From Blastocatellia bacterium (GTDB lineage Bacteria > Acidobacteriota > Blastocatellia > UBA7656): DNA of 64,000 bases. The notes beneath the pieces are model-generated. The model had not been told where the DNA came from. It searched no databases and was given only the letters and a program-made list of their open reading frames with translations. This document shows, piece by piece, positions 1-64,000 of the stretch. A program made the position numbers and the translations under genes. The stretch lies in assembly GCA_963765495.1 (NCBI GenBank), contig CAVXWP010000005.1:158531-222530 (forward strand), written 5' to 3'. Every line of letters begins with the position of its first letter. The stretch's first letter is position 1.

Positions 1-593
1 TGAAACTATTCACCCCCATGCCTGTGAGGACATTCTTTTCGGGCATAGGACCGGCTCAATTGCTTGCCTTTTCGACCAGTTCGAGCGGCGCTACGCTCCC
101 CGTGACGATGGAGCGATGCGAAGAGAAACTCGGTGTCTCGGAAGAGGTATCCGCGTTTGTGCTGCCGCTCGGAGCTACGATCAACATGGACGGCACCGCG
201 CTTTATCAGGCTGTCGCGGCCGTCTTTATAGCTCAGACCCTCGGGATGGGGCTTGGGCTTTCAGCCCAGTTGACCATAGTCTTTACAGCCGTGCTGGCTT
301 CGATTGGAACGGCGGCCGTCCCCGGCGCAGGCATAATCATGCTCGTCATCATCCTTGAAGCCATTCAGGTTCCAAGCGCCGGTATAGCTTTGATTCTGGG
401 AGTGGATCGAATACTCGATATGTGCCGCACCGTCACAAACGTGACCGGCGATGCTATGGTCGCCACCATCGTTGCCGCAACCGAAGGACAGCTCAGCCCG
501 CCCGACCTCTCCGAAGCCTCGGACCGCATCCGCATCCGTTCTGAAAAAGAGTTTCGCGAAGCTCTGGAACCGAGCCGCAAACCGGAGATTTAG
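1..593 (+). CDS. Dicarboxylate/amino acid:cation symporter (DAACS/SDF family), 3' part; gene begins before the window
   Basis: AFSTSSSGATLP, GATINMDGTALY and DRILDMCRTVTNVTGD are SDF family signatures. Confidence 0.92.
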   Translation, partial: KLFTPMPVRTFFSGIGPAQLLAFSTSSSGATLPVTMERCEEKLGVSEEVSAFVLPLGATINMDGTALYQAVAAVFIAQTLGMGLGLSAQLTIVFTAVLASIGTAAVPGAGIIMLVIILEAIQVPSAGIALILGVDRILDMCRTVTNVTGDAMVATIVAATEGQLSPPDLSEASDRIRIRSEKEFREALEPSRKPEI

Positions 594-778
594 ATTTGAG
601 AACTCAGAGCTCAGATCTCAAATAAGCCAGGGGAAATAGATCAATTTCCGGACTATATATCGAGTTTAGCGCGCCGGAAACTTCCCAAAATCCTCGCCAA
701 GTATAAATTGACACTCTTTGTTTGCGCATATAGAATTTTCGACCAGTTCAACAGGTAAGGATCCTTTGCTTTTTTCCT

Positions 779-2170
779 ATGAGCGAAAATGAAGAGACCG
801 TAGGGCCACCAATAGATCGCGGCGACGAGACTACAAGCGACACGCGAGGACTCGCGCTGCACACAAAGATACTTCTTGGGCTGCTTGCCGGGGCCGCGCT
901 TGGCGTCGGAGCCAACCTTGCTACCGCAGATCGCCCCGATGCAAATGGCTGGGTGATGTGGTTCGCCAAATATGTCACCGACCCCATAGGGCAGGTTTTT
1001 TTGCGCATGCTGTTTATGGTGGTCGTCCCTCTCGTCTTTGCCACGCTCTCGCTCGGCGTAGCGCAGCTTGGCGATCTCAGAAAACTCGGACGGATAGGCT
1101 TGAAGGTCTTTGCCTACTTCATGCTCGTCACTGCGATTGCGGTCACGATAGGGCTTGGGCTTGTAAACACGATAAAGCCCGGCGTGGGCTTTTCGCCCGA
1201 CGTGCAGGCGCGTTTGATGGAATCCTACGGCGGGCAGGCGCAGAAGGCACAGGAGCAGGCCTCAAGCGATCAGGGGTTTGGCATAAACACCTTTGTCAAT
1301 ATCGTGCCTCGCAATCCGATTGCCGCCGCCGCTTCGACCGATATGCTCGCGGTGATATTTTTTGCGCTGATCTTTGGCGTGGCGCTCACCTTGATTCCGC
1401 GCGAAAAGGCCGAGCCGGTCACGCGCGTGCTCGACGGTCTGAGCGAAGCGATAATAAAAATAGTCGGCATAGCGATGATGATCGCGCCGTTTGCGGTAGC
1501 CGCTTTGATTTTCAGCACGACGGCAAGGTTTGGGTGGGGCGTTTTGCAAAGCCTGCTCTGGTACGCGCTCTGCGTGATAGCGGGTCTGCTCATACATCAG
1601 TTTGTAGTCTATTCGATTCTGGTGCGAGTCTTTGCGCGGTTGAACCCTCTGACATTTTTTCGCAAGGTGACGCCCGTCATGGTCACGGCGTTTTCGACAA
1701 GCTCGTCCAACGCCACGCTTCCGACTACGATAAAGACGGCCGAAGAAGAACTGGGCGTGCCGCCTCAGATCGCGGGGTTTGTGTTGCCGCTCGGCGCGAC
1801 TATGAACATGAACGGCACGGCGCTGTTTGAAGGAGTAACTTGCGTCTTTCTGGCTCAGGTCTTTGGCGTCCATCTCGGGATAGGCCAGCAACTCGTCGTG
1901 ATCGTCCTTTCCGTGCTGATGGCTGTCGGGACGGCGGGCGTGCCGGGCGGATCAATCCCGCTGCTTATGATCGTACTCAACACCATAGGCGTGCCGCCGG
2001 GCGGGATCGCCATCATTCTCGGCATAGACCGCATACTCGATATGAGCCGCACGGTGCCGAATGTAACCGGCGACATAACGTGCGCCTGTTATATCGCGCG
2101 GTCGGAGGCCGTGGCCCCCACGCCGGTCCCGGATGAAGCCTTATCGCCGGCAGTGATGCGTGATGCGTGA
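779..2170 (+). CDS. Dicarboxylate/amino acid:cation symporter (GltP/DctA-like)
   Basis: 463 aa multi-TM protein with AFSTSSSNATLP, NMNGTAL, DRILDMSRT motifs. Confidence 0.93.
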   Translation: MSENEETVGPPIDRGDETTSDTRGLALHTKILLGLLAGAALGVGANLATADRPDANGWVMWFAKYVTDPIGQVFLRMLFMVVVPLVFATLSLGVAQLGDLRKLGRIGLKVFAYFMLVTAIAVTIGLGLVNTIKPGVGFSPDVQARLMESYGGQAQKAQEQASSDQGFGINTFVNIVPRNPIAAAASTDMLAVIFFALIFGVALTLIPREKAEPVTRVLDGLSEAIIKIVGIAMMIAPFAVAALIFSTTARFGWGVLQSLLWYALCVIAGLLIHQFVVYSILVRVFARLNPLTFFRKVTPVMVTAFSTSSSNATLPTTIKTAEEELGVPPQIAGFVLPLGATMNMNGTALFEGVTCVFLAQVFGVHLGIGQQLVVIVLSVLMAVGTAGVPGGSIPLLMIVLNTIGVPPGGIAIILGIDRILDMSRTVPNVTGDITCACYIARSEAVAPTPVPDEALSPAVMRDA

Positions 2171-2288
2171 TGAGCGATTCGTGATGAGCGATTCGTGATG
2201 AGCGATTCGTGACGCGTGACTATTGAGCCTGTCTGTAAAAGAGTATTTGCAAGACAGGTTAATCACGAATCACGAATCACGAATCACG
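2167..2288. repeat. Inverted short-tandem-repeat array between convergent genes (possible bidirectional terminator/REP-like)
   Basis: GTGATGAGCGATTC x3 (2167-2208) facing AATCACG x4 (2261-2288); inner stem CCTGTCT/AGACAGG. Confidence 0.8.
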
Positions 2289-2294
2289 TACGAC

Positions 2295-2714
2295 TTAGCT
2301 TTCCGAGTTCCCTTCGCCCGCGCTCACCGTGCGATGCAGCCCCGATGTGACTCCGCCTATCTCCTCGCCTCTTTGCGGACCGGGCGGCTCTTCCTTGATG
2401 CTTTCGGTCTTTACTGAGGTCGAACTCTGTGAGGTGGAGTACGATTCCCGTTGAGGCATTGCAGATTCCTGTCCAAAAGGCTGCGTGGTCGGGGTCTCGA
2501 GCGCAGGCTGAGACCGCGTGCCTTCAGGTTGCTGTGAATGTGTGGTTTTAGCCTTAGAGGACGGGTGAGCCGATTCAAGCAACTCGGGCCAGCCGGCCTT
2601 TATTGATTTCCGTTTGCCCTTGATGCGAAAGTCTACTCCCGTTTCATCGAAAGAGACTATGTAGGTTTCATCGTTGATATCAACTTCCCGGCTTATGGGC
2701 CTGGTAAATTTCAT
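2295..2714 (-). CDS. Hypothetical protein with low-complexity C-terminus
   Basis: ATG at 2714 with AAGGAG RBS upstream; no recognisable domain. Confidence 0.6.
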   Translation of the reverse strand: MKFTRPISREVDINDETYIVSFDETGVDFRIKGKRKSIKAGWPELLESAHPSSKAKTTHSQQPEGTRSQPALETPTTQPFGQESAMPQRESYSTSQSSTSVKTESIKEEPPGPQRGEEIGGVTSGLHRTVSAGEGNSES

Positions 2715-2816
2715 GATGCAATTCTCCTTAATGAAAATGCTCGAACGCTCACCAGGTCCATAACTCACTGATAAAATTCTATTTGCCCGGGCTAGTGTTT
2801 GTCCACCGATTGAATA

Positions 2817-3179
2817 TCACGCAAGCAGACGCTCGATCATGGGCAGGAATTCGTTGAACTCTATCGGTTTGCGTGCGCAAGCCGACGCGCCTGCCTCGAT
2901 GGCATTGTTCATAGTCATCGAGCCGTAGGCGGTGATCGCAAGTATGGGCATCGAATCCATCTCTTTTTCGAGCCTTATTTTGCGAGTGAGTTCTATTCCA
3001 TTGAGGCGGGGCATATTGATGTCGGTGATTATGAGATCAGGTTTTTTTTCTGACGCAACGGCCAGGGCACACTCTCCATCCGCTACGGTTATTACCTCGT
3101 ACCCTTCGGTCTTAAGCAATAACGAGAGCACGTAGCGGGTATCAAAATCATCTTCAACTATCAGAATCTTCTTAGCCAT
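2817..3179 (-). CDS. Single-domain response regulator (CheY-like receiver)
   Basis: KILIVEDD, DLIITDINMP (phospho-Asp), TAY and KP motifs. Confidence 0.92.
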   Translation of the reverse strand: MAKKILIVEDDFDTRYVLSLLLKTEGYEVITVADGECALAVASEKKPDLIITDINMPRLNGIELTRKIRLEKEMDSMPILAITAYGSMTMNNAIEAGASACARKPIEFNEFLPMIERLLA

Positions 3180-3439
3180 CCCGTTTGTTCCCCTTGTCAA
3201 GATCGGGCATAAAGTTTATCACCCGCGCCTGTAAAAAGAAATAGATACTTATTTTGCCCGAAAAAGGCCCATTTTTATCGGGCCAGAAGAGACTTTGCGG
3301 ATGTATAATCTTGCGGTTCGCTCTTGCTTGAGCAACCAAATTAATTTGAGCCTACTCTAAAGCCCTGCGCGTTTCGCATTGTCTTTGGGTATGCTCGGGC
3401 TCGGGCTTGAGCTTAAATCCATTTACACAGGTGAATAGT

Positions 3440-4078
3440 ATGGTGGATGTCGCACTCGAACCGGTCCGCAAGCGCTCCTTCAGAAACCTGGAATTTCTTG
3501 CCTTCAGCATAATCGCCTTTGTTGGAAAATCAGCTTTGCTCATAAGGATGCCTTACAGGGATGTAGAGGTAAACGCATTTTACACCGCCGTATTGTTGTT
3601 GATGTTTTACGGCTATTTCAGATTCCGGTACAAGATAGCCCCGCCCGTAATCGTGATCTTTTTTCTTGCGACGGCCGTCGCCGTAGACGTGCTTGGGAAT
3701 CATTACCATCTGTACGGCTCGAAATTCGGCCCCGTACAGTATGACGAGTTTTCGCATTTCACGGGGTCCGGCTGTGCGCTCGTGCCCGCGATGTGGCTGC
3801 TTAGGGCCACGACTCGCCGCTTTGGTCATCGTTTGTCGATGGACCTGCTGGCCTTCCTTTCCGTGACCATCACGTTCAGTTTCTGCGCCTATTATGAAAT
3901 TCTAGAACTCTGGGACGAACGATTCTACGGAGACTTTCAGCGTCTCTGGACCCCGCAGGACAGCGCAAACGATCTACAATACGATCTGGCGGGAATCATC
4001 GTCGCCGCGCTGATATCGGTCGTCGTCTTCAAGATAATTTACCGGCGTGATCAGTACGCAGTAGGCAGTAGGCAGTAG
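3440..4078 (+). CDS. Integral membrane protein (DUF2238/VanZ-like)
   Basis: Several TM segments with YDEFSHF, YEILE and DSANDL motifs. Confidence 0.6.
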   Translation: MVDVALEPVRKRSFRNLEFLAFSIIAFVGKSALLIRMPYRDVEVNAFYTAVLLLMFYGYFRFRYKIAPPVIVIFFLATAVAVDVLGNHYHLYGSKFGPVQYDEFSHFTGSGCALVPAMWLLRATTRRFGHRLSMDLLAFLSVTITFSFCAYYEILELWDERFYGDFQRLWTPQDSANDLQYDLAGIIVAALISVVVFKIIYRRDQYAVGSRQ

Positions 4079-4156
4079 GCAGTTTCGAGTCTCAATAAAG
4101 ATATTCAGACAGGGTTCACATTTGAAATCCTGTAAATCTTGTGAATCCTGTCTGAA
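4058..4156. repeat. Short tandem repeats plus hairpin between convergent genes
   Basis: GCAGTAG x3 (4058-4078); AATCYTGTN x3 (4126-4152); stem TTCAGACAGG/CCTGTCTGAA. Confidence 0.7.
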
Positions 4157-4167
4157 AATAAATTTCT

Positions 4168-5319
4168 TCATCGAAGCTTCTTAAACAGAAATATGTATTC
4201 GTGCTTGAAGATGTAGAACCCGCCGACAAGCGCCCGATAGCGCCACAGTTGTTTTTGATCCCTTTTGCCCTTTGTCTCTTCAAAGTTCTTGACGATTATG
4301 CTCTTGAGCGAATACTCCCTTTTCAGAACTTCGCTCATGCATTGAAACCCGAGCGGTATCCATTCGCCCCGCGCATATTTGTCTCCTATGACAAGCCCGA
4401 GGTAGCGGCCTCGCTCAAGCAGAGGCGTGAGGTTATCGACCACCTCGCCAAACACATTCAGGAAATCCGTTGTGCTATCGGCGCTTGAAAGGTCCCTGTC
4501 GTCTTCGGAAAACTCTATGATGTCGTGATAAGGCGGGTGCATTATGAGCAGTTGAACCTGCTTTACACCAAGCCGGTTGAGCCTTGCCCGCAGGTCTATA
4601 GTGCTCGAATCGCCCCGGATGATCTTCGTCTTAACCGCCAGAGGGTTCTCTTCCCGGTTTATTAAAGCGGTCGCTTTTCGAGCGATCTCCGGGTTTAGCT
4701 CTATGCCCAGCCCGTTTCTACCCTGTCTTCTGCATTCGATCAGCGTGGTCCCGCTTCCGGCAAAGCCGTCCAGCACCCAGTCGCCTCTTTTTGTGTAACG
4801 CAGCATCAACTGGCGCGGAATCTGCGGAATGAAATTGCCCCAGTACCAGCCCAGATGCGCCCCCGTGCTGTCCCTGCGCGGCAGGTTCCAGAGGCTGTCG
4901 GTGAGAATGTCTGTATACTCTTTCCACCTGAATAAATTTATATCGTTGATCTTGCCGGTCTTTGTATTGCCTGCGCCGCGATGTAGTCGCTTGAGATAAT
5001 ACTTAGCCCTTTCGATGGTCTGCGCTTCGAGAACCTGATCCAGTTCGGAGGCTAAAACATCCCTTCTGAGCGATATCGCGTTGCCGTTTGCGCCCGCGTT
5101 AAATAACTCGGCCGCATCATTATCGGGACGTGTGAGGGCAAGCTTTATTTTTGCCGTTTTGTCTCGTATCCCGCTCAAATCGGTTTCGGTCTGCGCCCGA
5201 TCAAGCAATGCAAGAAAGTGGTCTCTGTTTAAGACTACACAGGCATAATCATTCGGAGGCGCTTGCAAATCTTCGAGAGACTTCTCCCGAGTATCACGAT
5301 CTGTTTTCATCCGGCTCAC
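4168..5319 (-). CDS. Orphan amino-type (N4-C/N6-A) DNA methyltransferase
   Basis: SAM-binding DGFAGSGTT precedes catalytic HPPY; GNFIPQIP; HEYIFLF. Confidence 0.8.
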   Translation of the reverse strand: MSRMKTDRDTREKSLEDLQAPPNDYACVVLNRDHFLALLDRAQTETDLSGIRDKTAKIKLALTRPDNDAAELFNAGANGNAISLRRDVLASELDQVLEAQTIERAKYYLKRLHRGAGNTKTGKINDINLFRWKEYTDILTDSLWNLPRRDSTGAHLGWYWGNFIPQIPRQLMLRYTKRGDWVLDGFAGSGTTLIECRRQGRNGLGIELNPEIARKATALINREENPLAVKTKIIRGDSSTIDLRARLNRLGVKQVQLLIMHPPYHDIIEFSEDDRDLSSADSTTDFLNVFGEVVDNLTPLLERGRYLGLVIGDKYARGEWIPLGFQCMSEVLKREYSLKSIIVKNFEETKGKRDQKQLWRYRALVGGFYIFKHEYIFLFKKLR

Positions 5320-5732
5320 TCAGCTCCGCACTTGTCGAAGGCTTCTCTGTAGTTTTCAGGGATCTCCATCTTTTCCCAGCTATCCATGTTGACGGCGACT
5401 TTTGTTTCAGTAGAGCGCACCATCAATTCGATTTCGCCCTGTCTGTAAATCTGAAACTCGAAGATGACCGATGACCGCCCCACCCGCGAAATGTGGACTT
5501 CGATTTCGAGCATGTCGCCGTACTTCAACGGTTTATAAAACTGCGTCGAGTCAGAGACGGTAGGAAATCCCAACCGTTCATCATCAATCAGCCGATGGTA
5601 AGGCACGCCTATGTATTCGGCAAAAAAATTCTCCTGAGCTATATGCAGGTAATGAAATATCACCGGATAGTAAACTATGCCCGCTTTATCCACGTCGCCG
5701 AAGCGAACAGGTATTGTCGTGCGATAGGCCAT
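5316..5732 (-). CDS. Acyl-CoA thioesterase (4HBT/YbgC hot-dog fold)
   Basis: VRFGDVDKAGIVYY motif. Confidence 0.9.
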   Translation of the reverse strand: MAYRTTIPVRFGDVDKAGIVYYPVIFHYLHIAQENFFAEYIGVPYHRLIDDERLGFPTVSDSTQFYKPLKYGDMLEIEVHISRVGRSSVIFEFQIYRQGEIELMVRSTETKVAVNMDSWEKMEIPENYREAFDKCGAE

Positions 5733-5746
5733 AAAAGAGAATCGCC

Positions 5747-6226
5747 TTAATCGGTTTCAGGTTTCAATGACGCTTCCGCCCTGGCATAAATATCGGGAAA
5801 GGTCATCTCCATGTGCCGCTCAGGCGCGCTCAATTTCGAGAAGCCGACTGACTCGTAGAGCGCGTGGGCATCCTTCGTGACGAGCGACCACCTTCTGAGG
5901 CCCTGCAACTGCGGATGCGCGATAATCACTTTCATCAGCCACCTGCCCAGACCCTGTCTTTGATACGCTTCCAGCACAAACACATCAGCGATATAGGCAT
6001 ACGTAGCATAATCGGTTACCGCCCGCGCAAATCCTATCTGTCGCTCGCCGCAAAACAGGCCAAATGCAAGCGAGTGCTCTATAGAACGCTTTACTGTTTC
6101 AAGAGGAATCTTCGCGGCCCAGTAAGAGTGTGTCAGGAAGTCGTGAATTAGCTCTACATCCATCCGCGCCTTATCGGTCGTGATTAGATACTCGCCCTGC
6201 CGCCACTCATCAACCATTTTGAGCAC
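5747..6226 (-). CDS. GNAT family N-acetyltransferase
   Basis: IADVFV..YQRQGLG acetyl-CoA motif; DAHALYESVGF. Confidence 0.9.
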   Translation of the reverse strand: MLKMVDEWRQGEYLITTDKARMDVELIHDFLTHSYWAAKIPLETVKRSIEHSLAFGLFCGERQIGFARAVTDYATYAYIADVFVLEAYQRQGLGRWLMKVIIAHPQLQGLRRWSLVTKDAHALYESVGFSKLSAPERHMEMTFPDIYARAEASLKPETD

Positions 6227-6250
6227 TCCTCATCGAGCAAGCTCACCGCA

Positions 6251-7012
6251 TCAACCGGACTGATTTTCCGCCTCGAAAATCTCCATCACGGCAGAGACGA
6301 GCATATTTGAAAGCGCCTCGTAACTCGCCTCGCCTTCTTCTGTCGAGGCCGATGCGGGGTCGCCGAAATAGGCCTCGCGCCCGCCCGCTTCATTGAAAGT
6401 GTGCGCGCCGTCACGAATCTTTTCGGCAATCGAAATCTTTACGGGTTCGAGCGCCCGGCGCGCGTCTTCGCGCACAAGCTCTGGCCGGGCGGCCAGGACA
6501 AGCGATGTCTCATAAGACCCGGCGTGGCAATCGCCCCGTCGAAACTCTTCCGTCAAGGTCATGGCCCACTTGCGCCGCCGCTTGTCGGGAAACGCTACCC
6601 GGCGTCCGGTCTCGCCTTCGACCTGCGTTATGGCGTCGTTGATTGACGCTATGTGTTCGGGCTCAAGATGCGAATTGGCTATGACTACAAGACGCGCGCC
6701 CTGACCATAAAGCGAAAGGCAAATGTCGCGTATGAGAGCGGTGGCCGTCTCTTTTCTTATCGAGATTGTGCCGGGAAAATCCGCGCTGAAATCCGTCACG
6801 CTGTAAGCGAGCGGAGGCAGAACAAACGCTTCTATGCCGTTTTGAGCAAGCCGGGCGGCAGCGCGCCGGGACATCTCTTCCGAGATGATCACATCGGTCG
6901 CAAGCGGCAGATGTGGTCCGTGCGCTTCCGTAGACCCTACGGGCAGAATCACTACGCTACCGGCCACGCGGTCTCGCGCATCTTTCCAGGTCAGGTTTTG
7001 AAATTTTGTCAT
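6251..7012 (-). CDS. Creatininase/creatinine amidohydrolase family protein
   Basis: PVGSTEAHGPHLPLATD and HAGSYETS motifs. Confidence 0.9.
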   Translation of the reverse strand: MTKFQNLTWKDARDRVAGSVVILPVGSTEAHGPHLPLATDVIISEEMSRRAAARLAQNGIEAFVLPPLAYSVTDFSADFPGTISIRKETATALIRDICLSLYGQGARLVVIANSHLEPEHIASINDAITQVEGETGRRVAFPDKRRRKWAMTLTEEFRRGDCHAGSYETSLVLAARPELVREDARRALEPVKISIAEKIRDGAHTFNEAGGREAYFGDPASASTEEGEASYEALSNMLVSAVMEIFEAENQSG

Positions 7013-7029
7013 CTGTCCTCTGGCAGCGA

Positions 7030-7137
7030 TCAGTGGTCGGTGGTCAGTGGTCAGTTTATTGCCAACGTCGAGTATTGATTTAAAGGTAACTTTTCGAATT
7101 CAATCATACCTTTCCGACCACTGATCACTGATCACTG
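7030..7137. repeat. Inverted heptamer array
   Basis: TCAGTGG-type x3-4 (7030-7055) facing CCGACCA/CTGATCA units (7114-7137). Confidence 0.7.
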
Positions 7138-8751
7138 CTTCAAAGATTTTCTATCAATCTTGCCGCGATCATTTTTTGGCAATGAATCCCGGAATTCTAT
7201 CCAGCGCGGATACTTGTAAGGCGCAAGGTTCCCCTTTACGAAATCTTTCAACTCGCGCTCAAGATCGTCGTCGATAGCGATGCCTTCCGCCGCTACGATG
7301 AATGCCTTTGGCTTGACGAGCCCCTGATCGTCGGCGGCTCCGATGATCGCGCATTCGAGCACCGCAGGGTGTTCGAGCAGGCAATTTTCGATCTCGGTCG
7401 GAGAGACATATATGCCGCTCACTTTCAGCATCTCGTCCGTGCGCCCGCAATACCAGTAATAGCCGCGCTCGTCTACGCGAAACTGATCGCCGGTCGTGCA
7501 CCAGTCGCCCGCAAATGTCTCTTTCGATTTTTCGTGAGCCTTCCAGTAACAGAGCGCCGCCGAATCGCCCTTGATCCTGAGCGTGCCCATTTCGCCTACG
7601 GCCACTTCGCCCCCTTCGGCGTCAACGATCTTTGCCTCATAGCCCGGCACAAGGCGGCCGAGGCTGCCCGGCACGACATCGCCCGGATAGTTGGAAATGT
7701 ATATGTGAAACATCTCGGCCGATCCTATGCCGTCGAGTATCTCTACACCGAATGTCTCCATCCAGCGATTGTAAAGCTCCGGCGGCAACGCCTCGCCCGC
7801 CGATAAACAAAACCGCAGCGAAGACAGATCATATCTCTCTTGCGCTCCCTCGATCTGAAGCATGGAGTTGATCATAGTCGGCACGCTGGTCAGTATCGTA
7901 GGCCGGTAACGTTCGATCATTTCGAACATGGTTTCCGCCGTAGAGCGTTCGGGAAACAGCGCCGTCGCCCCTCCGACCGCAAACGGAAACATCATGTTGG
8001 TTCCCGTGGCGTAACCGAAAAACAGCTTTGGAACCGATAGCGTTATGTCGCTTTCATTGATGCCGAGCACCTGCTTTGCATAGCACTCGGTGTTATAAGG
8101 CAGATCGTGATGCAGATGGACCGCGGCCTTCGGATGGCCGGTCGAACCGGATGTGAAAAGCCATATAGCGATGTCGTCGCGCGAGGTGGGCGCGGTTTCG
8201 AGCCGGTCGCCTGCCTCAGCGGTCAGTCTTTCGTAAGAAGCGATTGAAGATATTTCTTCGAGCCCCATAAGCGAGCCCGATACCTGTGTCCCGACAACGA
8301 CCGTATGCTTGAGGAAGGGCGAGCGCGCCGCTGCCGGAGCAAACCTGTTCATCACCGCCGCATCAACGACGGCTACTTTCGCCCGCGTGTATTCCAGATA
8401 ATATTCATAATCCGCCGTAGGCAAAATCGTGTTCACAATCCTGTCGGAGCTACTCTCATCCATTCGGTAGCCACCGTGAATCATCGTGATTACAGCCCCG
8501 ATCTTTGCGACGGCAAACCATGTGGCTACAAACTCAATTGAATCGGCCACTGCAATCAATACGCGGTCTTCCATTTCCACGCCGAGTTTGAGGAGAGCAT
8601 TGCCTACCCGATTAGCCCTCTTCTGCACGTCTTCATATGTATATTTCTCATCCTTATAATAAACCGCCACTCTGTCGCCACGCCCCTCATTGATACGATC
8701 ATCGAGAAAGTACGTGGCCATGTTGAAATTCTCCGGGAAAGTAATCGCCAT
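7132..8751 (-). CDS. Benzoate-CoA ligase family (aromatic acid-CoA ligase)
   Basis: FTSGSTGHPK AMP-binding loop, KLFFGYATG, DGIGSAEM, YKYPRWIEF..LPK..GKI. Confidence 0.9.
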   Translation of the reverse strand: MAITFPENFNMATYFLDDRINEGRGDRVAVYYKDEKYTYEDVQKRANRVGNALLKLGVEMEDRVLIAVADSIEFVATWFAVAKIGAVITMIHGGYRMDESSSDRIVNTILPTADYEYYLEYTRAKVAVVDAAVMNRFAPAAARSPFLKHTVVVGTQVSGSLMGLEEISSIASYERLTAEAGDRLETAPTSRDDIAIWLFTSGSTGHPKAAVHLHHDLPYNTECYAKQVLGINESDITLSVPKLFFGYATGTNMMFPFAVGGATALFPERSTAETMFEMIERYRPTILTSVPTMINSMLQIEGAQERYDLSSLRFCLSAGEALPPELYNRWMETFGVEILDGIGSAEMFHIYISNYPGDVVPGSLGRLVPGYEAKIVDAEGGEVAVGEMGTLRIKGDSAALCYWKAHEKSKETFAGDWCTTGDQFRVDERGYYWYCGRTDEMLKVSGIYVSPTEIENCLLEHPAVLECAIIGAADDQGLVKPKAFIVAAEGIAIDDDLERELKDFVKGNLAPYKYPRWIEFRDSLPKNDRGKIDRKSLKQ

Positions 8752-9043
8752 TGCTTCTTACTCCTAAATGATTCTTTTCATCGCGTTGAGTATATAATGA
8801 AGCCTTCGGGATATTATTTCCATCTCAATTGGCCATACCGACCCCTTGCGAGTTTGCATTGCCAAACCCGCACTCCCATCCCAGTTCGATCAACTCGACA
8901 CTTCCCGTAACTTAAGCCGGTCAGCATCTTTGCTCTCAAAGCGCAGGCGCGAAGCTATATCTGAGATATCAACCTCTCGGATATAACGCGGATTCAAGTA
9001 CGAAGTGCAACGACCTATCGTTAACTGATCCAGATGGTTATGA

Positions 9044-9103
9044 GTTAGTTGTTTTTGAAAGCCCTGCAATTCCAATGGTTGAGGGCTTTCAAAAACAACT
9101 AAC
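9044..9103. repeat. Perfect 22-bp inverted repeat with 16-nt spacer
   Basis: GTTAGTTGTTTTTGAAAGCCCT (9044-9065) and its exact reverse complement (9082-9103). Confidence 0.9.
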
Positions 9104-9155
9104 CGGCTATATTGCCGTAGATACCCCCGTTGCACTTCGCTGTTGAATTCACCTT

Positions 9156-9325
9156 TTATTTGGTTATCACGGACAATGGCGCAATGCACTCCTGGGGGGT
9201 AACTCCGCCGTGATAGCCACACTTCTTCGCACCATATCGAATGGTCTCTGACCAGGGTGCGATCATACGACCTTCGGAAGGTAATAGCACACGTGAGCCC
9301 GCAAGTACTAATTCATCGCCCTGGG
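9156..9325 (-). pseudogene. Short relic resembling the C-terminal core of a BREX type 2 (Pgl-like) PglZ
   Basis: DELVLAGSRVLL..APWSETIRYGAKKCGYHGGVTPQECIAPL matches the PglZ HGG-x-[ST]-x-QE-x-x-x-P signature in BREX-2 style context (recalled, not searched). Confidence 0.6.
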
Positions 9326-9329
9326 AGAG

Positions 9330-11991
9330 CTTCGATGATTGGGAAAGTCTTATCGAAGAATTCTGCGGCACGACCGACGGCAAAGAACTTCTAAACGCTC
9401 CTCTTGGCCCCCTCCTGCTTGAAACGGTTTCCGACAACAGCGGAATCACCGACCTTATTCTAAGGAAGTCAAAGCGAGACGAGATCAAGAAAGACCTGGC
9501 CGAAGTAAAAAAGGAGCTTGACGAGGCGACCGATCTTCTCAAGGGTCTCTTGAAATGGAAGGTGCCTGAGGAAAGCCCCGACCCCGAAGAAATCTCGTCA
9601 GGGTCGAGCGAGCGACTGCTGGGCGGTCTGCTTGTATCGCTGAACCTGCTGAACCGCAAAGGCAGCGAATACGCGCTGGGGAACCTGACCGACCTGACGG
9701 CCTGGGATGTAGTCAATCGCCTGCTCGACGAACTGGACGGCTTCCCGCTTTATATATCGGGCGTGGATGCGAAGACCGACAAGGGCACACGCATGGCTCT
9801 CGCCCTCGCCTCGCAGGCGGCTCTGACCGATCCACGCAAACACTACTTCGGACTGGCGGGCATGGGCTATAACATTCAAGACGGCTTCCCCGGAAGATGC
9901 GGCGACAAAAGAGGGCGACTCTGACGCCACCACAATCGTCCTCGATAAAGAGAGCCTCACCGACGATGAAGACGAGGAAGAGGAAGTAGAACCCGAAGAC
10001 CCGCCGATTGTCGAAGAGAAACCCGAAGAGAAGCCCAAGAAAAAGAGCACCCTCGAAATCAGACTGCACCTCGGCAAATGGTTTGACGGCGAGACGCTCG
10101 AAGACAACTGGTTCCGCCGTTTGCTGCCGTCTGTTCAACTCACGGAGAAAACCGCCTGGAAGCGGCGAACGCCACTGCCCGGCATTCGTCTTTTGCCCTT
10201 TCAGCGAGTCCAGGACACCGACAACGAAAAGGCGACTTATTCGATGGCGCTGCGGGGTGATCTCCTGAGTCTGGGCTACGACTTCAAGGGAACTACCAAA
10301 GCCGGCCTCACATTTCTGAAGGCCAAAAAAGGCCCGCTTGCATATTTCGGGCTGGGCGCGGTTGAAACACGCATCGCGCTTCTGTTTTCCAGCGAACGCG
10401 TAGCCTTTGGCATAGGCGTCAAGCTCAAGGATTTGCGTCTCTCGTTTGGTCCCAAAGAGAAAGACGGCGAGAAGAAAGACGAAAAAGCGTCAGGTGACGA
10501 CCTCATCGCAGGGCTGCAAGAGTTATTGGCTGATGACTGGGTAGCGGTTCCCGCGCCTGAAAAGCCCGACGAGAGGTCTGTCAAGCCCGGCTGAGCGCCA
10601 AGAAGAAAGACAAGTTTTCAATCTCGGTAGGCTATCTTTCCCCGCTTTCCGAAGAGAGCCACGGCACGCTCGACATCCAGCTTTACGACGAAAAGGGCAA
10701 ACGCGGCAAGATGGTCTGGGTTCCGATTGACCGGCGTTCGGGACCTGTCTATTTGAAACAAATCGGCATCGGGTTGAAAGGCGTCGAAAACGTGGAGTTG
10801 AGCAAAGGGTTGAGCGATAGCGCGCAATTGACCATCGCGCTTACGGGGGGCCTGCGCTGGTCAGCTTTCGAGTTAGGCTTTATCGGCGCGAAGCTAAGTT
10901 TCCCCCTGCCGAAACCCGGCGATGTTCAATTCGGCCTCGACGGCCTGGATGTCTCATTCAAAATCGGTTCCGTCATTATCTCCGGCAGCTTTCTCAAGAA
11001 CGGTCTCGAATACGCGGGCAGCCTCACGATTGACCTGCCGAAATTCTCCATCGGCGCGATGGGCTTCTACGGCAACCTGCGCGTCTTCAGCAAGTCGTTC
11101 GACTCCGCTGTTGTCGAGGATTTGAGAGTCGGCAAGATGCACGCGAAATTGCTCGCCGAGATCGACAAGAATCAGATCAAACCGGTCACCGACAAGGTGA
11201 CGAGACGAGCCTTTTCCAATAATGAATGGGAATTCCCAACAAGGGATGATAAGAGCTACATCATCGTCGCCGAAGAAACCAAATTAACCATTTTGAGCAC
11301 CGACAAGACCCTCTTCATCTACGGCATGTTGAGCGCAGCAAGCGGAGGTGGGGTAAGAATCGGGCCTATTCAATTCACCGCCATCGCGCTCGGTTTTGGA
11401 CTCAATCGCCGTATTGAAACACCGGCCATCGAAGATGTAGCCGAGTTTCCGCTGGTCAAGATGGTGATGGGCGAAGGCGGCTATCAAGAAGACGACACCA
11501 GCGGCGATCTTCGCAACCAGTTGGGCGAAGCGGTCAAAGACCCTGTTTCGGTGCTGGAAGAGCTGAAAGATGTGCTGCCCGCCGAGCGAGGTCAGTATGT
11601 CATCTGCGGCGGCGTGCGATTCACCATCGCTACGAGCGTGGACTGTTTCGGTCTGATCATCGTGCAGTTCGGCAACGACTTTGAATTCGCGCTGCTCGGT
11701 CTTGCGCGTTTCAGACAGCCGAGCGATATGAGCGCCAAACCGCTCTGCTATGTCGAGATGCAACTCTTGATGTCGATAAAGCCGAGCGAGGGAACCTTCA
11801 AGTTACAGGCCCTGCTTACAAGCAATTCCTGGATCATAAGCAAAGATTGCAGGCTGACGGGCGGGTTTGCGGTCTACGTCTGGTTTGACGGGAAACACAA
11901 GGACGATTTCGTTGTCACGCTCGACGGGTATCATCCGCGCTTCCGGCGACCCGATACCTTATCTCTACTCGGCGCATTCGCAACCGAATAA
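9330..11991 (+). pseudogene. Fragmented DUF6603-like large protein gene
   Basis: Consecutive + strand pieces in different frames (9241-9924, 10121-10594, 10711-11991); last piece has GFGLNRRI..P.IEDVAEFPLV and GGFAVYVWF..DFVVTLDGYHPRF. Confidence 0.65.
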
Positions 11992-12400
11992 TCAGGGTCT
12001 GAGAATCTCTCGCGTCAACATAAAGGCGCTCGATAACCTGCGAGATAAGCGCACTATCTCGCTTCCTCCCGGTGAAGGCGCTTACAATCTTACTATGGAC
12101 AAGCGCGGCCAACAGCCGCCGGGAGCGCCGTCCAAACACCTTCGCGCCGTCAGTCTGGCCCTTTCCCCGGACGACCGCAGGCTGTTTGTCTCGCATGAAA
12201 GGACCATCACGCAAATTGACACGGAGTCGATGACGGTGCGGGCGAGTTCAACGGTCGAATTACCCTGCCGCCTTATTCATATAAAGAAGGACACTCACTG
12301 GATCGTGTACGCGATAGGCGCGACCTACACAGATAACGGCAGCAACGTGGAAGAGTATAAGCCCCATCTTTATAGGGTTGTTTTCGTGAAGGATGAATAG
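11960..12400 (+). pseudogene. C-terminal fragment of a beta-propeller (YncE/YVTN-like) protein
   Basis: SLALSPDDRRLFVSHERTITQIDT repeat-like motif; no own start, fused to DUF6603 relic. Confidence 0.4.
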
Positions 12401-12418
12401 ACCCGTTTCCGATTGAAT

Positions 12419-12469
12419 GTAGGGGCAAGGCTTGTCCTTGCCCGGATCGCGCGTTAGCGCGATGACTAC
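12419..12469. repeat. Pair of inverted GTAG-type REP-like hairpins
   Basis: GTAG-GGGCAAGG-CTTGT-CCTTGCCC followed by ATCGCGC-GTTA-GCGCGAT-GA-CTAC (GTAG on minus strand). Confidence 0.6.
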
Positions 12470-12519
12470 ATTGGCCGCATATGCGACTGGAAACTGATCT
12501 AAAAAACGCTATACCCTGT

Positions 12520-15189
12520 TCACTCACAGCGCAACGCAATGATCGGGTCTACCTTCATAGCGCGCCGCGCCGGCAGATAACAGGAAACGAACGCCACGAC
12601 CGTGAGTATCACCGTAACGGCCCCGAGCACGATTGGGTCCATCGGTTTTACCTCAAACAGCAGTCCCGTCAAAAATCTTGTCAGGGCAAACGATCCCACC
12701 AATCCGAGCCCTACGCCGATTATTGCCGCGCCCATGCTGCGATTCAGGACCAGCCGCAAGACATCACCCCTGCGCGCGCCGAGTGCTATCCGAATCCCAA
12801 TTTCGCGTGTCCGTTGTGATACCGAGAAACTAACCACACCGGAAATGCCAACTGCGGCGAGCGTTAAGGCGACAAACGAAAACGCCAGTAAAAGCAGCAT
12901 CGGGAAGCGATGCGGCGCAAGGGAATTTGACAGAACCTCGTCCATAGTTCTGATCCCGGAAACCGCGCGATCCGGTTCAATGCGAAGCAGCGCCTGCTTG
13001 ATTGGTTTGATTAGGGGAGCAGGGCTTGAGGTCGTGCGTACGACAATCGTCATGACGGGCCATGCGGCCTGATTGTAAGGCCGAAAGAACTGAGGTCGTG
13101 ATGGTTGATCCAGGCCGCTCTGTCTGACATCCTGAGCAATGCCGACTATGGTGAGCCACGGCGCGTCCGAATCGAACCCTCCGATCTTGATGCGTTTACC
13201 GATGGGGTCTTCATCGGGCCAGTACCGTCTGGCCAGGGTCTCATTGATGACAATGACGCCGGGCGCGTTTTGCGAATCCTGCTCCGTAAATTCACGTCCA
13301 CCAACGAGAGGAATTTCCATGGTCTGGAAATAGTTTGGACAAGTTATACTGTACCTCGCACTGGGCTGATCTTCTTCCCCCGGATCGGGTCGCCCTTCGA
13401 TCACGAAACCGCGACCTGCATACCCTCCGCCTATGGGCAAATGGCTGATCGCGCTGACTGCGATGACTCCGGGGATGCTTCCGACCTGTTCCTGTAATTC
13501 ATGGGCAAATTGCGGATGTGTGGGAGGGCCGTAATAGAGATTTTCCTGCGGCAACGACATACTCATCGCAAGCAAATTGGTAGGATTGAGCCCCGGCTCT
13601 ACATTCAGCAAGCGCATCATGCTTTGAATCATCAACCCGGCCCCGGTAAGAACAACCAGTGCCAGCGCGACTTCCAAAATAACCAATCCCTGACGCAGTC
13701 TGGCACCGCCGCCAGCCGTTGTTCCGCGACTGCCTTCCTGCAAGGATTCGTTTACATTTCGTTTGGAAAAGATGAGCGCGGGCGCCAGACCAAAAATTAT
13801 TCCGGTAAGACACGTAATGCCCCAGGTAAAGGCCAGCACTTTGAAATCAATTGTGATGTCGTTGAGTGAGCGAAACGGAACCGACCGCAGATTACCCGGT
13901 AACACCTCAAGCAAGAGACGGCTGCTCCAAATGGCAACCAGGATTCCACTGAGCCCGCCCGCAAAGGCCAGCAATAAACTCTCCGTCAATAACTGGCGAA
14001 CCATGCGAGCGCGGCTGGCGCCAAGCGCAGAACGAATCGCCAACTCCCTTTGCCGCATCGCCCCACGCGCCATCAGCAAATTAGCCACGTTGACGCACGC
14101 AATCAGCAATACAAAGCCAGCCACAGAGAGCAATGTCAACAACATCATCCGTTGATCTTCCAGGCCAAACCCGCCCATTGACTCTACAGTCACGCTCTTT
14201 CCGGCATTGTCTTTAGGATACTGCTCGGCCAGGCTCAGCCCGATGGTGTTCATCTGCGCGCGTGCCTGCTCCATCGTCACACGGGGCTTGAGGCGTGCGA
14301 TGACAATGAAGGAATGCGAGCCGCGCTCCCGATCGCCTTCGGTATAAACAACCGGCACCCACAATTGTCGCGGCTCACTCCAGAATTGAAACTCGAATTC
14401 CGGCGGCATCACGCCTATGACAGTAAAGTCCTCGCCATCCATTTTGATGGTTTTGCCCAACAGGTCCGGATCAGCCGCATAGCGTGAATGCCATAGCCCA
14501 TCGCTGATTACGACTACCTGATGTTTGCCCGGAGTCTCTTCATCCGGCAGGAATGTGCGCCCTATCCGGGGTTTGACGCCCAGAACCTCAAAAAAACTTG
14601 AGGAGACACGAACACCTGAAACTCGCTCCGGCTCGCCGCCCCCCGCAAGGTTGTAACCGTTCCCCGCCGAGTCGAACATCGCTATACTCGCAAAAACATC
14701 GTTCTGCCGCTGCCAGTCCTCAAAATTTGGCGCGGAAACGATATTCCAGCTCTCCGGGTCGTTGACCTGTGATTCCCACAATAGAACCAGACGTTCGGCC
14801 TCAGGGAACGGCAGGGGCTTCAGCAGGAGTGAGTTGATCACACTGAAGATCGTTGTGTTGGCACCAATTCCCAGGGCCAGCGTGATCACGGCAATTATGG
14901 TGAAGCCGGGTTTCGTCAATAATATGCGTGCGCCGTAGCGCAAATCTTGCCACATCGTATTTATTGTCTGCCCCATTCTGACCTCCCTGACGCTCTCTTT
15001 GATTTGCTCCACACCGCCCATCTCGATAAAGGCCACGCGCCGCGCCTCTGCCGGATCAAGACCCTCGGCGATCTTTGTCTCGGCAAGCATCTCCAAATAT
15101 GCCTGAACCTCTTCGGTGAGTTCGTGTTCCACCCGATCCTTATTCACCAGATTTCGCCAAAGGCTTGATAGGCGAGAGAGTATTGGCAT
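12520..15189 (-). CDS. ABC transporter permease, ADOP (acidobacterial duplicated orphan permease) type
   Basis: Permease-prefix domain, duplicated MacB/FtsX halves, [38 protein letters not shown]. Confidence 0.93.
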
Positions 15190-15201
15190 CGACCCCCCCT
15201 G

Positions 15202-15540
15202 CTATGTCGCCTTAAGAGCGCTGTTCATCGCCAGTGCGATTCGGTTCCAGTCTTCGGTTTCGGTTTCAAGCTGCAACTGCCCGGCTTTTGTCAGTCGGTA
15301 ATATTTCGCCCGGCGCTTGTTGTCTGACTCTCCCCATGACGATTTTAGCCAGCCCGCCTCCTCCATCCGGTGTAAGGCAGGGAACAAAGACCCGGGCTTG
15401 ACTTTGAAAGTTCCCCTTGTGATCTGCTCAATGCGATGAGAGACGCCCAGACCGTGCAGCGGGCCGAGGGCCAGTGCCTTGAGCACCAGCAGATCAAGAG
15501 TGCCCTGTAACAAATCGGTTTTCTTTTCCTTCACGCTCAT
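15202..15540 (-). CDS. PadR family transcriptional regulator (acidobacterial type)
   Basis: LLQGTLDLLVLKAL, GSLFPALHRME, RRAKYYRLT; directly upstream of ADOP. Confidence 0.92.
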   Translation of the reverse strand: MSVKEKKTDLLQGTLDLLVLKALALGPLHGLGVSHRIEQITRGTFKVKPGSLFPALHRMEEAGWLKSSWGESDNKRRAKYYRLTKAGQLQLETETEDWNRIALAMNSALKAT

Positions 15541-15543
15541 TCT

Positions 15544-15598
15544 CCTATAGTCAATCTGTAGGTTGTAATAATACTTTCTCGTATAGGATGTCAATAGG
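15544..15598. promoter_or_regulatory. Putative PadR operator pair
   Basis: CCTATAG-N5-CTGTAGG (15544-15562) and CGTATAG-N5-CAATAGG (15580-15598) immediately upstream of padR. Confidence 0.5.
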
Positions 15599-15812
15599 GG
15601 ATTTGCATTGAGAGGATATTAAAGGAGATGAGCGGGGCCGTTTACTTTTCAGATTGGCCTCCCGAGATGATGAGAACTTACGGGTTGCTTTATGAAAAGC
15701 TTTGCATACTTTTTGCCTCAGCGAGCACCTGATTCTCACCCATCCGCTTCGCTGAAGGACCAAAGATGATATACCTTGTAAGGAATAATTACGGCTTGTT
15801 AGGATTGAACAC

Positions 15813-17429
15813 ATGGAGACAAGAATCAAAACCGACGTAGCCATTATTGGGGCGGGTCCGACGGGACTCAGCCTGGCCTGTCAGTTCGTCAGAAATGGGA
15901 TTGATTTTGTCATTCTTGAGAAGAAAGAAGGCGTTACGCCATACTCCAAAGCCATCGGCGTTCAAGCCCGCACGCTTGAGATTTTTGAGCAAATCGGTTT
16001 GGCGCAAAAAGCAGTTGAACAGGGTACAATTGCCGAAAAAGGCCGCTTGATAATAGGCGGCGAAGTGCGCGGCGAACTCGATCTTTCCAATATTGGAGAG
16101 GGCTTAAGCCCTTTTCCATTTGTGCTGATGTTGGAGCAAAGCAAAACTGAGCAGCTTCTTTACGAGTATCTGCAAAAACATCAGAAAGATGTTCTATGGA
16201 AAACCGAACTCGAAAGTTTTTCTCAGGACGCCGGCGGCGTAGCGGCGCGAGTTAAGACTGCCGACGGCGCATCTCAAGTTATAGAGGCCAAATATCTGGT
16301 TGGCTGCGACGGGCCGAAAAGTCTGGTCAGACACACGCTCGGACTCACATTTGAGGGCAGCACGTTCGAGCGTATTTTCTATGTCGCCGACACGCAGATT
16401 GACTGGAATCTGAGCCACGACGCGCTGCACGTATGTTTCTCTGAAGACTCATTCGTAGTTTTCTTTCCGCTCAAGGGCGAGAAGCGTTATCGCATTGTGG
16501 GCATTTTCCCCGAAGAATTTAATAAAGATGCAGACGACATACTGTATGAAGAAATTGAAGCGAGAATAAAGGATGAATCCAAACTCGACCTCGATATTCA
16601 CGATGTCGAATGGTTTTCAACCTACAAAGTCCATACGCGCCACGTCAATAAATTCTCGGCAGGCCGGGGTTTTCTGGCAGGAGACGCAGCGCACATTCAC
16701 TCGCCCGCCGGAGCGCAGGGAATGAACACGGGTATTCAAGACGCTTACAATCTGGCCTGGAAAATGGCTCTGGTTGTTCGGGGTGAGGCAGACGCAAAAA
16801 TACTTGAAACCTACAACGAAGAACGGCTCGAAAATGCCAAACATCTTTTGAAAACAACCGACCGGCTTTTTGAGTTCGCCGCCGGTACGGAATGGTTTCT
16901 CGCGTTTCTTCGCACGAAAGTCTTACCGCCCGTTGCAAAATATGTCTTCCGCTCCGATACGGTTAGAGAATTCGTCTTCCCGTTGATTTCTCAAATCGGC
17001 ATCAATTACCGGCATAGTTCGCTCAGCAAACACACCGGGGATGAAAATTTCGAAGTCAAAGCCGGAGACCGAATGCCATATTTTTTAGTTGACCGCGAGA
17101 GCGTTTATGACAAACTGCGTCAGCCGAAATTCCATTTCCTTGTTTTTTCAAACGGGAAAAGCGATTGTCAGGAATTGAAAACGGAACTCGAAGATGAATA
17201 CTCGGAGATGGTTGATTTCAACATAATTCCGCTTTACCCACACGTGGCAGAGGTCTTTGGCGCGGACAAATCATTTAGCTTGCTGTTAAGACCTGATAAT
17301 CACATAGGATTTATATCTTTGAAGAGTTCGCCCGATGATCTAAGAGAGTATCTAAACAGGTTCGTCGCCGTAAAGCGCCAGCGGCGCGGGGCATCGGTAT
17401 TGGATGCTCATTCCAACCCGAATTCTTGA
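15813..17429 (+). CDS. FAD-dependent monooxygenase (FAD_binding_3 family)
   Basis: GAGPTGL, GCDG, GDAAHIHSPAGAQGMNTGIQDA motifs. Confidence 0.92.
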   Translation: METRIKTDVAIIGAGPTGLSLACQFVRNGIDFVILEKKEGVTPYSKAIGVQARTLEIFEQIGLAQKAVEQGTIAEKGRLIIGGEVRGELDLSNIGEGLSPFPFVLMLEQSKTEQLLYEYLQKHQKDVLWKTELESFSQDAGGVAARVKTADGASQVIEAKYLVGCDGPKSLVRHTLGLTFEGSTFERIFYVADTQIDWNLSHDALHVCFSEDSFVVFFPLKGEKRYRIVGIFPEEFNKDADDILYEEIEARIKDESKLDLDIHDVEWFSTYKVHTRHVNKFSAGRGFLAGDAAHIHSPAGAQGMNTGIQDAYNLAWKMALVVRGEADAKILETYNEERLENAKHLLKTTDRLFEFAAGTEWFLAFLRTKVLPPVAKYVFRSDTVREFVFPLISQIGINYRHSSLSKHTGDENFEVKAGDRMPYFLVDRESVYDKLRQPKFHFLVFSNGKSDCQELKTELEDEYSEMVDFNIIPLYPHVAEVFGADKSFSLLLRPDNHIGFISLKSSPDDLREYLNRFVAVKRQRRGASVLDAHSNPNS

Positions 17430-17626
17430 TAACGCTCGGGTGCGTATTTAGCGGCCAGCAAGCCGGTTGCTTCCTCGACTTTGATCGGGCGACGCCAGGG
17501 CAATGATCGTGGATGACCTCCGATGATAATGGATTCGACTGTTTTACAAGCCGCTGTTTTCTGTTGTTTTTCTATCCTCTTTGCCATCTCGACGCGGTAA
17601 GGCGCGTATGATATATCTGGATCATT

Positions 17627-18763
17627 TCACCGCGCTCCGGTTCTCGGCAGCGACGAATTCGCCCTCAATCTCACCGTCTTGCCGGTCTTCGCCGACTCCC
17701 TCGCCGCGTCCAGTATTCTCATGACGATGACGTTGTTGCTCAATGAGGATAAGTCTCCATCGACGACCTTGACTTCCCCTCGGACGACGGCGGCCAGATA
17801 GGTGAACGGGCCATCCACCGGAGCGTGCTTCGGCTCGAGCGCGAGCGAGCGCTCGTCGGTCTCATTTGCCGTGCGAACGCGCAGGTTCCGCCCGTCGAGC
17901 GCGCGCACATAGCCGGTCTGTCCGTACACCTCCATGTCCTTTCGGCCAAAGGGCCAGTTCCAGGACGGTTCGAGGATCGCCTGTGCTTTCGGATACGTGA
18001 TGATGATCGTCGCCTCGTCTTCTACCCTCGGATAGGTTTCGGGTTTGATCTGCTGTGTTACCGCCGTCACCGTAAGAGGTTCGACGCCTCGCATGAGCCA
18101 GGTCGTCAGGTTGGCACCATAGCATCCAAAGTCCATGAGAGCACCCCCTCCGTTGCGAGCGGGATCAATCAGCCACTCCAGGAACTCATCTTGTACGCCG
18201 ATTTCCTTTGGCCCCTGATGCCCGTCGCGAATGACGAGCTTACGGATCGGCCCGATGGCCCGCTGATCCTGAACGAGGTCGTATACAGCCTGAGTGCTCG
18301 GGTACCATGTCGTTTCGTAGTTGGTGAGAACGTGGATCGCGTACTTCTTCGCAAGCGCCTGTATCGTCAAGGCCTGTTGCAGGTCGAGGGCGAGCGGTTT
18401 CTCAACCATCACATGCACGCCATGTGGGGCGCAGGCCTTTACGACTTTCAGGTGATCGGAGGTCGGCCCGAAAGCAGCCACGGCTTCCGGCTTTACGGTC
18501 TCAAGCATTTTCTCGATGTTTGTGAAGACGATATCCTCGCGAAAGCCATACTGTTTCACGTAGCTATCCACGATTTTTCGGTTTGGTTCGTATATCCCGA
18601 CAAGCTCAATATCGCCCGCCGGGAGATGCCCGAAAACCCCATGTACGTGTCCGTGGCTCAATCCTGCGATTGCAAGCCTGAGCGGTCTCGAGGACGCTAG
18701 CTGAGCGTTCGCGCCGTAGGCCAGACACAACACGGTGCCAAAAAGACAGAGTATTAGTTTCAT
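17627..18763 (-). CDS. Gfo/Idh/MocA oxidoreductase with signal peptide
   Basis: HVMVEKPLA, GGGALMDFGCYG; hydrophobic N-terminus. Confidence 0.88.
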   Translation of the reverse strand: MKLILCLFGTVLCLAYGANAQLASSRPLRLAIAGLSHGHVHGVFGHLPAGDIELVGIYEPNRKIVDSYVKQYGFREDIVFTNIEKMLETVKPEAVAAFGPTSDHLKVVKACAPHGVHVMVEKPLALDLQQALTIQALAKKYAIHVLTNYETTWYPSTQAVYDLVQDQRAIGPIRKLVIRDGHQGPKEIGVQDEFLEWLIDPARNGGGALMDFGCYGANLTTWLMRGVEPLTVTAVTQQIKPETYPRVEDEATIIITYPKAQAILEPSWNWPFGRKDMEVYGQTGYVRALDGRNLRVRTANETDERSLALEPKHAPVDGPFTYLAAVVRGEVKVVDGDLSSLSNNVIVMRILDAARESAKTGKTVRLRANSSLPRTGAR

Positions 18764-18949
18764 GTAGAGAATTCTCCTTCACCGAGACTTCGCCGCCCCG
18801 CTGGTTGCCGAAGTCCGTCCGCTGATAGTGTCTACGTGCCGAAGTTTACATCCTGAGATCGACTTTAGCCATTGAGCAGACGGGGTACTAAAAATGTAGA
18901 CGAAAAGGGATGTTGCTGGTATTGTGCCCGATAACAATAGGAGAGGACA

Positions 18950-20542
18950 TTGATAAATATTCATCGAACGTTTCTAAAGTATGGGCGGGCGCTGTGGCTC
19001 GCCGCCCTGGCGGTATGTATGCTAACCCTGCCCGTTTCTCGGCAGGCGCAGGCTCAAAACCCGGGACAGTATAAGGCTACTTTGGTGATCCATTCCGATC
19101 GGCCCGGGGCTGTGATTAACCGCAGCATCTACGGTCAGTTTGCCGAGCACCTCGGGCGCTTGATATACGACGGCATCTGGGTTGGGGAGGGCTCGCCCGT
19201 CCCAAACACGCGGGGCCTGCGCAACGACATCGTCGCCGCTCTTAAAGAGTTGCACATCCCCGTCCTGCGCTGGCCGGGCGGGTGCTTCGCCGATGAGTAC
19301 CACTGGCGCGACGGCATAGGACCGCGTGACAAACGCCCGAGGCGGCCCAACGCGAGTTGGGGAGGCATCGACACGAATGCCTTTGGCACTCACGAGTTCA
19401 TGGACCTCTGTGAGATGATTGGGGCCGATGCTTACATCAACGGGAACGTCGGGACGGGGACGCCGCAGGAGATGATGGAGTGGATCGAGTACATGACGTC
19501 CGACTCCGACTCCACCCTCGCCAACCTACGCCGCCAGAACGGGCGCGAGAAGCCCTGGAAGATTCCGTACTTCGCGGTCGGCAACGAATCTTGGGGCTGC
19601 GGCGGGAACATGCGGCCGGAGTTCTACGCCGACGTGTACCGGCAGTACGCCACCTTTATCAAGAACCACTCGGGGAACCACATTCAGAAGCTGGCCGTCG
19701 GGCCGTACGGCGACAACTACAATTGGACGGAAGTGCTGATGGCGCAGGCGGCGAAGCAAATGGATGGCCTGTCACTGCATTACTACACGTTGCCGACCGG
19801 CGACTGGGAAAAAAAGGGCTCGGCGACACAGTTTGGCGAGAAGGAATGGCATGCGACGCTCGTTCGCACCCTGGGCATCGAAGAGATTATCGAGAAACAG
19901 AGCGCCATCATGGACAAGTACGACCCGCAGAAGCACGTCGGGCTGATGGTTGACGAGTGGGGCACGTGGTACGACAGCGAGCCGGGCACGGGCGTTCTCT
20001 ACCAGCAGAACACCCTCAGGGACGCGGTCGTGGCAGGGATAAACCTGAACATCTTCAACCGGCACGCCGACCGCGTGAAGATGGCCAACATCGCGCAGAT
20101 GATCAACGTCCTCCAGGCGATGATCCTGACCGACAAAGATAAGATGGTGCTGACGCCGACCTACTATGTCTTCAGGATGTACAGGGTGCACCAGGGTGCG
20201 ACGTTGATCCCGGTCGAGTTGAGCGCCCCGGAGTACAGGTTGGAGCAAGCGTCGCTGCCGTCGCTGAACGCCTCGGCCTCGCGCGACGGCGAAGGGAGGC
20301 TGCATTTGTCGATCGTCAACCTCGACCCGAACCGCACGGCCGAGGTTGCGGCGACGCTTGCCGGCTCTTCGGTCAATAGCGTTAGCGGAGAAGTGCTCAC
20401 GGCCGCTGCGATAAACGCCTCGAATACGTTCGATAATCCGAACGCCGTCAAGCCATCTCGGTTCGGCGGTTACAAACTTCAAGGCTCGCAACTGTCCCTG
20501 AGCGTTCCACCGAAGTCAGTTGTGGTGCTGGAGCTTAAATAG
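18950..20542 (+). CDS. abfA: Alpha-L-arabinofuranosidase, GH51
   Basis: [40 protein letters not shown]; signal peptide. Confidence 0.93.
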
Positions 20543-20548
20543 TTCGGC

Positions 20549-20583
20549 TGGCCCGCGAGCGCACATCTGGCGCTCGCGGGCCA
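20549..20583. terminator. GC-rich hairpin after GH51 gene
   Basis: TGGCCCGCGAGCGC-7nt-GCGCTCGCGGGCCA, 14-bp perfect stem; weak U-tract. Confidence 0.55.
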
Positions 20584-20803
20584 TTGATGAAACCGCCTAC
20601 ATGTTTTTCAAACGCCTCGGCTCGGGTCATTGTTAAATCCGAAACATCGCCTTTCTTCCGAGGACACCCGGAAAGATTCTGACTGGCAATTAACGACTGG
20701 TGGAGGAATGCCGTAATATATTTCGATCAACCGTGGATGCCGTCGGGTATTGCTGGCTGGCTTGTAGTCGGGTGAGACGCCGCTGAAGCAGGGGAGAGAT
20801 GAC

Positions 20804-22846
20804 ATGAAACATGAAGATCGAGTAGAGCCTGGTTTGCCGACCAAAAAACAGATGGGTCTGACGCGACGTCAGATGCTTAAGACCTTTGGCGCAGGTGCAG
20901 TGGCTGCCGCAATCGGCGCGACCCTCACCGAAGAGCGCGCCTCATCCGTCGCACACGCCGACGTCGAGGCGTCCACTCTTGGAGGGATAAAACAGGCCGT
21001 ACCCTCGCGTGCGTCGGCATTTGCCCTGGCCGATGTGCGGCTCCTTGAAGGGCCGTTTCTACGAGCGCAGCAACGCGACGCGGCATATCTGCTGCGGCTT
21101 GAGCCCGACCGCCTCCTGCACAACTTCCGGGTCAACGCCGGTCTGAAGCCGAAAGCGCCGGTGTACGGCGGTTGGGAATCGGTAGAGCCCTGGGTCGCTA
21201 TACGCTGCCACGGACACACGCTGGGGCATTATCTGTCGGCCTGCTCGCTCATGTTCGCGGCGACCGACGACCGAAGATTTAAGCGGCGCGCGGACTACAT
21301 AGTCGCGGAGTTGCGAGAATGTCAGGATGCAGGCAAAGACGGACTGGTCTGCGCCTTCCCTGATGGCGCGGCGCCATTAAACGATATCTTGAACGCGACT
21401 CGTTTCGTGGGCGTACCGTGGTACACCATGCACAAGATATTTGCGGGGCTACGCGACGCCCATATCCAGACCGATAACCATATTGCATTGGACATACTCG
21501 TCAAGCTGTCGGACTGGGCCGTTCGGCACACTCGGAATCTCTCGGACCAACAGTTTCAGCGAATGCTCGACACGGAGCATGGCGGGATGAATGAGGTGCT
21601 GGCAGATGTCTATGCCCTGACGGGGGAAACCAGATTCCTTACGCTCGCCGAGCGGTTCTGCCATCGCGCGCTGTTAGACCCGCTCGCTCAGACGCGCGAC
21701 ACGCTTGACGGCCTTCACTCCAACACGCAAATCCCGAAGGTCATAGGGTTCAACCGGCTCTACGAATTGACCGGGCAGGCGAACTACTCGACGGCGGCGC
21801 GCTTCTTCTGGCGCACGGTCGTAGATAACCGCACGTTCGCCACCGGCGGCAACGGGGACGGCGAACACTTCTTCCCGCCCGCAGACTTCACGCGCCACCT
21901 CGGTTCGGCTAAGACGATGGAGACCTGTTGTACTCACAACATGCTGAAGCTGACCAGAAGTCTCTTCGCACTCGATCCTTTGGCGGCCTACGCCGATTAC
22001 TACGAGCGCGCCCTCTACAACAGCATTCTCGCTTCGCAAGACCCGGACTCGGGGATGATGACCTACTTCCAACCGACCCGCCCCGGGTATCTGAAACTTT
22101 ACTGCACTCCGACCGACTCATTCTGGTGCTGCACGGGTTCAGGGATGGAGAACCACGCCAAGTACGGTGACTCTATCTACTTCCGCGGAGCCGATGCGCT
22201 TTACATCAACCTGTTTGTCCCGTCCACCCTGATTTGGAAGGAGAAGGGACTAAGGGTCGCCCAGACGACCAGATTCCCCGAGCAGGAAAGAACGCGGCTG
22301 CGACTGACACTTCAAAGACCGTTGAATCTGACTCTCAACGTCCGCCATCCCTCCTGGTGCGAGGCTGCTACGATCCTCGTCAACGGGCACCGCCATACAA
22401 CATCCCGCCAGCCGGGAGGATACATCGCTGTGAACCGCGTGTGGCACTCCGGAGATACGGTCGAAGTGCGCCTGCCGATGGCGCTTCGGACGGAACCGCT
22501 GCCCGGACAACCGGACGTGGTCGCAATCTTGTACGGTCCTATCGTCCTCGCGGGCAGACTTGGACGGGAAGGAATTGCGCCGGGGGCCGACATCATCGTC
22601 AACGAGCGCACCTACGGCGACGTGCTGAATACGAAAGTGGAGGTGCCGGTGCTGGTAGGTGAACCACGAGAGGTCGTCAGGCAGATCGGGCCGGTCCCGG
22701 GAACGGCATTGACATTCCAGACGAGCGGAATCGGGCATCCACGCGACGTGAGCCTCATCCCTTATTACCGCATCGCGCACGAGCGATACAACCTCTATTG
22801 GAAGGTGGTCAGACGCGCAGACACAGAAAAAAAAGAGACTCGATAG
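20804..22846 (+). CDS. Beta-L-arabinofuranosidase-like glycoside hydrolase (GH127/GH146), Tat-exported
   Basis: TRRQMLK Tat motif; GHTLGHYLSA, EHGGMNE, HSNTQIPK, ETCCTHNMLKL, FWCCTGSG. Confidence 0.9.
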   Translation: MKHEDRVEPGLPTKKQMGLTRRQMLKTFGAGAVAAAIGATLTEERASSVAHADVEASTLGGIKQAVPSRASAFALADVRLLEGPFLRAQQRDAAYLLRLEPDRLLHNFRVNAGLKPKAPVYGGWESVEPWVAIRCHGHTLGHYLSACSLMFAATDDRRFKRRADYIVAELRECQDAGKDGLVCAFPDGAAPLNDILNATRFVGVPWYTMHKIFAGLRDAHIQTDNHIALDILVKLSDWAVRHTRNLSDQQFQRMLDTEHGGMNEVLADVYALTGETRFLTLAERFCHRALLDPLAQTRDTLDGLHSNTQIPKVIGFNRLYELTGQANYSTAARFFWRTVVDNRTFATGGNGDGEHFFPPADFTRHLGSAKTMETCCTHNMLKLTRSLFALDPLAAYADYYERALYNSILASQDPDSGMMTYFQPTRPGYLKLYCTPTDSFWCCTGSGMENHAKYGDSIYFRGADALYINLFVPSTLIWKEKGLRVAQTTRFPEQERTRLRLTLQRPLNLTLNVRHPSWCEAATILVNGHRHTTSRQPGGYIAVNRVWHSGDTVEVRLPMALRTEPLPGQPDVVAILYGPIVLAGRLGREGIAPGADIIVNERTYGDVLNTKVEVPVLVGEPREVVRQIGPVPGTALTFQTSGIGHPRDVSLIPYYRIAHERYNLYWKVVRRADTEKKETR

Positions 22847-22850
22847 TGAG

Positions 22851-23408
22851 ATGTGGATGAAGAGAATCTTAAGACGCGTGATGTTGCTGGGGCTTCTCGT
22901 TCTTTCGAGTGTCGTCTCGCAAGCACGACCCGCGCAGCACGCTACCTGGAAGGCCGATAACGGCAACGGCACGTTTACCAACCCTCTTTTTTACGAGGAG
23001 TTTTCAGACCCCGACATGAGATTGTCCGCGCCCCGATACCTTACGGCAAGCAGGTGCGTTTGACATCGTTAAGTTCGAGTTCCGGCCTGGCTGCCCGGCC
23101 GCACGCATTGATCTCCGGCGTTCCGACTGCTTTCACCATCATCGGCATGAAATTGGGACGTGTAGCTCTCAAATCAGGCCGGGCGTATATCACCGTCAAT
23201 CGCAAAGGACGCACCAGCTTAGAAGCGACCAGGCCAGGCCCGAAGCAGAGTTTTCAATGGATTGAGACGCCGACAGGTGAACTGGTGTTGATGTCGCTTG
23301 CATCGAATCGCTATCTGACGATTGATCCGCGGACGCAGGTGATAACAGCCGATAGCCCGGGGCCTGAATCTGATGGAAGTGACGGCACCCGGTTTGTCTG
23401 GTCGTTGG
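22851..23408 (+). pseudogene. GH43 glycoside hydrolase with most of the gene deleted
   Basis: Signal peptide plus ADNGNGTFTNPLFYEEFSDPD start joined out of frame to a C-terminal piece (PIPYGKQVRL...DGTRFVW). Confidence 0.65.
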
Positions 23409-23497
23409 GGCTTTGCCCAAAAAGCCTATTAGTTGTAGCAGAGCCTTTAAGCAAAATACAAAATATTGTGCTTCGGGCCGACTTTTTTGGGGAAGCC
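23409..23497. mobile_element. Possible ~90 bp MITE-like remnant
   Basis: Imperfect terminal inverted repeats GGCTTTGCCCAAAAAG / CTTTTTTGGGGAAGCC (13 of 16 match). Confidence 0.35.
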
Positions 23498-23630
23498 TCA
23501 TTGCGCTGATCCAACTGGTCCAACATCGCCTTCTCCAGTGCTCGAACCGTCGTGTGATTTCCGCGACGGAAGCATCTTTCGATCACTTCCAAATCCCGCA
23601 TAGGGCTCTATGAGTCGGATATTTCGTCCT

Positions 23631-24503
23631 TCACCCGCGGAGGTTAATGAGTTTTGCAACCATTGCTGCGGGGCTTTGTGGATCTTCCATTCGGAGCAGT
23701 TTGTCCGTTCGGAGTTGGATCACTTCGGTCCATTCGGGATGTGGAAGAATATAGAACTGCTCTTTCTTAATTGCATCGAAGACCACGTCAGCGACCTGGA
23801 GAGGCGGCATGCTTGCTTCGATGGCGGCCTTGAATGCGGCCAGACCGGCTTGCATTTCCGGGCTCAACGTTACCGGTTCGTTACGCAGCTCCGCGGGCCT
23901 GTTACGCTCGGTGTTGGCGATATTTGTCCGCACAAGCCCCGGGCAGAGAACCGATACATTGACAAGCGATTTCCGTTGTTGAAGCGATAAGTACAGGCTT
24001 TCTGAGAGGGCTACCACCGCATGCTTGGTCACCGCGTAAGGAGCGGAGGCGCCACCGACGGTGAGCCCGGCGGTCGAGGACGTATTGATGATATGGCACT
24101 CCGTATTCTGTGCAAGCATTATCGGCGTGAACACCTTGACCCCATGGATCACACCCCATAAATTAACGCCGATTACCCACTCCCAATCGTTGCATGTTGC
24201 CTCCCAGGCGGCCCCACCGGCAGCGACCCCGGCGTTGTTGAACAACAAATGCACCTGGCCAAATGCATCAAGCGCCTGGCGAGCCAGCAGTTCGACGTCC
24301 CTCAGTTTCGAGACGTCCGTCCTTACACCAAGCACAGTTCCGCCCAGGGTTTTCAGTTCAGTTTCTGCCTTGGTGAGATTAGCTTCATCGATGTCGGCGA
24401 GGACTACTTTCATGCCCTCACTAATACACCGTTCGGCTATCCCGCGTCCGATGCCGCTCGCCGCACCAGTAATCACCGCGACTTTGCCTTTAAACTCTTT
24501 CAT
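23631..24503 (-). CDS. SDR family NAD(P)-dependent oxidoreductase
   Basis: TGAASGIG, NNAG, YAVTK catalytic motif. Confidence 0.93.
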   Translation of the reverse strand: MKEFKGKVAVITGAASGIGRGIAERCISEGMKVVLADIDEANLTKAETELKTLGGTVLGVRTDVSKLRDVELLARQALDAFGQVHLLFNNAGVAAGGAAWEATCNDWEWVIGVNLWGVIHGVKVFTPIMLAQNTECHIINTSSTAGLTVGGASAPYAVTKHAVVALSESLYLSLQQRKSLVNVSVLCPGLVRTNIANTERNRPAELRNEPVTLSPEMQAGLAAFKAAIEASMPPLQVADVVFDAIKKEQFYILPHPEWTEVIQLRTDKLLRMEDPQSPAAMVAKLINLRG

Positions 24504-24904
24504 CGTGTCCTCCCGTGGATATTGCAATTTACGCTAATGTCCTGTGTTCTGAGTCAGATATTCGTTTAGAAAATCTCGCGACTTTGCCCAGGATTAGATG
24601 GGTGTCCGCGTGTCATACATATGAAGGACATACCACAAGTAAATATATGAGTTTGGGGTCAGATCAGTAAACAATGAAACTCGTACTGGCATTTCTTTTT
24701 CAATCCTCTTTGCATAGGAACAAATATGGGGTCACTAAATCAAGCTCAACTGATTACCAAGACTGTATCACAATCAAATCAATATTCAATGTGGGGTTAA
24801 ATGTGGGGTCACACAGTAAAGGCCACCTTATGAGTGGCCGTCAGCAATTCTCAATACGAAGAATGAGTTTTTCGGTGTAATCTTGCTGAATGGCAAAAAC
24901 TTAT

Positions 24905-25050
24905 GCGCAACTTCAACAAGGTCTGACATTTGACGAACTAATGCTCTTTCTCGACGATCAATTTTGATTGTTGCCCGATCACCGTTCGGGTAATGCCGTC
25001 CGTTACTGTCTGCCCGATGTGCTCAAAAGCGCCTTTGCTATATTTCTTGA
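24905..25050 (+). pseudogene. Degenerate transposase N-terminal scrap
   Basis: LTFDELMLFLDDQF*LLPDHRSGNAVRYCLPDVLKSAFAIF with internal stop, cut by the IS5 end. Confidence 0.4.
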
Positions 25051-25055
25051 ATGAG

Positions 25056-25645
25056 GGCTTTGTTGCGCAATTCGAGGTAAAAACACACTTCACCTCAACT
25101 TTGCCTGCTTTTAGATTGCAATCGTGTCGGGCATCCCTAGCTCGCTCATTCGATTCATCACCATGCACTTGATCCTTGCCTCCGTTACTTGCGTCTCCAC
25201 CTTTCTACTGCTCATCCTCTCTCCCAATACCCCCTTTATCCTTCCCATCTGCGTCTCTACTAAACTCCTCTTATGATATCCGCTCTCTGCCTTCCATCCC
25301 TTCTCTCCTAGTTTTGCCTTCCCCTTCACTGCTTCATTTCTATCCCCAAGATAATAGACATTTCTCTCTACTGCTCCTTCTCTGGGCGGGATCACTGCCC
25401 TTGCTTTCTTCTTCCAGATTGCCGTATAACACTTATCCGCATCATAGGCCCCATCCCCATATATTCTCTCTACTTCTCCTTCTGTTGCTTCTACAAGCAC
25501 AGGCATCACTCGTGGGTCCACCACTGCTTTATCGGTCAACTCTACTGCTGTTATCTCCCAGGTTTCAGTATCCACGGCTATGTGTAACTTCCTCCAAGTC
25601 CGCCGTTTGCCTTTACCGTGTGTTCTGACTTTCCACTCTCCTTCT
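25056..25645 (-). mobile_element. Truncated IS5 family (IS903 group) element, 3' half of transposase
   Basis: GEGEWKVRTHG..RRTWRKLHIAVD, GDGAYD, YHKRSLVET; IS903-like end GGCTTTGTTGC at 25056; 5' half replaced by IS4-like element. Confidence 0.8.
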
Positions 25646-25665
25646 CCCTGAAGGATGGACACATA

Positions 25666-26784
25666 TTATAAAGCAGCCTCCAAGTTGAGTTTCGTTTCAG
25701 GAGAAAGATGCTCAAACAAGCTTTTATCCAGTTTGAGCAAACTCACCATTGCACTCACCACACTCAATTCCCACCTCCCTTTCCGTCTTCTCGCTACTCG
25801 CCTCAGCAACTCTTTGGCTCCTTTTATCCCTCTCACTATCAACTTCATTGCTAGCACTGCTACTACCATCATCGCTATCGCAAACAGCGCAAACATTCTA
25901 CTCCACGCCTTCACATCCTCTATTCGCGCTTCGGAAAATCCCATCTCCCATTTCACATCTCTAAATCCCTGCTCGCAGCAGAAGCGTCTGCTGTATTCTT
26001 TTGCTGCCTGCTTTGCGCTGTAGGAGTTGTTGCTTATCAGATACCATACCTCCCACTTTCCTTCCTTGTTTCTGGCTCGACTCATACTCACATACAGCTT
26101 GTGTTGAGAACTCTCACTGTAATAGCAGCGCCCAAAATTCCGCCCTCGCGCATTGCCTGAAAATCTCATTCGCTTGAGATTTTGCCATTCGCCTGCAAGG
26201 TAGATTTTCGTGCTCGCCTTGACTCGGATAATGTAGGTAACTCTCAACTCTTCAAACAATTGCGCCAAATCCACGTCTGCAAACCAGCGATCTGCCGTGA
26301 CAATCAGGCGACGATGGCCAATGCGGTTAGTAAATCTGGAGATGACGCGCTTGATTACAGCAACTTCGTAGCGGCGCATACGCCCCTTAAGCACGCTCTG
26401 CGAGTAAGCCCGCCAATAAATGGGCAAGGCTCGTGGGCCAGTAACAAGGGAAACGACAAGCAAGTGATGATCGCCTTCAATAGTCCAATCAATTGCCAGG
26501 CGGAGTTTGCCGCTTGCAGGCAACTGAGACAAAGCTTGAAGCAGAACAGCCTCAGCCATGTCATCGGGCTTAATGCGCTGGTTATGAATCAGGCGAGAAA
26601 GGCGTTTAACAGCAGCCTCTTGAGAGCCGAAACAACGAGCGAGTTGAGCTTGATTGGCAGTTTGATTATCAATGATGGCAGCGACGAAATCGCAAATCCC
26701 ATTAAGTTGATGGCCATGCGCCCAAGGAAGCAGCGCAGTGATATAATCACGCAAACGAGTAGCAGAAGATTGATCTTTTTTCAC
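25666..26784 (-). CDS. IS4-superfamily DDE transposase
   Basis: LAIDWT, TADRWF, YSRRFCCEQGFRDVK (YREK-like) motifs. Confidence 0.85.
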   Translation of the reverse strand: MKKDQSSATRLRDYITALLPWAHGHQLNGICDFVAAIIDNQTANQAQLARCFGSQEAAVKRLSRLIHNQRIKPDDMAEAVLLQALSQLPASGKLRLAIDWTIEGDHHLLVVSLVTGPRALPIYWRAYSQSVLKGRMRRYEVAVIKRVISRFTNRIGHRRLIVTADRWFADVDLAQLFEELRVTYIIRVKASTKIYLAGEWQNLKRMRFSGNARGRNFGRCYYSESSQHKLYVSMSRARNKEGKWEVWYLISNNSYSAKQAAKEYSRRFCCEQGFRDVKWEMGFSEARIEDVKAWSRMFALFAIAMMVVAVLAMKLIVRGIKGAKELLRRVARRRKGRWELSVVSAMVSLLKLDKSLFEHLSPETKLNLEAAL

Positions 26785-26837
26785 AAAACAAATCTTCCAC
26801 AGGTTTATACCTTGTTGCTACTCGTTCAATTACTAAA

Positions 26838-27955
26838 TGATGTTACGCAGTAAGAGACTGCGGGTTGAGCTTGACAAGTTCTCTATAAGCCGTCTGCAAG
26901 GCAGACATATAGATCTTTGACTTCAATGCGAAATGGTTGACGCCGGTTTTTATCTTCATTCCTTCGAGCTTCACATATGCACATAGACTCGCAAAGAAAT
27001 GATTCCTCTGCGTTGTCTCGGTTCGTGTTGGAGATTTCTCCAACGAGGCATTCTGCTTGAGTGATTTGTGATATCCCTCTATCTTAAACCGTCTTTGGTA
27101 GAGTGAGGTCATTCGGTCATAGTTAAGCGCCAAATCACTGCTTACCAGATAGAGCACTCCTTTACTTCCGTCCTCGTTTGTGAAGACCTGTTTGGCTAGA
27201 AGCAGTGGGACAGGCACATCTTCGAGCCAAATCAATTGGGTTAGACCTTCTGGCAATGAGAGCGTTGAGACTGCCTTGTAATGACCCTGTTGTTTCTCTT
27301 CTTCACTCAAGGCTACTTTACGATTGGCTTTAACCGGCATGACAAAATCTTTCTTCAAGTCGAGATGGATGAAGTTCATATTGTCGGCTGACGAATACCA
27401 CGAATCGCTGAGCACATAGCGAAACTTGATCTGGTTATGCACGACTATCTGTAGCAGCATTCTATATCGCTCGTTCTTAGTGAGTTGGCTACGACGCTTC
27501 TGTTTCCCAGTCTTTGCATCAATATAGAATTCAGTCTTAGTGACAAGATCGAAGCCCACGGGCAAGCCGATTTCTTCGGTTGAGTAGAAAGCTGTCAGGA
27601 AGTTGATTCCTTTGACGTGACGCTCACGAGAGTGATCCCAATGCCAACAAATGAGATCATTTTCGTCCGTGTAGGGCTTCTCTTCAATGCTATCATCAAG
27701 GATCATCACACCATCCTCGTTTTCGACCTGGCGAATAGTGGGTTTAACAATAGGCCACAACTGGGCGGAGGATTTGGCCGGAGAAGCAAGAAATCTGGTC
27801 ACCTGATCATGGCTAACTTCTCCGTCCAACAACTGAGAAAGCCCAGTGGCTGTAGTCGGCCCAAAAGAGCTAATCAAGTAATCGGTGTAGAGATCCAAAA
27901 GTGACTTGTTCATTTGTCAAGTTTAACATCGGCCCTCTTTACCGCGTAACATCAG
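26838..27955 (-). mobile_element. IS701-like element
   Basis: IRs TGATGTTACGC / GCGTAACATCA; flanking direct repeat TTACTAAA at 26830-26837 and 27956-27963. Confidence 0.85.
26843..27913 (-). CDS. IS701-like DDE transposase
   Basis: SHDQVTRFL, ILDDSIEEKP, DSWYSS, YQRRFKIEGYHKSLKQ. Confidence 0.87.
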   Translation of the reverse strand: MNKSLLDLYTDYLISSFGPTTATGLSQLLDGEVSHDQVTRFLASPAKSSAQLWPIVKPTIRQVENEDGVMILDDSIEEKPYTDENDLICWHWDHSRERHVKGINFLTAFYSTEEIGLPVGFDLVTKTEFYIDAKTGKQKRRSQLTKNERYRMLLQIVVHNQIKFRYVLSDSWYSSADNMNFIHLDLKKDFVMPVKANRKVALSEEEKQQGHYKAVSTLSLPEGLTQLIWLEDVPVPLLLAKQVFTNEDGSKGVLYLVSSDLALNYDRMTSLYQRRFKIEGYHKSLKQNASLEKSPTRTETTQRNHFFASLCAYVKLEGMKIKTGVNHFALKSKIYMSALQTAYRELVKLNPQSLTA

Positions 27956-27981
27956 TTACTAAATGTGTCCATCCTTCAGGG

Positions 27982-28812
27982 TCAAAGCCCATACTTGCTT
28001 ACTTCAAGAACAAGCGTATGCGCGACATCACGAATCTCAACGTGCGGGCCTATCGCAAGGAACGCCGCGCCCGTTCCAACGGGCGCGGCGGGCTGCGCGC
28101 CCCCGCGTCTGTAGATCGTGAGATTCAGCTACTCTCGCGCATCTTCTCGCTTGCGGTCGAGCGCAATCTGTTACAGGCCAATCCGTGCAAGGGCATCAAA
28201 CTCGCCAATCCCGGCAATATCGTCATCAAATACCTGACCGTAGAGGATGAAGAGAAGCTGAGACCGTTCCTCACAGGCCGGCGCAAGCATCTGCTGGACA
28301 TTCTCGAAATAGACCTGCACACCGGGATGCGGCGCACGGAGTTTTTGTCGCTGCACGTCTCGCAGATCAATTTCATTCGTGATGAAATCCTTCTGACGAA
28401 GACCAAGAGCGGCAAGCCGCGCCTGGTGCCGATCCATCCAAACATCCGGCCACTGCTGCAACGGCTCTGCAATGAAGCCGGGCCGAACGGCTACCTGTTT
28501 GAGAATCCGAAGACAGGCAAGCCAATCGCCAGTATCAAACCGGCGTGGGAATGTGCGTTGCGCAAAGCGGGCATTCCTCACATTCCTTTTCACTGTGCAG
28601 GCCGTCACACGTTTGGCACACGCGCAGCGGAAGGCGGAGCAAGCCCAACTGATATTCAGGAGATCATGGGCCATGCCAGCGTCACCACGACGATGCGATA
28701 TGTCCATGCGACTGACCAGGGCAAGCGGCGAACGGTTGATGCCGTTGTGAGAGTGACGGAACGGGCAAAGAGTGGCGGAAATGTGGCGGAAGTAAAAAAG
28801 GCAACCCGCTAG
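27982..28812 (+). pseudogene. Tyrosine integrase lacking its N-terminal arm-binding region
   Basis: HTGMRRTE, RHTFGTR, MGHAS..TTMRYVH; homology to the 62904 integrase starts exactly at the IS end (SKPILAYFKNK). Confidence 0.88.
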
Positions 28813-28838
28813 GCTGCCCGTATGTTATTGAATCTAAA

Positions 28839-28885
28839 GTAGCGGCGGAAGGACTTGAACCTTCGACCTTGGGGTTATGAATCCC
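28839..28885 (-). tRNA. 3' half of a tRNA with CAT anticodon (Met/Ile2 type); att-site duplication, not a full gene
   Basis: Minus strand GGGATTCATAACCCCAAGGTCGAAGGTTCAAGTCCTTCCGCCGCTAC: anticodon loop, T-arm GAAGG-TTCAAGT-CCTTC, acceptor 3' strand; D-arm and 5' strand absent. Confidence 0.85.
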
Positions 28886-29084
28886 GATATTTCGCCTTCT
28901 TTCCTGTTCTATCTATCCCTATAACCTTCTATTTACTACGGTTTGCAGCCAGCCTCGTAGTAGTGGATTTCGATAGATTTCTATGACTTTCTATAAAGGT
29001 TTGCCACAAATATGCCACACGCTTTCTCGATCTAAGTTTCGGCACGCCACATAATAGGCGGTTGTGATCTTTGAAGGTTGAAGT

Positions 29085-29477
29085 ATGAAACGAGAAAAAG
29101 ATACTACCCAAAGCCACGAGGCGAAGATGAGGCACGAATCAAATTCGGTGAAAATCACACCTAAGACTGATCTTCTGCCGGGGCACTTACTGGCCCAGCG
29201 CATCAAATGCGGGCGACCTAATTGCCGATGTGCGAGGGGGCAACTTCACGGTCCCTACTACTACCGCTGTTGGACACAGAACGGGCAAAGGCGGAAGGTC
29301 TATGTGCGTAAGCGTGATGTCTCAGCGGTCAGGGCCGCTTGTGATGCCTATCGCTCCGAGAGAAAGCTTCTCCGACTTGAACGACAGGTCGTTACTCAAC
29401 AGATCCGCCGCTTACTCGGCCCTATAGGCCAGCACGAGGAATTGGTCAAAGCAATTCTAAGGGGGATGGAGTTATGA
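29085..29477 (+). CDS. DUF6788-like small Zn-binding protein
   Basis: KCGRPNCRCARGQLHGPYYY..RKVYV motif. Confidence 0.75.
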   Translation: MKREKDTTQSHEAKMRHESNSVKITPKTDLLPGHLLAQRIKCGRPNCRCARGQLHGPYYYRCWTQNGQRRKVYVRKRDVSAVRAACDAYRSERKLLRLERQVVTQQIRRLLGPIGQHEELVKAILRGMEL

Positions 29478-31762
29478 GTGCAGCAAAGAAGATCGTTAGA
29501 GAGCGGCCTACTATAACAGAGGCTTCGACCACGGGCGCGCTCACGCCTATAAAGAAGTCTGACAAGGGACCAGTAGCAGTTGACATTAACTCTCTCGCTG
29601 CAACTGCCGTTGGACTAGTGGAGCCTTTCAAAAGTATTCCACCTTGCTAAACCGTCAGCGGTCGCCCCTTGTAAGTCCACTTGAACGGTTTCGCCAGTGT
29701 CTGATTGAAGTAGTCGATGAACTCCAGAATTCTCTGGCGCAGTTCGTCGGTTGATTTGAACGAGGCGCGTTTGAGTAGACGACGTACCAGAATGCTGAAC
29801 CACATCTCAATCTGATTGAGCCACGAGCAATGCTTCGGCGTGTAAACAAACCGAATGCGGTGTTGGCTGCGACTCAGAAACTCGGCGCGACTGCTCATTG
29901 ACTTCAGGATTCCGGATTTGCCTTTCTCGCCCAGATCATCTGGGTAACCGATCTGGGCGGCGACCCAGGCGACCAGTGATTCCGATTGATGGGTGTTGAG
30001 TTGATCAGAGATAAATATCCATTGATCATTGGGAGCCGTGGCAACGGTCTGGGCGATATGGGCGACGAAGTCGGCTTCCGTCCGCGTCGCACCCAGACTG
30101 GGCGCAAGTGGTTTTCCGGTCGCCACCTCGAAGTTGGCGATCAAGCATTGTGTGCCATGCCGAATGTATTCGTACTCCTGGCGCTCGATCTGGCCAGCCT
30201 GATCGGCCAAGCCGGGCTGCATCAGCTTTGTCGGTGCGGCGCGTTCCAGCGCCTGAATGCCAGTCTTTTCGTCCGTGCTCATCAGATGAATGCCTTGTTC
30301 GTGCAGTCGCGGCGCTTGCTCGTAAAGATCGCACACGGTTTTGACTTGTTCGCCGAACGCTTCCGAGTCACGCTCTGGGGCGTTAAGCCAGTATTCACTC
30401 CGATGCGGTTTTAAATCGGTCTGATTTTAAAAAACGCCCGACACTCGACGCCGAGATGCTTGCAACGATCTGGCGTTTGACGACTTCATCGGCTAACTCC
30501 GACGGCGTCCAATGACTGATCGGGCGGGCACTTTTAGCTGTCGCTTCACAGGCGACGGCGACGATCTGCACGATCTGTTCGGCGGTGAAGGTCGGCGGCG
30601 TTCCACGACGCGGCAGATCGCTTAGGCTGGCGACGATCAGTTCGCGCATCTGCTTGTCGCTTTGGTTGGCGACTTCGGCCTGCTGTAGTTTGGGCAGCAG
30701 AGCAAGCCAGCGATTGCGCCACTTACGTACCACGGCGCGATCCATTTGGTGCTGACGGGCGAGTTCGTTATTACCGACGCCAGTGGCCATCGCCAACATC
30801 ATCAAGGCACGAACGACCAGCCGGTATTCTGTGCTGCGTTGCCTGGCGATTTCTTCAACTATCTTTCGCGATCTCTCTGAGAGATCAATCTTCGGGGAAG
30901 TTTGGTTTGGCATCTGTCGCTCCCAGCCCTTGATGTAGATTGCTTCAGATGCTGATTCTACCATTCAAAGAACAAGGTGGAGAATTTCAGAAAGGCTCCA
31001 CTAGGCTTCGACTCTGTTGTGCGCGAGATGCGGAAAGGCTGGGCGCGTCGAGTCCTTTTCCTCATCGAAAATGAGCATCTGGAACCGGCTGAGGCGGTCA
31101 GGATAGCCGGTCAGGGTGATATGCCGACCGACGAATTGATAGAGGAGCTAAAGCGGCGTAACGTCGAATCTATCTCGTGGGGGAATCTTTCGACCATCTA
31201 TGCGCGCGACCCTGACGCTGCCGAGGAGCTTTGGACGGAGATGCAGGAGCAGGCCCGTCAGGAACTTGATAGCGGTCATCGTGCAGCCGAAGTATTCGAG
31301 TCAACCGAGTGGCAGCAGGAACCGTGGAAGCGAGCCCAATACTTGGCTATCCGCGACGGGTTCATAGAAGTGTGGCAGCCGAGGGGCACGCTAGAGCGCA
31401 CTATGATAGATATGCTCGCAGAGTCGTTCGTGATGTTTCAGCACTGGACCGGAGTACACTACTACCGCGCAACCAGTGAAGCGAAAGCGTTGCCGACGGA
31501 AAAGGAAATAAAATTCGCTAAGAAACACAAAGGAGAGTGGTGGCCTCCGCGTGTCTACGAACAGGAGGCTATCGAGCAAGCGGCAGCGATGGCCGACAGG
31601 TTTAATCGGATATTTCTGCGGACGTTACGGAACTTGCGCGATCTTCGGCGATACACAGCGGCAGTTACGATCAACAATCCTGAGCAAGTCAATATAGCCG
31701 CAGATGGGGGGCAGCAAGTAAATGTCCAGAAGAAGGCCAAGAACTGCGCAAACGTTAGATAG
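29474..31762 (+). pseudogene. Hypothetical backbone gene split by IS630
   Basis: ATG overlaps the DUF6788 stop (ATGA); removing the IS and one CTAG rejoins ...AVG-L-GFDSVVREM in frame. Confidence 0.8.
29615..31004 (-). mobile_element. IS630 family element, two-ORF frameshift type
   Basis: 15-bp perfect IR CTAGTGGAGCCTTTC/GAAAGGCTCCACTAG; orfA 30913-30395 (HTH), orfB to 29647 (DEKTGIQ, DQLNTH, SWLNQIE); TTTTTTAAAA slip site near 30430. Confidence 0.92.
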
Positions 31763-32544
31763 AAAAGAGAATCAGCGCCCCGGAGATCTCAATTTCGCGC
31801 CGGATGGCCAGATTAGGATGCTTGATAATGATTATTTACACTACAGTTGTGATTGCATCCGTTCGATGATCGGAATGAAAAGCGGGTGGAGGCGACTGTG
31901 AAAGTTGTCGAATCAGATATGACGAAGGATGAGTACCGTTGCCTAATCATGGCTATGGGGGGCTTGGCATTGATGACGCTACTTTCAACGAACAGGCCGA
32001 CACACTGCTGGCTCTGGCTATGCGGTTCCCGGCAGGAACCGGGATCGAGCGCGACGAAGCAGACTTCGAGCAGCGCCGGACTTCAACGTAAATGAGATGC
32101 GATTGATAAAGTGAAGTTTCTCTAACAAATCATAGTATCCTATGGTAGCTAAGCAGTCCGATACAATTAACAATTAGCCACACCTTCATCTTGTCTTGTG
32201 CTTTTTGGTAATTTCACAAGCAGGGGTGGTGAGTTAAGACAAACTGTTGACCACTTTTCCCCAGAGTGTTAGACTCCCACTTCATGCCCCTGCCAGTAGA
32301 GATTTATATTGAATAGTCGTTCCTGAATAAAGTCCCTTTTCGAGGGCTGAAGCGCTCAAAATGACTCGAAGGGCTATCTTGGCTTTGCGATACCCCGAAG
32401 AGTATTAGCAAATCACAAGTTTTGCAACTTGCTTTGCGATTTCTAGTGATTTTTTGAACCGTTTTTTCGATCTATATATGTCCCTCTGGGTTAGGCACTT
32501 CTTCAGGAAGACTAAGTAGACTGTCAGTTTGTTAAGGAGCCTTA

Positions 32545-33642
32545 ATGGCCTTATTGCAAGAGGGCCAGATAATCAGAGACACCTACCGAGTTGAGCGATT
32601 CCTGGGTGAGGGCGCATTTGCTGAGGTTTATAGAGTGCATCATCGATTCCTTGGTCGGCAAGCTTTAAAGGTTCTGAAAGCACCTAGCACTTCGCTTGAG
32701 GAAGTTGAACACATGCTCGCGGAGGCAATTCTGCTTTCGCGAATTGGTCACCCCAATATCATTCGGGTTTTCGACGCCAATGTACTGGATGGTCCAGGTA
32801 GTAGGTTTGCCTTTTTCACGATGGAGTATGTGGCTGGTGGAAATCTCGATTTATTTTGGCGATCCTATCGAGATTCGCTAATGCCAGTTGATGACGCAAT
32901 TGAAGTGATAAAGCAGGTGTGTTCTGGCATTTCGGTAGCTCATAGTGAGAATCCACCTATAGTCCACCGCGACATCAAGCCGCAGAACATCCTCGTAGGT
33001 TATGATGGACTGGGTTTGCGAATTCGAGTTAGTGATTTTGGCTTGGCCAAGCATGTCAACCCGCTTACTCTCCTGGCGAGTTCCAAGGGAACGCTGAGCT
33101 TTAAGCCACCAGAGTCACTCGTTGCTAATATGGACTCGCCCGCGACTGATGTCTGGGCATTAGGTACAACGCTATATGTCCTTCTGACAGATACGCTGCC
33201 ATTTCCTGAGTTGGACAGTCGCGACTTGGCAGACAGTAGGAGGTTACTCCAACCCTTGCGCCCAGCCAGTATTTACAATATCAATGTCGATCTAGCGCTA
33301 GATACTATTCTTGCGCGGTGCCTTGCTAAGGATCCGAAAGACCGATATGCAGATGCCTCTAGGCTGCTGTCCGACTTAACTCGATGGCGAGGTGACCGAT
33401 CAAAGTCCTGTTCGACATATACAACCATTTCTGGAGACGATAAAACGGCATTAGGTTGCGGGCCAGCAGTTGATCTTACAACAGCAGAGCGGATGGTTGA
33501 AGAAGCTCTGGCTCTTGCACAACGACCTAATAGCTTGATGAGTGCTGCAGATCTTTTAGAGGAAGCCATAAACAATGTGCCAAAGCTTCGAGAGCAATAC
33601 GAATCACGCATCAGGCTCTGGCGGCGTGGTGTAAGTATGTGA
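32545..33642 (+). CDS. Hanks-type Ser/Thr protein kinase, soluble, short helical C-tail
   Basis: GEGAFAEV, ALK, HRDIKPQN, DFG, PPE, DVWALG all intact; AAGGAG RBS. Confidence 0.95.
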   Translation: MALLQEGQIIRDTYRVERFLGEGAFAEVYRVHHRFLGRQALKVLKAPSTSLEEVEHMLAEAILLSRIGHPNIIRVFDANVLDGPGSRFAFFTMEYVAGGNLDLFWRSYRDSLMPVDDAIEVIKQVCSGISVAHSENPPIVHRDIKPQNILVGYDGLGLRIRVSDFGLAKHVNPLTLLASSKGTLSFKPPESLVANMDSPATDVWALGTTLYVLLTDTLPFPELDSRDLADSRRLLQPLRPASIYNINVDLALDTILARCLAKDPKDRYADASRLLSDLTRWRGDRSKSCSTYTTISGDDKTALGCGPAVDLTTAERMVEEALALAQRPNSLMSAADLLEEAINNVPKLREQYESRIRLWRRGVSM

Positions 33643-33660
33643 GGAGACAATACGAGTTCG

Positions 33661-36003
33661 ATGCTTGAATTATCTACCCAAGATCCTGAAACTACAGCTT
33701 TACTTGAGATTGCTACTCCGGATCTCTACCGCAGGAATGCATTCCGAATTCTCGGTCTTCAGGTAACGGTTACACCTCGCGAGATCGCGCGACACCAGAA
33801 AAAACTGATAATGTTCAATAAGCTGGACCTTCAATCTGATTCCCGCGAATTTGGCAACGGGTTGCTGCCGCTTGATCCTCCGCCCAGTGTTGACGTAATT
33901 GAGAAAGCAACACATCGCCTTCATAATCCAATAGAGCGTGTGGTTGATGAGTTATTTTGGTTCTGGCCGCAAGACCCCAATAGTGAAGAAGATGATGCCC
34001 TTCAGATGGTACGAGAAAGGAACCTCAATGCGGCTTTATCTTGTTGGATTCTTCATCAAAAGGATGGCAGAGCCGAAACCGTTGCTACTCATAATCTAGC
34101 AGTCCTAAATCATCTACTTGCCCTTGATCTAGAGGCTGCCAGTAATGTACGCCAGTTGAACAAGAGCGAACTCGATTTACGCGATCACTATTGGACACAA
34201 GCTTATTTGAATTGGTGCGCGGTTTCTGAAGACGAAAGCTTTTGGAGTCGAGTGTCCGCACGCATTCGAGAAATCGATGATCCTCGGCTGACAACTGGTG
34301 CTACGCGTCGACTTCGACGTGCCCTTCCCACAGCAATTCTCACAATTAGCGCCAAGCAGGCCATGCACGCGGCAAGGAAAGGAAATATCAACGAAGTTAA
34401 ATTGCATCTTAGATACGTCTGGGAGAGCGATTTCGACAACAGCATCCTTGTCAGAATACTTGAACGTGAAATCGCTCCTACCGTCGAGCAGATTAAAGGA
34501 GTCTGTGCGCCTGCAATTGACGCCGCGGAAGTCAATCCCAACCGAGCCAATAAAATCGTGCGCCGACTTCTTGCAGAGACCAAGACGAATCTCGCGGCTG
34601 TCGAATCAATTCTCGGCAAAGGACACCAAGTCACTGAACTAGCATATGATGCTGTAGCACGAACGATGCGTGAGTGCATTTTAGTCTTTGGTAACGAGAC
34701 CGCTAATTGGAAAGAGTGCTATGAACTCTTGAAAAAGGCTCGCATCATGGCTAGAGACCCTTCTGTTTGTGAGCGAATCGATAATGATATCCATCAAGTA
34801 AAGGAGAACATCGACTCTCAACGGCAATATGAGGATATGAAAAAGGCGATCACTTGTGATCGCATATACGATGTCACGATTAATGGAACAAGAGCCGTAG
34901 TTCTTAACGCCTGTACTTGTTGTTTGAGTAAAGCTGACTCTGAGCAGACAGTTAGTTACAGTTGGGAGGAAAGACGCATCCTGCAAAGGATTAAACGCAC
35001 TCTCTCATTCGATTTCCCGTTATGTGCGGACTGCCACAAACATCAAAGTGAATATGGCCAGAAGAGCTTCGGGTTGGTTGCTCTCGTCGCACTAGCATCG
35101 ATTGCTATCGCTGTTGTAGCACTGAGTCTAATTGGTCAGGTCGACTTAGGCCTCGTACTAATCGAGGGCGCTTTATTGACGACATCTCTTTTCCTTGTAC
35201 TTGGCCGAGCCTTCCATTTGAAGGAACTCCCAGAAGATCATGCCTGCCGGGAGAGACCAGTCAGAATGGTAAGTGCATCTAATACACATGTCACCTTTCG
35301 GTTCTATCATCCTCTTTACGCAAAGCGATTTGCAGAGTCGAATCGTGTCAAGCCGATTGAGAGGAAAGTAACTAAAGCGCCTCGCGGGGGCGGTTTGATT
35401 TCTAAGGCAACTTTGGTTTCGACTTTGTTGCCATCGTTAGCTGTAGCTGGCATCGGGCAGGCGATTGCTTATTCAGTGATACAGGATGGACGTAAGCAGC
35501 AATCCATCAAAATTGAGTCGAGCAACTCGACTCAGCCTTCAAAACAATTCGAGCCACAAATGCCACCATCGTCCCCACAAGCCAGTAAGACTCGCCAAAA
35601 GAGTGATCCTACTAACGTACGAGGATCAGGAACACAGGAGAGCCCTACACATTCCACTTCGCCGCCGATCAACGCAGTGTCGGGTCTTACGGTAAAGATC
35701 GATACTGGCAAAGCAAGAATCCACACTCTTGAGGCGCAACTTGAGCAACTAGATTCGCAACTAGATTCACTAAAAAATCAGATTCAACAATATAAGGTGG
35801 ACCTTGCAGATTACGAGCGCAAAAGCCGCTCGGGTACTTATGTAAATGAGTACAGGTATGAAGAGACATTACAAAACCACAACTCCCTTGTAAATCAGTT
35901 CAATTCAATTATTGAAAAACGCAAGACCGTTTATGCTCAATACAAGATTGAAGTTGAATCAGTGAATGATATGATTCGACGCTACAATGCGGGCGAGCGA
36001 TAA
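33661..36003 (+). CDS. Membrane protein: J-like N-terminus, helical repeats, Cys-rich motif, TM helices, C-terminal coiled coil
   Basis: NAFRILGL...LHNPIERVVDELFW; CTCC...CADCHKH; three hydrophobic spans; heptad LEAQLEQLDSQLDSLKNQI. Confidence 0.75.
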   Translation: MLELSTQDPETTALLEIATPDLYRRNAFRILGLQVTVTPREIARHQKKLIMFNKLDLQSDSREFGNGLLPLDPPPSVDVIEKATHRLHNPIERVVDELFWFWPQDPNSEEDDALQMVRERNLNAALSCWILHQKDGRAETVATHNLAVLNHLLALDLEAASNVRQLNKSELDLRDHYWTQAYLNWCAVSEDESFWSRVSARIREIDDPRLTTGATRRLRRALPTAILTISAKQAMHAARKGNINEVKLHLRYVWESDFDNSILVRILEREIAPTVEQIKGVCAPAIDAAEVNPNRANKIVRRLLAETKTNLAAVESILGKGHQVTELAYDAVARTMRECILVFGNETANWKECYELLKKARIMARDPSVCERIDNDIHQVKENIDSQRQYEDMKKAITCDRIYDVTINGTRAVVLNACTCCLSKADSEQTVSYSWEERRILQRIKRTLSFDFPLCADCHKHQSEYGQKSFGLVALVALASIAIAVVALSLIGQVDLGLVLIEGALLTTSLFLVLGRAFHLKELPEDHACRERPVRMVSASNTHVTFRFYHPLYAKRFAESNRVKPIERKVTKAPRGGGLISKATLVSTLLPSLAVAGIGQAIAYSVIQDGRKQQSIKIESSNSTQPSKQFEPQMPPSSPQASKTRQKSDPTNVRGSGTQESPTHSTSPPINAVSGLTVKIDTGKARIHTLEAQLEQLDSQLDSLKNQIQQYKVDLADYERKSRSGTYVNEYRYEETLQNHNSLVNQFNSIIEKRKTVYAQYKIEVESVNDMIRRYNAGER

Positions 36004-36014
36004 AGGAGATACTT

Positions 36015-36596
36015 GTGAGTAAGAAGCAAGAAGTGAAGACTGTCAAGAAGAGTTTTGAAAAACTGCGAATCTTTATCACAAGCCCGATTACCTATTTCCG
36101 GAAAACATCTCCATTAGAATCAGACGCGAGCCCAAAAGATGAAATGAATCGTTATACCGGTCCCTCGCCCCTACTGAACGTTCAACAAGAAACGTATGAT
36201 CCCCGTGAGATTATGCGTACTCTGGCTACTGTTGCGACGGCACTTTGGCGGGTAAGATCCAAATTGGTAGTGGAAGGGTTAAGCGAGTTGCCGCGAGAAC
36301 TCCGGTATCTTCCAAGGCATGTACAGGCGGCCTGGGATGCGTTGGAGGCCTGCCATATTCAGGTGCAGGATCATAATGAGGAACGTTATTTACCCGGAAT
36401 GGCAGTTAATCCGATCACGTTCCAACCGACCCCAGGGATTGCGACCGAAGTCATTTCTGAAACCATTAAACCGTCAGTATTTTATAAAGACATCCTCATT
36501 CAACGTGCAGATGTGATAGTTGCACAGCCCGTAGAACATCCGAGCGGTGATGCTGATAGCGGGAATGGGGAATCAACAACCATTGAGTCACTTTAG
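36015..36596 (+). CDS. Divergent GrpE-like protein
   Basis: C-terminal beta-domain pattern EVISETIKPSVFYKDILIQRADVIVA; position directly before Hsp70. Confidence 0.65.
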   Translation: MSKKQEVKTVKKSFEKLRIFITSPITYFRKTSPLESDASPKDEMNRYTGPSPLLNVQQETYDPREIMRTLATVATALWRVRSKLVVEGLSELPRELRYLPRHVQAAWDALEACHIQVQDHNEERYLPGMAVNPITFQPTPGIATEVISETIKPSVFYKDILIQRADVIVAQPVEHPSGDADSGNGESTTIESL

Positions 36597-36621
36597 GTTT
36601 GTAGCTAAAGGAGAAAGCCCA

Positions 36622-39133
36622 ATGACGAGGACAAGCATCGACTATGGAATTGATCTTGGTACAACAAACAGTGCGGTGGCAGTGCTAGTCGGCACAACAC
36701 CCGAAGTCATCGCAAGAGTAGATGGGTCTATCGTAACGCCCTCCGCAATCTGGTTTGATAAGCGCGGCCAACAATTTATAGGCCAAAAAGCACGTGGCAA
36801 TTACTTCTCTGATGAAGAGAATGGAGCGATTGAATTCAAGCTACACATGGGAGAAGAGTGGCAAAGAACCTTCCAACGCACCGGGCACAAAATGCTTCCA
36901 GAGGAGATGTCCGCTGAGATTTTGAAATCGCTTAAAGATGATGTTCAAATGATGAAGGGAGAAGACCTGAAGGCTGCAGTAATCACGGTACCCGCTGCAT
37001 TCGAATTGCCGCAGTGCGAAGCAACGAGGCGCGCCGCCAAATTGGCAGGACTGACAATAAGTCCATTACTCCAAGAACCAATCGCGGCAGCACTGGCTTA
37101 CGGCTTTCAATCGGCAGCAAACAAGGTTTTCTGGCTCGTGTACGATTTCGGGGGTGGGACATTCGATGCTGCTGTTATTCAGGTAAGGGATGGTGTACTC
37201 CAAGTCGTAAACCATGCTGGTCATAATTACCTCGGTGGGAAGAATATCGATTGGGAGATAGTAGACAAACTTCTGATACCAAGACTTACGAAAGAATGGA
37301 AGCTCACGGACTTTACACGTCAGAACCCAAAGTGGCGCTCGGCGATTGCAAAAGCTGAAGTTATTCGCTGAGGATGTTAAGATCCAGGTTTCAAGAACCC
37401 GAAAGCCATACGAAATATGGATAGAGAATCTGTGCGAAGATGACCGGGGCGAACTCATCGACTTCGGCTACGAACTGACTCCCGAACAGATTCAGGAGGT
37501 TATCGAACCCTGGGTGGTTCAGTCACTAAACCTCTGCAAAAGGGCCTTACAAGAGAAGGGGCTTTCCGGGCAGGCCATCGAGAAGACCATTCTGGTTGGC
37601 GGCTCTACTCTTTTCCCCTGGCTGCAGGAGCGTGTAGCTGATGAATTGGGAACCCAAATTGATTTCAGCATAGATCCGATTACTGTGGTTGCACGAGGGG
37701 CAGCAGTATTCGCAGGCACACAGAGGCTCACCTTAGATGAGGGATCTGTTAAAGTCGGCTCTTATAAGATTGCCCTTGAATATGAGCCGGTAGGCAGTGA
37801 AACGAATCCTCTAGTCGGAGGGCGAATAGTAGCTCCGGCCAGCACATCTGTACTTGGCTTATCCGTTGAAATCGTTGAGACTCGCAGCCAATGGAGAAGC
37901 GGTAAAATCAGAGTGTCAAATACTGGGACCTTCCTTACTGAAGTAAATGCTGAGAAAGGAAGAAAATGTGAGTTTGAAATCGCATTGTATGATTCTCATG
38001 GCTCTCGTTTGCCGTGTGAGCCCGATAGTTTCTCCTACACCGTAGGGATGGTAATCACGAGCCCGCCTCTGACTCACACAATTGGTGTGGCGATGGCGAA
38101 TAACAAGTTGGACATATTCTTTCCAAAGGGGGAGCCGCTGCCTGCCCGTAAGACAAACCCTTACCACCATACGGCTGTCGCACTCCGCAAGAACGCACCG
38201 GTGGGGCCTGAAAATATCATAAGAATCCCAATAGTAGAGGGAGAAAGTATAAACAAGGCTGATCGTAATCGTCGTATTGGGGTCATCGAAATACTTCCAA
38301 CGGATCCACGAGTAAAGAGAGATGTTCCTATGGGCAGCGATATAGAGATCACGATTGAAGTTGATACGTCACGGACGGCGCGAACAAAGGTATATATCCC
38401 TATACTCGATGAAGAGTTTGAAGAAGTGTTTGAGTCGAATATAACAACAAAGACGCCGGACGAGCTTCGACACGAACTTGATAGTGAATTAGAACGCCTC
38501 CACAAATTGGAAGAAAAGGCAGCGCAAATAAGCGACCAGAGGTGTCAGATCGTACTTTCACGCTTGCAAGAAGAGCAAATCGTTGAAACAGCTAGAAGGC
38601 AGGTTTCGGCAGCAATTGTTGATTCTGAGGCCAGGGCTGAAGGAGACAAGAAACTCCTAGATTTGAAGTTAGCGATTGATTCTGTCGAGGATATATTAAA
38701 ATGGCCCGATTTGGTTAAGGAGGCATGGAATCAGATTAGTGAGACCAAGGCGACTATCGAGGGAGACGGGACAGAATCGGAGAAGGAGCAGATGCAAAGG
38801 CTTGAAGATGCAATTGAAGAGGCAATTGCCGAGGAGCGAATAGAAGTTCTGCGGTCAAAGATTGAGGAGGTGCGCGCGCTCGGCCTCCGTGTGCTTATTC
38901 GCCAGCCTGGCTTCTGGGTTGGTTATTTAGAATATCTTCAAGAACGCCGTGATTTTATGAAAAATCAAGCTGCGGCGGGCTTATTGTTTGATCAAGGGAA
39001 CAAAGCTATCAACAGTAATGACCTAGAAGCACTAAAGGCGGCTGTGCGACAGTTGATAGGCCTACTGCCTGAAGATCAACGAGAAGCAGCAGAAGCGCGC
39101 GGGTCATTTGGAGGAACGACGATACTGAATTAG
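36622..39133 (+). pseudogene. Hsp70 family protein A (about 836 aa if repaired), single-base frameshift at 37350-37353
   Basis: GIDLGTTNS, VITVPAAF, QEPIAAA, DFGGGTFD in first frame; LVGGST, VARGAA in second; removing one A from GCAAAAGCTG restores AIAKLKLFAE. Confidence 0.88.
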
Positions 39134-39261
39134 CAGGCACTAACTTACATCATGCTGCATTTGCGAGAGTTGGTTAGGTTTCTTCTGCAGATCCTACCGG
39201 GCACATTTTTGGCAGCAGCAATAGTATCGAAGGATGAAACATACCGAAAGGAAAAAGTTTT

Positions 39262-41019
39262 ATGAGTAACATCATCGGTATTGATTTCGGGACTACAAAG
39301 ACCATAGCTGCTTTTATGAAGGATGGTTCTCCAGTAGTAATCACTGATCGCCGAGGGCGGAATAGTATTCCTTCGTTACTACTACTTACACCAGAGACGG
39401 AATCATCTGCATTCATCGGATGGGAAGCCAAAGAGCATCATAACCGCTATGATATTGATCATTTAACCATTAGCTCTATAAAGCGTTCATTAGGCAAAGG
39501 GCAGCGGCACCGATGGAACTGGCTTTACGAACACCCGCAGACAATTGCCGGATTGATACTCGCTCGATTAAAGCTTGAGGTTGAACATGAGTTGGGCGAG
39601 AAAATTAAACAAGCCGTTATTGCGATTCCAGCGAATTATAACATAAATCAGCGTTGGGCGATTAAGCAGGCTGCCGAACTTGCCGGGCTAGAGGTAGTCA
39701 GGCTACTCAATGAGGCAACCGCCGCCGCCCTTTATTATCAATTCCAGCATTTGAATGAAGAGAGGTTGATACTGATTTTCGATTTAGGCGGTGGCACGTT
39801 AGATGTGTCGATTGTCGAAATTGGGACGGGTACTTGCGAGGTTAGGGCAACTGCTGGGGATGGTCAATTGGGTGGTGATGATTTTGACCAAGTGTTGACG
39901 AACTACATATTTCAAACGGCTTTTACAGAAATTGATGACCTCAGACCGCTTGAACTGTTTCAGCAATTAGTCTTAAAAGAAGCTGTGACCAGAGCAAAGA
40001 TTGAATTAAGTTCGGCACAATCGAGTCAAATCTATCTACCTAGTTTTATACAGCGAGCCTCAAATCCACCGAAGAATCTGGATATCACCATACAGCGCGA
40101 GACATTTAATGAGTTAACGCAAAGCTTGCTAATGCGGACTGAAAAGGTAATAAAGGAAGCGTTGAAATCGGTTGGTGCTGCAAGTCTGGATGCCGCTTTG
40201 ATGATTGGCGGCGGAAGCCGTAACCCTGCGGTGCGCGAACTTGTTCGTAACGCCGTTGGGTTACAACCATTTGTTGGAGTTGATCCTGAAACCTGCGTCG
40301 CTCAAGGGGCAGCGGTGCAAGCGGGTATTCTTAATGGTAAAACAAGAGACCTTTTGTTACTGGATATAATACCGCATTCACTGTCCGTGGAAACCGAAGG
40401 TGGCACGGCCAGCACATTACTTAAGAAAGACACGACTATTCCAACTCGCCAGAGCAAGATCTTCACTACCGTTAAGAATAACCAATATAAAATCGAAGTC
40501 AGTATTTATGAGGGGGAACATAGCATGGCAAAGGACAATACCTTCATAGGAAGCATCACCTTAGACGGAATCAAACCCGCACAACGCGGTCAAACAGAGA
40601 TAGAAGTCACATTCGACATTGATGCAAATGGAATTCTTGAGGTAGAGGCAAAAGATTTGTCTACTGGCAAGAAAGTCAGTACGAATTTTGATGCTCCTTT
40701 CCGTCTTACGTCAAAGGAACTTGTGAGGAGCAAGGAATTCATGGCTCAAATTATCTCCAAGATAGCCGTCCAACTTTCATACGAGGAAGAGGTAATTCGT
40801 ATCGAGAATCTCAAGCGAACTGCAGTAATTTGGAAGCAGAATATTGAAGAGTCAATTGAATCACACAGAGAGAATTTCACTGATAGTGAATTATCAATAC
40901 TGCATTCAGGTCTGCAATTACTCCTAGATTATGCTGAACAAGGTATATCTTCAGAAGAATTAGGGAAAATCTATACCGGTCTTAAACAACAAATTGATAT
41001 CTTCATGACAGAAACTTGA
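39262..41019 (+). CDS. Hsp70 family protein B (DnaK/HscC-like)
   Basis: GIDFGTTKT, NEATAAA, DLGGGTLD, linker DLLLLDIIP, IEVTFDIDANGIL. Confidence 0.93.
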   Translation: MSNIIGIDFGTTKTIAAFMKDGSPVVITDRRGRNSIPSLLLLTPETESSAFIGWEAKEHHNRYDIDHLTISSIKRSLGKGQRHRWNWLYEHPQTIAGLILARLKLEVEHELGEKIKQAVIAIPANYNINQRWAIKQAAELAGLEVVRLLNEATAAALYYQFQHLNEERLILIFDLGGGTLDVSIVEIGTGTCEVRATAGDGQLGGDDFDQVLTNYIFQTAFTEIDDLRPLELFQQLVLKEAVTRAKIELSSAQSSQIYLPSFIQRASNPPKNLDITIQRETFNELTQSLLMRTEKVIKEALKSVGAASLDAALMIGGGSRNPAVRELVRNAVGLQPFVGVDPETCVAQGAAVQAGILNGKTRDLLLLDIIPHSLSVETEGGTASTLLKKDTTIPTRQSKIFTTVKNNQYKIEVSIYEGEHSMAKDNTFIGSITLDGIKPAQRGQTEIEVTFDIDANGILEVEAKDLSTGKKVSTNFDAPFRLTSKELVRSKEFMAQIISKIAVQLSYEEEVIRIENLKRTAVIWKQNIEESIESHRENFTDSELSILHSGLQLLLDYAEQGISSEELGKIYTGLKQQIDIFMTET

Positions 41020-41115
41020 AAGCTTGGCAATTGCAACAAACTAAATCGAACGAGTGTCGTGGCATATACAATACCAAGCCTAACTTCAGGTGCTACCATC
41101 CTCCGAGTTCATTTC

Positions 41116-42340
41116 TGGATCTTCCCCCATTGAGTGGAGATAAAGTTAAGTCACTGTTGCCTACGCGTTAGTTTCAGCACTCCTTGTCTGAACCTTTCTT
41201 CATACTCTGCCGGAGATAGATACTCTGTTGCTGAATGTATCCTCTCCCGATTGTAATACACTTCGATATACTCGAAGATGCTGTCTCGTGCTTCTTCTCT
41301 GGTCAGGTATCTCTCATTATGCACCAGTTCTACCTTTAAGCCAGAGAAGAAACTCTCTGCCACTGCATTGTCCCAACAATTTCCTCTTCGGCTCATACTC
41401 TGCTGGCAGTTGTATTTCGATAGATGCTCTCTAAAGGCAGCACTGGCATAAGGCAGCCACCACCAGTTCTGTCGTGATCCGCTCACTCATCGACCACCCA
41501 ACTACCATCCTTGAATGCAGATCAACGAAGACGGCCAGGTAGAGCCATCCTTCAAGCGTCCAGATGTATGTTATATCACTCACCCACACACAATCCGTGT
41601 GATTGACCTTAAAGGCTCGCCCCAGAAGATTGTCTGCCACCGGGAGTTTGTGGCGCGAATCCGTAGTCTGCTTAAACTTCTTCACACGCTTGGATTTAAT
41701 TGAGTTTTCTCGCATTAGGCGCTCTACTCGCTTGTGGTTACAGTTTTCACCTTCCTCTCTGAGTTGACGATAAATCTTAGGGCTTCCATAGTTTTGGCGG
41801 CTCTGCTTATGGATAGATTGAATCTTCTCCAAGAGTCTGAGGTTCCGCTTCGCCCTCTGGCTTATTTCACGCCTGCAAAAGCGATAATAACCCGATATGC
41901 TCACCTCTAAAACGCGGCACATTGCAGTGATGGAAAACTCCTGTTTCTGCTCTCTTATAAAGGCGTACTTTACCTGAGGTGAGAGGCAAAGTAGGCCGCC
42001 GCTTTTTTTAGTATCTGGTTCTCCTCTTCCAGTCGCTTGAGTCTTTGCTGCAACTCAAAGACCTCCTGTTGGTGAGGCGAACGATTACCATTGCCCCTAA
42101 AAGCATCCTTACCTTCCTTGCGTGCGGAAGAGACCCAGCGAGAAAGGCTCCAGTAAGGTATGCCGAGGCTTGTAGAAGCATCAGACAGGGATCGACCCTG
42201 CTCAGTGACGAGCCGAACCGCGCCTTCCTTAAATTCTTTCGAGTAAGTTTTTCTCTGTTTCATAGTACCTCCTATTATGTCAAAGGTTGCGTTGGAGGCA
42301 TATGACTTAACTCCCCCTCTACTCTACGGGGGAAGGTTCA
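41116..42340 (-). mobile_element. IS3 family element, inactive (orfB internal deletion)
   Basis: TG..CA ends with IR TGGATCTTCCCCC/GGGGGAAGGTTCA, 4-bp TSD TTTC, orfA 42263-41970, A7G slip site, orfB WVSDITY and GNCWDNAVAESFF in different frames. Confidence 0.9.
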
Positions 42341-42619
42341 TTTCTGCTTCTCAATCGCCGAGAGAACTACAGCACGAGGCTCTGATTCTGATGCCGATTG
42401 GTACCGCTTATACACCTGAGCAGATTGATGAGCGTAATTGCTGAGCCCTCCGCCGCCATCAATAGCCTGAAAGTTCTTAATCCGCATCTCAAAACTTGCC
42501 AGGCGGATTCCCAGGGTTTTGGCAAGCTCGGCCTTGGAACGTGCGATTCTCTCGTGACCAAACCTGTATACATAAAAGGCTGCTATATCATCTGTCTCTG
42601 TCCATTTGTGATTACTCAT
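42338..42619 (-). CDS. Small hypothetical protein resembling the N-terminal domain of some HNH restriction nucleases
   Basis: KWTETDDIAAFYVY...SFEMRIKNFQAIDG..GLSN pattern; AAGGTG RBS; follows brxL. Confidence 0.55.
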   Translation of the reverse strand: MSNHKWTETDDIAAFYVYRFGHERIARSKAELAKTLGIRLASFEMRIKNFQAIDGGGGLSNYAHQSAQVYKRYQSASESEPRAVVLSAIEKQK

Positions 42620-42730
42620 CGATCACCTTAAGCTTCTGATTAGATTGCGGCGAAAACCAAAGCAATGTGCGGCACAGCATATCATCTGTACCACGCAGCA
42701 GCTTCGCAAGTCACGTATAACAGTTAGAAA

Positions 42731-44770
42731 TTATTCTACCCCTAAAGCCTTGAAAACTGCATCAATCGGGTCTGCGTAGAAACTGATTTGAAACTTGGCG
42801 AAGAGTTCGCCGGGTACAGTGGGAATATCGCCGACGCTGCTCATCGGTATGAGAATTCGTTTCGCACCGCCATCAAACGCCAATTGCAAAGTTTCAGCCA
42901 AATTCTCGACCGGGACAATGCTCCCTCCTAAGCTCATATCGCCCAGAGCAACCATCTGACTTTGTAAAGGTTTCCCCAGAAGCCCTGAACACAATGCAAT
43001 AAAACTGGCGAGAGTCATAACAGATGCAGGACCCGTATTGTGCAATTCAACAGTGTGAACGTGATAGTCAAAATCGAGAGCCTTTGCCGACGCGCTCACT
43101 CTTGAGACATTCGCTTTAAAATAATCGAATGCTACCCTGATAGGCTCTTTCGCTTTTTGGCTCGAATCAACGCCGGAGATTGATAACTTTCCACCACCCG
43201 CTATTACCTGCAACTCCAAGCGATACAGGCCAAGAAAACCATTATTTCCTGTCGCGACCGTATGGAGTGTTCCCGGATTCAACTGCCCTTCGGGGATTAA
43301 AGAACCGCCGCCTTGTTCGGGTACGGCGACAAAGTTTTCTTTCAAACTATCGTTTTCAATGTAGCTGAAATGAACATCGTAGAATTCCATTCCACCTATC
43401 TTCTTCAATTGTTCTTTCACACGGCGTCGGGTCTCTAAAGCATACTCAAGACACTGCTGCACTGCTTCTTTGCCGAAATCTCCATTGGGGTATAAGAGTT
43501 TCAATAAGCCCGATACAGTCCTACGAACAGCAATCGTGTCTCGTTGGTTCAGGTTGTTGCCAAGTTTGAAATACTTATCTAATGCATCAGAGAAGCTTCG
43601 TCTTCTCATCTCGCGCAAGAACTCCGCAAGATAGTCAACGATGAAGCCGTATTGATTAGTGAAGAACTCAGGGCGCATTTTGGGGATTTCCCAACCGGGA
43701 ATGTAGCAGTGCATTCTGTCGAAGAAAGCTGAATCAATCATATCATCAGGGAAAGGCGCAAACAGATGGCTTGTCTTCACCATTGTATCAACGCTCTGAT
43801 TGATATTGCCGATAAAGACCATCGCGGCATTGGCATTGATGGAATCGCGTCCTCTTGAAAAAGAGCCTGATGCCATAAAATCCTTCATTATCTGAATGCC
43901 ATCTTTGTCCTTGAAAGAGATCCCTGCAACTTCATCAAACGCCACAATGTCCCACAGCCCAACTAATCCGACTTTGTGTGTACTCATATTATAGAAAAGG
44001 TTCGGCACGGTGGTTTGCCCGCCCGATACGAGAATGCTATTCGGACTGATCTCTTTGTAGAGATGGCTCTTTCCTGTGCCTCGTGGCCCAAGCTCGCAGA
44101 CGTTGTAGTTATTCTCAACGAAGGGAATCATTCGGGCTATGAGGTGCCACTTCACCCGCTCATTAAAAGCCGTTGGCTCCATTCCTGTCGACCGTAGCAA
44201 GACATCCATCCATTGCTTTTCAGTAAATGCCCTACGTCCTTCAAAAAGGGCTTCCATATCCATATTGGGCATCTGAATCGGCTTCAGCTCGGTTATGATA
44301 AATGGCGAACCTTTTTGATTCTCTTCGTAAAAATAATCCATCGAGATAATGCACCAGATGCCGCCAACTAAAAGCTTCTCGTACTTCTTAACCACCTCAT
44401 CTGATATTTCGGCGTTCTTCACGCCCAAGTTCGACAGTAGCGCCTCGTAGACATCTCGCTTCTCATTCAGCTTGACGGTCACCTTGTCTATAAGCTTATA
44501 GCTGCCGCGCTCTCTGATCTTCGATTTAATCTTTTCCGCTTCATCCGGTCGAACGAAATTTTCAGCAAGTATGTCTTTGACTCTCTGCAAACCTTCCTGC
44601 ATCACCTTTTCATCATCCGAAGCGCAGTACATACCAAGCAGATACTCAAGCACATAGACAGGCACGTTTGCGCCTTCCTTGACCAACTTCGTCAGGTCTT
44701 TGCGTACGACTCTGCCCGCGAAATGCTGATTTAACAGAATATCTAAATTTATGTGGCTTTCGTTCTCCAT
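42731..44770 (-). CDS. brxL: BREX Lon-like AAA+ protein BrxL
   Basis: GRVVRKDL, NVPVYVLEYLLGMYC, ELGPRGTGKS, FDEVAG, Lon-like C-terminus. Confidence 0.96.
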   Translation of the reverse strand: MENESHINLDILLNQHFAGRVVRKDLTKLVKEGANVPVYVLEYLLGMYCASDDEKVMQEGLQRVKDILAENFVRPDEAEKIKSKIRERGSYKLIDKVTVKLNEKRDVYEALLSNLGVKNAEISDEVVKKYEKLLVGGIWCIISMDYFYEENQKGSPFIITELKPIQMPNMDMEALFEGRRAFTEKQWMDVLLRSTGMEPTAFNERVKWHLIARMIPFVENNYNVCELGPRGTGKSHLYKEISPNSILVSGGQTTVPNLFYNMSTHKVGLVGLWDIVAFDEVAGISFKDKDGIQIMKDFMASGSFSRGRDSINANAAMVFIGNINQSVDTMVKTSHLFAPFPDDMIDSAFFDRMHCYIPGWEIPKMRPEFFTNQYGFIVDYLAEFLREMRRRSFSDALDKYFKLGNNLNQRDTIAVRRTVSGLLKLLYPNGDFGKEAVQQCLEYALETRRRVKEQLKKIGGMEFYDVHFSYIENDSLKENFVAVPEQGGGSLIPEGQLNPGTLHTVATGNNGFLGLYRLELQVIAGGGKLSISGVDSSQKAKEPIRVAFDYFKANVSRVSASAKALDFDYHVHTVELHNTGPASVMTLASFIALCSGLLGKPLQSQMVALGDMSLGGSIVPVENLAETLQLAFDGGAKRILIPMSSVGDIPTVPGELFAKFQISFYADPIDAVFKALGVE

Positions 44771-44782
44771 ATTGTTTTGTCG

Positions 44783-47404
44783 TTAAAAGTCATTCGTAAA
44801 GGCCAGATCAATAGTTATGGGGTAGCGCTCGTACTCGATCTTCGTGTCGGCATCGCGCAACACTAGCGCATACTCGAATGTTTTATCATACTGTCCCGTC
44901 TTGATGACCAGTTGCGATACTTGTTTTCGGTCCTCCAATGATTGAGACGCGCTATCGAAAGTGATGGTCTCTTCATTGCTTATCAACTCTCCGCCTTTTC
45001 GCAAAGAAATGAGCAAGATTCTCGGCTGTACGCGGTCACTTACTGGTTCAGTTTGAATGAACTCAAAACGCTGCACATTATTAGAGACTCTACGATTAGA
45101 ACCAAGGAGTGAAACACTCACTTTGCGAACAACAGACTTCTCAGCCTCTAGCCCTTTCAACTCTTTAACCTGCACTATAGGAACGACAATCTCTTGCAAC
45201 ATCGCGCCGCCGTGAATGAACCGCGCGCCGCCTGTGAAGTGAAAACGATTTGCGCCCTTTGGAATCCAGAACTCCATTTCGGTTTCCGTATTCGCTGTTA
45301 TTCGCGTGTTGCTGTGCCAGACGTTGATCTCTTTGCCCAGGTTATCGCCAATCAAATAACGCTTCTTCGCTCGAAGCGTACCGCTTGGCTTGCTAGCAAG
45401 TCCGCTCCGGTCAGGCAGTCTAGGCGAAACCTCTTGATACAGAAATCCGTGGTCTGCTGTTATCAGCACATTGCTGCCGTTCAACTTGTTGATGATGTGC
45501 CGCACAAGCGCAGAGAGTTCATTGATTGCCACTCGGACGGCACTGAAGGTCTGCGACTCGGTTGATGCAGTATCGCCAATCGCATCTACCTGATTGTGGT
45601 AGATATAAATTACCCGATAATTCTTAACGAACTCCCGCCCTTCGTCGCGGCTCATCGCTATCAAGTCCTCGACTTTAATCGCTGTTCCTTGAACTTTCCC
45701 CAGCGCTTTGGCGCGTTCAATGAACGAAGAGACAACTTGACCGTCAGCCATCAAATCGAGATTGCTCGTGTGTTTGTAATCCAGCTTGTCGTGCGGCAGA
45801 AGCGAAGCCATCCCAAGCGCAGTGTAGCTGGGCAGCACTCCCAAGTGCGTGTTGAGCCGGGCTTGCAAACGGTTCTTCCCGTTTATCTCTCGCGCCAATT
45901 CCTCAGCCGCTTCAAAACGAAAAGCGTCGCTGATGATGACATAAGCCTTGCTGTGCGGCGATAAATCAAGAATCGGTTGAACGAATTTCTTATAAAAATC
46001 CTGCTGGTTGGGAATCTCTTTTAACTTCCATTGCCGAATTAAGCCTTGATGGTTTGCGTCTTCAATGAAAATACTCCACGCGGCGGCAAGCTGATCAATG
46101 AACCAGCCGCTATAACAATCCTCAACCACATCGCGCAATACCTTGAGTACATCCCAGCCTTGCAATTCGACTTTATCCGCCGCTTCGTGAAACAGACGAT
46201 AAAACTGGTCGAATCTGAACAACTCTTCGATGTATGCCGCATACATCGCTTCCGCGCTCGCATAGCTCAACCCGTTTGCATACTTGTTTCTCAATGCTAG
46301 CAAATCAGCAGCCGCTTCAATCGCGTCATACACGCTTCGATAATGGCTGCCCGACTCTGCATCCGAAGAAGCCCTAGCCCAATAGCCATCACGCCGTTTT
46401 TTGATAACCTCTTTTACTTGTTCGAACTCTTCCGTCTTGTTGATAATAACCTTGTCGCGCAGATTGCGAATGATCTGTTTCTCCACGGCTTCAAAGGTCA
46501 TCACTTCAAGTAACGCAGACTCGTCAAAGTCGCGCAGGTGGGCTTCAAGTTTCATTTCGTCTTCGATATGTCTTGCAACCGAGTCATAGCTGACGTGATG
46601 TGTGATATTCAATCGCCAGTGCGATAGAAAGACCGAAGCGTTTACCGATTGCGTATTGGCAGAAAGCAAAAAATGGCGCATTGATTGCGGCAAGCCGCCG
46701 TTGAAATACCTGGCGAAGTCGGCAATCAGCAGGCGAATCAATAAGTCTCTGAGGTTCGGTTCCTGCTCTGCGTACGCGAATTCATTCTTCGCCAAATCCC
46801 AGAAGGTTTCTGCGATCCCGAACTTTTCAACATCGCTCCAACTCTTCGGCGGCGCGCTCAAATCGCACTCGCCTTTGTCACAATATTCGCCAAAGAGTTT
46901 CATCAAAATCTCAAAGAAAGTCGGCTGGTCTGCGCGTACCAGCACGGCGAGCATCTTCATATCCAGATCGCGCTCAGCATCACTCGTGTGAACGAATCTT
47001 TTGAGGCGGTTCAAACGGTCTTTGCTGGCGAAAAACTGCTTGCGCTTATCGATGTGAAAGCGTAATGCCTGATGCGTCAGCCCGAGTTCATCCAGAACCA
47101 TTGAAGCCGAGTCCGCATGAAAGATGCGGCTGTAGAGTTGAATATCGAGTAACCAGTTCTTTCCAATTGCAGGCTCGGCAAACGGCGCATAGAGCAGATA
47201 GCGCGATTCCAGGTCTTCGATTTCTAGTTGAATCTTTAATGCCAGATCGCCGATTTCATTTCTGCGGATGATCTTTACTTCGGGCAAGTCGAGCGCGGCA
47301 AGATCGCTTTCAAACTCTCTGCTATCGTCGTACCAGAAGACGATGCGATGCCCTTCTGTCTCGTAGATGCCGCGCAAACTCTCTGTCAGCTTCGCAGGGT
47401 TCAT
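44783..47404 (-). CDS. pglZ: BREX-1 PglZ (BrxZ) alkaline phosphatase-fold protein
   Basis: RIVFWYD, IISDAFRFE, LPSYTALGMASLLPH, TADHGF, FIHGGAMLQE. Confidence 0.96.
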   Translation of the reverse strand: MNPAKLTESLRGIYETEGHRIVFWYDDSREFESDLAALDLPEVKIIRRNEIGDLALKIQLEIEDLESRYLLYAPFAEPAIGKNWLLDIQLYSRIFHADSASMVLDELGLTHQALRFHIDKRKQFFASKDRLNRLKRFVHTSDAERDLDMKMLAVLVRADQPTFFEILMKLFGEYCDKGECDLSAPPKSWSDVEKFGIAETFWDLAKNEFAYAEQEPNLRDLLIRLLIADFARYFNGGLPQSMRHFLLSANTQSVNASVFLSHWRLNITHHVSYDSVARHIEDEMKLEAHLRDFDESALLEVMTFEAVEKQIIRNLRDKVIINKTEEFEQVKEVIKKRRDGYWARASSDAESGSHYRSVYDAIEAAADLLALRNKYANGLSYASAEAMYAAYIEELFRFDQFYRLFHEAADKVELQGWDVLKVLRDVVEDCYSGWFIDQLAAAWSIFIEDANHQGLIRQWKLKEIPNQQDFYKKFVQPILDLSPHSKAYVIISDAFRFEAAEELAREINGKNRLQARLNTHLGVLPSYTALGMASLLPHDKLDYKHTSNLDLMADGQVVSSFIERAKALGKVQGTAIKVEDLIAMSRDEGREFVKNYRVIYIYHNQVDAIGDTASTESQTFSAVRVAINELSALVRHIINKLNGSNVLITADHGFLYQEVSPRLPDRSGLASKPSGTLRAKKRYLIGDNLGKEINVWHSNTRITANTETEMEFWIPKGANRFHFTGGARFIHGGAMLQEIVVPIVQVKELKGLEAEKSVVRKVSVSLLGSNRRVSNNVQRFEFIQTEPVSDRVQPRILLISLRKGGELISNEETITFDSASQSLEDRKQVSQLVIKTGQYDKTFEYALVLRDADTKIEYERYPITIDLAFTNDF

Positions 47405-47409
47405 TAAGG

Positions 47410-48270
47410 CTATGGCCTCCTATAGGCTGGATGGTTTGAAATAGATAGCTGGGCAAGCCTCTCAAGAAGCTTGTAATAGTGCTCATATACTTTTACTGCT
47501 ACGCTGAATAAATCTAAGAATTGCCAGTCTGCCTCAAGCAAAGGCTTATAATAAGGGTAGATCTCTCTATAATCTACTGATAGGGGCATCCGGTGTTCTA
47601 AGGCATGCCTATATTCCCAAAAGGCTTCCATTTCTGGAAATACATCACGCCTCATCTCATTCACAATCTCTTCGAGTTCTCTATATTCTGGGTCAGGCAT
47701 TGCTGATAAAACTGCATTCTTTCCACGATCTTCAACTCCAGCTTTTATATTTTTAAGGGTTAATTGCCGTTCCCACTCTTTCCGTGTTGTTTTTATAGAA
47801 TCAAACGATCTGTCAGCAGCTTCAAATATCAACCTAGCAATTAAATCCTCTAATTTCTTTATAGCTTTGAGTGCTCCGTGAAACTCATCCATCATTCTAA
47901 AGTGAATTATTCTTAGAATCTGTTGGGGTCGCTCTGTATCTAAGTAGTACTTCTCTACCTCTTTGTATCCACGCGCCCTTAACAATTTCGTTCGAGCATC
48001 ACCAAGCATATTGCCCATCTCAAACCAAATCCAAAATTCTTCAGATTCCTTAAATTCTCTGTAATTTGTTAGTGGAGAAAAATCAAGAATGTCAGGTAGG
48101 AATTTATACCAGATGGACTCAATTCTAGTTTCAATCTCTAAATGAAGCGGAATCCATTGATCATTTGTAACGGCTTCTCCTGTATCTGCCATCTCGACAG
48201 AAAACTCATTGGTTGCCTTTATTTCACCGTCTTTTTCTTGCTCAATTTTAACTCGCGCTATTTCAGCCAT
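47410..48270 (-). CDS. Putative HEPN-domain protein (Cthe_2314-like) inside BREX
   Basis: AT-rich helical ORF with Rx4H motif YRHALEHR; AAAGGAG RBS; 5 bp from pglZ start. Confidence 0.6.
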   Translation of the reverse strand: MAEIARVKIEQEKDGEIKATNEFSVEMADTGEAVTNDQWIPLHLEIETRIESIWYKFLPDILDFSPLTNYREFKESEEFWIWFEMGNMLGDARTKLLRARGYKEVEKYYLDTERPQQILRIIHFRMMDEFHGALKAIKKLEDLIARLIFEAADRSFDSIKTTRKEWERQLTLKNIKAGVEDRGKNAVLSAMPDPEYRELEEIVNEMRRDVFPEMEAFWEYRHALEHRMPLSVDYREIYPYYKPLLEADWQFLDLFSVAVKVYEHYYKLLERLAQLSISNHPAYRRP

Positions 48271-48312
48271 ACTTTCTCCTTTTGAAGTAAGATGAGCGGA
48301 CTTAACCGCGAA

Positions 48313-51300
48313 TTACTTGCTCTCTCCCGTTATCGCTTTCGCGTCCGCCAGCAGTTTGCCAAACCTAGCGTAGTTTACTTTTACGCCGTCGTCTAAATCC
48401 AGAGCGATGCGCTGGTCGGCGTAGTGGCGCAGCAACTCGTCGAACGCCTGCAATTCGATCTGCTTCTTTCGCGTTGCGTCCAACTCTCGCTGCATCTTGT
48501 TGCGCGAGGGCGTTGAGGTGGCCGCGCTCACTGCGTCCTCAAGGTTCTTGATGCGCGCCGATAGTTTGCCGAACAAAGGCGTGACGTATTCGTTCCGCAT
48601 TCTCGAAAGCGTGCTTTCGTTGTAGCGGTGCAGATAGACCAGGCATTCGAAAGCGCGTTGTTTGCCCGAAGTAAAGAGCCAGTAGATCGGGCGTTTCTTG
48701 TAGGTCTGCAAGTGATCTTTATAAAATTGTGCGCTGTAGTAGCGGCGTATAGTCTCGCGCGGCGTATCAGTCTGTTTTAGTGAAAGGCTGTCGGCAACGA
48801 ACTGTAAATTTGCATCGAGAGTTTCCGTTGACCACGCAACGCGCAGGAATTCTGCGAAGCGATTAGCAGCGTCATCGGCAAACCATTCGAGGTCGGTTAC
48901 GGGGATGATGCCGTCTTCGTCGGCTGCGAGTTTTGTGTATTGTGTTTGATCGAAGCCAACACCAGCGGCGTTGGCATAGATGAGTCCCGGCTTATCGAGG
49001 CTGTAGCGCCCCATCATACAGCCTACGGCGTAAGAGAGCAGGCGTTTGATATCGGCTTCGCGGTCGGCGCGTGCGAGGGTGATCTGGTCTTCGGGGACTT
49101 CGGGCGTGAGTTCATCTTCGAGGCCATAGGCTTCGATAAAGAGGCGATTATTTTCGGTTTCGAGTTCCTGCATCCGCTTGATGTTCGCGGCGCAGAACGA
49201 TTGCCAGTTGTTGAAGGAGTCTTCGGCGGTCGCGTCTTTGAGGTCTTCGCGCAGCAAAGGTGAGATTTGAAAATCCCACGAAGTTTCAAACGAATTCCAT
49301 TCTTCGCGAGCTAAGTTAATCGCAGACAACACCTCGGTTTCGATGGCATCTTTTTCAGCTTCTAATTTGCTGGATAATACAGGAATAACGCCAATATCCC
49401 CTGATTGAAACTCTATGGTTGGGTTCAGAATTTTTAAGAACGCAACTGCAACTTTTGAGCTTAATAAACCTAACATTAAATAGATGTTATCCTTATCAAC
49501 AAATGCTGAAGAGCCCTTACAATCAAATAAAAAGCCTGTGTCACAAAACCTGACACCAAAATACGATGAACTTGTAGCTGTCCACGTAATTGAAGGCTGA
49601 AAGATGTAATTTAAATTAAAATTATGTGCCCAAATCCTACCGGAAGAATGTTTCGTGGTTTGCAATTCGTAGCCATCGTTTTCCCAATTCACTACATACT
49701 CATTATTCCCATACCAAAGGCGAAATTCTCCTCCCTTATTGTATGGAAACCATTTCTTCTTTGATATTTTTGCTTCTTGGCGATTAGCTATCCCGAAACC
49801 GATTTTTTCATAATTCACTTCTGACCAAAATCTTAGGTACAAGTCGTTATTCCCTGTAGCCATTCCCATCCTAGGCTCACCATAATATCGAAAAGGGTTG
49901 CCTTTCAAAAAAAGGGCTCTTAATTTATTGCTTGCCCAATATCCAATTGGACTCCCTGGTATTTCCTTGAAATCATCTGGTTTAGCTGTATGAAACCAAT
50001 CGCACTCAGGATTCCGAATAGCTTCGAGCGTTTTAGGAGCTTGATTTTGCGCTCCTCTAAACTCTGAAAGTCGAATATAAGAACTGACATACTGACTTAT
50101 ATGATTTTTATATACCGTAAAAGTACAAATGGGAACTGTAGCTCCATCAAATCCTGAATATTCAAGCTGAATCAATGTCGTTAATGTTGAATCATCTATT
50201 AACTTTAAGCGCAACTCCTCATAAGAAGATATAAACATCCATACGAACGGCGACATAAAACCTAATTGTCCCATCAGTTTTGATAATTCCAAATTGCGAA
50301 TAACAAAAGAAGCAAAAAGGTCTTTGTCATATTTTCTATAATTCTCTTTAAGATATTGTTTTAATTTTGGGTTTACATACTTGCTATTCATATATGGCGG
50401 ATTGGCAATCACGCAGTCGTATTTGCGCGCCAGCATTTCAGCCTGTCGCACGAAGGGCAAGACTTTCTCTGCCGCTGTGCGCTCGATCAAATCACCACCC
50501 TGCAATTTCTCTTCAACCCATCGCGCGATCTTCTCCAACTTAGCAGCCAATTCATCAGGCACAGTTATCAGCGAGCCGTAGGTCTTGCCGTCTTTGAATA
50601 AACCAAGCAACGCCCGAATGTCTTCCTGCGTCACCTCTGCGCTTGTCGCTACGGTCAATACTTGCTGGCGCGAGATGTCCGGAAACAACCCGCCGCCGCC
50701 GACAAGCGGCTCCGCCTTTTTCACCGTCAACGCGTCCGCAAGCGCGGCAAAGTCTTTCTCGAATGCGGCGCTTGATTGAATCGCCAACACGTTCACGAGG
50801 ACTGAGGACTGAGTTTGATCGCGTGCCTTCACCCTGTCCCCTGTTCCCTGTCTCCTATCGAATATTCTTCGATCATCGGCGCGGGCTTTCATCAACAGGG
50901 CAAAGGCGGCGAGTTGCGCGGCGCGGTCGTCTATGTCCAGCCCATAAAGGTTCTTTTGCAGAATCAGACGCGGGATGTCTCGGCTGCGATAACCACGCTC
51001 CAGATAAATCTCTTTGAGCAGGTCGTAGGCTTCCACTAATATGTGACCCGAACCGCAAGCCGGATCAATGACAGTGATGGATTCGGGATCAATCTCTTTG
51101 GGGGTAATCGCGGCGAGTTGCGCTTTGACTTCATCGGTCTGCTCCGCAGGCTCGATGTAATATTCCATCTTCCCACGCAAAGGTGAATCGGGATAGGTCG
51201 CAAGCCACATTCTGCCAAGCGAGTTCTGCGTCATATACTTGACGATCCAGTTCGGCGTGAAGAGTTGCGTGGCAGCGGGAATGTCTTCGCTTTTGACGAC

Positions 51301-51972
51301 CTTGCCGATGACCTGATCTTTCTTTTCGGAGATGTAGAACTGATAAAGCCAGCCGATGATTTCAACCTGCTGCCAATCCTCTTCATCAATCTCGGTGACG
51401 AGTTTGCGAATGATGGACTGAGTGTGCAGCAAATTATCGGGCAGCAAAAGCTCTGTCTCGTCGTTGATGCGCTCGAACAAGAAAGGCATCGCCGTGTTGA
51501 GCGCGTTGCACTGGGCGACAAGCAGCAAGCGATAAAGCTCGGCGTCTTTGTTGGCGAGTTTCATCGCTATGATCTGCTCGCGGCTGGTGCCGGGCAGCGT
51601 GACGTTCGCGGCTTGTTCGAGAATTTCGGGGATGTGGCTGCCGTTTGGATTGCTCAGGATGCAATAGCCGTGATCGAGGTAGCCGTGAACTTCCATATAA
51701 CGGAGCGCCGTGAAGCGATTGAACCAGCAGTAAGCGGTTTCTTCGATCAGCTTATCAAAACCATCGCGCCGGATGCGCTCGGCCAGGCGCGCGTGTTGGG
51801 CGGCGACTTCTTTGGGATAAGCGCGACCATCAATCAAGGTGACATCGCCGCGAAGATCGGCGGGGATGATTTTATCTTTGGATAGACCCAGGAGGTTGGC
51901 GCGATCTGAGACGGCTTGAATAAAAGCACGGCGCGCGGCAGGAGCATAGGCTTTAAGCTTGTTCTTGTTCAT
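48313..51972 (-). CDS. pglX: BREX-1 adenine methyltransferase PglX (BrxX)
   Basis: WFNRFTALRYME, IPAATQLFTP, DPACGSGH, NPPY, YKKRPIYW, LDLDDGVKVNY. Confidence 0.97.
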   Translation of the reverse strand: MNKNKLKAYAPAARRAFIQAVSDRANLLGLSKDKIIPADLRGDVTLIDGRAYPKEVAAQHARLAERIRRDGFDKLIEETAYCWFNRFTALRYMEVHGYLDHGYCILSNPNGSHIPEILEQAANVTLPGTSREQIIAMKLANKDAELYRLLLVAQCNALNTAMPFLFERINDETELLLPDNLLHTQSIIRKLVTEIDEEDWQQVEIIGWLYQFYISEKKDQVIGKVVKSEDIPAATQLFTPNWIVKYMTQNSLGRMWLATYPDSPLRGKMEYYIEPAEQTDEVKAQLAAITPKEIDPESITVIDPACGSGHILVEAYDLLKEIYLERGYRSRDIPRLILQKNLYGLDIDDRAAQLAAFALLMKARADDRRIFDRRQGTGDRVKARDQTQSSVLVNVLAIQSSAAFEKDFAALADALTVKKAEPLVGGGGLFPDISRQQVLTVATSAEVTQEDIRALLGLFKDGKTYGSLITVPDELAAKLEKIARWVEEKLQGGDLIERTAAEKVLPFVRQAEMLARKYDCVIANPPYMNSKYVNPKLKQYLKENYRKYDKDLFASFVIRNLELSKLMGQLGFMSPFVWMFISSYEELRLKLIDDSTLTTLIQLEYSGFDGATVPICTFTVYKNHISQYVSSYIRLSEFRGAQNQAPKTLEAIRNPECDWFHTAKPDDFKEIPGSPIGYWASNKLRALFLKGNPFRYYGEPRMGMATGNNDLYLRFWSEVNYEKIGFGIANRQEAKISKKKWFPYNKGGEFRLWYGNNEYVVNWENDGYELQTTKHSSGRIWAHNFNLNYIFQPSITWTATSSSYFGVRFCDTGFLFDCKGSSAFVDKDNIYLMLGLLSSKVAVAFLKILNPTIEFQSGDIGVIPVLSSKLEAEKDAIETEVLSAINLAREEWNSFETSWDFQISPLLREDLKDATAEDSFNNWQSFCAANIKRMQELETENNRLFIEAYGLEDELTPEVPEDQITLARADREADIKRLLSYAVGCMMGRYSLDKPGLIYANAAGVGFDQTQYTKLAADEDGIIPVTDLEWFADDAANRFAEFLRVAWSTETLDANLQFVADSLSLKQTDTPRETIRRYYSAQFYKDHLQTYKKRPIYWLFTSGKQRAFECLVYLHRYNESTLSRMRNEYVTPLFGKLSARIKNLEDAVSAATSTPSRNKMQRELDATRKKQIELQAFDELLRHYADQRIALDLDDGVKVNYARFGKLLADAKAITGESK

Positions 51973-52078
51973 CTGTGATTCAACCCTTGTTCAATGGTTC
52001 TGGCGCGAACGAACGCATTGCCAGACATTACACTCTTTCTTTCACTCTTTTAAGTGAATTCACGCTTTTCGTGATTTT

Positions 52079-53134
52079 TCACTTTTTCCGGGATTTTAAT
52101 TTCTTTTTCCAGATAGCTCCGGGGCCTCGCCCAAGACATTCAATCTTACCTTCGCCCCTGAGCGACCAGAGCACGCGCCTGACCATATCGCGGCTCACGC
52201 CGGGGCTGATGCGTTCAAGGTCACTGAGCGTAAAAGTTTCAGGCAGCGAATCAATTGCTGAGACAACCATCGCGGTCTTCGAGCCTCGGGGCGAAGCGGT
52301 TTGATTGACGCGGCTTTCAAATTCCTGATAAGCGAGTTTCAAGATGTAGAGCGCGTAGTTAATGAACGGCCAGCCGTCGTGTTTGCCTTTGTGCCAGCCT
52401 TGCGAACTGGCTTCAAGCGTTTCGTAATAGCGTTCTTTGTTTTGCTCGATAAGGCGCTCGATACTGATGTATCGCCCGACTTCGTAGCCAAGTTGATAGC
52501 CTTGCAACAATAATAGAAGCCGCGAGACTCGCCCGTTGCCGTCGCGAAAAGGGTGAATGCACAGAAAGTCTAAATTGAAAGCGGCGAGCGCAATCAGAGG
52601 ATGAACCCAACGCTCTTTGAGGACGCGATTCCAGTATGAAACCAGTTCTTCGACATAACGCGGCGTGTCTTTCGCTGACACGGTTTTGAAACGCACGCGG
52701 CTGCGCCCGTCCGGGTATTTTTCGATAATGTCGCTGTCGCGTTCTTTGTACTCCCCCGCATCACCCAAACCGCCACGCGAAAGATAATGAAGCCTGTGTA
52801 TTAAATCTTCGTTGATCTCTAAATTCTTGCCCTCTTCGTGAATCAGTTTTAGAGCATCGCGGTAACCGCGAATCTCTTCTTCATCGCGGTCGTGCAGAAG
52901 AGATTTGCCAAAGATGACTGTGCCTATGCGAGACTGGTCTATCTGAACACCTTCGATGCGGTTTGAAGAGATGGCACTTTCAATCATTGCGTGCTCGCGG
53001 AGGACCTTAAGCTTTTGTGGCGATTGCTTGATAAAGAGTTCCTGTTTGCCGCGCGCCTCGCCCAAGTCGGCAAGATACCAGGCCGTCACCGCAGGGATAG
53101 TTTCCTGCCCATTCTCGAATTGTTTCAGTGTCAT
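52079..53134 (-). CDS. Fic family protein inside BREX
   Basis: Canonical HPFRDGNGRVSR; N-terminal inhibitory-type SNRIEG; C-terminal HTH-like segment. Confidence 0.92.
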   Translation of the reverse strand: MTLKQFENGQETIPAVTAWYLADLGEARGKQELFIKQSPQKLKVLREHAMIESAISSNRIEGVQIDQSRIGTVIFGKSLLHDRDEEEIRGYRDALKLIHEEGKNLEINEDLIHRLHYLSRGGLGDAGEYKERDSDIIEKYPDGRSRVRFKTVSAKDTPRYVEELVSYWNRVLKERWVHPLIALAAFNLDFLCIHPFRDGNGRVSRLLLLLQGYQLGYEVGRYISIERLIEQNKERYYETLEASSQGWHKGKHDGWPFINYALYILKLAYQEFESRVNQTASPRGSKTAMVVSAIDSLPETFTLSDLERISPGVSRDMVRRVLWSLRGEGKIECLGRGPGAIWKKKLKSRKK

Positions 53135-53151
53135 CACAGTATTACTACTCG

Positions 53152-56100
53152 TTATTGAATGCGAATGCGATGATTACCTTTAACAGCTGCTTCAAGTTCT
53201 TTTCTCAAAGTATTCAAGAACTCGTCAATATCTTCCTGAGTATCGAGATAGAGTTTTACTGAAAGAGCAGCGGCTCGAACCTGCTTTACAGGTTTCGATT
53301 GTGCTTGTTGGCTTTCCGGTGTTGAAGGCTTCTTGCGCTCGATCAAGTCCAGTGATTGTTCAAGGGATTCTTCAACTCTCAATCTCTGGTGAGAGATCGC
53401 CGGAATGCTCTGCTCGTTTTGGATAAGCTTCTTGATTTCCTGTAAAGGGCGAAGCGCTTCGTTACGAAGATCCGCATTAGCGCCGAGCGCGTCAAGAGCC
53501 TTCTTCACCTGTTCAATTTTGTCGTCAACGAAGGTAGTGGCTTTGTCGCGGTTCTCAGCAATCAACCGCTCGTTTACAGCCATTACCTTAGCAATCAGCC
53601 CGTCAGTGTTCTTGAGGAGAGTATAAGGACTTGGCGATGAAAGAATCTGATCTATATTGCTCAAAGCCTGTCTGGCTTCGGGATCCATTTCCAGCATCTG
53701 GCGATTGACGTGAAAAACGCCGTTGCGAGCATTTCTCAATCTATCCCACGTTGGGCGCTGATTCTTGTAGAAATCCATGAGTTGGGCAACGTCTTCGCTT
53801 AAATCGAGCAGGGCATTTTTGTTCTGATTAAACGCACTAAAAAATTCAAAGCTGTCCTTTATCTTGATGAGCCTGTTAATCAGGGTCATCGATTCATCAA
53901 TCTCTTGCTTGCCGGGATAATCCCCGGTATCTGCGCGAACTTTGAATTCCCTTAGCTCGTCATACCATTTGTCCAACCTTTCACGAATAAAAATGCCAAG
54001 CTCTGTTTCGGAGTCGGGGCCTATTTCGTGGAAGACTTGTTTTGCAATTTCGTTGCTCGCTTTTAGCTCATTTTCCCCTACGACTTTGCGTTTGCTTACA
54101 AGAACCTGCTTCCACCTGACGGACTTGGTGAGCGAATCAATTGCCTCTCTCGGCTGTAGCATAGTGCCTTCAAGGACAAAGTTTATTTCACCCGCAACAA
54201 ACAATCGGGTTACCAAAAGAACTATTTCCCAATCATTCCAGCCGTATGGCACCTTGCAAAAATTATTAACCAGTTCGTCAAGAGCCATGCGTTGATTGCT
54301 GGCAACTTTAAGGTCTATATATTGCCTGACTTCATTGAGAGCTTGTGCGTTTGTCTCTTCGAGATTTACTAAAAGGTTTTGGCGACCGACATCATCTGCT
54401 GTGAGCAGGGCGCGAATCTCTCTCTGCTGATCAGGGGTTAAAACGCTCAGGTAGTCAAGCTTCAAATAGATGTTCTTAACCAGATAATTCTGCGCTTCGC
54501 CAACAGTTGCTTTTGACGTAGCAGCTTCAATATTCAACGATTGCCCCAACACGAAGTAATCAGCCTCGCGCACCATCTTGTCGAGTGTAGTAACCAATCT
54601 GCCTTTTCTCTGATTGTTCTCCTCTTTCCGATTCTTCAAAATGCTCTGAAGGCTGTCAGGTGCGGAGGTATCACTTTTATGGTGGATATATTTTTCGGTC
54701 TGAATATAAGCACGAATATCGCGGATTAATTCAGGATTGTCCGAAAGCTTGATAAGAACTTTTCCACCACTCTCGCTGCTCGCGCCAATGCACTTTGCGC
54801 CTATGTAAAATGTGTATTCTTCATTAAGCGGGGATATTACTTCCATATTCAATTCGCCAACTTGCCTACCGTGCAGTGACCCATCGAAGTAACGATTGAA
54901 ATCATAGTCATTCTTGTTCTGTTGATAGCGAAATTTGTTGCTTCCTTCCACGACCTCATCATAAAGCAGCCTGGCAAGGAGCATTCTCTCTTCAGTGCTA
55001 TGGACCTCGACATTTTTGATTTCACGACTTACATCTCTCTCTTCATTCGTGAGAAAGAAATAAAGATCACCGTTTCTACTGATTAATGTCTCTTTTTCCA
55101 AACGGACAAGACTCTCTTCAATCTTCCGCTTGAGCGCAAAACGGTCTGTGTCAATTTCATCAATACATAACGTGACGAGGTTATCTATAGTCGGCTTGAT
55201 TATATCGACATAGCGAATCAGGAAAAGAGCGCGCAGAAGCTGCTTATCAAAATCTTCTAAGGCATCGTAATCATCAGCCTGTTCGATTGTTCTTTTAACA
55301 GTCGTATCAAGGAATCCTTCAATTGAAGGATAAAATTCATACATAGGTACGAGCGCACCAAGCGATTTTTCGGAGATGCTCTTTGCTGCCAATTGGAAGG
55401 CATCCAGCATAGAACGTTCGCCTCTGCTCAGATGGATACCTGTTGCCCCAACCTTACGAATAGACTCGAATATCTTCTGAACAAGCTGGAAGTGATACGG
55501 CGCGAACGGGTAGTCGATAACAAAATCGTGTTTGTCTCTGTAATTCTTTAGTGTCGGGCCACTACTGCTGAAGCTCAGTTGGTTTTTGAGTATATCCCCT
55601 TTTTCCTTGAACAATTTTTCAAGTACACGGCTCGCGTCTTCTGTTTTTTCTAACAAACGCGACTGAATCACCTCATCGGTATTCGTACTGGACAATGAAA
55701 GTCGAGTGTGGAACCGTCCGGCAATCTTTGAAAAGTCATTTGCTTTCGCCCCGCCAAACTCACTAATTATCGAATCAATATCTTCCTGTGAAGTGACGAT
55801 AACCCAGGCTCTTCCGCCGCAGGTCGCTCCCAGGTCTTCAGCGATGGTCTGTAAATTAAGCATCAAACTGGTGTTTGTACTTATGAACTGCCCGACCTCA
55901 TCAACGATGAAAACGATCCTATGATTTGCTCCCTTGCTGTCTAAGTATGCCTTTACCTTTTTGGCGAATTTATCAATTGTCAGACTAAAATTATCAATGG
56001 TGTGATCAAACCACTCTCCCGCCGTTTGATCACTCTTTTCTAAGGTCTTACTCAATGCTTCGACTATCTCATCACGTTTTAGCTTATAAGCGTCACGATC

Positions 56101-56709
56101 TATAACCCACTCGTCGCCTGATACTTCCGCAAATATTTGCTGGAATTTTTCAAATAGTCCTTTATCAGAAAGATAACGCTCAATCTCTGCAATCTGTGGT
56201 GAATCTCCGCTGAATCCTTGACTCTCATTAAAGACACGTGTGAAGACGTTAAGGATGGCTCTGTCTTCTTTACTATCTGCCTTGCTGTCTATGTTGAAGA
56301 GAATAACCTTTGTATCTTTTGAGACGGCTCTCTTGATTTCAGCAAGCAAAAGCTGGTCGTCAATCTTTGAATCAAAAAAATCACTGGCATCACGCGATGT
56401 GGCGGTATCCGGATGATGAGCTTTGCGATTCTCTAATAGATACGAAAGGATCTTTATGAAATGAGACTTTCCTGAGCCAAAAAAACCGGATACCCACACT
56501 CCAATTCTACTTCTAAGAACGGGATCGGTTGGCTTGTCAATCGCTTCAAGATAATTGGAGAAGAAGCGGTTAAAATGCCTGCTTAGTTCTTTCGTGACGA
56601 CATATTCATCCAACTCTTGCCAAACTATGCCTTCATCCTGCTGCTCTACCTTAACAACTCCATTGATCGGTCGAAACAGGTCTTTTGAAAAGATTTTCTC
56701 TATCTTCAT
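53152..56709 (-). CDS. brxC: BREX P-loop ATPase BrxC
   Basis: RPINGVVK, ELDEYVVT, Walker A GFFGSGKS, VDEVGQ, TSQE, GERSML. Confidence 0.96.
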   Translation of the reverse strand: MKIEKIFSKDLFRPINGVVKVEQQDEGIVWQELDEYVVTKELSRHFNRFFSNYLEAIDKPTDPVLRSRIGVWVSGFFGSGKSHFIKILSYLLENRKAHHPDTATSRDASDFFDSKIDDQLLLAEIKRAVSKDTKVILFNIDSKADSKEDRAILNVFTRVFNESQGFSGDSPQIAEIERYLSDKGLFEKFQQIFAEVSGDEWVIDRDAYKLKRDEIVEALSKTLEKSDQTAGEWFDHTIDNFSLTIDKFAKKVKAYLDSKGANHRIVFIVDEVGQFISTNTSLMLNLQTIAEDLGATCGGRAWVIVTSQEDIDSIISEFGGAKANDFSKIAGRFHTRLSLSSTNTDEVIQSRLLEKTEDASRVLEKLFKEKGDILKNQLSFSSSGPTLKNYRDKHDFVIDYPFAPYHFQLVQKIFESIRKVGATGIHLSRGERSMLDAFQLAAKSISEKSLGALVPMYEFYPSIEGFLDTTVKRTIEQADDYDALEDFDKQLLRALFLIRYVDIIKPTIDNLVTLCIDEIDTDRFALKRKIEESLVRLEKETLISRNGDLYFFLTNEERDVSREIKNVEVHSTEERMLLARLLYDEVVEGSNKFRYQQNKNDYDFNRYFDGSLHGRQVGELNMEVISPLNEEYTFYIGAKCIGASSESGGKVLIKLSDNPELIRDIRAYIQTEKYIHHKSDTSAPDSLQSILKNRKEENNQRKGRLVTTLDKMVREADYFVLGQSLNIEAATSKATVGEAQNYLVKNIYLKLDYLSVLTPDQQREIRALLTADDVGRQNLLVNLEETNAQALNEVRQYIDLKVASNQRMALDELVNNFCKVPYGWNDWEIVLLVTRLFVAGEINFVLEGTMLQPREAIDSLTKSVRWKQVLVSKRKVVGENELKASNEIAKQVFHEIGPDSETELGIFIRERLDKWYDELREFKVRADTGDYPGKQEIDESMTLINRLIKIKDSFEFFSAFNQNKNALLDLSEDVAQLMDFYKNQRPTWDRLRNARNGVFHVNRQMLEMDPEARQALSNIDQILSSPSPYTLLKNTDGLIAKVMAVNERLIAENRDKATTFVDDKIEQVKKALDALGANADLRNEALRPLQEIKKLIQNEQSIPAISHQRLRVEESLEQSLDLIERKKPSTPESQQAQSKPVKQVRAAALSVKLYLDTQEDIDEFLNTLRKELEAAVKGNHRIRIQ

Positions 56710-56821
56710 ATTCCCTTCAATATCCTCAGAAGAGGAGTGCTGACCAAAACAATTCTTTGCTCATCATATAAAACAAAGTAGGTCTCGGAGCCACTCTGGC
56801 TGACGCTATACGAATTTAGAA

Positions 56822-57397
56822 TCAGGGAACGAGCCTGAAGGCTCTGTAGTAGTTGTCATTTTCCATTCGGTTAAACAGTCTAAGCCCTTGACCATCATAT
56901 AGTCCGGGATAGAAGACTACTAAAGGTTTTCCCTTCATCAAGTGATGTAGATTATTTAACAACGTATGAGTTCTTATCAAGGGAAACGCGTTACCAACTC
57001 CTGTTACCAAAACAGCATCATTCTCTTCTGGCTTGGCAACTTTGATAAATACTGGAGCAATCCTTTCCTCTTTTAAGGGATCCTTCAGAGCGTTTAGCAA
57101 TTCATCATTCCCTTTTTCAGCTTGAGTTTTTATACAACGATCAAGAAGTTTTCTATTATTTAGATAATCAATTATGAGATGGAAAAGATTGACTTGAGAT
57201 AAGCGAAGGTCAGGGTTCTTTCTTGAAACCTGATCAAGAGCGATAGGAATAAAATTGCGAACCTCAACCTCGTACTCTGGCGGATACTCAAAAATATAGA
57301 AACCGATTTCATTACCGAGCCCTCGGCTAGTAAGGAAATCCTTCGAAGTGATCTTTTCGGCTATCCTATTAAGGCGATGTTTCAATGCATCATTCAT
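56822..57397 (-). CDS. brxB: BREX protein BrxB (DUF1788)
   Basis: GLGNEIGFYIFEYPP, FYPGLYDG, NYYRAFRLVP. Confidence 0.95.
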   Translation of the reverse strand: MNDALKHRLNRIAEKITSKDFLTSRGLGNEIGFYIFEYPPEYEVEVRNFIPIALDQVSRKNPDLRLSQVNLFHLIIDYLNNRKLLDRCIKTQAEKGNDELLNALKDPLKEERIAPVFIKVAKPEENDAVLVTGVGNAFPLIRTHTLLNNLHHLMKGKPLVVFYPGLYDGQGLRLFNRMENDNYYRAFRLVP

Positions 57398-58011
57398 TGA
57401 TTGAGTTCCATGCAGCTTAAAACATACTCTTCATTGTATTCAACAAGATACTGCTTAACTTCCGGCATTAACATAACAGGAATTATTCTCAAAGAGCGTG
57501 TACTGTCAATGTAGCGTGCTTCCGCAAGTATCCTGAAAACCACCTGCCCTAATTTATTTTTTGTTGATTCAGACCATCTCGCCACTCCTTCGTCTATTTG
57601 CTGGCAGTCCTCAACAAAAATGTTCCAGTCTCGCTTATCTAGTTGCTTATTAAAAACTCTAAGATTCTGTTTAACTACTCGCTGGATAAATTCTCCCAAG
57701 AGGCGGCTGTGCTTTATTGCAGCGGCCAAGAGTGCTTGAGTTGCCACTTCCGAATTTCCATTCGCGATGAGTTCCCATAATTTAGGATGCATTAGAGAAA
57801 GACGGTTCTGTATGAGGCGAACCATTCTTTTGATGGTCGCCGGGCTCTTTTTTTGTAGGATATTCTCTACCACAAGGAAGTGATACCAATCCTCTTCTTT
57901 AGCACCTTGAAGAAGAAGCTTTGCAACTTGTCGGCTCTCTTTTACCAGGAGTGCACCCGCTACGATTTGAGCATTAAATGAATTAAGGTTTTTATTTGTT
58001 TGCTCCATCAA
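57394..58011 (-). CDS. brxA: BREX protein BrxA (DUF1819)
   Basis: LLVKESRQVA, ENILQKKS, WSESTKNKL..ILAEA; ATGA overlap with brxB. Confidence 0.93.
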   Translation of the reverse strand: MMEQTNKNLNSFNAQIVAGALLVKESRQVAKLLLQGAKEEDWYHFLVVENILQKKSPATIKRMVRLIQNRLSLMHPKLWELIANGNSEVATQALLAAAIKHSRLLGEFIQRVVKQNLRVFNKQLDKRDWNIFVEDCQQIDEGVARWSESTKNKLGQVVFRILAEARYIDSTRSLRIIPVMLMPEVKQYLVEYNEEYVLSCMELNQ

Positions 58012-58032
58012 TAGTCATCTCTTTATCTTCCT

Positions 58033-58375
58033 CGGATTCAACAATGAGGTGCAACAGTTGATAAGTTGAAGAATACCTATTTCGTATTCGATAGCCAAGT
58101 GTCTTGTGCGGTCCCTCATTGAGCCGTTCAGCGACGCCAGCACCTGTTGATCGGCGTGAGGTCGCTGCCTTTTGGAAAGTATTGCCATACCAAGTCATTG
58201 GTGTTTTCGTTCAGGCCGCACTCTCAACTCTGATAGAGATGCGCAAGATAAAACTTGGCGCTGAGCGCGTCCATAAGCGCTTCGTGTACAACAACCTCTT
58301 TCCCATTATCAGCAGTGATCGTATGGACGCACTCCGACAACGGCGTCAGCATTTTGATGAGAGCGGCCCATAACA
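58033..58375 (-). pseudogene. Degenerate IS30 family remnant (3' end)
   Basis: TITADNGKE, NENTN.L..QYFPKG, LNEGPHKTLGY with stops/frameshifts; IS30-like end GTTGCACCTCATTGTTGAATCCG. Confidence 0.75.
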
Positions 58376-58415
58376 GATCATCTATCAGGCTGACCTACAA
58401 ACCTCACATGTCAAC

Positions 58416-59390
58416 CTATATTTTCGTATAGTAGCGTTTCCTGTATTCACGCATTCTATGCGTGCTTGCACATTTTGTTGAACAGCAAATCATATCTTTC
58501 CTGCCTGCCCAGAAATACTTGAAGCAGATAGGGCATTCCTTAACCCGAGCAACCTCTATACCTTCTAGTAGCTGGACTATAGGCGAGGGAGTGAATTTGA
58601 TTTTACCATCTTTACTGATGTAGAAACTCGATGTTGCGGCCCTAGAGTAATAATAGATTCCGCCATAAAATAATTCGGTTTGATGCTCGGGGTGAATCAA
58701 GCAACTTAGTAGCTCTTGTATTACAAGCACAAGTATCAATCTTTGCCGCGCTCTCTGTAATAGTTCTTTTGCAGGGTCTGGATCTATTCGCCATTCTATC
58801 TCAAGCGCTTTATTGATTCTTGCCTTCGCTTTATGAGTAACCTCTTCCAATTCTTGCTCGCTTTTCCCAAGAAGAGAAAGATTGCACCACGCCTGAGTAT
58901 CTGGATTTACATTAACAGGCGTGGTTAGCCAATCTAGCTCTACTTCACCGCCCTGCCCATCATGTAACACAAATGCTCGAAGCGATAGGGGAACCTCTTC
59001 CAACATAGCCTGAAGATATGACCACAGCAATGCAGGAGTATTAGTGCGCCATCTGTTTGGAACTTCTTTGTTTAAGTCTCGAAGATATATTGAAATCTTG
59101 GTTTCCGCGCCGAACTGCCAGTACAGAATGTCTTCCTCATAAAGGAGGAATTTTGAGCTTTGCCGCTTTTTCTCATTCTTTATCGCCCAGGAAGGATGGC
59201 GAAACTGAACAGGAAGAAGGTTGACGAGTTCAATAAGCAAAGCCAGACCGGAAGGGACGGGTACAAGTGCCGGGGTGCGTCTCTTCTTTGAGTTACGGTT
59301 GCTTGTATTTTTTCCCTTCAAACCATAACTGCTAGCTTGATCTTTCTTTGCTGCGTTACGTTTTGCTCTCATTTGATACCTCGATAACAT
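58416..59390 (-). CDS. Hypothetical regulator with C-terminal CGNR-like zinc finger
   Basis: RVKECPICFKYF...CCSTKC..HRMREYR; divergent from Xis-like gene. Confidence 0.65.
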   Translation of the reverse strand: MLSRYQMRAKRNAAKKDQASSYGLKGKNTSNRNSKKRRTPALVPVPSGLALLIELVNLLPVQFRHPSWAIKNEKKRQSSKFLLYEEDILYWQFGAETKISIYLRDLNKEVPNRWRTNTPALLWSYLQAMLEEVPLSLRAFVLHDGQGGEVELDWLTTPVNVNPDTQAWCNLSLLGKSEQELEEVTHKAKARINKALEIEWRIDPDPAKELLQRARQRLILVLVIQELLSCLIHPEHQTELFYGGIYYYSRAATSSFYISKDGKIKFTPSPIVQLLEGIEVARVKECPICFKYFWAGRKDMICCSTKCASTHRMREYRKRYYTKI

Positions 59391-59464
59391 TATTTACATA
59401 TAGCACGGAATGGCCTTAAACTATTTATAGAATTACATTCTATCATAAGGGGTGATTGAGTGCT

Positions 59465-59668
59465 ATGGAGAATCAAAGCGTAACACAGAGGGTTTCTTGG
59501 CGAGTTAAGGAACTGGCCAAAGCGACTGGGTTAAGTGTCAGCTTCCTTCGGAAAGAAATCCGAGAAGGTCGGCTTGTAGCAAAGAAAGCAGGGGCGTCGG
59601 TGATTGTGCTTGATTCTGATTTCAAGCGCTACCTGACAAATGAGACACAAAGTTTATCACAAAAATGA
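59465..59668 (+). CDS. Excisionase/AlpA-like HTH protein
   Basis: VKELAKATGLSVSFLRKEIREGRL.A.K.G. Confidence 0.8.
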   Translation: MENQSVTQRVSWRVKELAKATGLSVSFLRKEIREGRLVAKKAGASVIVLDSDFKRYLTNETQSLSQK

Positions 59669-59720
59669 GCGGGGAATGAGAAACGAGCGGGGCAAGGCCC
59701 AACAGTAAGAGGAAGGTGGC

Positions 59721-62528
59721 GTGAACAGCAAACAATCTCTTTATGGAAGCGTTTTCGAGTTACTTCAGCGCGAAGTAGACCTTGCCTCGCTTGCTGGTCG
59801 TTTTACAGAGCTGAAGCGATGCGGCCAGTTACTGCGTGGCCGTTGCCCTATGCCAAATCACAATGATTCTACGCCTTCTTTTTATATCTATCCTGACGGT
59901 CGAGCGCATTGTTTTGGTTGTGACTTTCATGGCGATGTCGTGGACCTGTGGGCAGCAATCGTAGGAATACAGCCGGGTATCGAGGCCGCACGCGATCTGG
60001 CGCGAGAATACGGTATTCCTTTACCGGATCAAGACCCGGAGGCTCAGAAGAAAGCTGAGCAGCGCAGGCGGAAAGAATCCGATTATGCACGACAGGCGAA
60101 GGGTTGCCATCAGGTTCTTGAGCGGGAAGTAACCATAGCGGAGTGGTGGCAGAATCGAGGATTTGGTGAGGAGTTGCAAAAACAGTTTCTTCTTGGCTCA
60201 AACCGCGACGGCACTGCCGCAGTTATTCCTTTCTGGAACCGTGGTCGCATTCAGGGATTGATTCGCCGCCAACTGAACCGTGAGCCCAAATATCTACTCC
60301 CAAAGGCTGAAGAGTTCCCCACAGGCCACAGGCCGCTTTTCATCCCGGCCTCTGCATACGGTGATCTTCATCTGGTTGAAGGCTCCATTGATGCTTTGGC
60401 GCTTGCTGCATTGCGACTAAACTCCATCGCCGTGGGCGGCACGGGCGTTAGCGAACATCAGAAAGCCGAACTCGAAAGGCTGACCGGCACAATATACATC
60501 TTCCCCGATGCTGATGAGCAAGGCTCTAAAGCGGCGAGGGGCTGGGTGAGAGAATTCTATCCGAAAGCAAAATTAAGTCCTGCTATGTACGGCCAAGGCC
60601 GCAAAGATGTCGCTGACTTGTTTGCTGCTGAGGGCGAGAGGGCTATAGCTAAATTAGAGGAACTCAAAGCGCGGGCTGTTGATGCTCTTGATCTGGCACT
60701 GTCAGAAGCGCCTTCTGGTTCTACACGCGACCGCTACAACTTTGCAAGAGAGCATATCCTCCCACTCTTGCTAAAACTGGACGATGAAGGCGAGAGGTAT
60801 GCTGGCCTGGAGGATGTAGCTAACAAGTTAGACCTGAAGAGTGATCTGAAACGATTGCTCAAGTCCGAGTTAAAGTCTCAGGCTGAATTCGAGCCGGATA
60901 GCGACAAAGAAGCTCAGCAATCGCATACTCCTCTGCCCAGCTCTGAGCGATACAAGAGCGCAATGGAGTTACTTAATAACCCCGATCTGTTGAAGCTCGC
61001 AGTAAACGATATGCAGAGGCTCGGTCACGTCGGCGAATTTAAGACAAAGCAACTTGCTTTCATCTGTGCTCTGAGCGCACGCGCTGGCTATCCTATTCAG
61101 CCTTCAACGCACGCGCAGAGTTCATCTGGCAAGAATGCGCTATGGGATACAGTTCTCGCTTTGATGCCGCCAGAGATTGTTGTAAGTCGCTCTGCTCTCT
61201 CTCCAAAAGCTCTTTACAGGACAGAGGCGAACTTGAAGGGTGGCATTCTCTACATCCAAGAAGTTGCAGGCTCAGAGGATGCAGACTATACCATTCGGGT
61301 GATGCAATCAGGAGGCTGTCTGGAATATGAGGCGACGGAGAAAGCCCCTGACGGCAGTATGCGCAATGTGGTCCATAAAGTCGAAGGGCCTACAGTAATT
61401 ATTCAAACCACGACTAAAAATCATCTGCATCCTGAAAACGAAACCCGCGTCTTCCCGATCTATATTGACGAAAGTGAAGAACAGACCGAGCGCATTATCC
61501 AGAACCTTCTCAAAGAAGCAGCAGGTGATGGATTGCAAGGTAATGAGCGTGAGGCCATCCTTGAGGTGTGGCGCGATGCAATCCGGCTACTTGAGCCCGG
61601 GGAAGTAATTATTCCCTACGCTATGAGAATCCAGATGCCAAGATCAGTAATTCGCATTCGGCGGGATGCTCGCAGGCTACTTGATGTTGTGCGTGTAATC
61701 GCTTGGCTGCATCAACAGCAGAGGAAAAAGGACAGTTCAGGTCGGATTATTGCAAGTGAAGACGACTTCGAGATAGCTCTGAAGCTGGTAAGCGAATCAC
61801 TGAAAAGAGCTTGGCAAACACTCACGCCAGCAGAGCAGAAGGTGCTAGAGACAATCCGAAAACTCTCAAAAGAGAAGCAAACAAGCGGATTCAAGCGTCG
61901 TGACCTGAACGTCGTTGGTATCTCCGACCGTAGGATAAAAGAAATCCTCAAATCACTGGCGGAAACCGGATACCTCGATTGCGATGGCCGACCGGGGCCG
62001 CAGGGCTACACCTTCACAGTGGCGAGGGATGTAGAGAAAATTCATCTTGGTATATCTTTGGCCGCCCAATCGCCCGATAGCAAGCAACCTACTGAAACTA
62101 TTGAAGATATACCGGGCGAAAGCTCATCGCCCGATAGCAGCCCGATGCCCGATAGCTTAGTATCGGGCGATAACGGGCGAAATGTCCATCGCCCGATAAA
62201 CCAGCTTAATTTGCAACAATTAGACCCTATCGGGCGAACAGGCGATGGGAATGTAAAAGAAATAGTTTCAAGCCCTACTGAGGAAGTAATTGCGGGAGAT
62301 GAAATTAGTTGGCGTTTACAGGCGATGCTGGACCAGATACCAGACTCGGGACCGATTCCAGTACTTGTAGCGCGCGAGGCTGTGGAACCCGGGTCGGGTG
62401 AATGTTTAAGTTGTGCAGACTTGCTTCAACCCAGCGATGAAATAATCTGCGTGCCTTGCCGCCAAGCTATGATCCTAGCAATAGCGAAGGTCGAATCAGG
62501 AACCAAAGCAATGAGTGCAGAGGTGTAA
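59721..62528 (+). CDS. Primase-ATPase replication protein (CHC2 zinc finger, TOPRIM, P-loop)
   Basis: CPMPNH..TPSF..HCFGC; LVEGSIDA and PDADEQG; SSSGKN Walker A. Confidence 0.85.
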   Translation: MNSKQSLYGSVFELLQREVDLASLAGRFTELKRCGQLLRGRCPMPNHNDSTPSFYIYPDGRAHCFGCDFHGDVVDLWAAIVGIQPGIEAARDLAREYGIPLPDQDPEAQKKAEQRRRKESDYARQAKGCHQVLEREVTIAEWWQNRGFGEELQKQFLLGSNRDGTAAVIPFWNRGRIQGLIRRQLNREPKYLLPKAEEFPTGHRPLFIPASAYGDLHLVEGSIDALALAALRLNSIAVGGTGVSEHQKAELERLTGTIYIFPDADEQGSKAARGWVREFYPKAKLSPAMYGQGRKDVADLFAAEGERAIAKLEELKARAVDALDLALSEAPSGSTRDRYNFAREHILPLLLKLDDEGERYAGLEDVANKLDLKSDLKRLLKSELKSQAEFEPDSDKEAQQSHTPLPSSERYKSAMELLNNPDLLKLAVNDMQRLGHVGEFKTKQLAFICALSARAGYPIQPSTHAQSSSGKNALWDTVLALMPPEIVVSRSALSPKALYRTEANLKGGILYIQEVAGSEDADYTIRVMQSGGCLEYEATEKAPDGSMRNVVHKVEGPTVIIQTTTKNHLHPENETRVFPIYIDESEEQTERIIQNLLKEAAGDGLQGNEREAILEVWRDAIRLLEPGEVIIPYAMRIQMPRSVIRIRRDARRLLDVVRVIAWLHQQQRKKDSSGRIIASEDDFEIALKLVSESLKRAWQTLTPAEQKVLETIRKLSKEKQTSGFKRRDLNVVGISDRRIKEILKSLAETGYLDCDGRPGPQGYTFTVARDVEKIHLGISLAAQSPDSKQPTETIEDIPGESSSPDSSPMPDSLVSGDNGRNVHRPINQLNLQQLDPIGRTGDGNVKEIVSSPTEEVIAGDEISWRLQAMLDQIPDSGPIPVLVAREAVEPGSGECLSCADLLQPSDEIICVPCRQAMILAIAKVESGTKAMSAEV
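62069..62237. repeat. Iteron-like ATCGCCCGATA repeats in both orientations
   Basis: Copies at 62069, 62126, 62188 (+), 62161, 62227 (-) and partial GCCCGAT/CGGGCGA at 62113, 62140, 62147, 62174. Confidence 0.75.
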
Positions 62529-62530
62529 TA

Positions 62531-62899
62531 ATGAGTAATCAATCCTTTGAAACATATCAACCGGAGAGCAATTTGATCGAAGAGATCGCAGCCGAGGTCG
62601 CCTTGATTCTCAGCCGTCGCCTATCGGCCAGAGATCTCGTGCGGCTGCTTCAAATAATCTTTCTTGAAGTAGACGAAGCCGCCGAGTTATTGCGAGTCAA
62701 GCCCAAGACCATATCGACTTGGATTTCTCAGAGCAAGATACCGGTGCGTTATGCCGGAGGTAGGCCGTTGTTTCTTCTTGCCGAGCTATTGGAGTGGACC
62801 TTGCCGGAGGATGATAAACACACCAGCCATAGACTATCAGTGGCTGCAAGTAGTAAAATTGTAATTGACCGGCTGGCTGCAAATCGGGAGAGGAGCTAA
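62531..62899 (+). CDS. Helix-turn-helix (excisionase-like) protein
   Basis: LEVDEAAELLRVKPKTISTWISQSKIP. Confidence 0.8.
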   Translation: MSNQSFETYQPESNLIEEIAAEVALILSRRLSARDLVRLLQIIFLEVDEAAELLRVKPKTISTWISQSKIPVRYAGGRPLFLLAELLEWTLPEDDKHTSHRLSVAASSKIVIDRLAANRERS

Positions 62900-62903
62900 C
62901 CCG

Positions 62904-63977
62904 ATGCCGGTGTTCAAAAGAGGCTCAGTCTGGTGTTACGCTTTTTGCATCCGGGGCATTCGCTACAGAAGATCGGTCCCTGAAGCAAGAACTAAATGGC
63001 AGGCTGAACAGGCCGAAGCCAAAGCTAAAAACGATGTTTATGAAGGTCGCTTTGGCAGCGAGCCAAGTAATATAACTCTTAAGGAGTTTGTTAAAAAGCA
63101 GTATCTACTCTGGGCAAAGGAAAATAAGCGTTCGTGGCGCAATGACGAATCAAGGTCAAAGCCGATACTCGCTTATTTCAAGAACAAACAGATGCGCGAG
63201 ATTACACGTTTCAATGTCGAGCAGTTCAAAAGGGAGCGAATGGGAAGCTTCAACAAGCGCGGAGAAGTGCGCGCTCCTGCAAGCGTCAACCGTGAATTGC
63301 AACTCCTATCGCGCATCTTCAGTCTCGCCATCGAGCGTGAGCTGATCCACACCAATCCCTGTAAAGGCGTGAAGCTTTGCAGGGTTGGCAACATAGTCAC
63401 ACGCTACCTTACGACCGAAGAAGAGAAGCGACTGCTTGCGTCGTTGACAGGCCGTCGTGCTTACATTCGTGACGTGGTAGCGATTGACCTACACACAGGT
63501 ATGCGGCTTCGTGAAATACTTGGCCTACACAAGAGTCAGGTTGATTTCATCCGTAACGTGATCGAGTTGTTAGAGACGAAATCGGGCAAGCCGCGAACCA
63601 TCCCTATTCATCCCGACATCAAGCCGACACTGCAAAGGCTCTGCGAGCAAGCGGGAGAGAATGGCTACCTGTTTGAAAGCGAGCAAACAGGCAAGCCTAT
63701 CCACGACATCAAGACAGCGTGGCGTAACGCGCTGGATGATGCCGAAATCACGAACCTGCGCTTCCACGATTTGAGGCACACTTTTGGAACGAGGGCCGCA
63801 GATGGGGGCGCGCACGTCAAAGATATTCAGGCCGTCATGGGGCACGCGGATGTTCGCACTACAATGCGATATGTTCACGCGACCGATGAAGGTAGACGTA
63901 GAGTAGTTGAAGCTGCGGCAAAGGGCGGAAGAGAATCTGCCACAAATTTGCCACAGAAGCGAAAGGCGACCAGTTAA
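62904..63977 (+). CDS. Tyrosine recombinase/integrase, intact
   Basis: N-terminal arm-binding region, HTGMRLRE, K(SGK), FHDLRHTF, MGHAD..TTMRYVH; AGGAG RBS. Confidence 0.95.
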   Translation: MPVFKRGSVWCYAFCIRGIRYRRSVPEARTKWQAEQAEAKAKNDVYEGRFGSEPSNITLKEFVKKQYLLWAKENKRSWRNDESRSKPILAYFKNKQMREITRFNVEQFKRERMGSFNKRGEVRAPASVNRELQLLSRIFSLAIERELIHTNPCKGVKLCRVGNIVTRYLTTEEEKRLLASLTGRRAYIRDVVAIDLHTGMRLREILGLHKSQVDFIRNVIELLETKSGKPRTIPIHPDIKPTLQRLCEQAGENGYLFESEQTGKPIHDIKTAWRNALDDAEITNLRFHDLRHTFGTRAADGGAHVKDIQAVMGHADVRTTMRYVHATDEGRRRVVEAAAKGGRESATNLPQKRKATS

Positions 63978-64000
63978 GGCCGCCTGTAAATCATTGATAG

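What the first reader, a model, noticed from the sequence alone, without database searches (positions are those of the whole stretch)
32545..41019. Kinase + J-like membrane protein + GrpE-like + double Hsp70 operon as defence-island cargo
Seen: five co-oriented, closely spaced, AT-richer genes (gaps 18, 11, 25 and 128 bp) inside an integrative element, converging on a BREX locus. They encode an intact Ser/Thr kinase, a membrane protein with a J-like N-terminus, a GrpE-like protein and two different Hsp70s. Known: Hsp70, J-protein and GrpE form a functional triad, kinases act in anti-phage systems (PglW, Stk2, TerY-P), and defence genes cluster in such islands. Inference: this is a private chaperone cycle wired to a kinase, possibly a membrane-anchored sensor that holds or releases a toxic kinase on infection or envelope stress. 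I do not recognise this gene set as a named system.
Basis: partly seen in the sequence, partly recalled or inferred. Interest (0 to 1): 0.9.

Follow-up and report, generated by a model that had tools for sequence, protein, structure and literature searches.

The report
Kinase-linked private Hsp70 cassette, damaged copy
Four of the five genes are a horizontally acquired and probably crippled copy of a widespread but undescribed bacterial module that couples a protein kinase to its own Hsp70 chaperone set, while the fifth gene, a second Hsp70, is an unrelated passenger.

Summary
Five co-oriented genes at 32545-41019 encode an intact Ser/Thr kinase, a membrane protein with a J-like N-terminus that lacks HPD, a GrpE-fold protein, a frameshifted atypical Hsp70 (H70A) and an intact second Hsp70 (H70B). 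They lie among IS and integrase genes and face a type I BREX locus.

Kinase, J-like, GrpE-like and H70A form a cassette conserved in order across many phyla. The kinase lies upstream in 51 of 69 genome loci and 39 of 43 metagenome loci, and H70A lies downstream in 40 of 53 and 26 of 26. The J-like domain family has 4249 cluster representatives and no Pfam model.

H70B is not part of the cassette: it is adjacent to H70A in none of 140 loci. The usual fifth gene, a TPR membrane protein, and the FHA gene of the closest relatives are both missing here.

Recurrent partners are FHA, PP2C, ECF sigma and ClpB-like proteins, not defence genes. Only 2 of 48 genome loci have specific defence neighbours.

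The most likely function is a membrane-anchored, chaperone-gated phospho-signalling module. A defence role is unproven. PADLOC and six literature searches give no description. Interest is moderate to high.

The parts
32545..33642 (+). KIN: dedicated Ser/Thr kinase, 365 aa. Kinase domain at residues 14-269, plus a conserved C-terminal helical tail (AADLLEEA...LWRRG).
   Evidence: Pfam Pkinase 3.2e-45. It is 51-69% identical to 33 cassette orthologues with all catalytic residues invariant. It sits below the cut-offs of MAD6, PglW and PknB.
33661..36003 (+). P2: J-like membrane adaptor, 780 aa. Residues about 20-100 form a J-like four-helix unit without HPD. Residues about 100-385 form a helical, TPR-like domain. 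A Cys-rich CxCC...CxxC..H unit lies at about 418-461. Hydrophobic segments lie at 473-491, 498-516 and 585-603. The C-terminus is a coiled coil.
   Evidence: No Pfam family above cut-off. The model of residues 1-390 has pLDDT 93.4 and is all-alpha. hhalign against J-domains gives P 1.9e-5. Residues 271-390 are TPR-like at Z 8-12. The cysteines are invariant. The family has 4249 representatives.
36015..36596 (+). P3: GrpE-fold protein, 193 aa, the presumed nucleotide-exchange factor of H70A.
   Evidence: No Pfam hit for the window protein, but 13 of 34 family members hit PF01025 weakly, best 8.5e-5. The top 12 Foldseek PDB hits of the model are all GrpE.
36622..39133 (+). H70A: atypical Hsp70 of about 836 aa, with an NBD, an inserted domain, an SBD-beta-like region and a long helical tail. 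It is broken by a one-base insertion in an A-run at 37346-37353.
   Evidence: PF00012 hits on both halves. tblastn with the intact L077 orthologue gives 71% identity in one frame up to ...AIAK and 63% in the next frame from LKLF..., with no other stop.
39262..41019 (+). H70B: intact DnaK-like Hsp70, 585 aa, of a rare separate subfamily. It is not part of the conserved cassette.
   Evidence: PF00012 5.3e-134. About 12 clusters are 58-67% identical, and below that come ordinary DnaKs at about 45%. It is not adjacent to H70A in any of 140 loci. Its 64% and 52% homologues lie in ordinary chromosomal contexts.
41151..42263 (-). IS3-family transposase remnants (HTH_Tnp_1, HTH_21, rve, rve_2/rve_3) between H70B and BrxL. 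They mark the 3' edge where relatives carry TPR and FHA genes.
   Evidence: Pfam. No TPR, FHA, ClpB-like, PP2C or ECF homologue is found anywhere in the window.
42731..58011 (-). Type I BREX locus (BrxL, PglZ, a 286-aa unknown, PglX, a Fic-domain protein, BrxC, BrxB, BrxA). This is context, not part of the cassette.
   Evidence: Pfam.
29615..31004 (-). IS630-type element (DDE_3 plus HTH) bounded by 32-nt inverted repeats, upstream of the cassette.
   Evidence: Pfam. Inverted repeat I1.

Best explanation
Genes 32545-39133 are one copy of a widespread, horizontally mobile, so far undescribed module: a kinase-coupled private Hsp70 machine. Its core, in fixed order, has four genes:
- a dedicated Ser/Thr kinase;
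- an adaptor whose conserved 385-residue N-terminal domain begins with a J-like unit lacking HPD, and whose C-terminus varies (membrane anchors or repeat scaffolds);
- a GrpE-fold exchange factor;
- an atypical 830-residue Hsp70.

In relatives the core is nearly always followed by a TPR protein with one transmembrane helix, often with a periplasmic OmpA-like domain. FHA proteins, PP2C, ECF sigma factors or a ClpB-like AAA+ often accompany it.

Inferred mechanism. The membrane-anchored adaptor recruits the Hsp70 through its J-like unit, and the GrpE-like protein resets it. The chaperone cycle gates the kinase, by holding or releasing either the kinase or its activating partner. The phospho-threonine signal is read by the FHA partner and erased by PP2C. 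The output goes to transcription or to a Clp-type unfoldase. This would be a bacterial counterpart of chaperone-titration sensors such as BiP with IRE1/PERK, or DnaK with sigma-32.

In this genome the module is foreign island cargo and is probably crippled. The Hsp70 carries a one-base insertion, and the TPR and FHA genes are absent. In their place lie an unrelated orphan Hsp70 (H70B) and IS3 debris.

Shown: gene identities, folds, synteny, family size, foreign origin and the missing parts. Inferred: every binding step and the direction of control.
For: Synteny, genome loci:
- kinase within 2 kb upstream of the adaptor in 51 of 69 testable loci;
- GrpE-like gene downstream in 48 of 61;
- H70A downstream in 40 of 53;
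- TPR gene right after H70A in 38 of 47.

Synteny, metagenome loci: 39 of 43, 37 of 38, 26 of 26 and 20 of 25 for the same four tests.

The loci span Planctomycetota, Verrucomicrobiota, Acidobacteriota, Chloroflexota, Nitrospirota, Bacteroidota, Actinomycetota and others.

Family size: 214 species genomes by one motif scan, and 4249 representatives at E<=1e-3 of which 1332 are at E<=1e-30.

Component identities:
- Kinase orthologues are 51-69% identical with invariant catalytic residues and a conserved C-terminal tail.
- P3 has the GrpE fold.
- P2 is J-like without HPD, followed by a confident all-alpha domain.

Partners over 140 loci, many of them truncated (Pfam):
- TPR or TPR-OmpA in 66;
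- ClpB-like in 21;
- small Clp_N proteins in 13;
- ECF sigma in 10;
- small FHA proteins in 7;
- FHA-regulators in 7;
- PP2C in 6.

FHA is fused to the adaptor itself in L096. The TPR partner has a cytoplasmic TPR and one TM helix. Extra domains on 63 long adaptors are scaffolds or anchors (Sel1, HEAT, REC, DUF4190, RDD) with no nuclease or toxin, and 46 of the 63 have no extra Pfam domain.

Foreign origin: 0 of 40 relatives carry the adaptor. The genome has two canonical DnaKs and a GrpE elsewhere.

Damage: frameshift, and no TPR, FHA, ClpB-like, PP2C or ECF homologue in the window.
Against: - No binding or activity was tested. The complex predictor was unavailable.
- The J-like call rests on one profile-profile alignment of moderate probability (77.7%) plus predicted helices. 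Fold searches did not test residues 1-138, and a sequence profile against PDB found no J-domain.
- The frameshift lies in an A-run and could be an assembly error. No sequencing run could be listed to check it.
- The closest clade does show mobile or defence neighbours: this window, a transposase in L077, and methyltransferases in L105 and L106. A defence role in this clade is therefore not excluded.
- 18 of 69 genome loci lack the adjacent kinase, mostly Actinomadura-type loci with a different gene order. The kinase is therefore not obligatory.
- The loci were not de-duplicated. For example L022 and L098, and L057 and L123, show identical coordinates.
Confidence: 0.55

Rival explanations
1. 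The cassette is an anti-phage (abortive-infection) system. The chaperone set senses phage proteins or envelope damage and unleashes a toxic kinase.
For: The window copy lies between IS and integrase genes and a BREX locus and is foreign to the lineage. L031 has Hma (HmaC E=0) and GmrSD/HEC-06 next door. L050 has PDC-S06, and L105 and L106 have R-M methyltransferases. The kinase domain resembles PD-T4-6 and mad6 models at 1e-54 to 1e-61. Single-kinase defence systems exist (recalled: Stk2, PD-T4-6).
Against: Only 2 of 48 genome loci have a specific defence neighbour within three genes on either side. Most neighbours are housekeeping genes. The kinase hits are generic and far below curated cut-offs. 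The recurrent partners are FHA, PP2C, ECF sigma, TPR-OmpA and ClpB-like proteins, typical of reversible signalling. The adaptors carry no toxin or nuclease domain. There is no match in 72,556 plasmids, 50,697 phages or the viral contigs. No background rate was computed, so enrichment is not formally excluded.
Confidence: 0.15
2. The chaperone is the output, not the sensor. On this reading the module is a dedicated unfoldase or assembly machine, Hsp70 plus a ClpB-like partner, for a membrane or envelope client. The kinase, FHA and PP2C merely tune its activity.
For: A ClpB-like double AAA+ lies beside the cassette in 21 loci and a small Clp_N protein in 13, recalling the DnaK-ClpB bi-chaperone. 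The TPR partner often carries a peptidoglycan-binding OmpA-like or LysM domain. H70A keeps an SBD-like region. Several loci carry two or three adaptor paralogues with different C-termini, as J-proteins do for different clients.
Against: No conserved candidate client gene is present. ClpB-like genes are found in a minority of loci. The kinase is the most conserved component, which fits a central role rather than an accessory one. The window copy has no ClpB-like or TPR gene.
Confidence: 0.2
3. The window copy is fully functional. On this reading the frameshift is an assembly error in an A-run, and H70B has functionally replaced the missing TPR and FHA genes, giving a clade-specific two-Hsp70 variant.
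For: The break is a single base in a homopolymer. Both halves are otherwise intact, at 63-71% identity to L077. KIN, P2 and P3 are intact. H70B follows after only 128 bp and has a plausible ribosome-binding site. Some other loci carry a second Hsp70 paralogue: L029, L032 and L046, and L088 and L095.
Against: The second Hsp70s in other loci are H70A-like, not H70B-like. H70B relatives live in unrelated contexts. All other long genes in the 64-kb window read through without breaks, which argues against a generally error-prone assembly. IS3 debris abuts H70B.
Confidence: 0.1

Closest known systems
DnaK-DnaJ-GrpE, the housekeeping bacterial Hsp70 cycle
   Same: It has an Hsp70 with an intact nucleotide-binding domain. 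By my reading against recalled DnaK motifs, the phosphate-binding motifs are present. It has a GrpE-fold partner and a partner with a J-like unit.
   Different: - The J-like unit has no HPD and no PF00226 hit.
- The GrpE-like protein is below the Pfam threshold.
- H70A is about 200 residues longer. It appears to lack the hydrophobic interdomain linker that H70B has (DLLLLD); this is my reading, and the linker motif is recalled.
- A dedicated kinase is part of the operon.
- The genome has separate housekeeping copies.
HscC with DjlB/DjlC of E. coli, a specialised Hsp70 with private membrane-anchored J-proteins (Mayer 2021 review, PMC8215388: search listing and a term search only)
   Same: A non-housekeeping Hsp70 paired with its own membrane-anchored co-chaperone, possibly several.
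   Different: DjlB and DjlC carry true J-domains (recalled). The HscC system has no GrpE-type factor and no kinase (recalled). The review contains the word 'kinase' 0 times.
HSP70 + GrpE (+ second HSP70, + DnaJ-FNIII) theme of GAP1-N2 GTPase-centric conflict systems (Kaur, Burroughs, Iyer & Aravind 2020, PMC7159879: passages read)
   Same: A private Hsp70 with its own GrpE, sometimes a second Hsp70, and a J-type adaptor fused to variable domains. A separate theme of the same systems uses a kinase with PP2C.
   Different: Those systems are defined by one or two GAP1-N2 GTPases. No GTPase domain is present in the five window proteins or seen among the flanking genes scanned. In that paper the kinase and Hsp70 themes are alternatives, whereas here they are combined.
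Threonine-phosphorylation pathway of type VI secretion (PpkA-PppA-Fha, with ClpV and an OmpA-like anchor); recalled, not read here
   Same: The accessory set is similar: Ser/Thr kinase, PP2C, FHA protein, Clp-type AAA+, and a TPR or OmpA-like envelope anchor.
   Different: No T6SS structural genes were seen in the flanks scanned. T6SS has no Hsp70, GrpE or J-like set.
Chaperone-titration sensors: BiP/ERdj4 with IRE1/PERK, and DnaK/DnaJ/GrpE with sigma-32 (recalled). This is an analogy of mechanism only.
   Same: An Hsp70 cycle could gate a signalling protein. A J-type adaptor targets the chaperone to it.
   Different: No homology of the sensor parts. The link between chaperone and kinase here is genomic only, and no binding has been shown.

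Membership tests
J-domain proteins (Pfam PF00226 DnaJ) | Sequence match to the J-domain model | tested here: not met
   No PF00226 hit for the window protein at E<=0.01. The profile A1 against PDB found no J-domain.
J-domain proteins (Pfam PF00226 DnaJ) | Four-helix J fold | tested here: inconclusive
   hhalign of the family's first 112 residues against 31 J-domains gives probability 77.7%, P 1.9e-5 over 60 columns. Predicted helices at 27-31, 39-54, 77-88 and 90-98 fit the pattern. The fold searches did not test residues 1-138.
J-domain proteins (Pfam PF00226 DnaJ) | HPD tripeptide between helices II and III | tested here: not met
   The aligned position reads K-L-D in the window and is not conserved in 38 relatives. 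No HPD occurs anywhere in residues 1-110.
GrpE (PF01025) | GrpE fold: long helix, helical bundle and C-terminal beta domain | tested here: met
   The model has pLDDT above 90 over residues 61-172. The top 12 Foldseek hits are all GrpE chains, E 4.3e-5 to 1.3e-2, probability 0.97-1.0.
GrpE (PF01025) | Sequence match above the Pfam threshold | tested here: not met
   The window protein has 0 families. 13 of 34 relatives hit at E<=1, best 8.5e-5. The profile against PDB GrpE 4ani gives E 0.4.
GrpE (PF01025) | Nucleotide-exchange activity on the cognate Hsp70 | not testable with these tools
   This needs biochemistry. The complex predictor was unavailable.
Hsp70 (PF00012) | Actin-like nucleotide-binding domain | tested here: met
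   H70A halves hit at 1e-52 and 3.4e-18, and H70B at 5.3e-134. Both are below the DnaK and HscA equivalog cut-offs.
Hsp70 (PF00012) | Substrate-binding domain | tested here: inconclusive
   In H70B the model is covered to position 570 of 599. In H70A only a weak second stretch, residues 289-452 of the C-part, aligns to DnaK 433-577, with an independent E of 17.
Known anti-phage systems (PADLOC-DB 2.0.0; NCBIfam MAD6, PglW) | Component proteins match system models | tested here: not met
   Only the kinase hits generic kinase models (mad6, PD-T4-6, PglW). P3, H70A and H70B have 0 families, and P2 has only chance-level LmuB hits. MAD6 scores 144.7 bits against a cut-off of 460, and PglW 70.4 against 990.
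GAP1-N2 GTPase-centric conflict systems (Kaur et al. 2020) | One or two GAP1-N2 TRAFAC GTPases in the operon | tested here: not met
   No GTPase domain occurs in the five proteins or in the window flanks. The definition was read.
Type I BREX (context only) | BrxA, BrxB, BrxC, PglX, PglZ and BrxL together | tested here: met
   All six Pfam families are found at 42731-58011 on the minus strand.
Kinase-coupled Hsp70 cassette (this scan's own working family, unnamed) | Order kinase, J-like adaptor, GrpE-like, long Hsp70 | tested here: met
   The window order equals that of most loci.
Kinase-coupled Hsp70 cassette (this scan's own working family, unnamed) | TPR-TM protein immediately after the Hsp70 | tested here: not met
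   It is present in 38 of 47 genome loci and 20 of 25 metagenome loci. It is absent from the whole window by tblastn at E<=0.01.

The most novel reading that the evidence does not exclude
The cassette is a bacterial chaperone-gated kinase switch. A membrane adaptor with a J-like unit that has lost HPD loads a specialised Hsp70 onto the dedicated kinase or its activator, and a private GrpE resets it. Titration of the Hsp70 by misfolded, foreign or envelope-derived proteins frees the kinase, and an FHA reader senses the resulting phospho-threonine mark. This would be a prokaryotic counterpart of BiP-controlled IRE1/PERK, spread by horizontal transfer over many phyla and, in the clade seen here, recruited to mobile islands as an infection or stress alarm.
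Probability: 0.2. Interest if true: 0.85.

Novelty: new variant of a known kind. Interest (0 to 1): 0.6.

Why it matters
Dedicated Hsp70 systems in bacteria are few: DnaK, HscA and HscC. None is known to be wired to a Ser/Thr kinase. This module's adaptor domain has thousands of members and no Pfam model. Its co-chaperone lacks the HPD motif thought essential for J-protein action (recalled). Its fixed partnership with a highly conserved kinase and with FHA and PP2C partners suggests that an Hsp70 cycle can serve as a signalling switch in bacteria.

If this is confirmed, it would add a new class of chaperone-controlled phospho-signalling and a new way to activate an Hsp70. The present window adds three things. 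It shows that the cassette moves horizontally into defence and mobile islands. It shows that it can decay there. It shows that the 'double Hsp70' is an accident of this locus, not a feature of the system.

Tried and rejected
- Sequencing runs to check the frameshift: none was listed.
With the stored homologue P0041 it returned only unnamed clusters, plus weak DnaJ leads at 0.81 that count as leads only.
- Foldseek of the adaptor model against PDB: no match at E<=1e-3. VIA-align gave generic helical-repeat and TPR matches for residues 271-390 and barely tested residues 1-138.
- Sequence profile of the adaptor against PDB: only chance-level coiled-coil hits.
- Promoter and terminator scan of 31700-41300: counts at or below shuffled expectation, so uninformative.
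- First metagenome scan with the single protein: no relative. The alignment-based scan worked.
- Plasmid, phage and viral-contig searches with the adaptor domain: no match.
- The 26-nt direct repeat at 31697 and 63795 (81% identity) as possible element ends: judged chance. The adjacent ORFs are unrelated.
- Programmed frameshift in H70A: rejected. L090 is broken at the same spot but in the opposite direction. L024 and L035 are broken elsewhere.
- H70B as a cassette member: rejected.
- Earlier scan look-ups by place and by sequence returned nothing.
- Literature: searches found no paper describing this cassette. Supplements of Kaur et al. 2020 were not opened and might list related neighbourhoods.


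Full report
**What is in the sequence**

Five + strand ORFs lie at 32545-33642, 33661-36003, 36015-36596, 36622-39133 (in two frames) and 39262-41019. The gaps are 18, 11, 25 and 128 bp. GC is 0.43-0.49 over this stretch and 0.49-0.61 over the first 24 kb of the window.

- **Gene 1 (KIN)** matches Pfam Pkinase at 3.2e-45. In an alignment with 33 orthologues, the ATP-binding lysine K42, E60, H141-R142-D143, N148 and D164-F165-G166 are all invariant. A C-terminal tail (AADLLEEA...LWRRG) is also conserved.
- **Gene 2 (P2, 780 aa)** has no Pfam family above threshold.
- **Gene 3 (P3, 193 aa)** has none at all.
- **Gene 4 (H70A)** is an Hsp70 split into two frames. tblastn with the intact orthologue of locus L077 gives 71% identity up to ...AIAK in one frame and 63% from LKLF... 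in the next. The junction is at 37346-37353, in the run gcAAAAgc. There is no other stop, so the break is a single extra base.
- **Gene 5 (H70B, 585 aa)** is an intact DnaK-like Hsp70, PF00012 at 5.3e-134.

**Surroundings**

- On the minus strand, 42731-58011 holds BrxL, PglZ, PglX, BrxC, BrxB and BrxA. A Fic-domain gene and two unknown ORFs lie among or beside them.
- Between H70B and BrxL lie IS3-type remnants at 41151-42263.
- Upstream lie an IS630-type element with 32-nt inverted repeats (29615-31004), other transposase fragments and a tyrosine integrase (27901-28812).
- A primase-like gene and a second integrase close the window.

**The GrpE-like call**

The window protein itself has no GrpE hit. 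Of 34 family members, 13 match PF01025 weakly, best 8.5e-5. The family profile touches PDB GrpE 4ani at E 0.4. An AlphaFold model built on the 34-sequence alignment has pLDDT 81.4, above 90 over residues 61-172. Its top 12 Foldseek matches in the PDB are all GrpE chains, E 4.3e-5 to 1.3e-2. P3 therefore has the GrpE fold.

**The J-like call**

- The first 385 residues of P2 are conserved in all relatives. The motifs are NAFRxLGL ... DELFWFWP and many invariant Trp.
- The model of residues 1-390 is very confident (pLDDT 93.4, pTM 0.89) and all-alpha. Helices at 27-31, 39-54, 77-88 and 90-98 precede a long helical array.
- Whole-model fold searches gave only generic helical-repeat and TPR matches for residues 271-390, and left residues 1-138 essentially untested.
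- I therefore compared the family's first 112 residues with 31 true J-domains. These came from this genome, its relatives and locus L025. hhalign aligns P2 27-95 with J-domain positions 4-63 at probability 77.7% and P 1.9e-5.
- The HPD position is not conserved, and no HPD is present.

The N-terminus is thus J-like, but it fails the defining motif of J-proteins.

Behind the conserved domain, the window's clade has:
- an invariant CxCC...CxxC..H unit;
- three hydrophobic segments at 473-491, 498-516 and 585-603;
- a C-terminal coiled coil.

**Related loci**

A motif scan of one genome per species found 214 genomes with a relative, and 75 loci were kept. An alignment-based metagenome scan gave 65 more. 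HMMER over 1.84 billion representatives finds 4249 proteins at E<=1e-3 and 1332 at E<=1e-30. The adaptor domain is therefore a large family without a Pfam model.

Gene order is strongly conserved:

| Test | Genome loci | Metagenome loci |
|---|---|---|
| Kinase within 2 kb upstream of the adaptor | 51 of 69 | 39 of 43 |
| GrpE-like gene within 1.5 kb downstream | 48 of 61 | 37 of 38 |
| Long Hsp70 within 3 kb downstream | 40 of 53 | 26 of 26 |

Most exceptions are Actinomadura-type loci with the order GrpE-like, Hsp70, TPR, adaptor and no dedicated kinase. Others are truncated contigs. The loci were not de-duplicated, and a few metagenome loci repeat genome loci.

A TPR protein follows the Hsp70 directly in 38 of 47 genome loci and 20 of 25 metagenome loci. 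It has a cytoplasmic TPR and one transmembrane helix. In 40 loci it also has an OmpA-like domain, or LysM in L067.

Further recurrent neighbours over the 140 loci, many of them too short to show them:
- ClpB-like double AAA+: 21
- Small Clp_N proteins: 13
- ECF sigma factors: 10
- Small FHA proteins: 7
- FHA-domain transcription regulators: 7
- PP2C: 6

In the clade closest to the window (L077, L093, L105, L110, L116, L003) the cassette reads kinase, adaptor, GrpE-like, Hsp70, then small TPR and/or small FHA. Several loci have two adaptor paralogues in tandem. Of 63 long adaptors, 46 carry no extra Pfam domain. The rest carry Sel1, HEAT (one with cyclophilin), REC, Toprim_Crpt, DUF4190, RDD or FHA. 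None carries a nuclease or toxin.

**What the window copy lacks**

tblastn with TPR, TPR-OmpA, FHA, ClpB-like, Clp_N, PP2C and ECF examples finds nothing in the 64-kb window at E<=0.01. H70B and IS3 debris lie where relatives have the TPR and FHA genes.

H70B is not a cassette gene:
- No close H70B homologue is adjacent to H70A in any of the 140 loci. The only nearby weak hit is in L015.
- It belongs to a small subfamily of about 12 clusters at 58-67% identity. Below that come ordinary DnaKs at about 45%.
- Its 64% and 52% homologues sit among housekeeping genes. These include MazG, RibF, ABC1 kinase, topoisomerase I and TPR proteins. No cassette gene is nearby.

**Origin**

The adaptor is found in this genome only, out of 41 searched. 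The 40 negatives are 24 genomes of the same family, 5 of the same order and 11 of the same class. The genome also has two canonical DnaKs and a GrpE elsewhere. The cassette is therefore an extra, horizontally acquired set. I found no copy in 72,556 plasmids, 50,697 phage records or the viral contigs.

**Defence or not**

PADLOC recognises only the kinase, through generic kinase models. NCBIfam scores are far below the MAD6 and PglW cut-offs.

I scanned 254 flanking ORFs of 48 genome loci, up to three genes on each side, with Pfam and PADLOC. I also scanned 27 flanking ORFs of six close metagenome loci with PADLOC, and some of those with Pfam.

- Specific defence neighbours appear in L031 (HmaC E=0 and GmrSD/HEC-06) and L050 (PDC-S06).
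- Other PADLOC hits are generic: ClpB-like against DolB or PDC-M37B over one AAA domain, sigma-54 activators against RtcR, kinases, a group II intron RT, DinG, SNF2 and IstB.
- Among the six close metagenome loci, L105 and L106 have R-M methyltransferases and L077 has a transposase.

At family level the cassette is not visibly tied to defence islands. In the window's own clade the association with mobile and defence genes is more frequent, but the numbers are small and I computed no background rate.

**Mechanism**

Shown:
- a co-inherited kinase, non-HPD J-like adaptor, GrpE-fold protein and long Hsp70;
- membrane anchoring of the adaptor and of the TPR partner;
- frequent FHA, PP2C, ECF sigma and Clp-type partners.

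Inferred:
- The adaptor docks the Hsp70 at the membrane and P3 recycles it.
- The chaperone cycle gates the kinase.
- FHA partners read the phospho-threonine and PP2C erases it.
- The output goes to transcription or to a Clp-type unfoldase.

The conserved Hsp70 tail (LLP...RG[YF]G[SG]T[IV]I) and the conserved kinase tail are candidate docking motifs for the TPR elements. This is speculation.

The reverse wiring, with the chaperone as output and the kinase as regulator, is a serious rival. A defence function is possible, mainly for the window's clade.

The window copy is most likely inactive, given the frameshift and the missing TPR and FHA genes. However, the frameshift is in a homopolymer and could not be checked against reads. 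A programmed frameshift is unlikely. L090 is broken at the same codons but in the opposite direction, and L024 and L035 are broken elsewhere.

**Comparison with what is known**

The module works like a dedicated Hsp70 triad. It is not a member of the J-protein family by the HPD test, and it is a GrpE only by fold. It resembles four known systems:
- E. coli HscC with DjlB/DjlC, as a private Hsp70 with membrane co-chaperones (recalled). The 2021 review of bacterial Hsp70 machines never mentions a kinase.
- The HSP70 + GrpE + DnaJ-fusion theme of GAP1-N2 GTPase systems (Kaur et al. 2020, passages read). That theme is defined by GTPases, and none is present here.
- In its accessory set, the PpkA/PppA/Fha/ClpV pathway of type VI secretion (recalled).
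- In logic, chaperone-titration sensors (recalled).

Six full-text searches found no paper on this cassette.

Earlier notes of this scan describe the same cassette in other genomes as undescribed. They are leads, not independent evidence. My synteny, fold and neighbourhood results agree with them. They add that the defence link is weak at family level, and that the second Hsp70 is not part of the system.

**Verdict**

The family is a new variant of a known kind, a dedicated Hsp70 system here coupled to a kinase. This locus is a damaged, island-borne copy with an unrelated extra Hsp70.

Noticed in passing
window 42731-58011 (minus strand): The type I BREX locus carries two inserted genes: a Fic-domain protein (52079-53137) between BrxC and PglX, and a 286-aa ORF without a Pfam family (47410-48270) between PglX and PglZ. 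A 324-aa ORF without a Pfam family (58416-59390) lies just upstream of BrxA.
   Followed up: no
window 59721-63977: A 935-aa primase-like protein (DnaG zinc ribbon plus Toprim) is followed by a tyrosine integrase at the window and contig end. This looks like the core of an integrative element whose far end lies beyond the contig.
   Followed up: no
window 25001-26000: GC skew is strongly negative (-0.41) and AT skew is -0.25 in one 1-kb bin, over split DDE transposase ORFs (25111-25662, 25666-26784). No tandem repeat was found there. A 26-nt inverted repeat (25646-25671 and 27956-27981) brackets two transposase ORFs.
   Followed up: partly
L090:4340-4480; L024; L035: The long Hsp70 is also frameshifted in other loci. 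L090 is broken within a few codons of the window's break but in the opposite direction. L024 and L035 are broken at other places. This could reflect a mutational hot spot, repeated decay of the gene, or assembly errors in MAGs.
   Followed up: partly
L074:15788-18046; L028:18737-20980; L025:18276-20387: Some cassettes are followed by other NTPase or co-chaperone genes instead of ClpB-like ones: a NACHT protein (L074), a Sel1 + AAA protein (L028), and a true DnaJ + TPR protein after the ClpB-like gene (L025).
   Followed up: no
L177:9161-12540 (G435 contig C65): The 64%-identical relative of H70B is flanked on the same strand by two small ORFs (226 aa and 201 aa) without a Pfam family. They may be its own partners.
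   Followed up: no
window 29085-29477: A 130-aa ORF with a DUF6788 match (5.2e-16) lies between the integrase and the IS630-type element.
   Followed up: no
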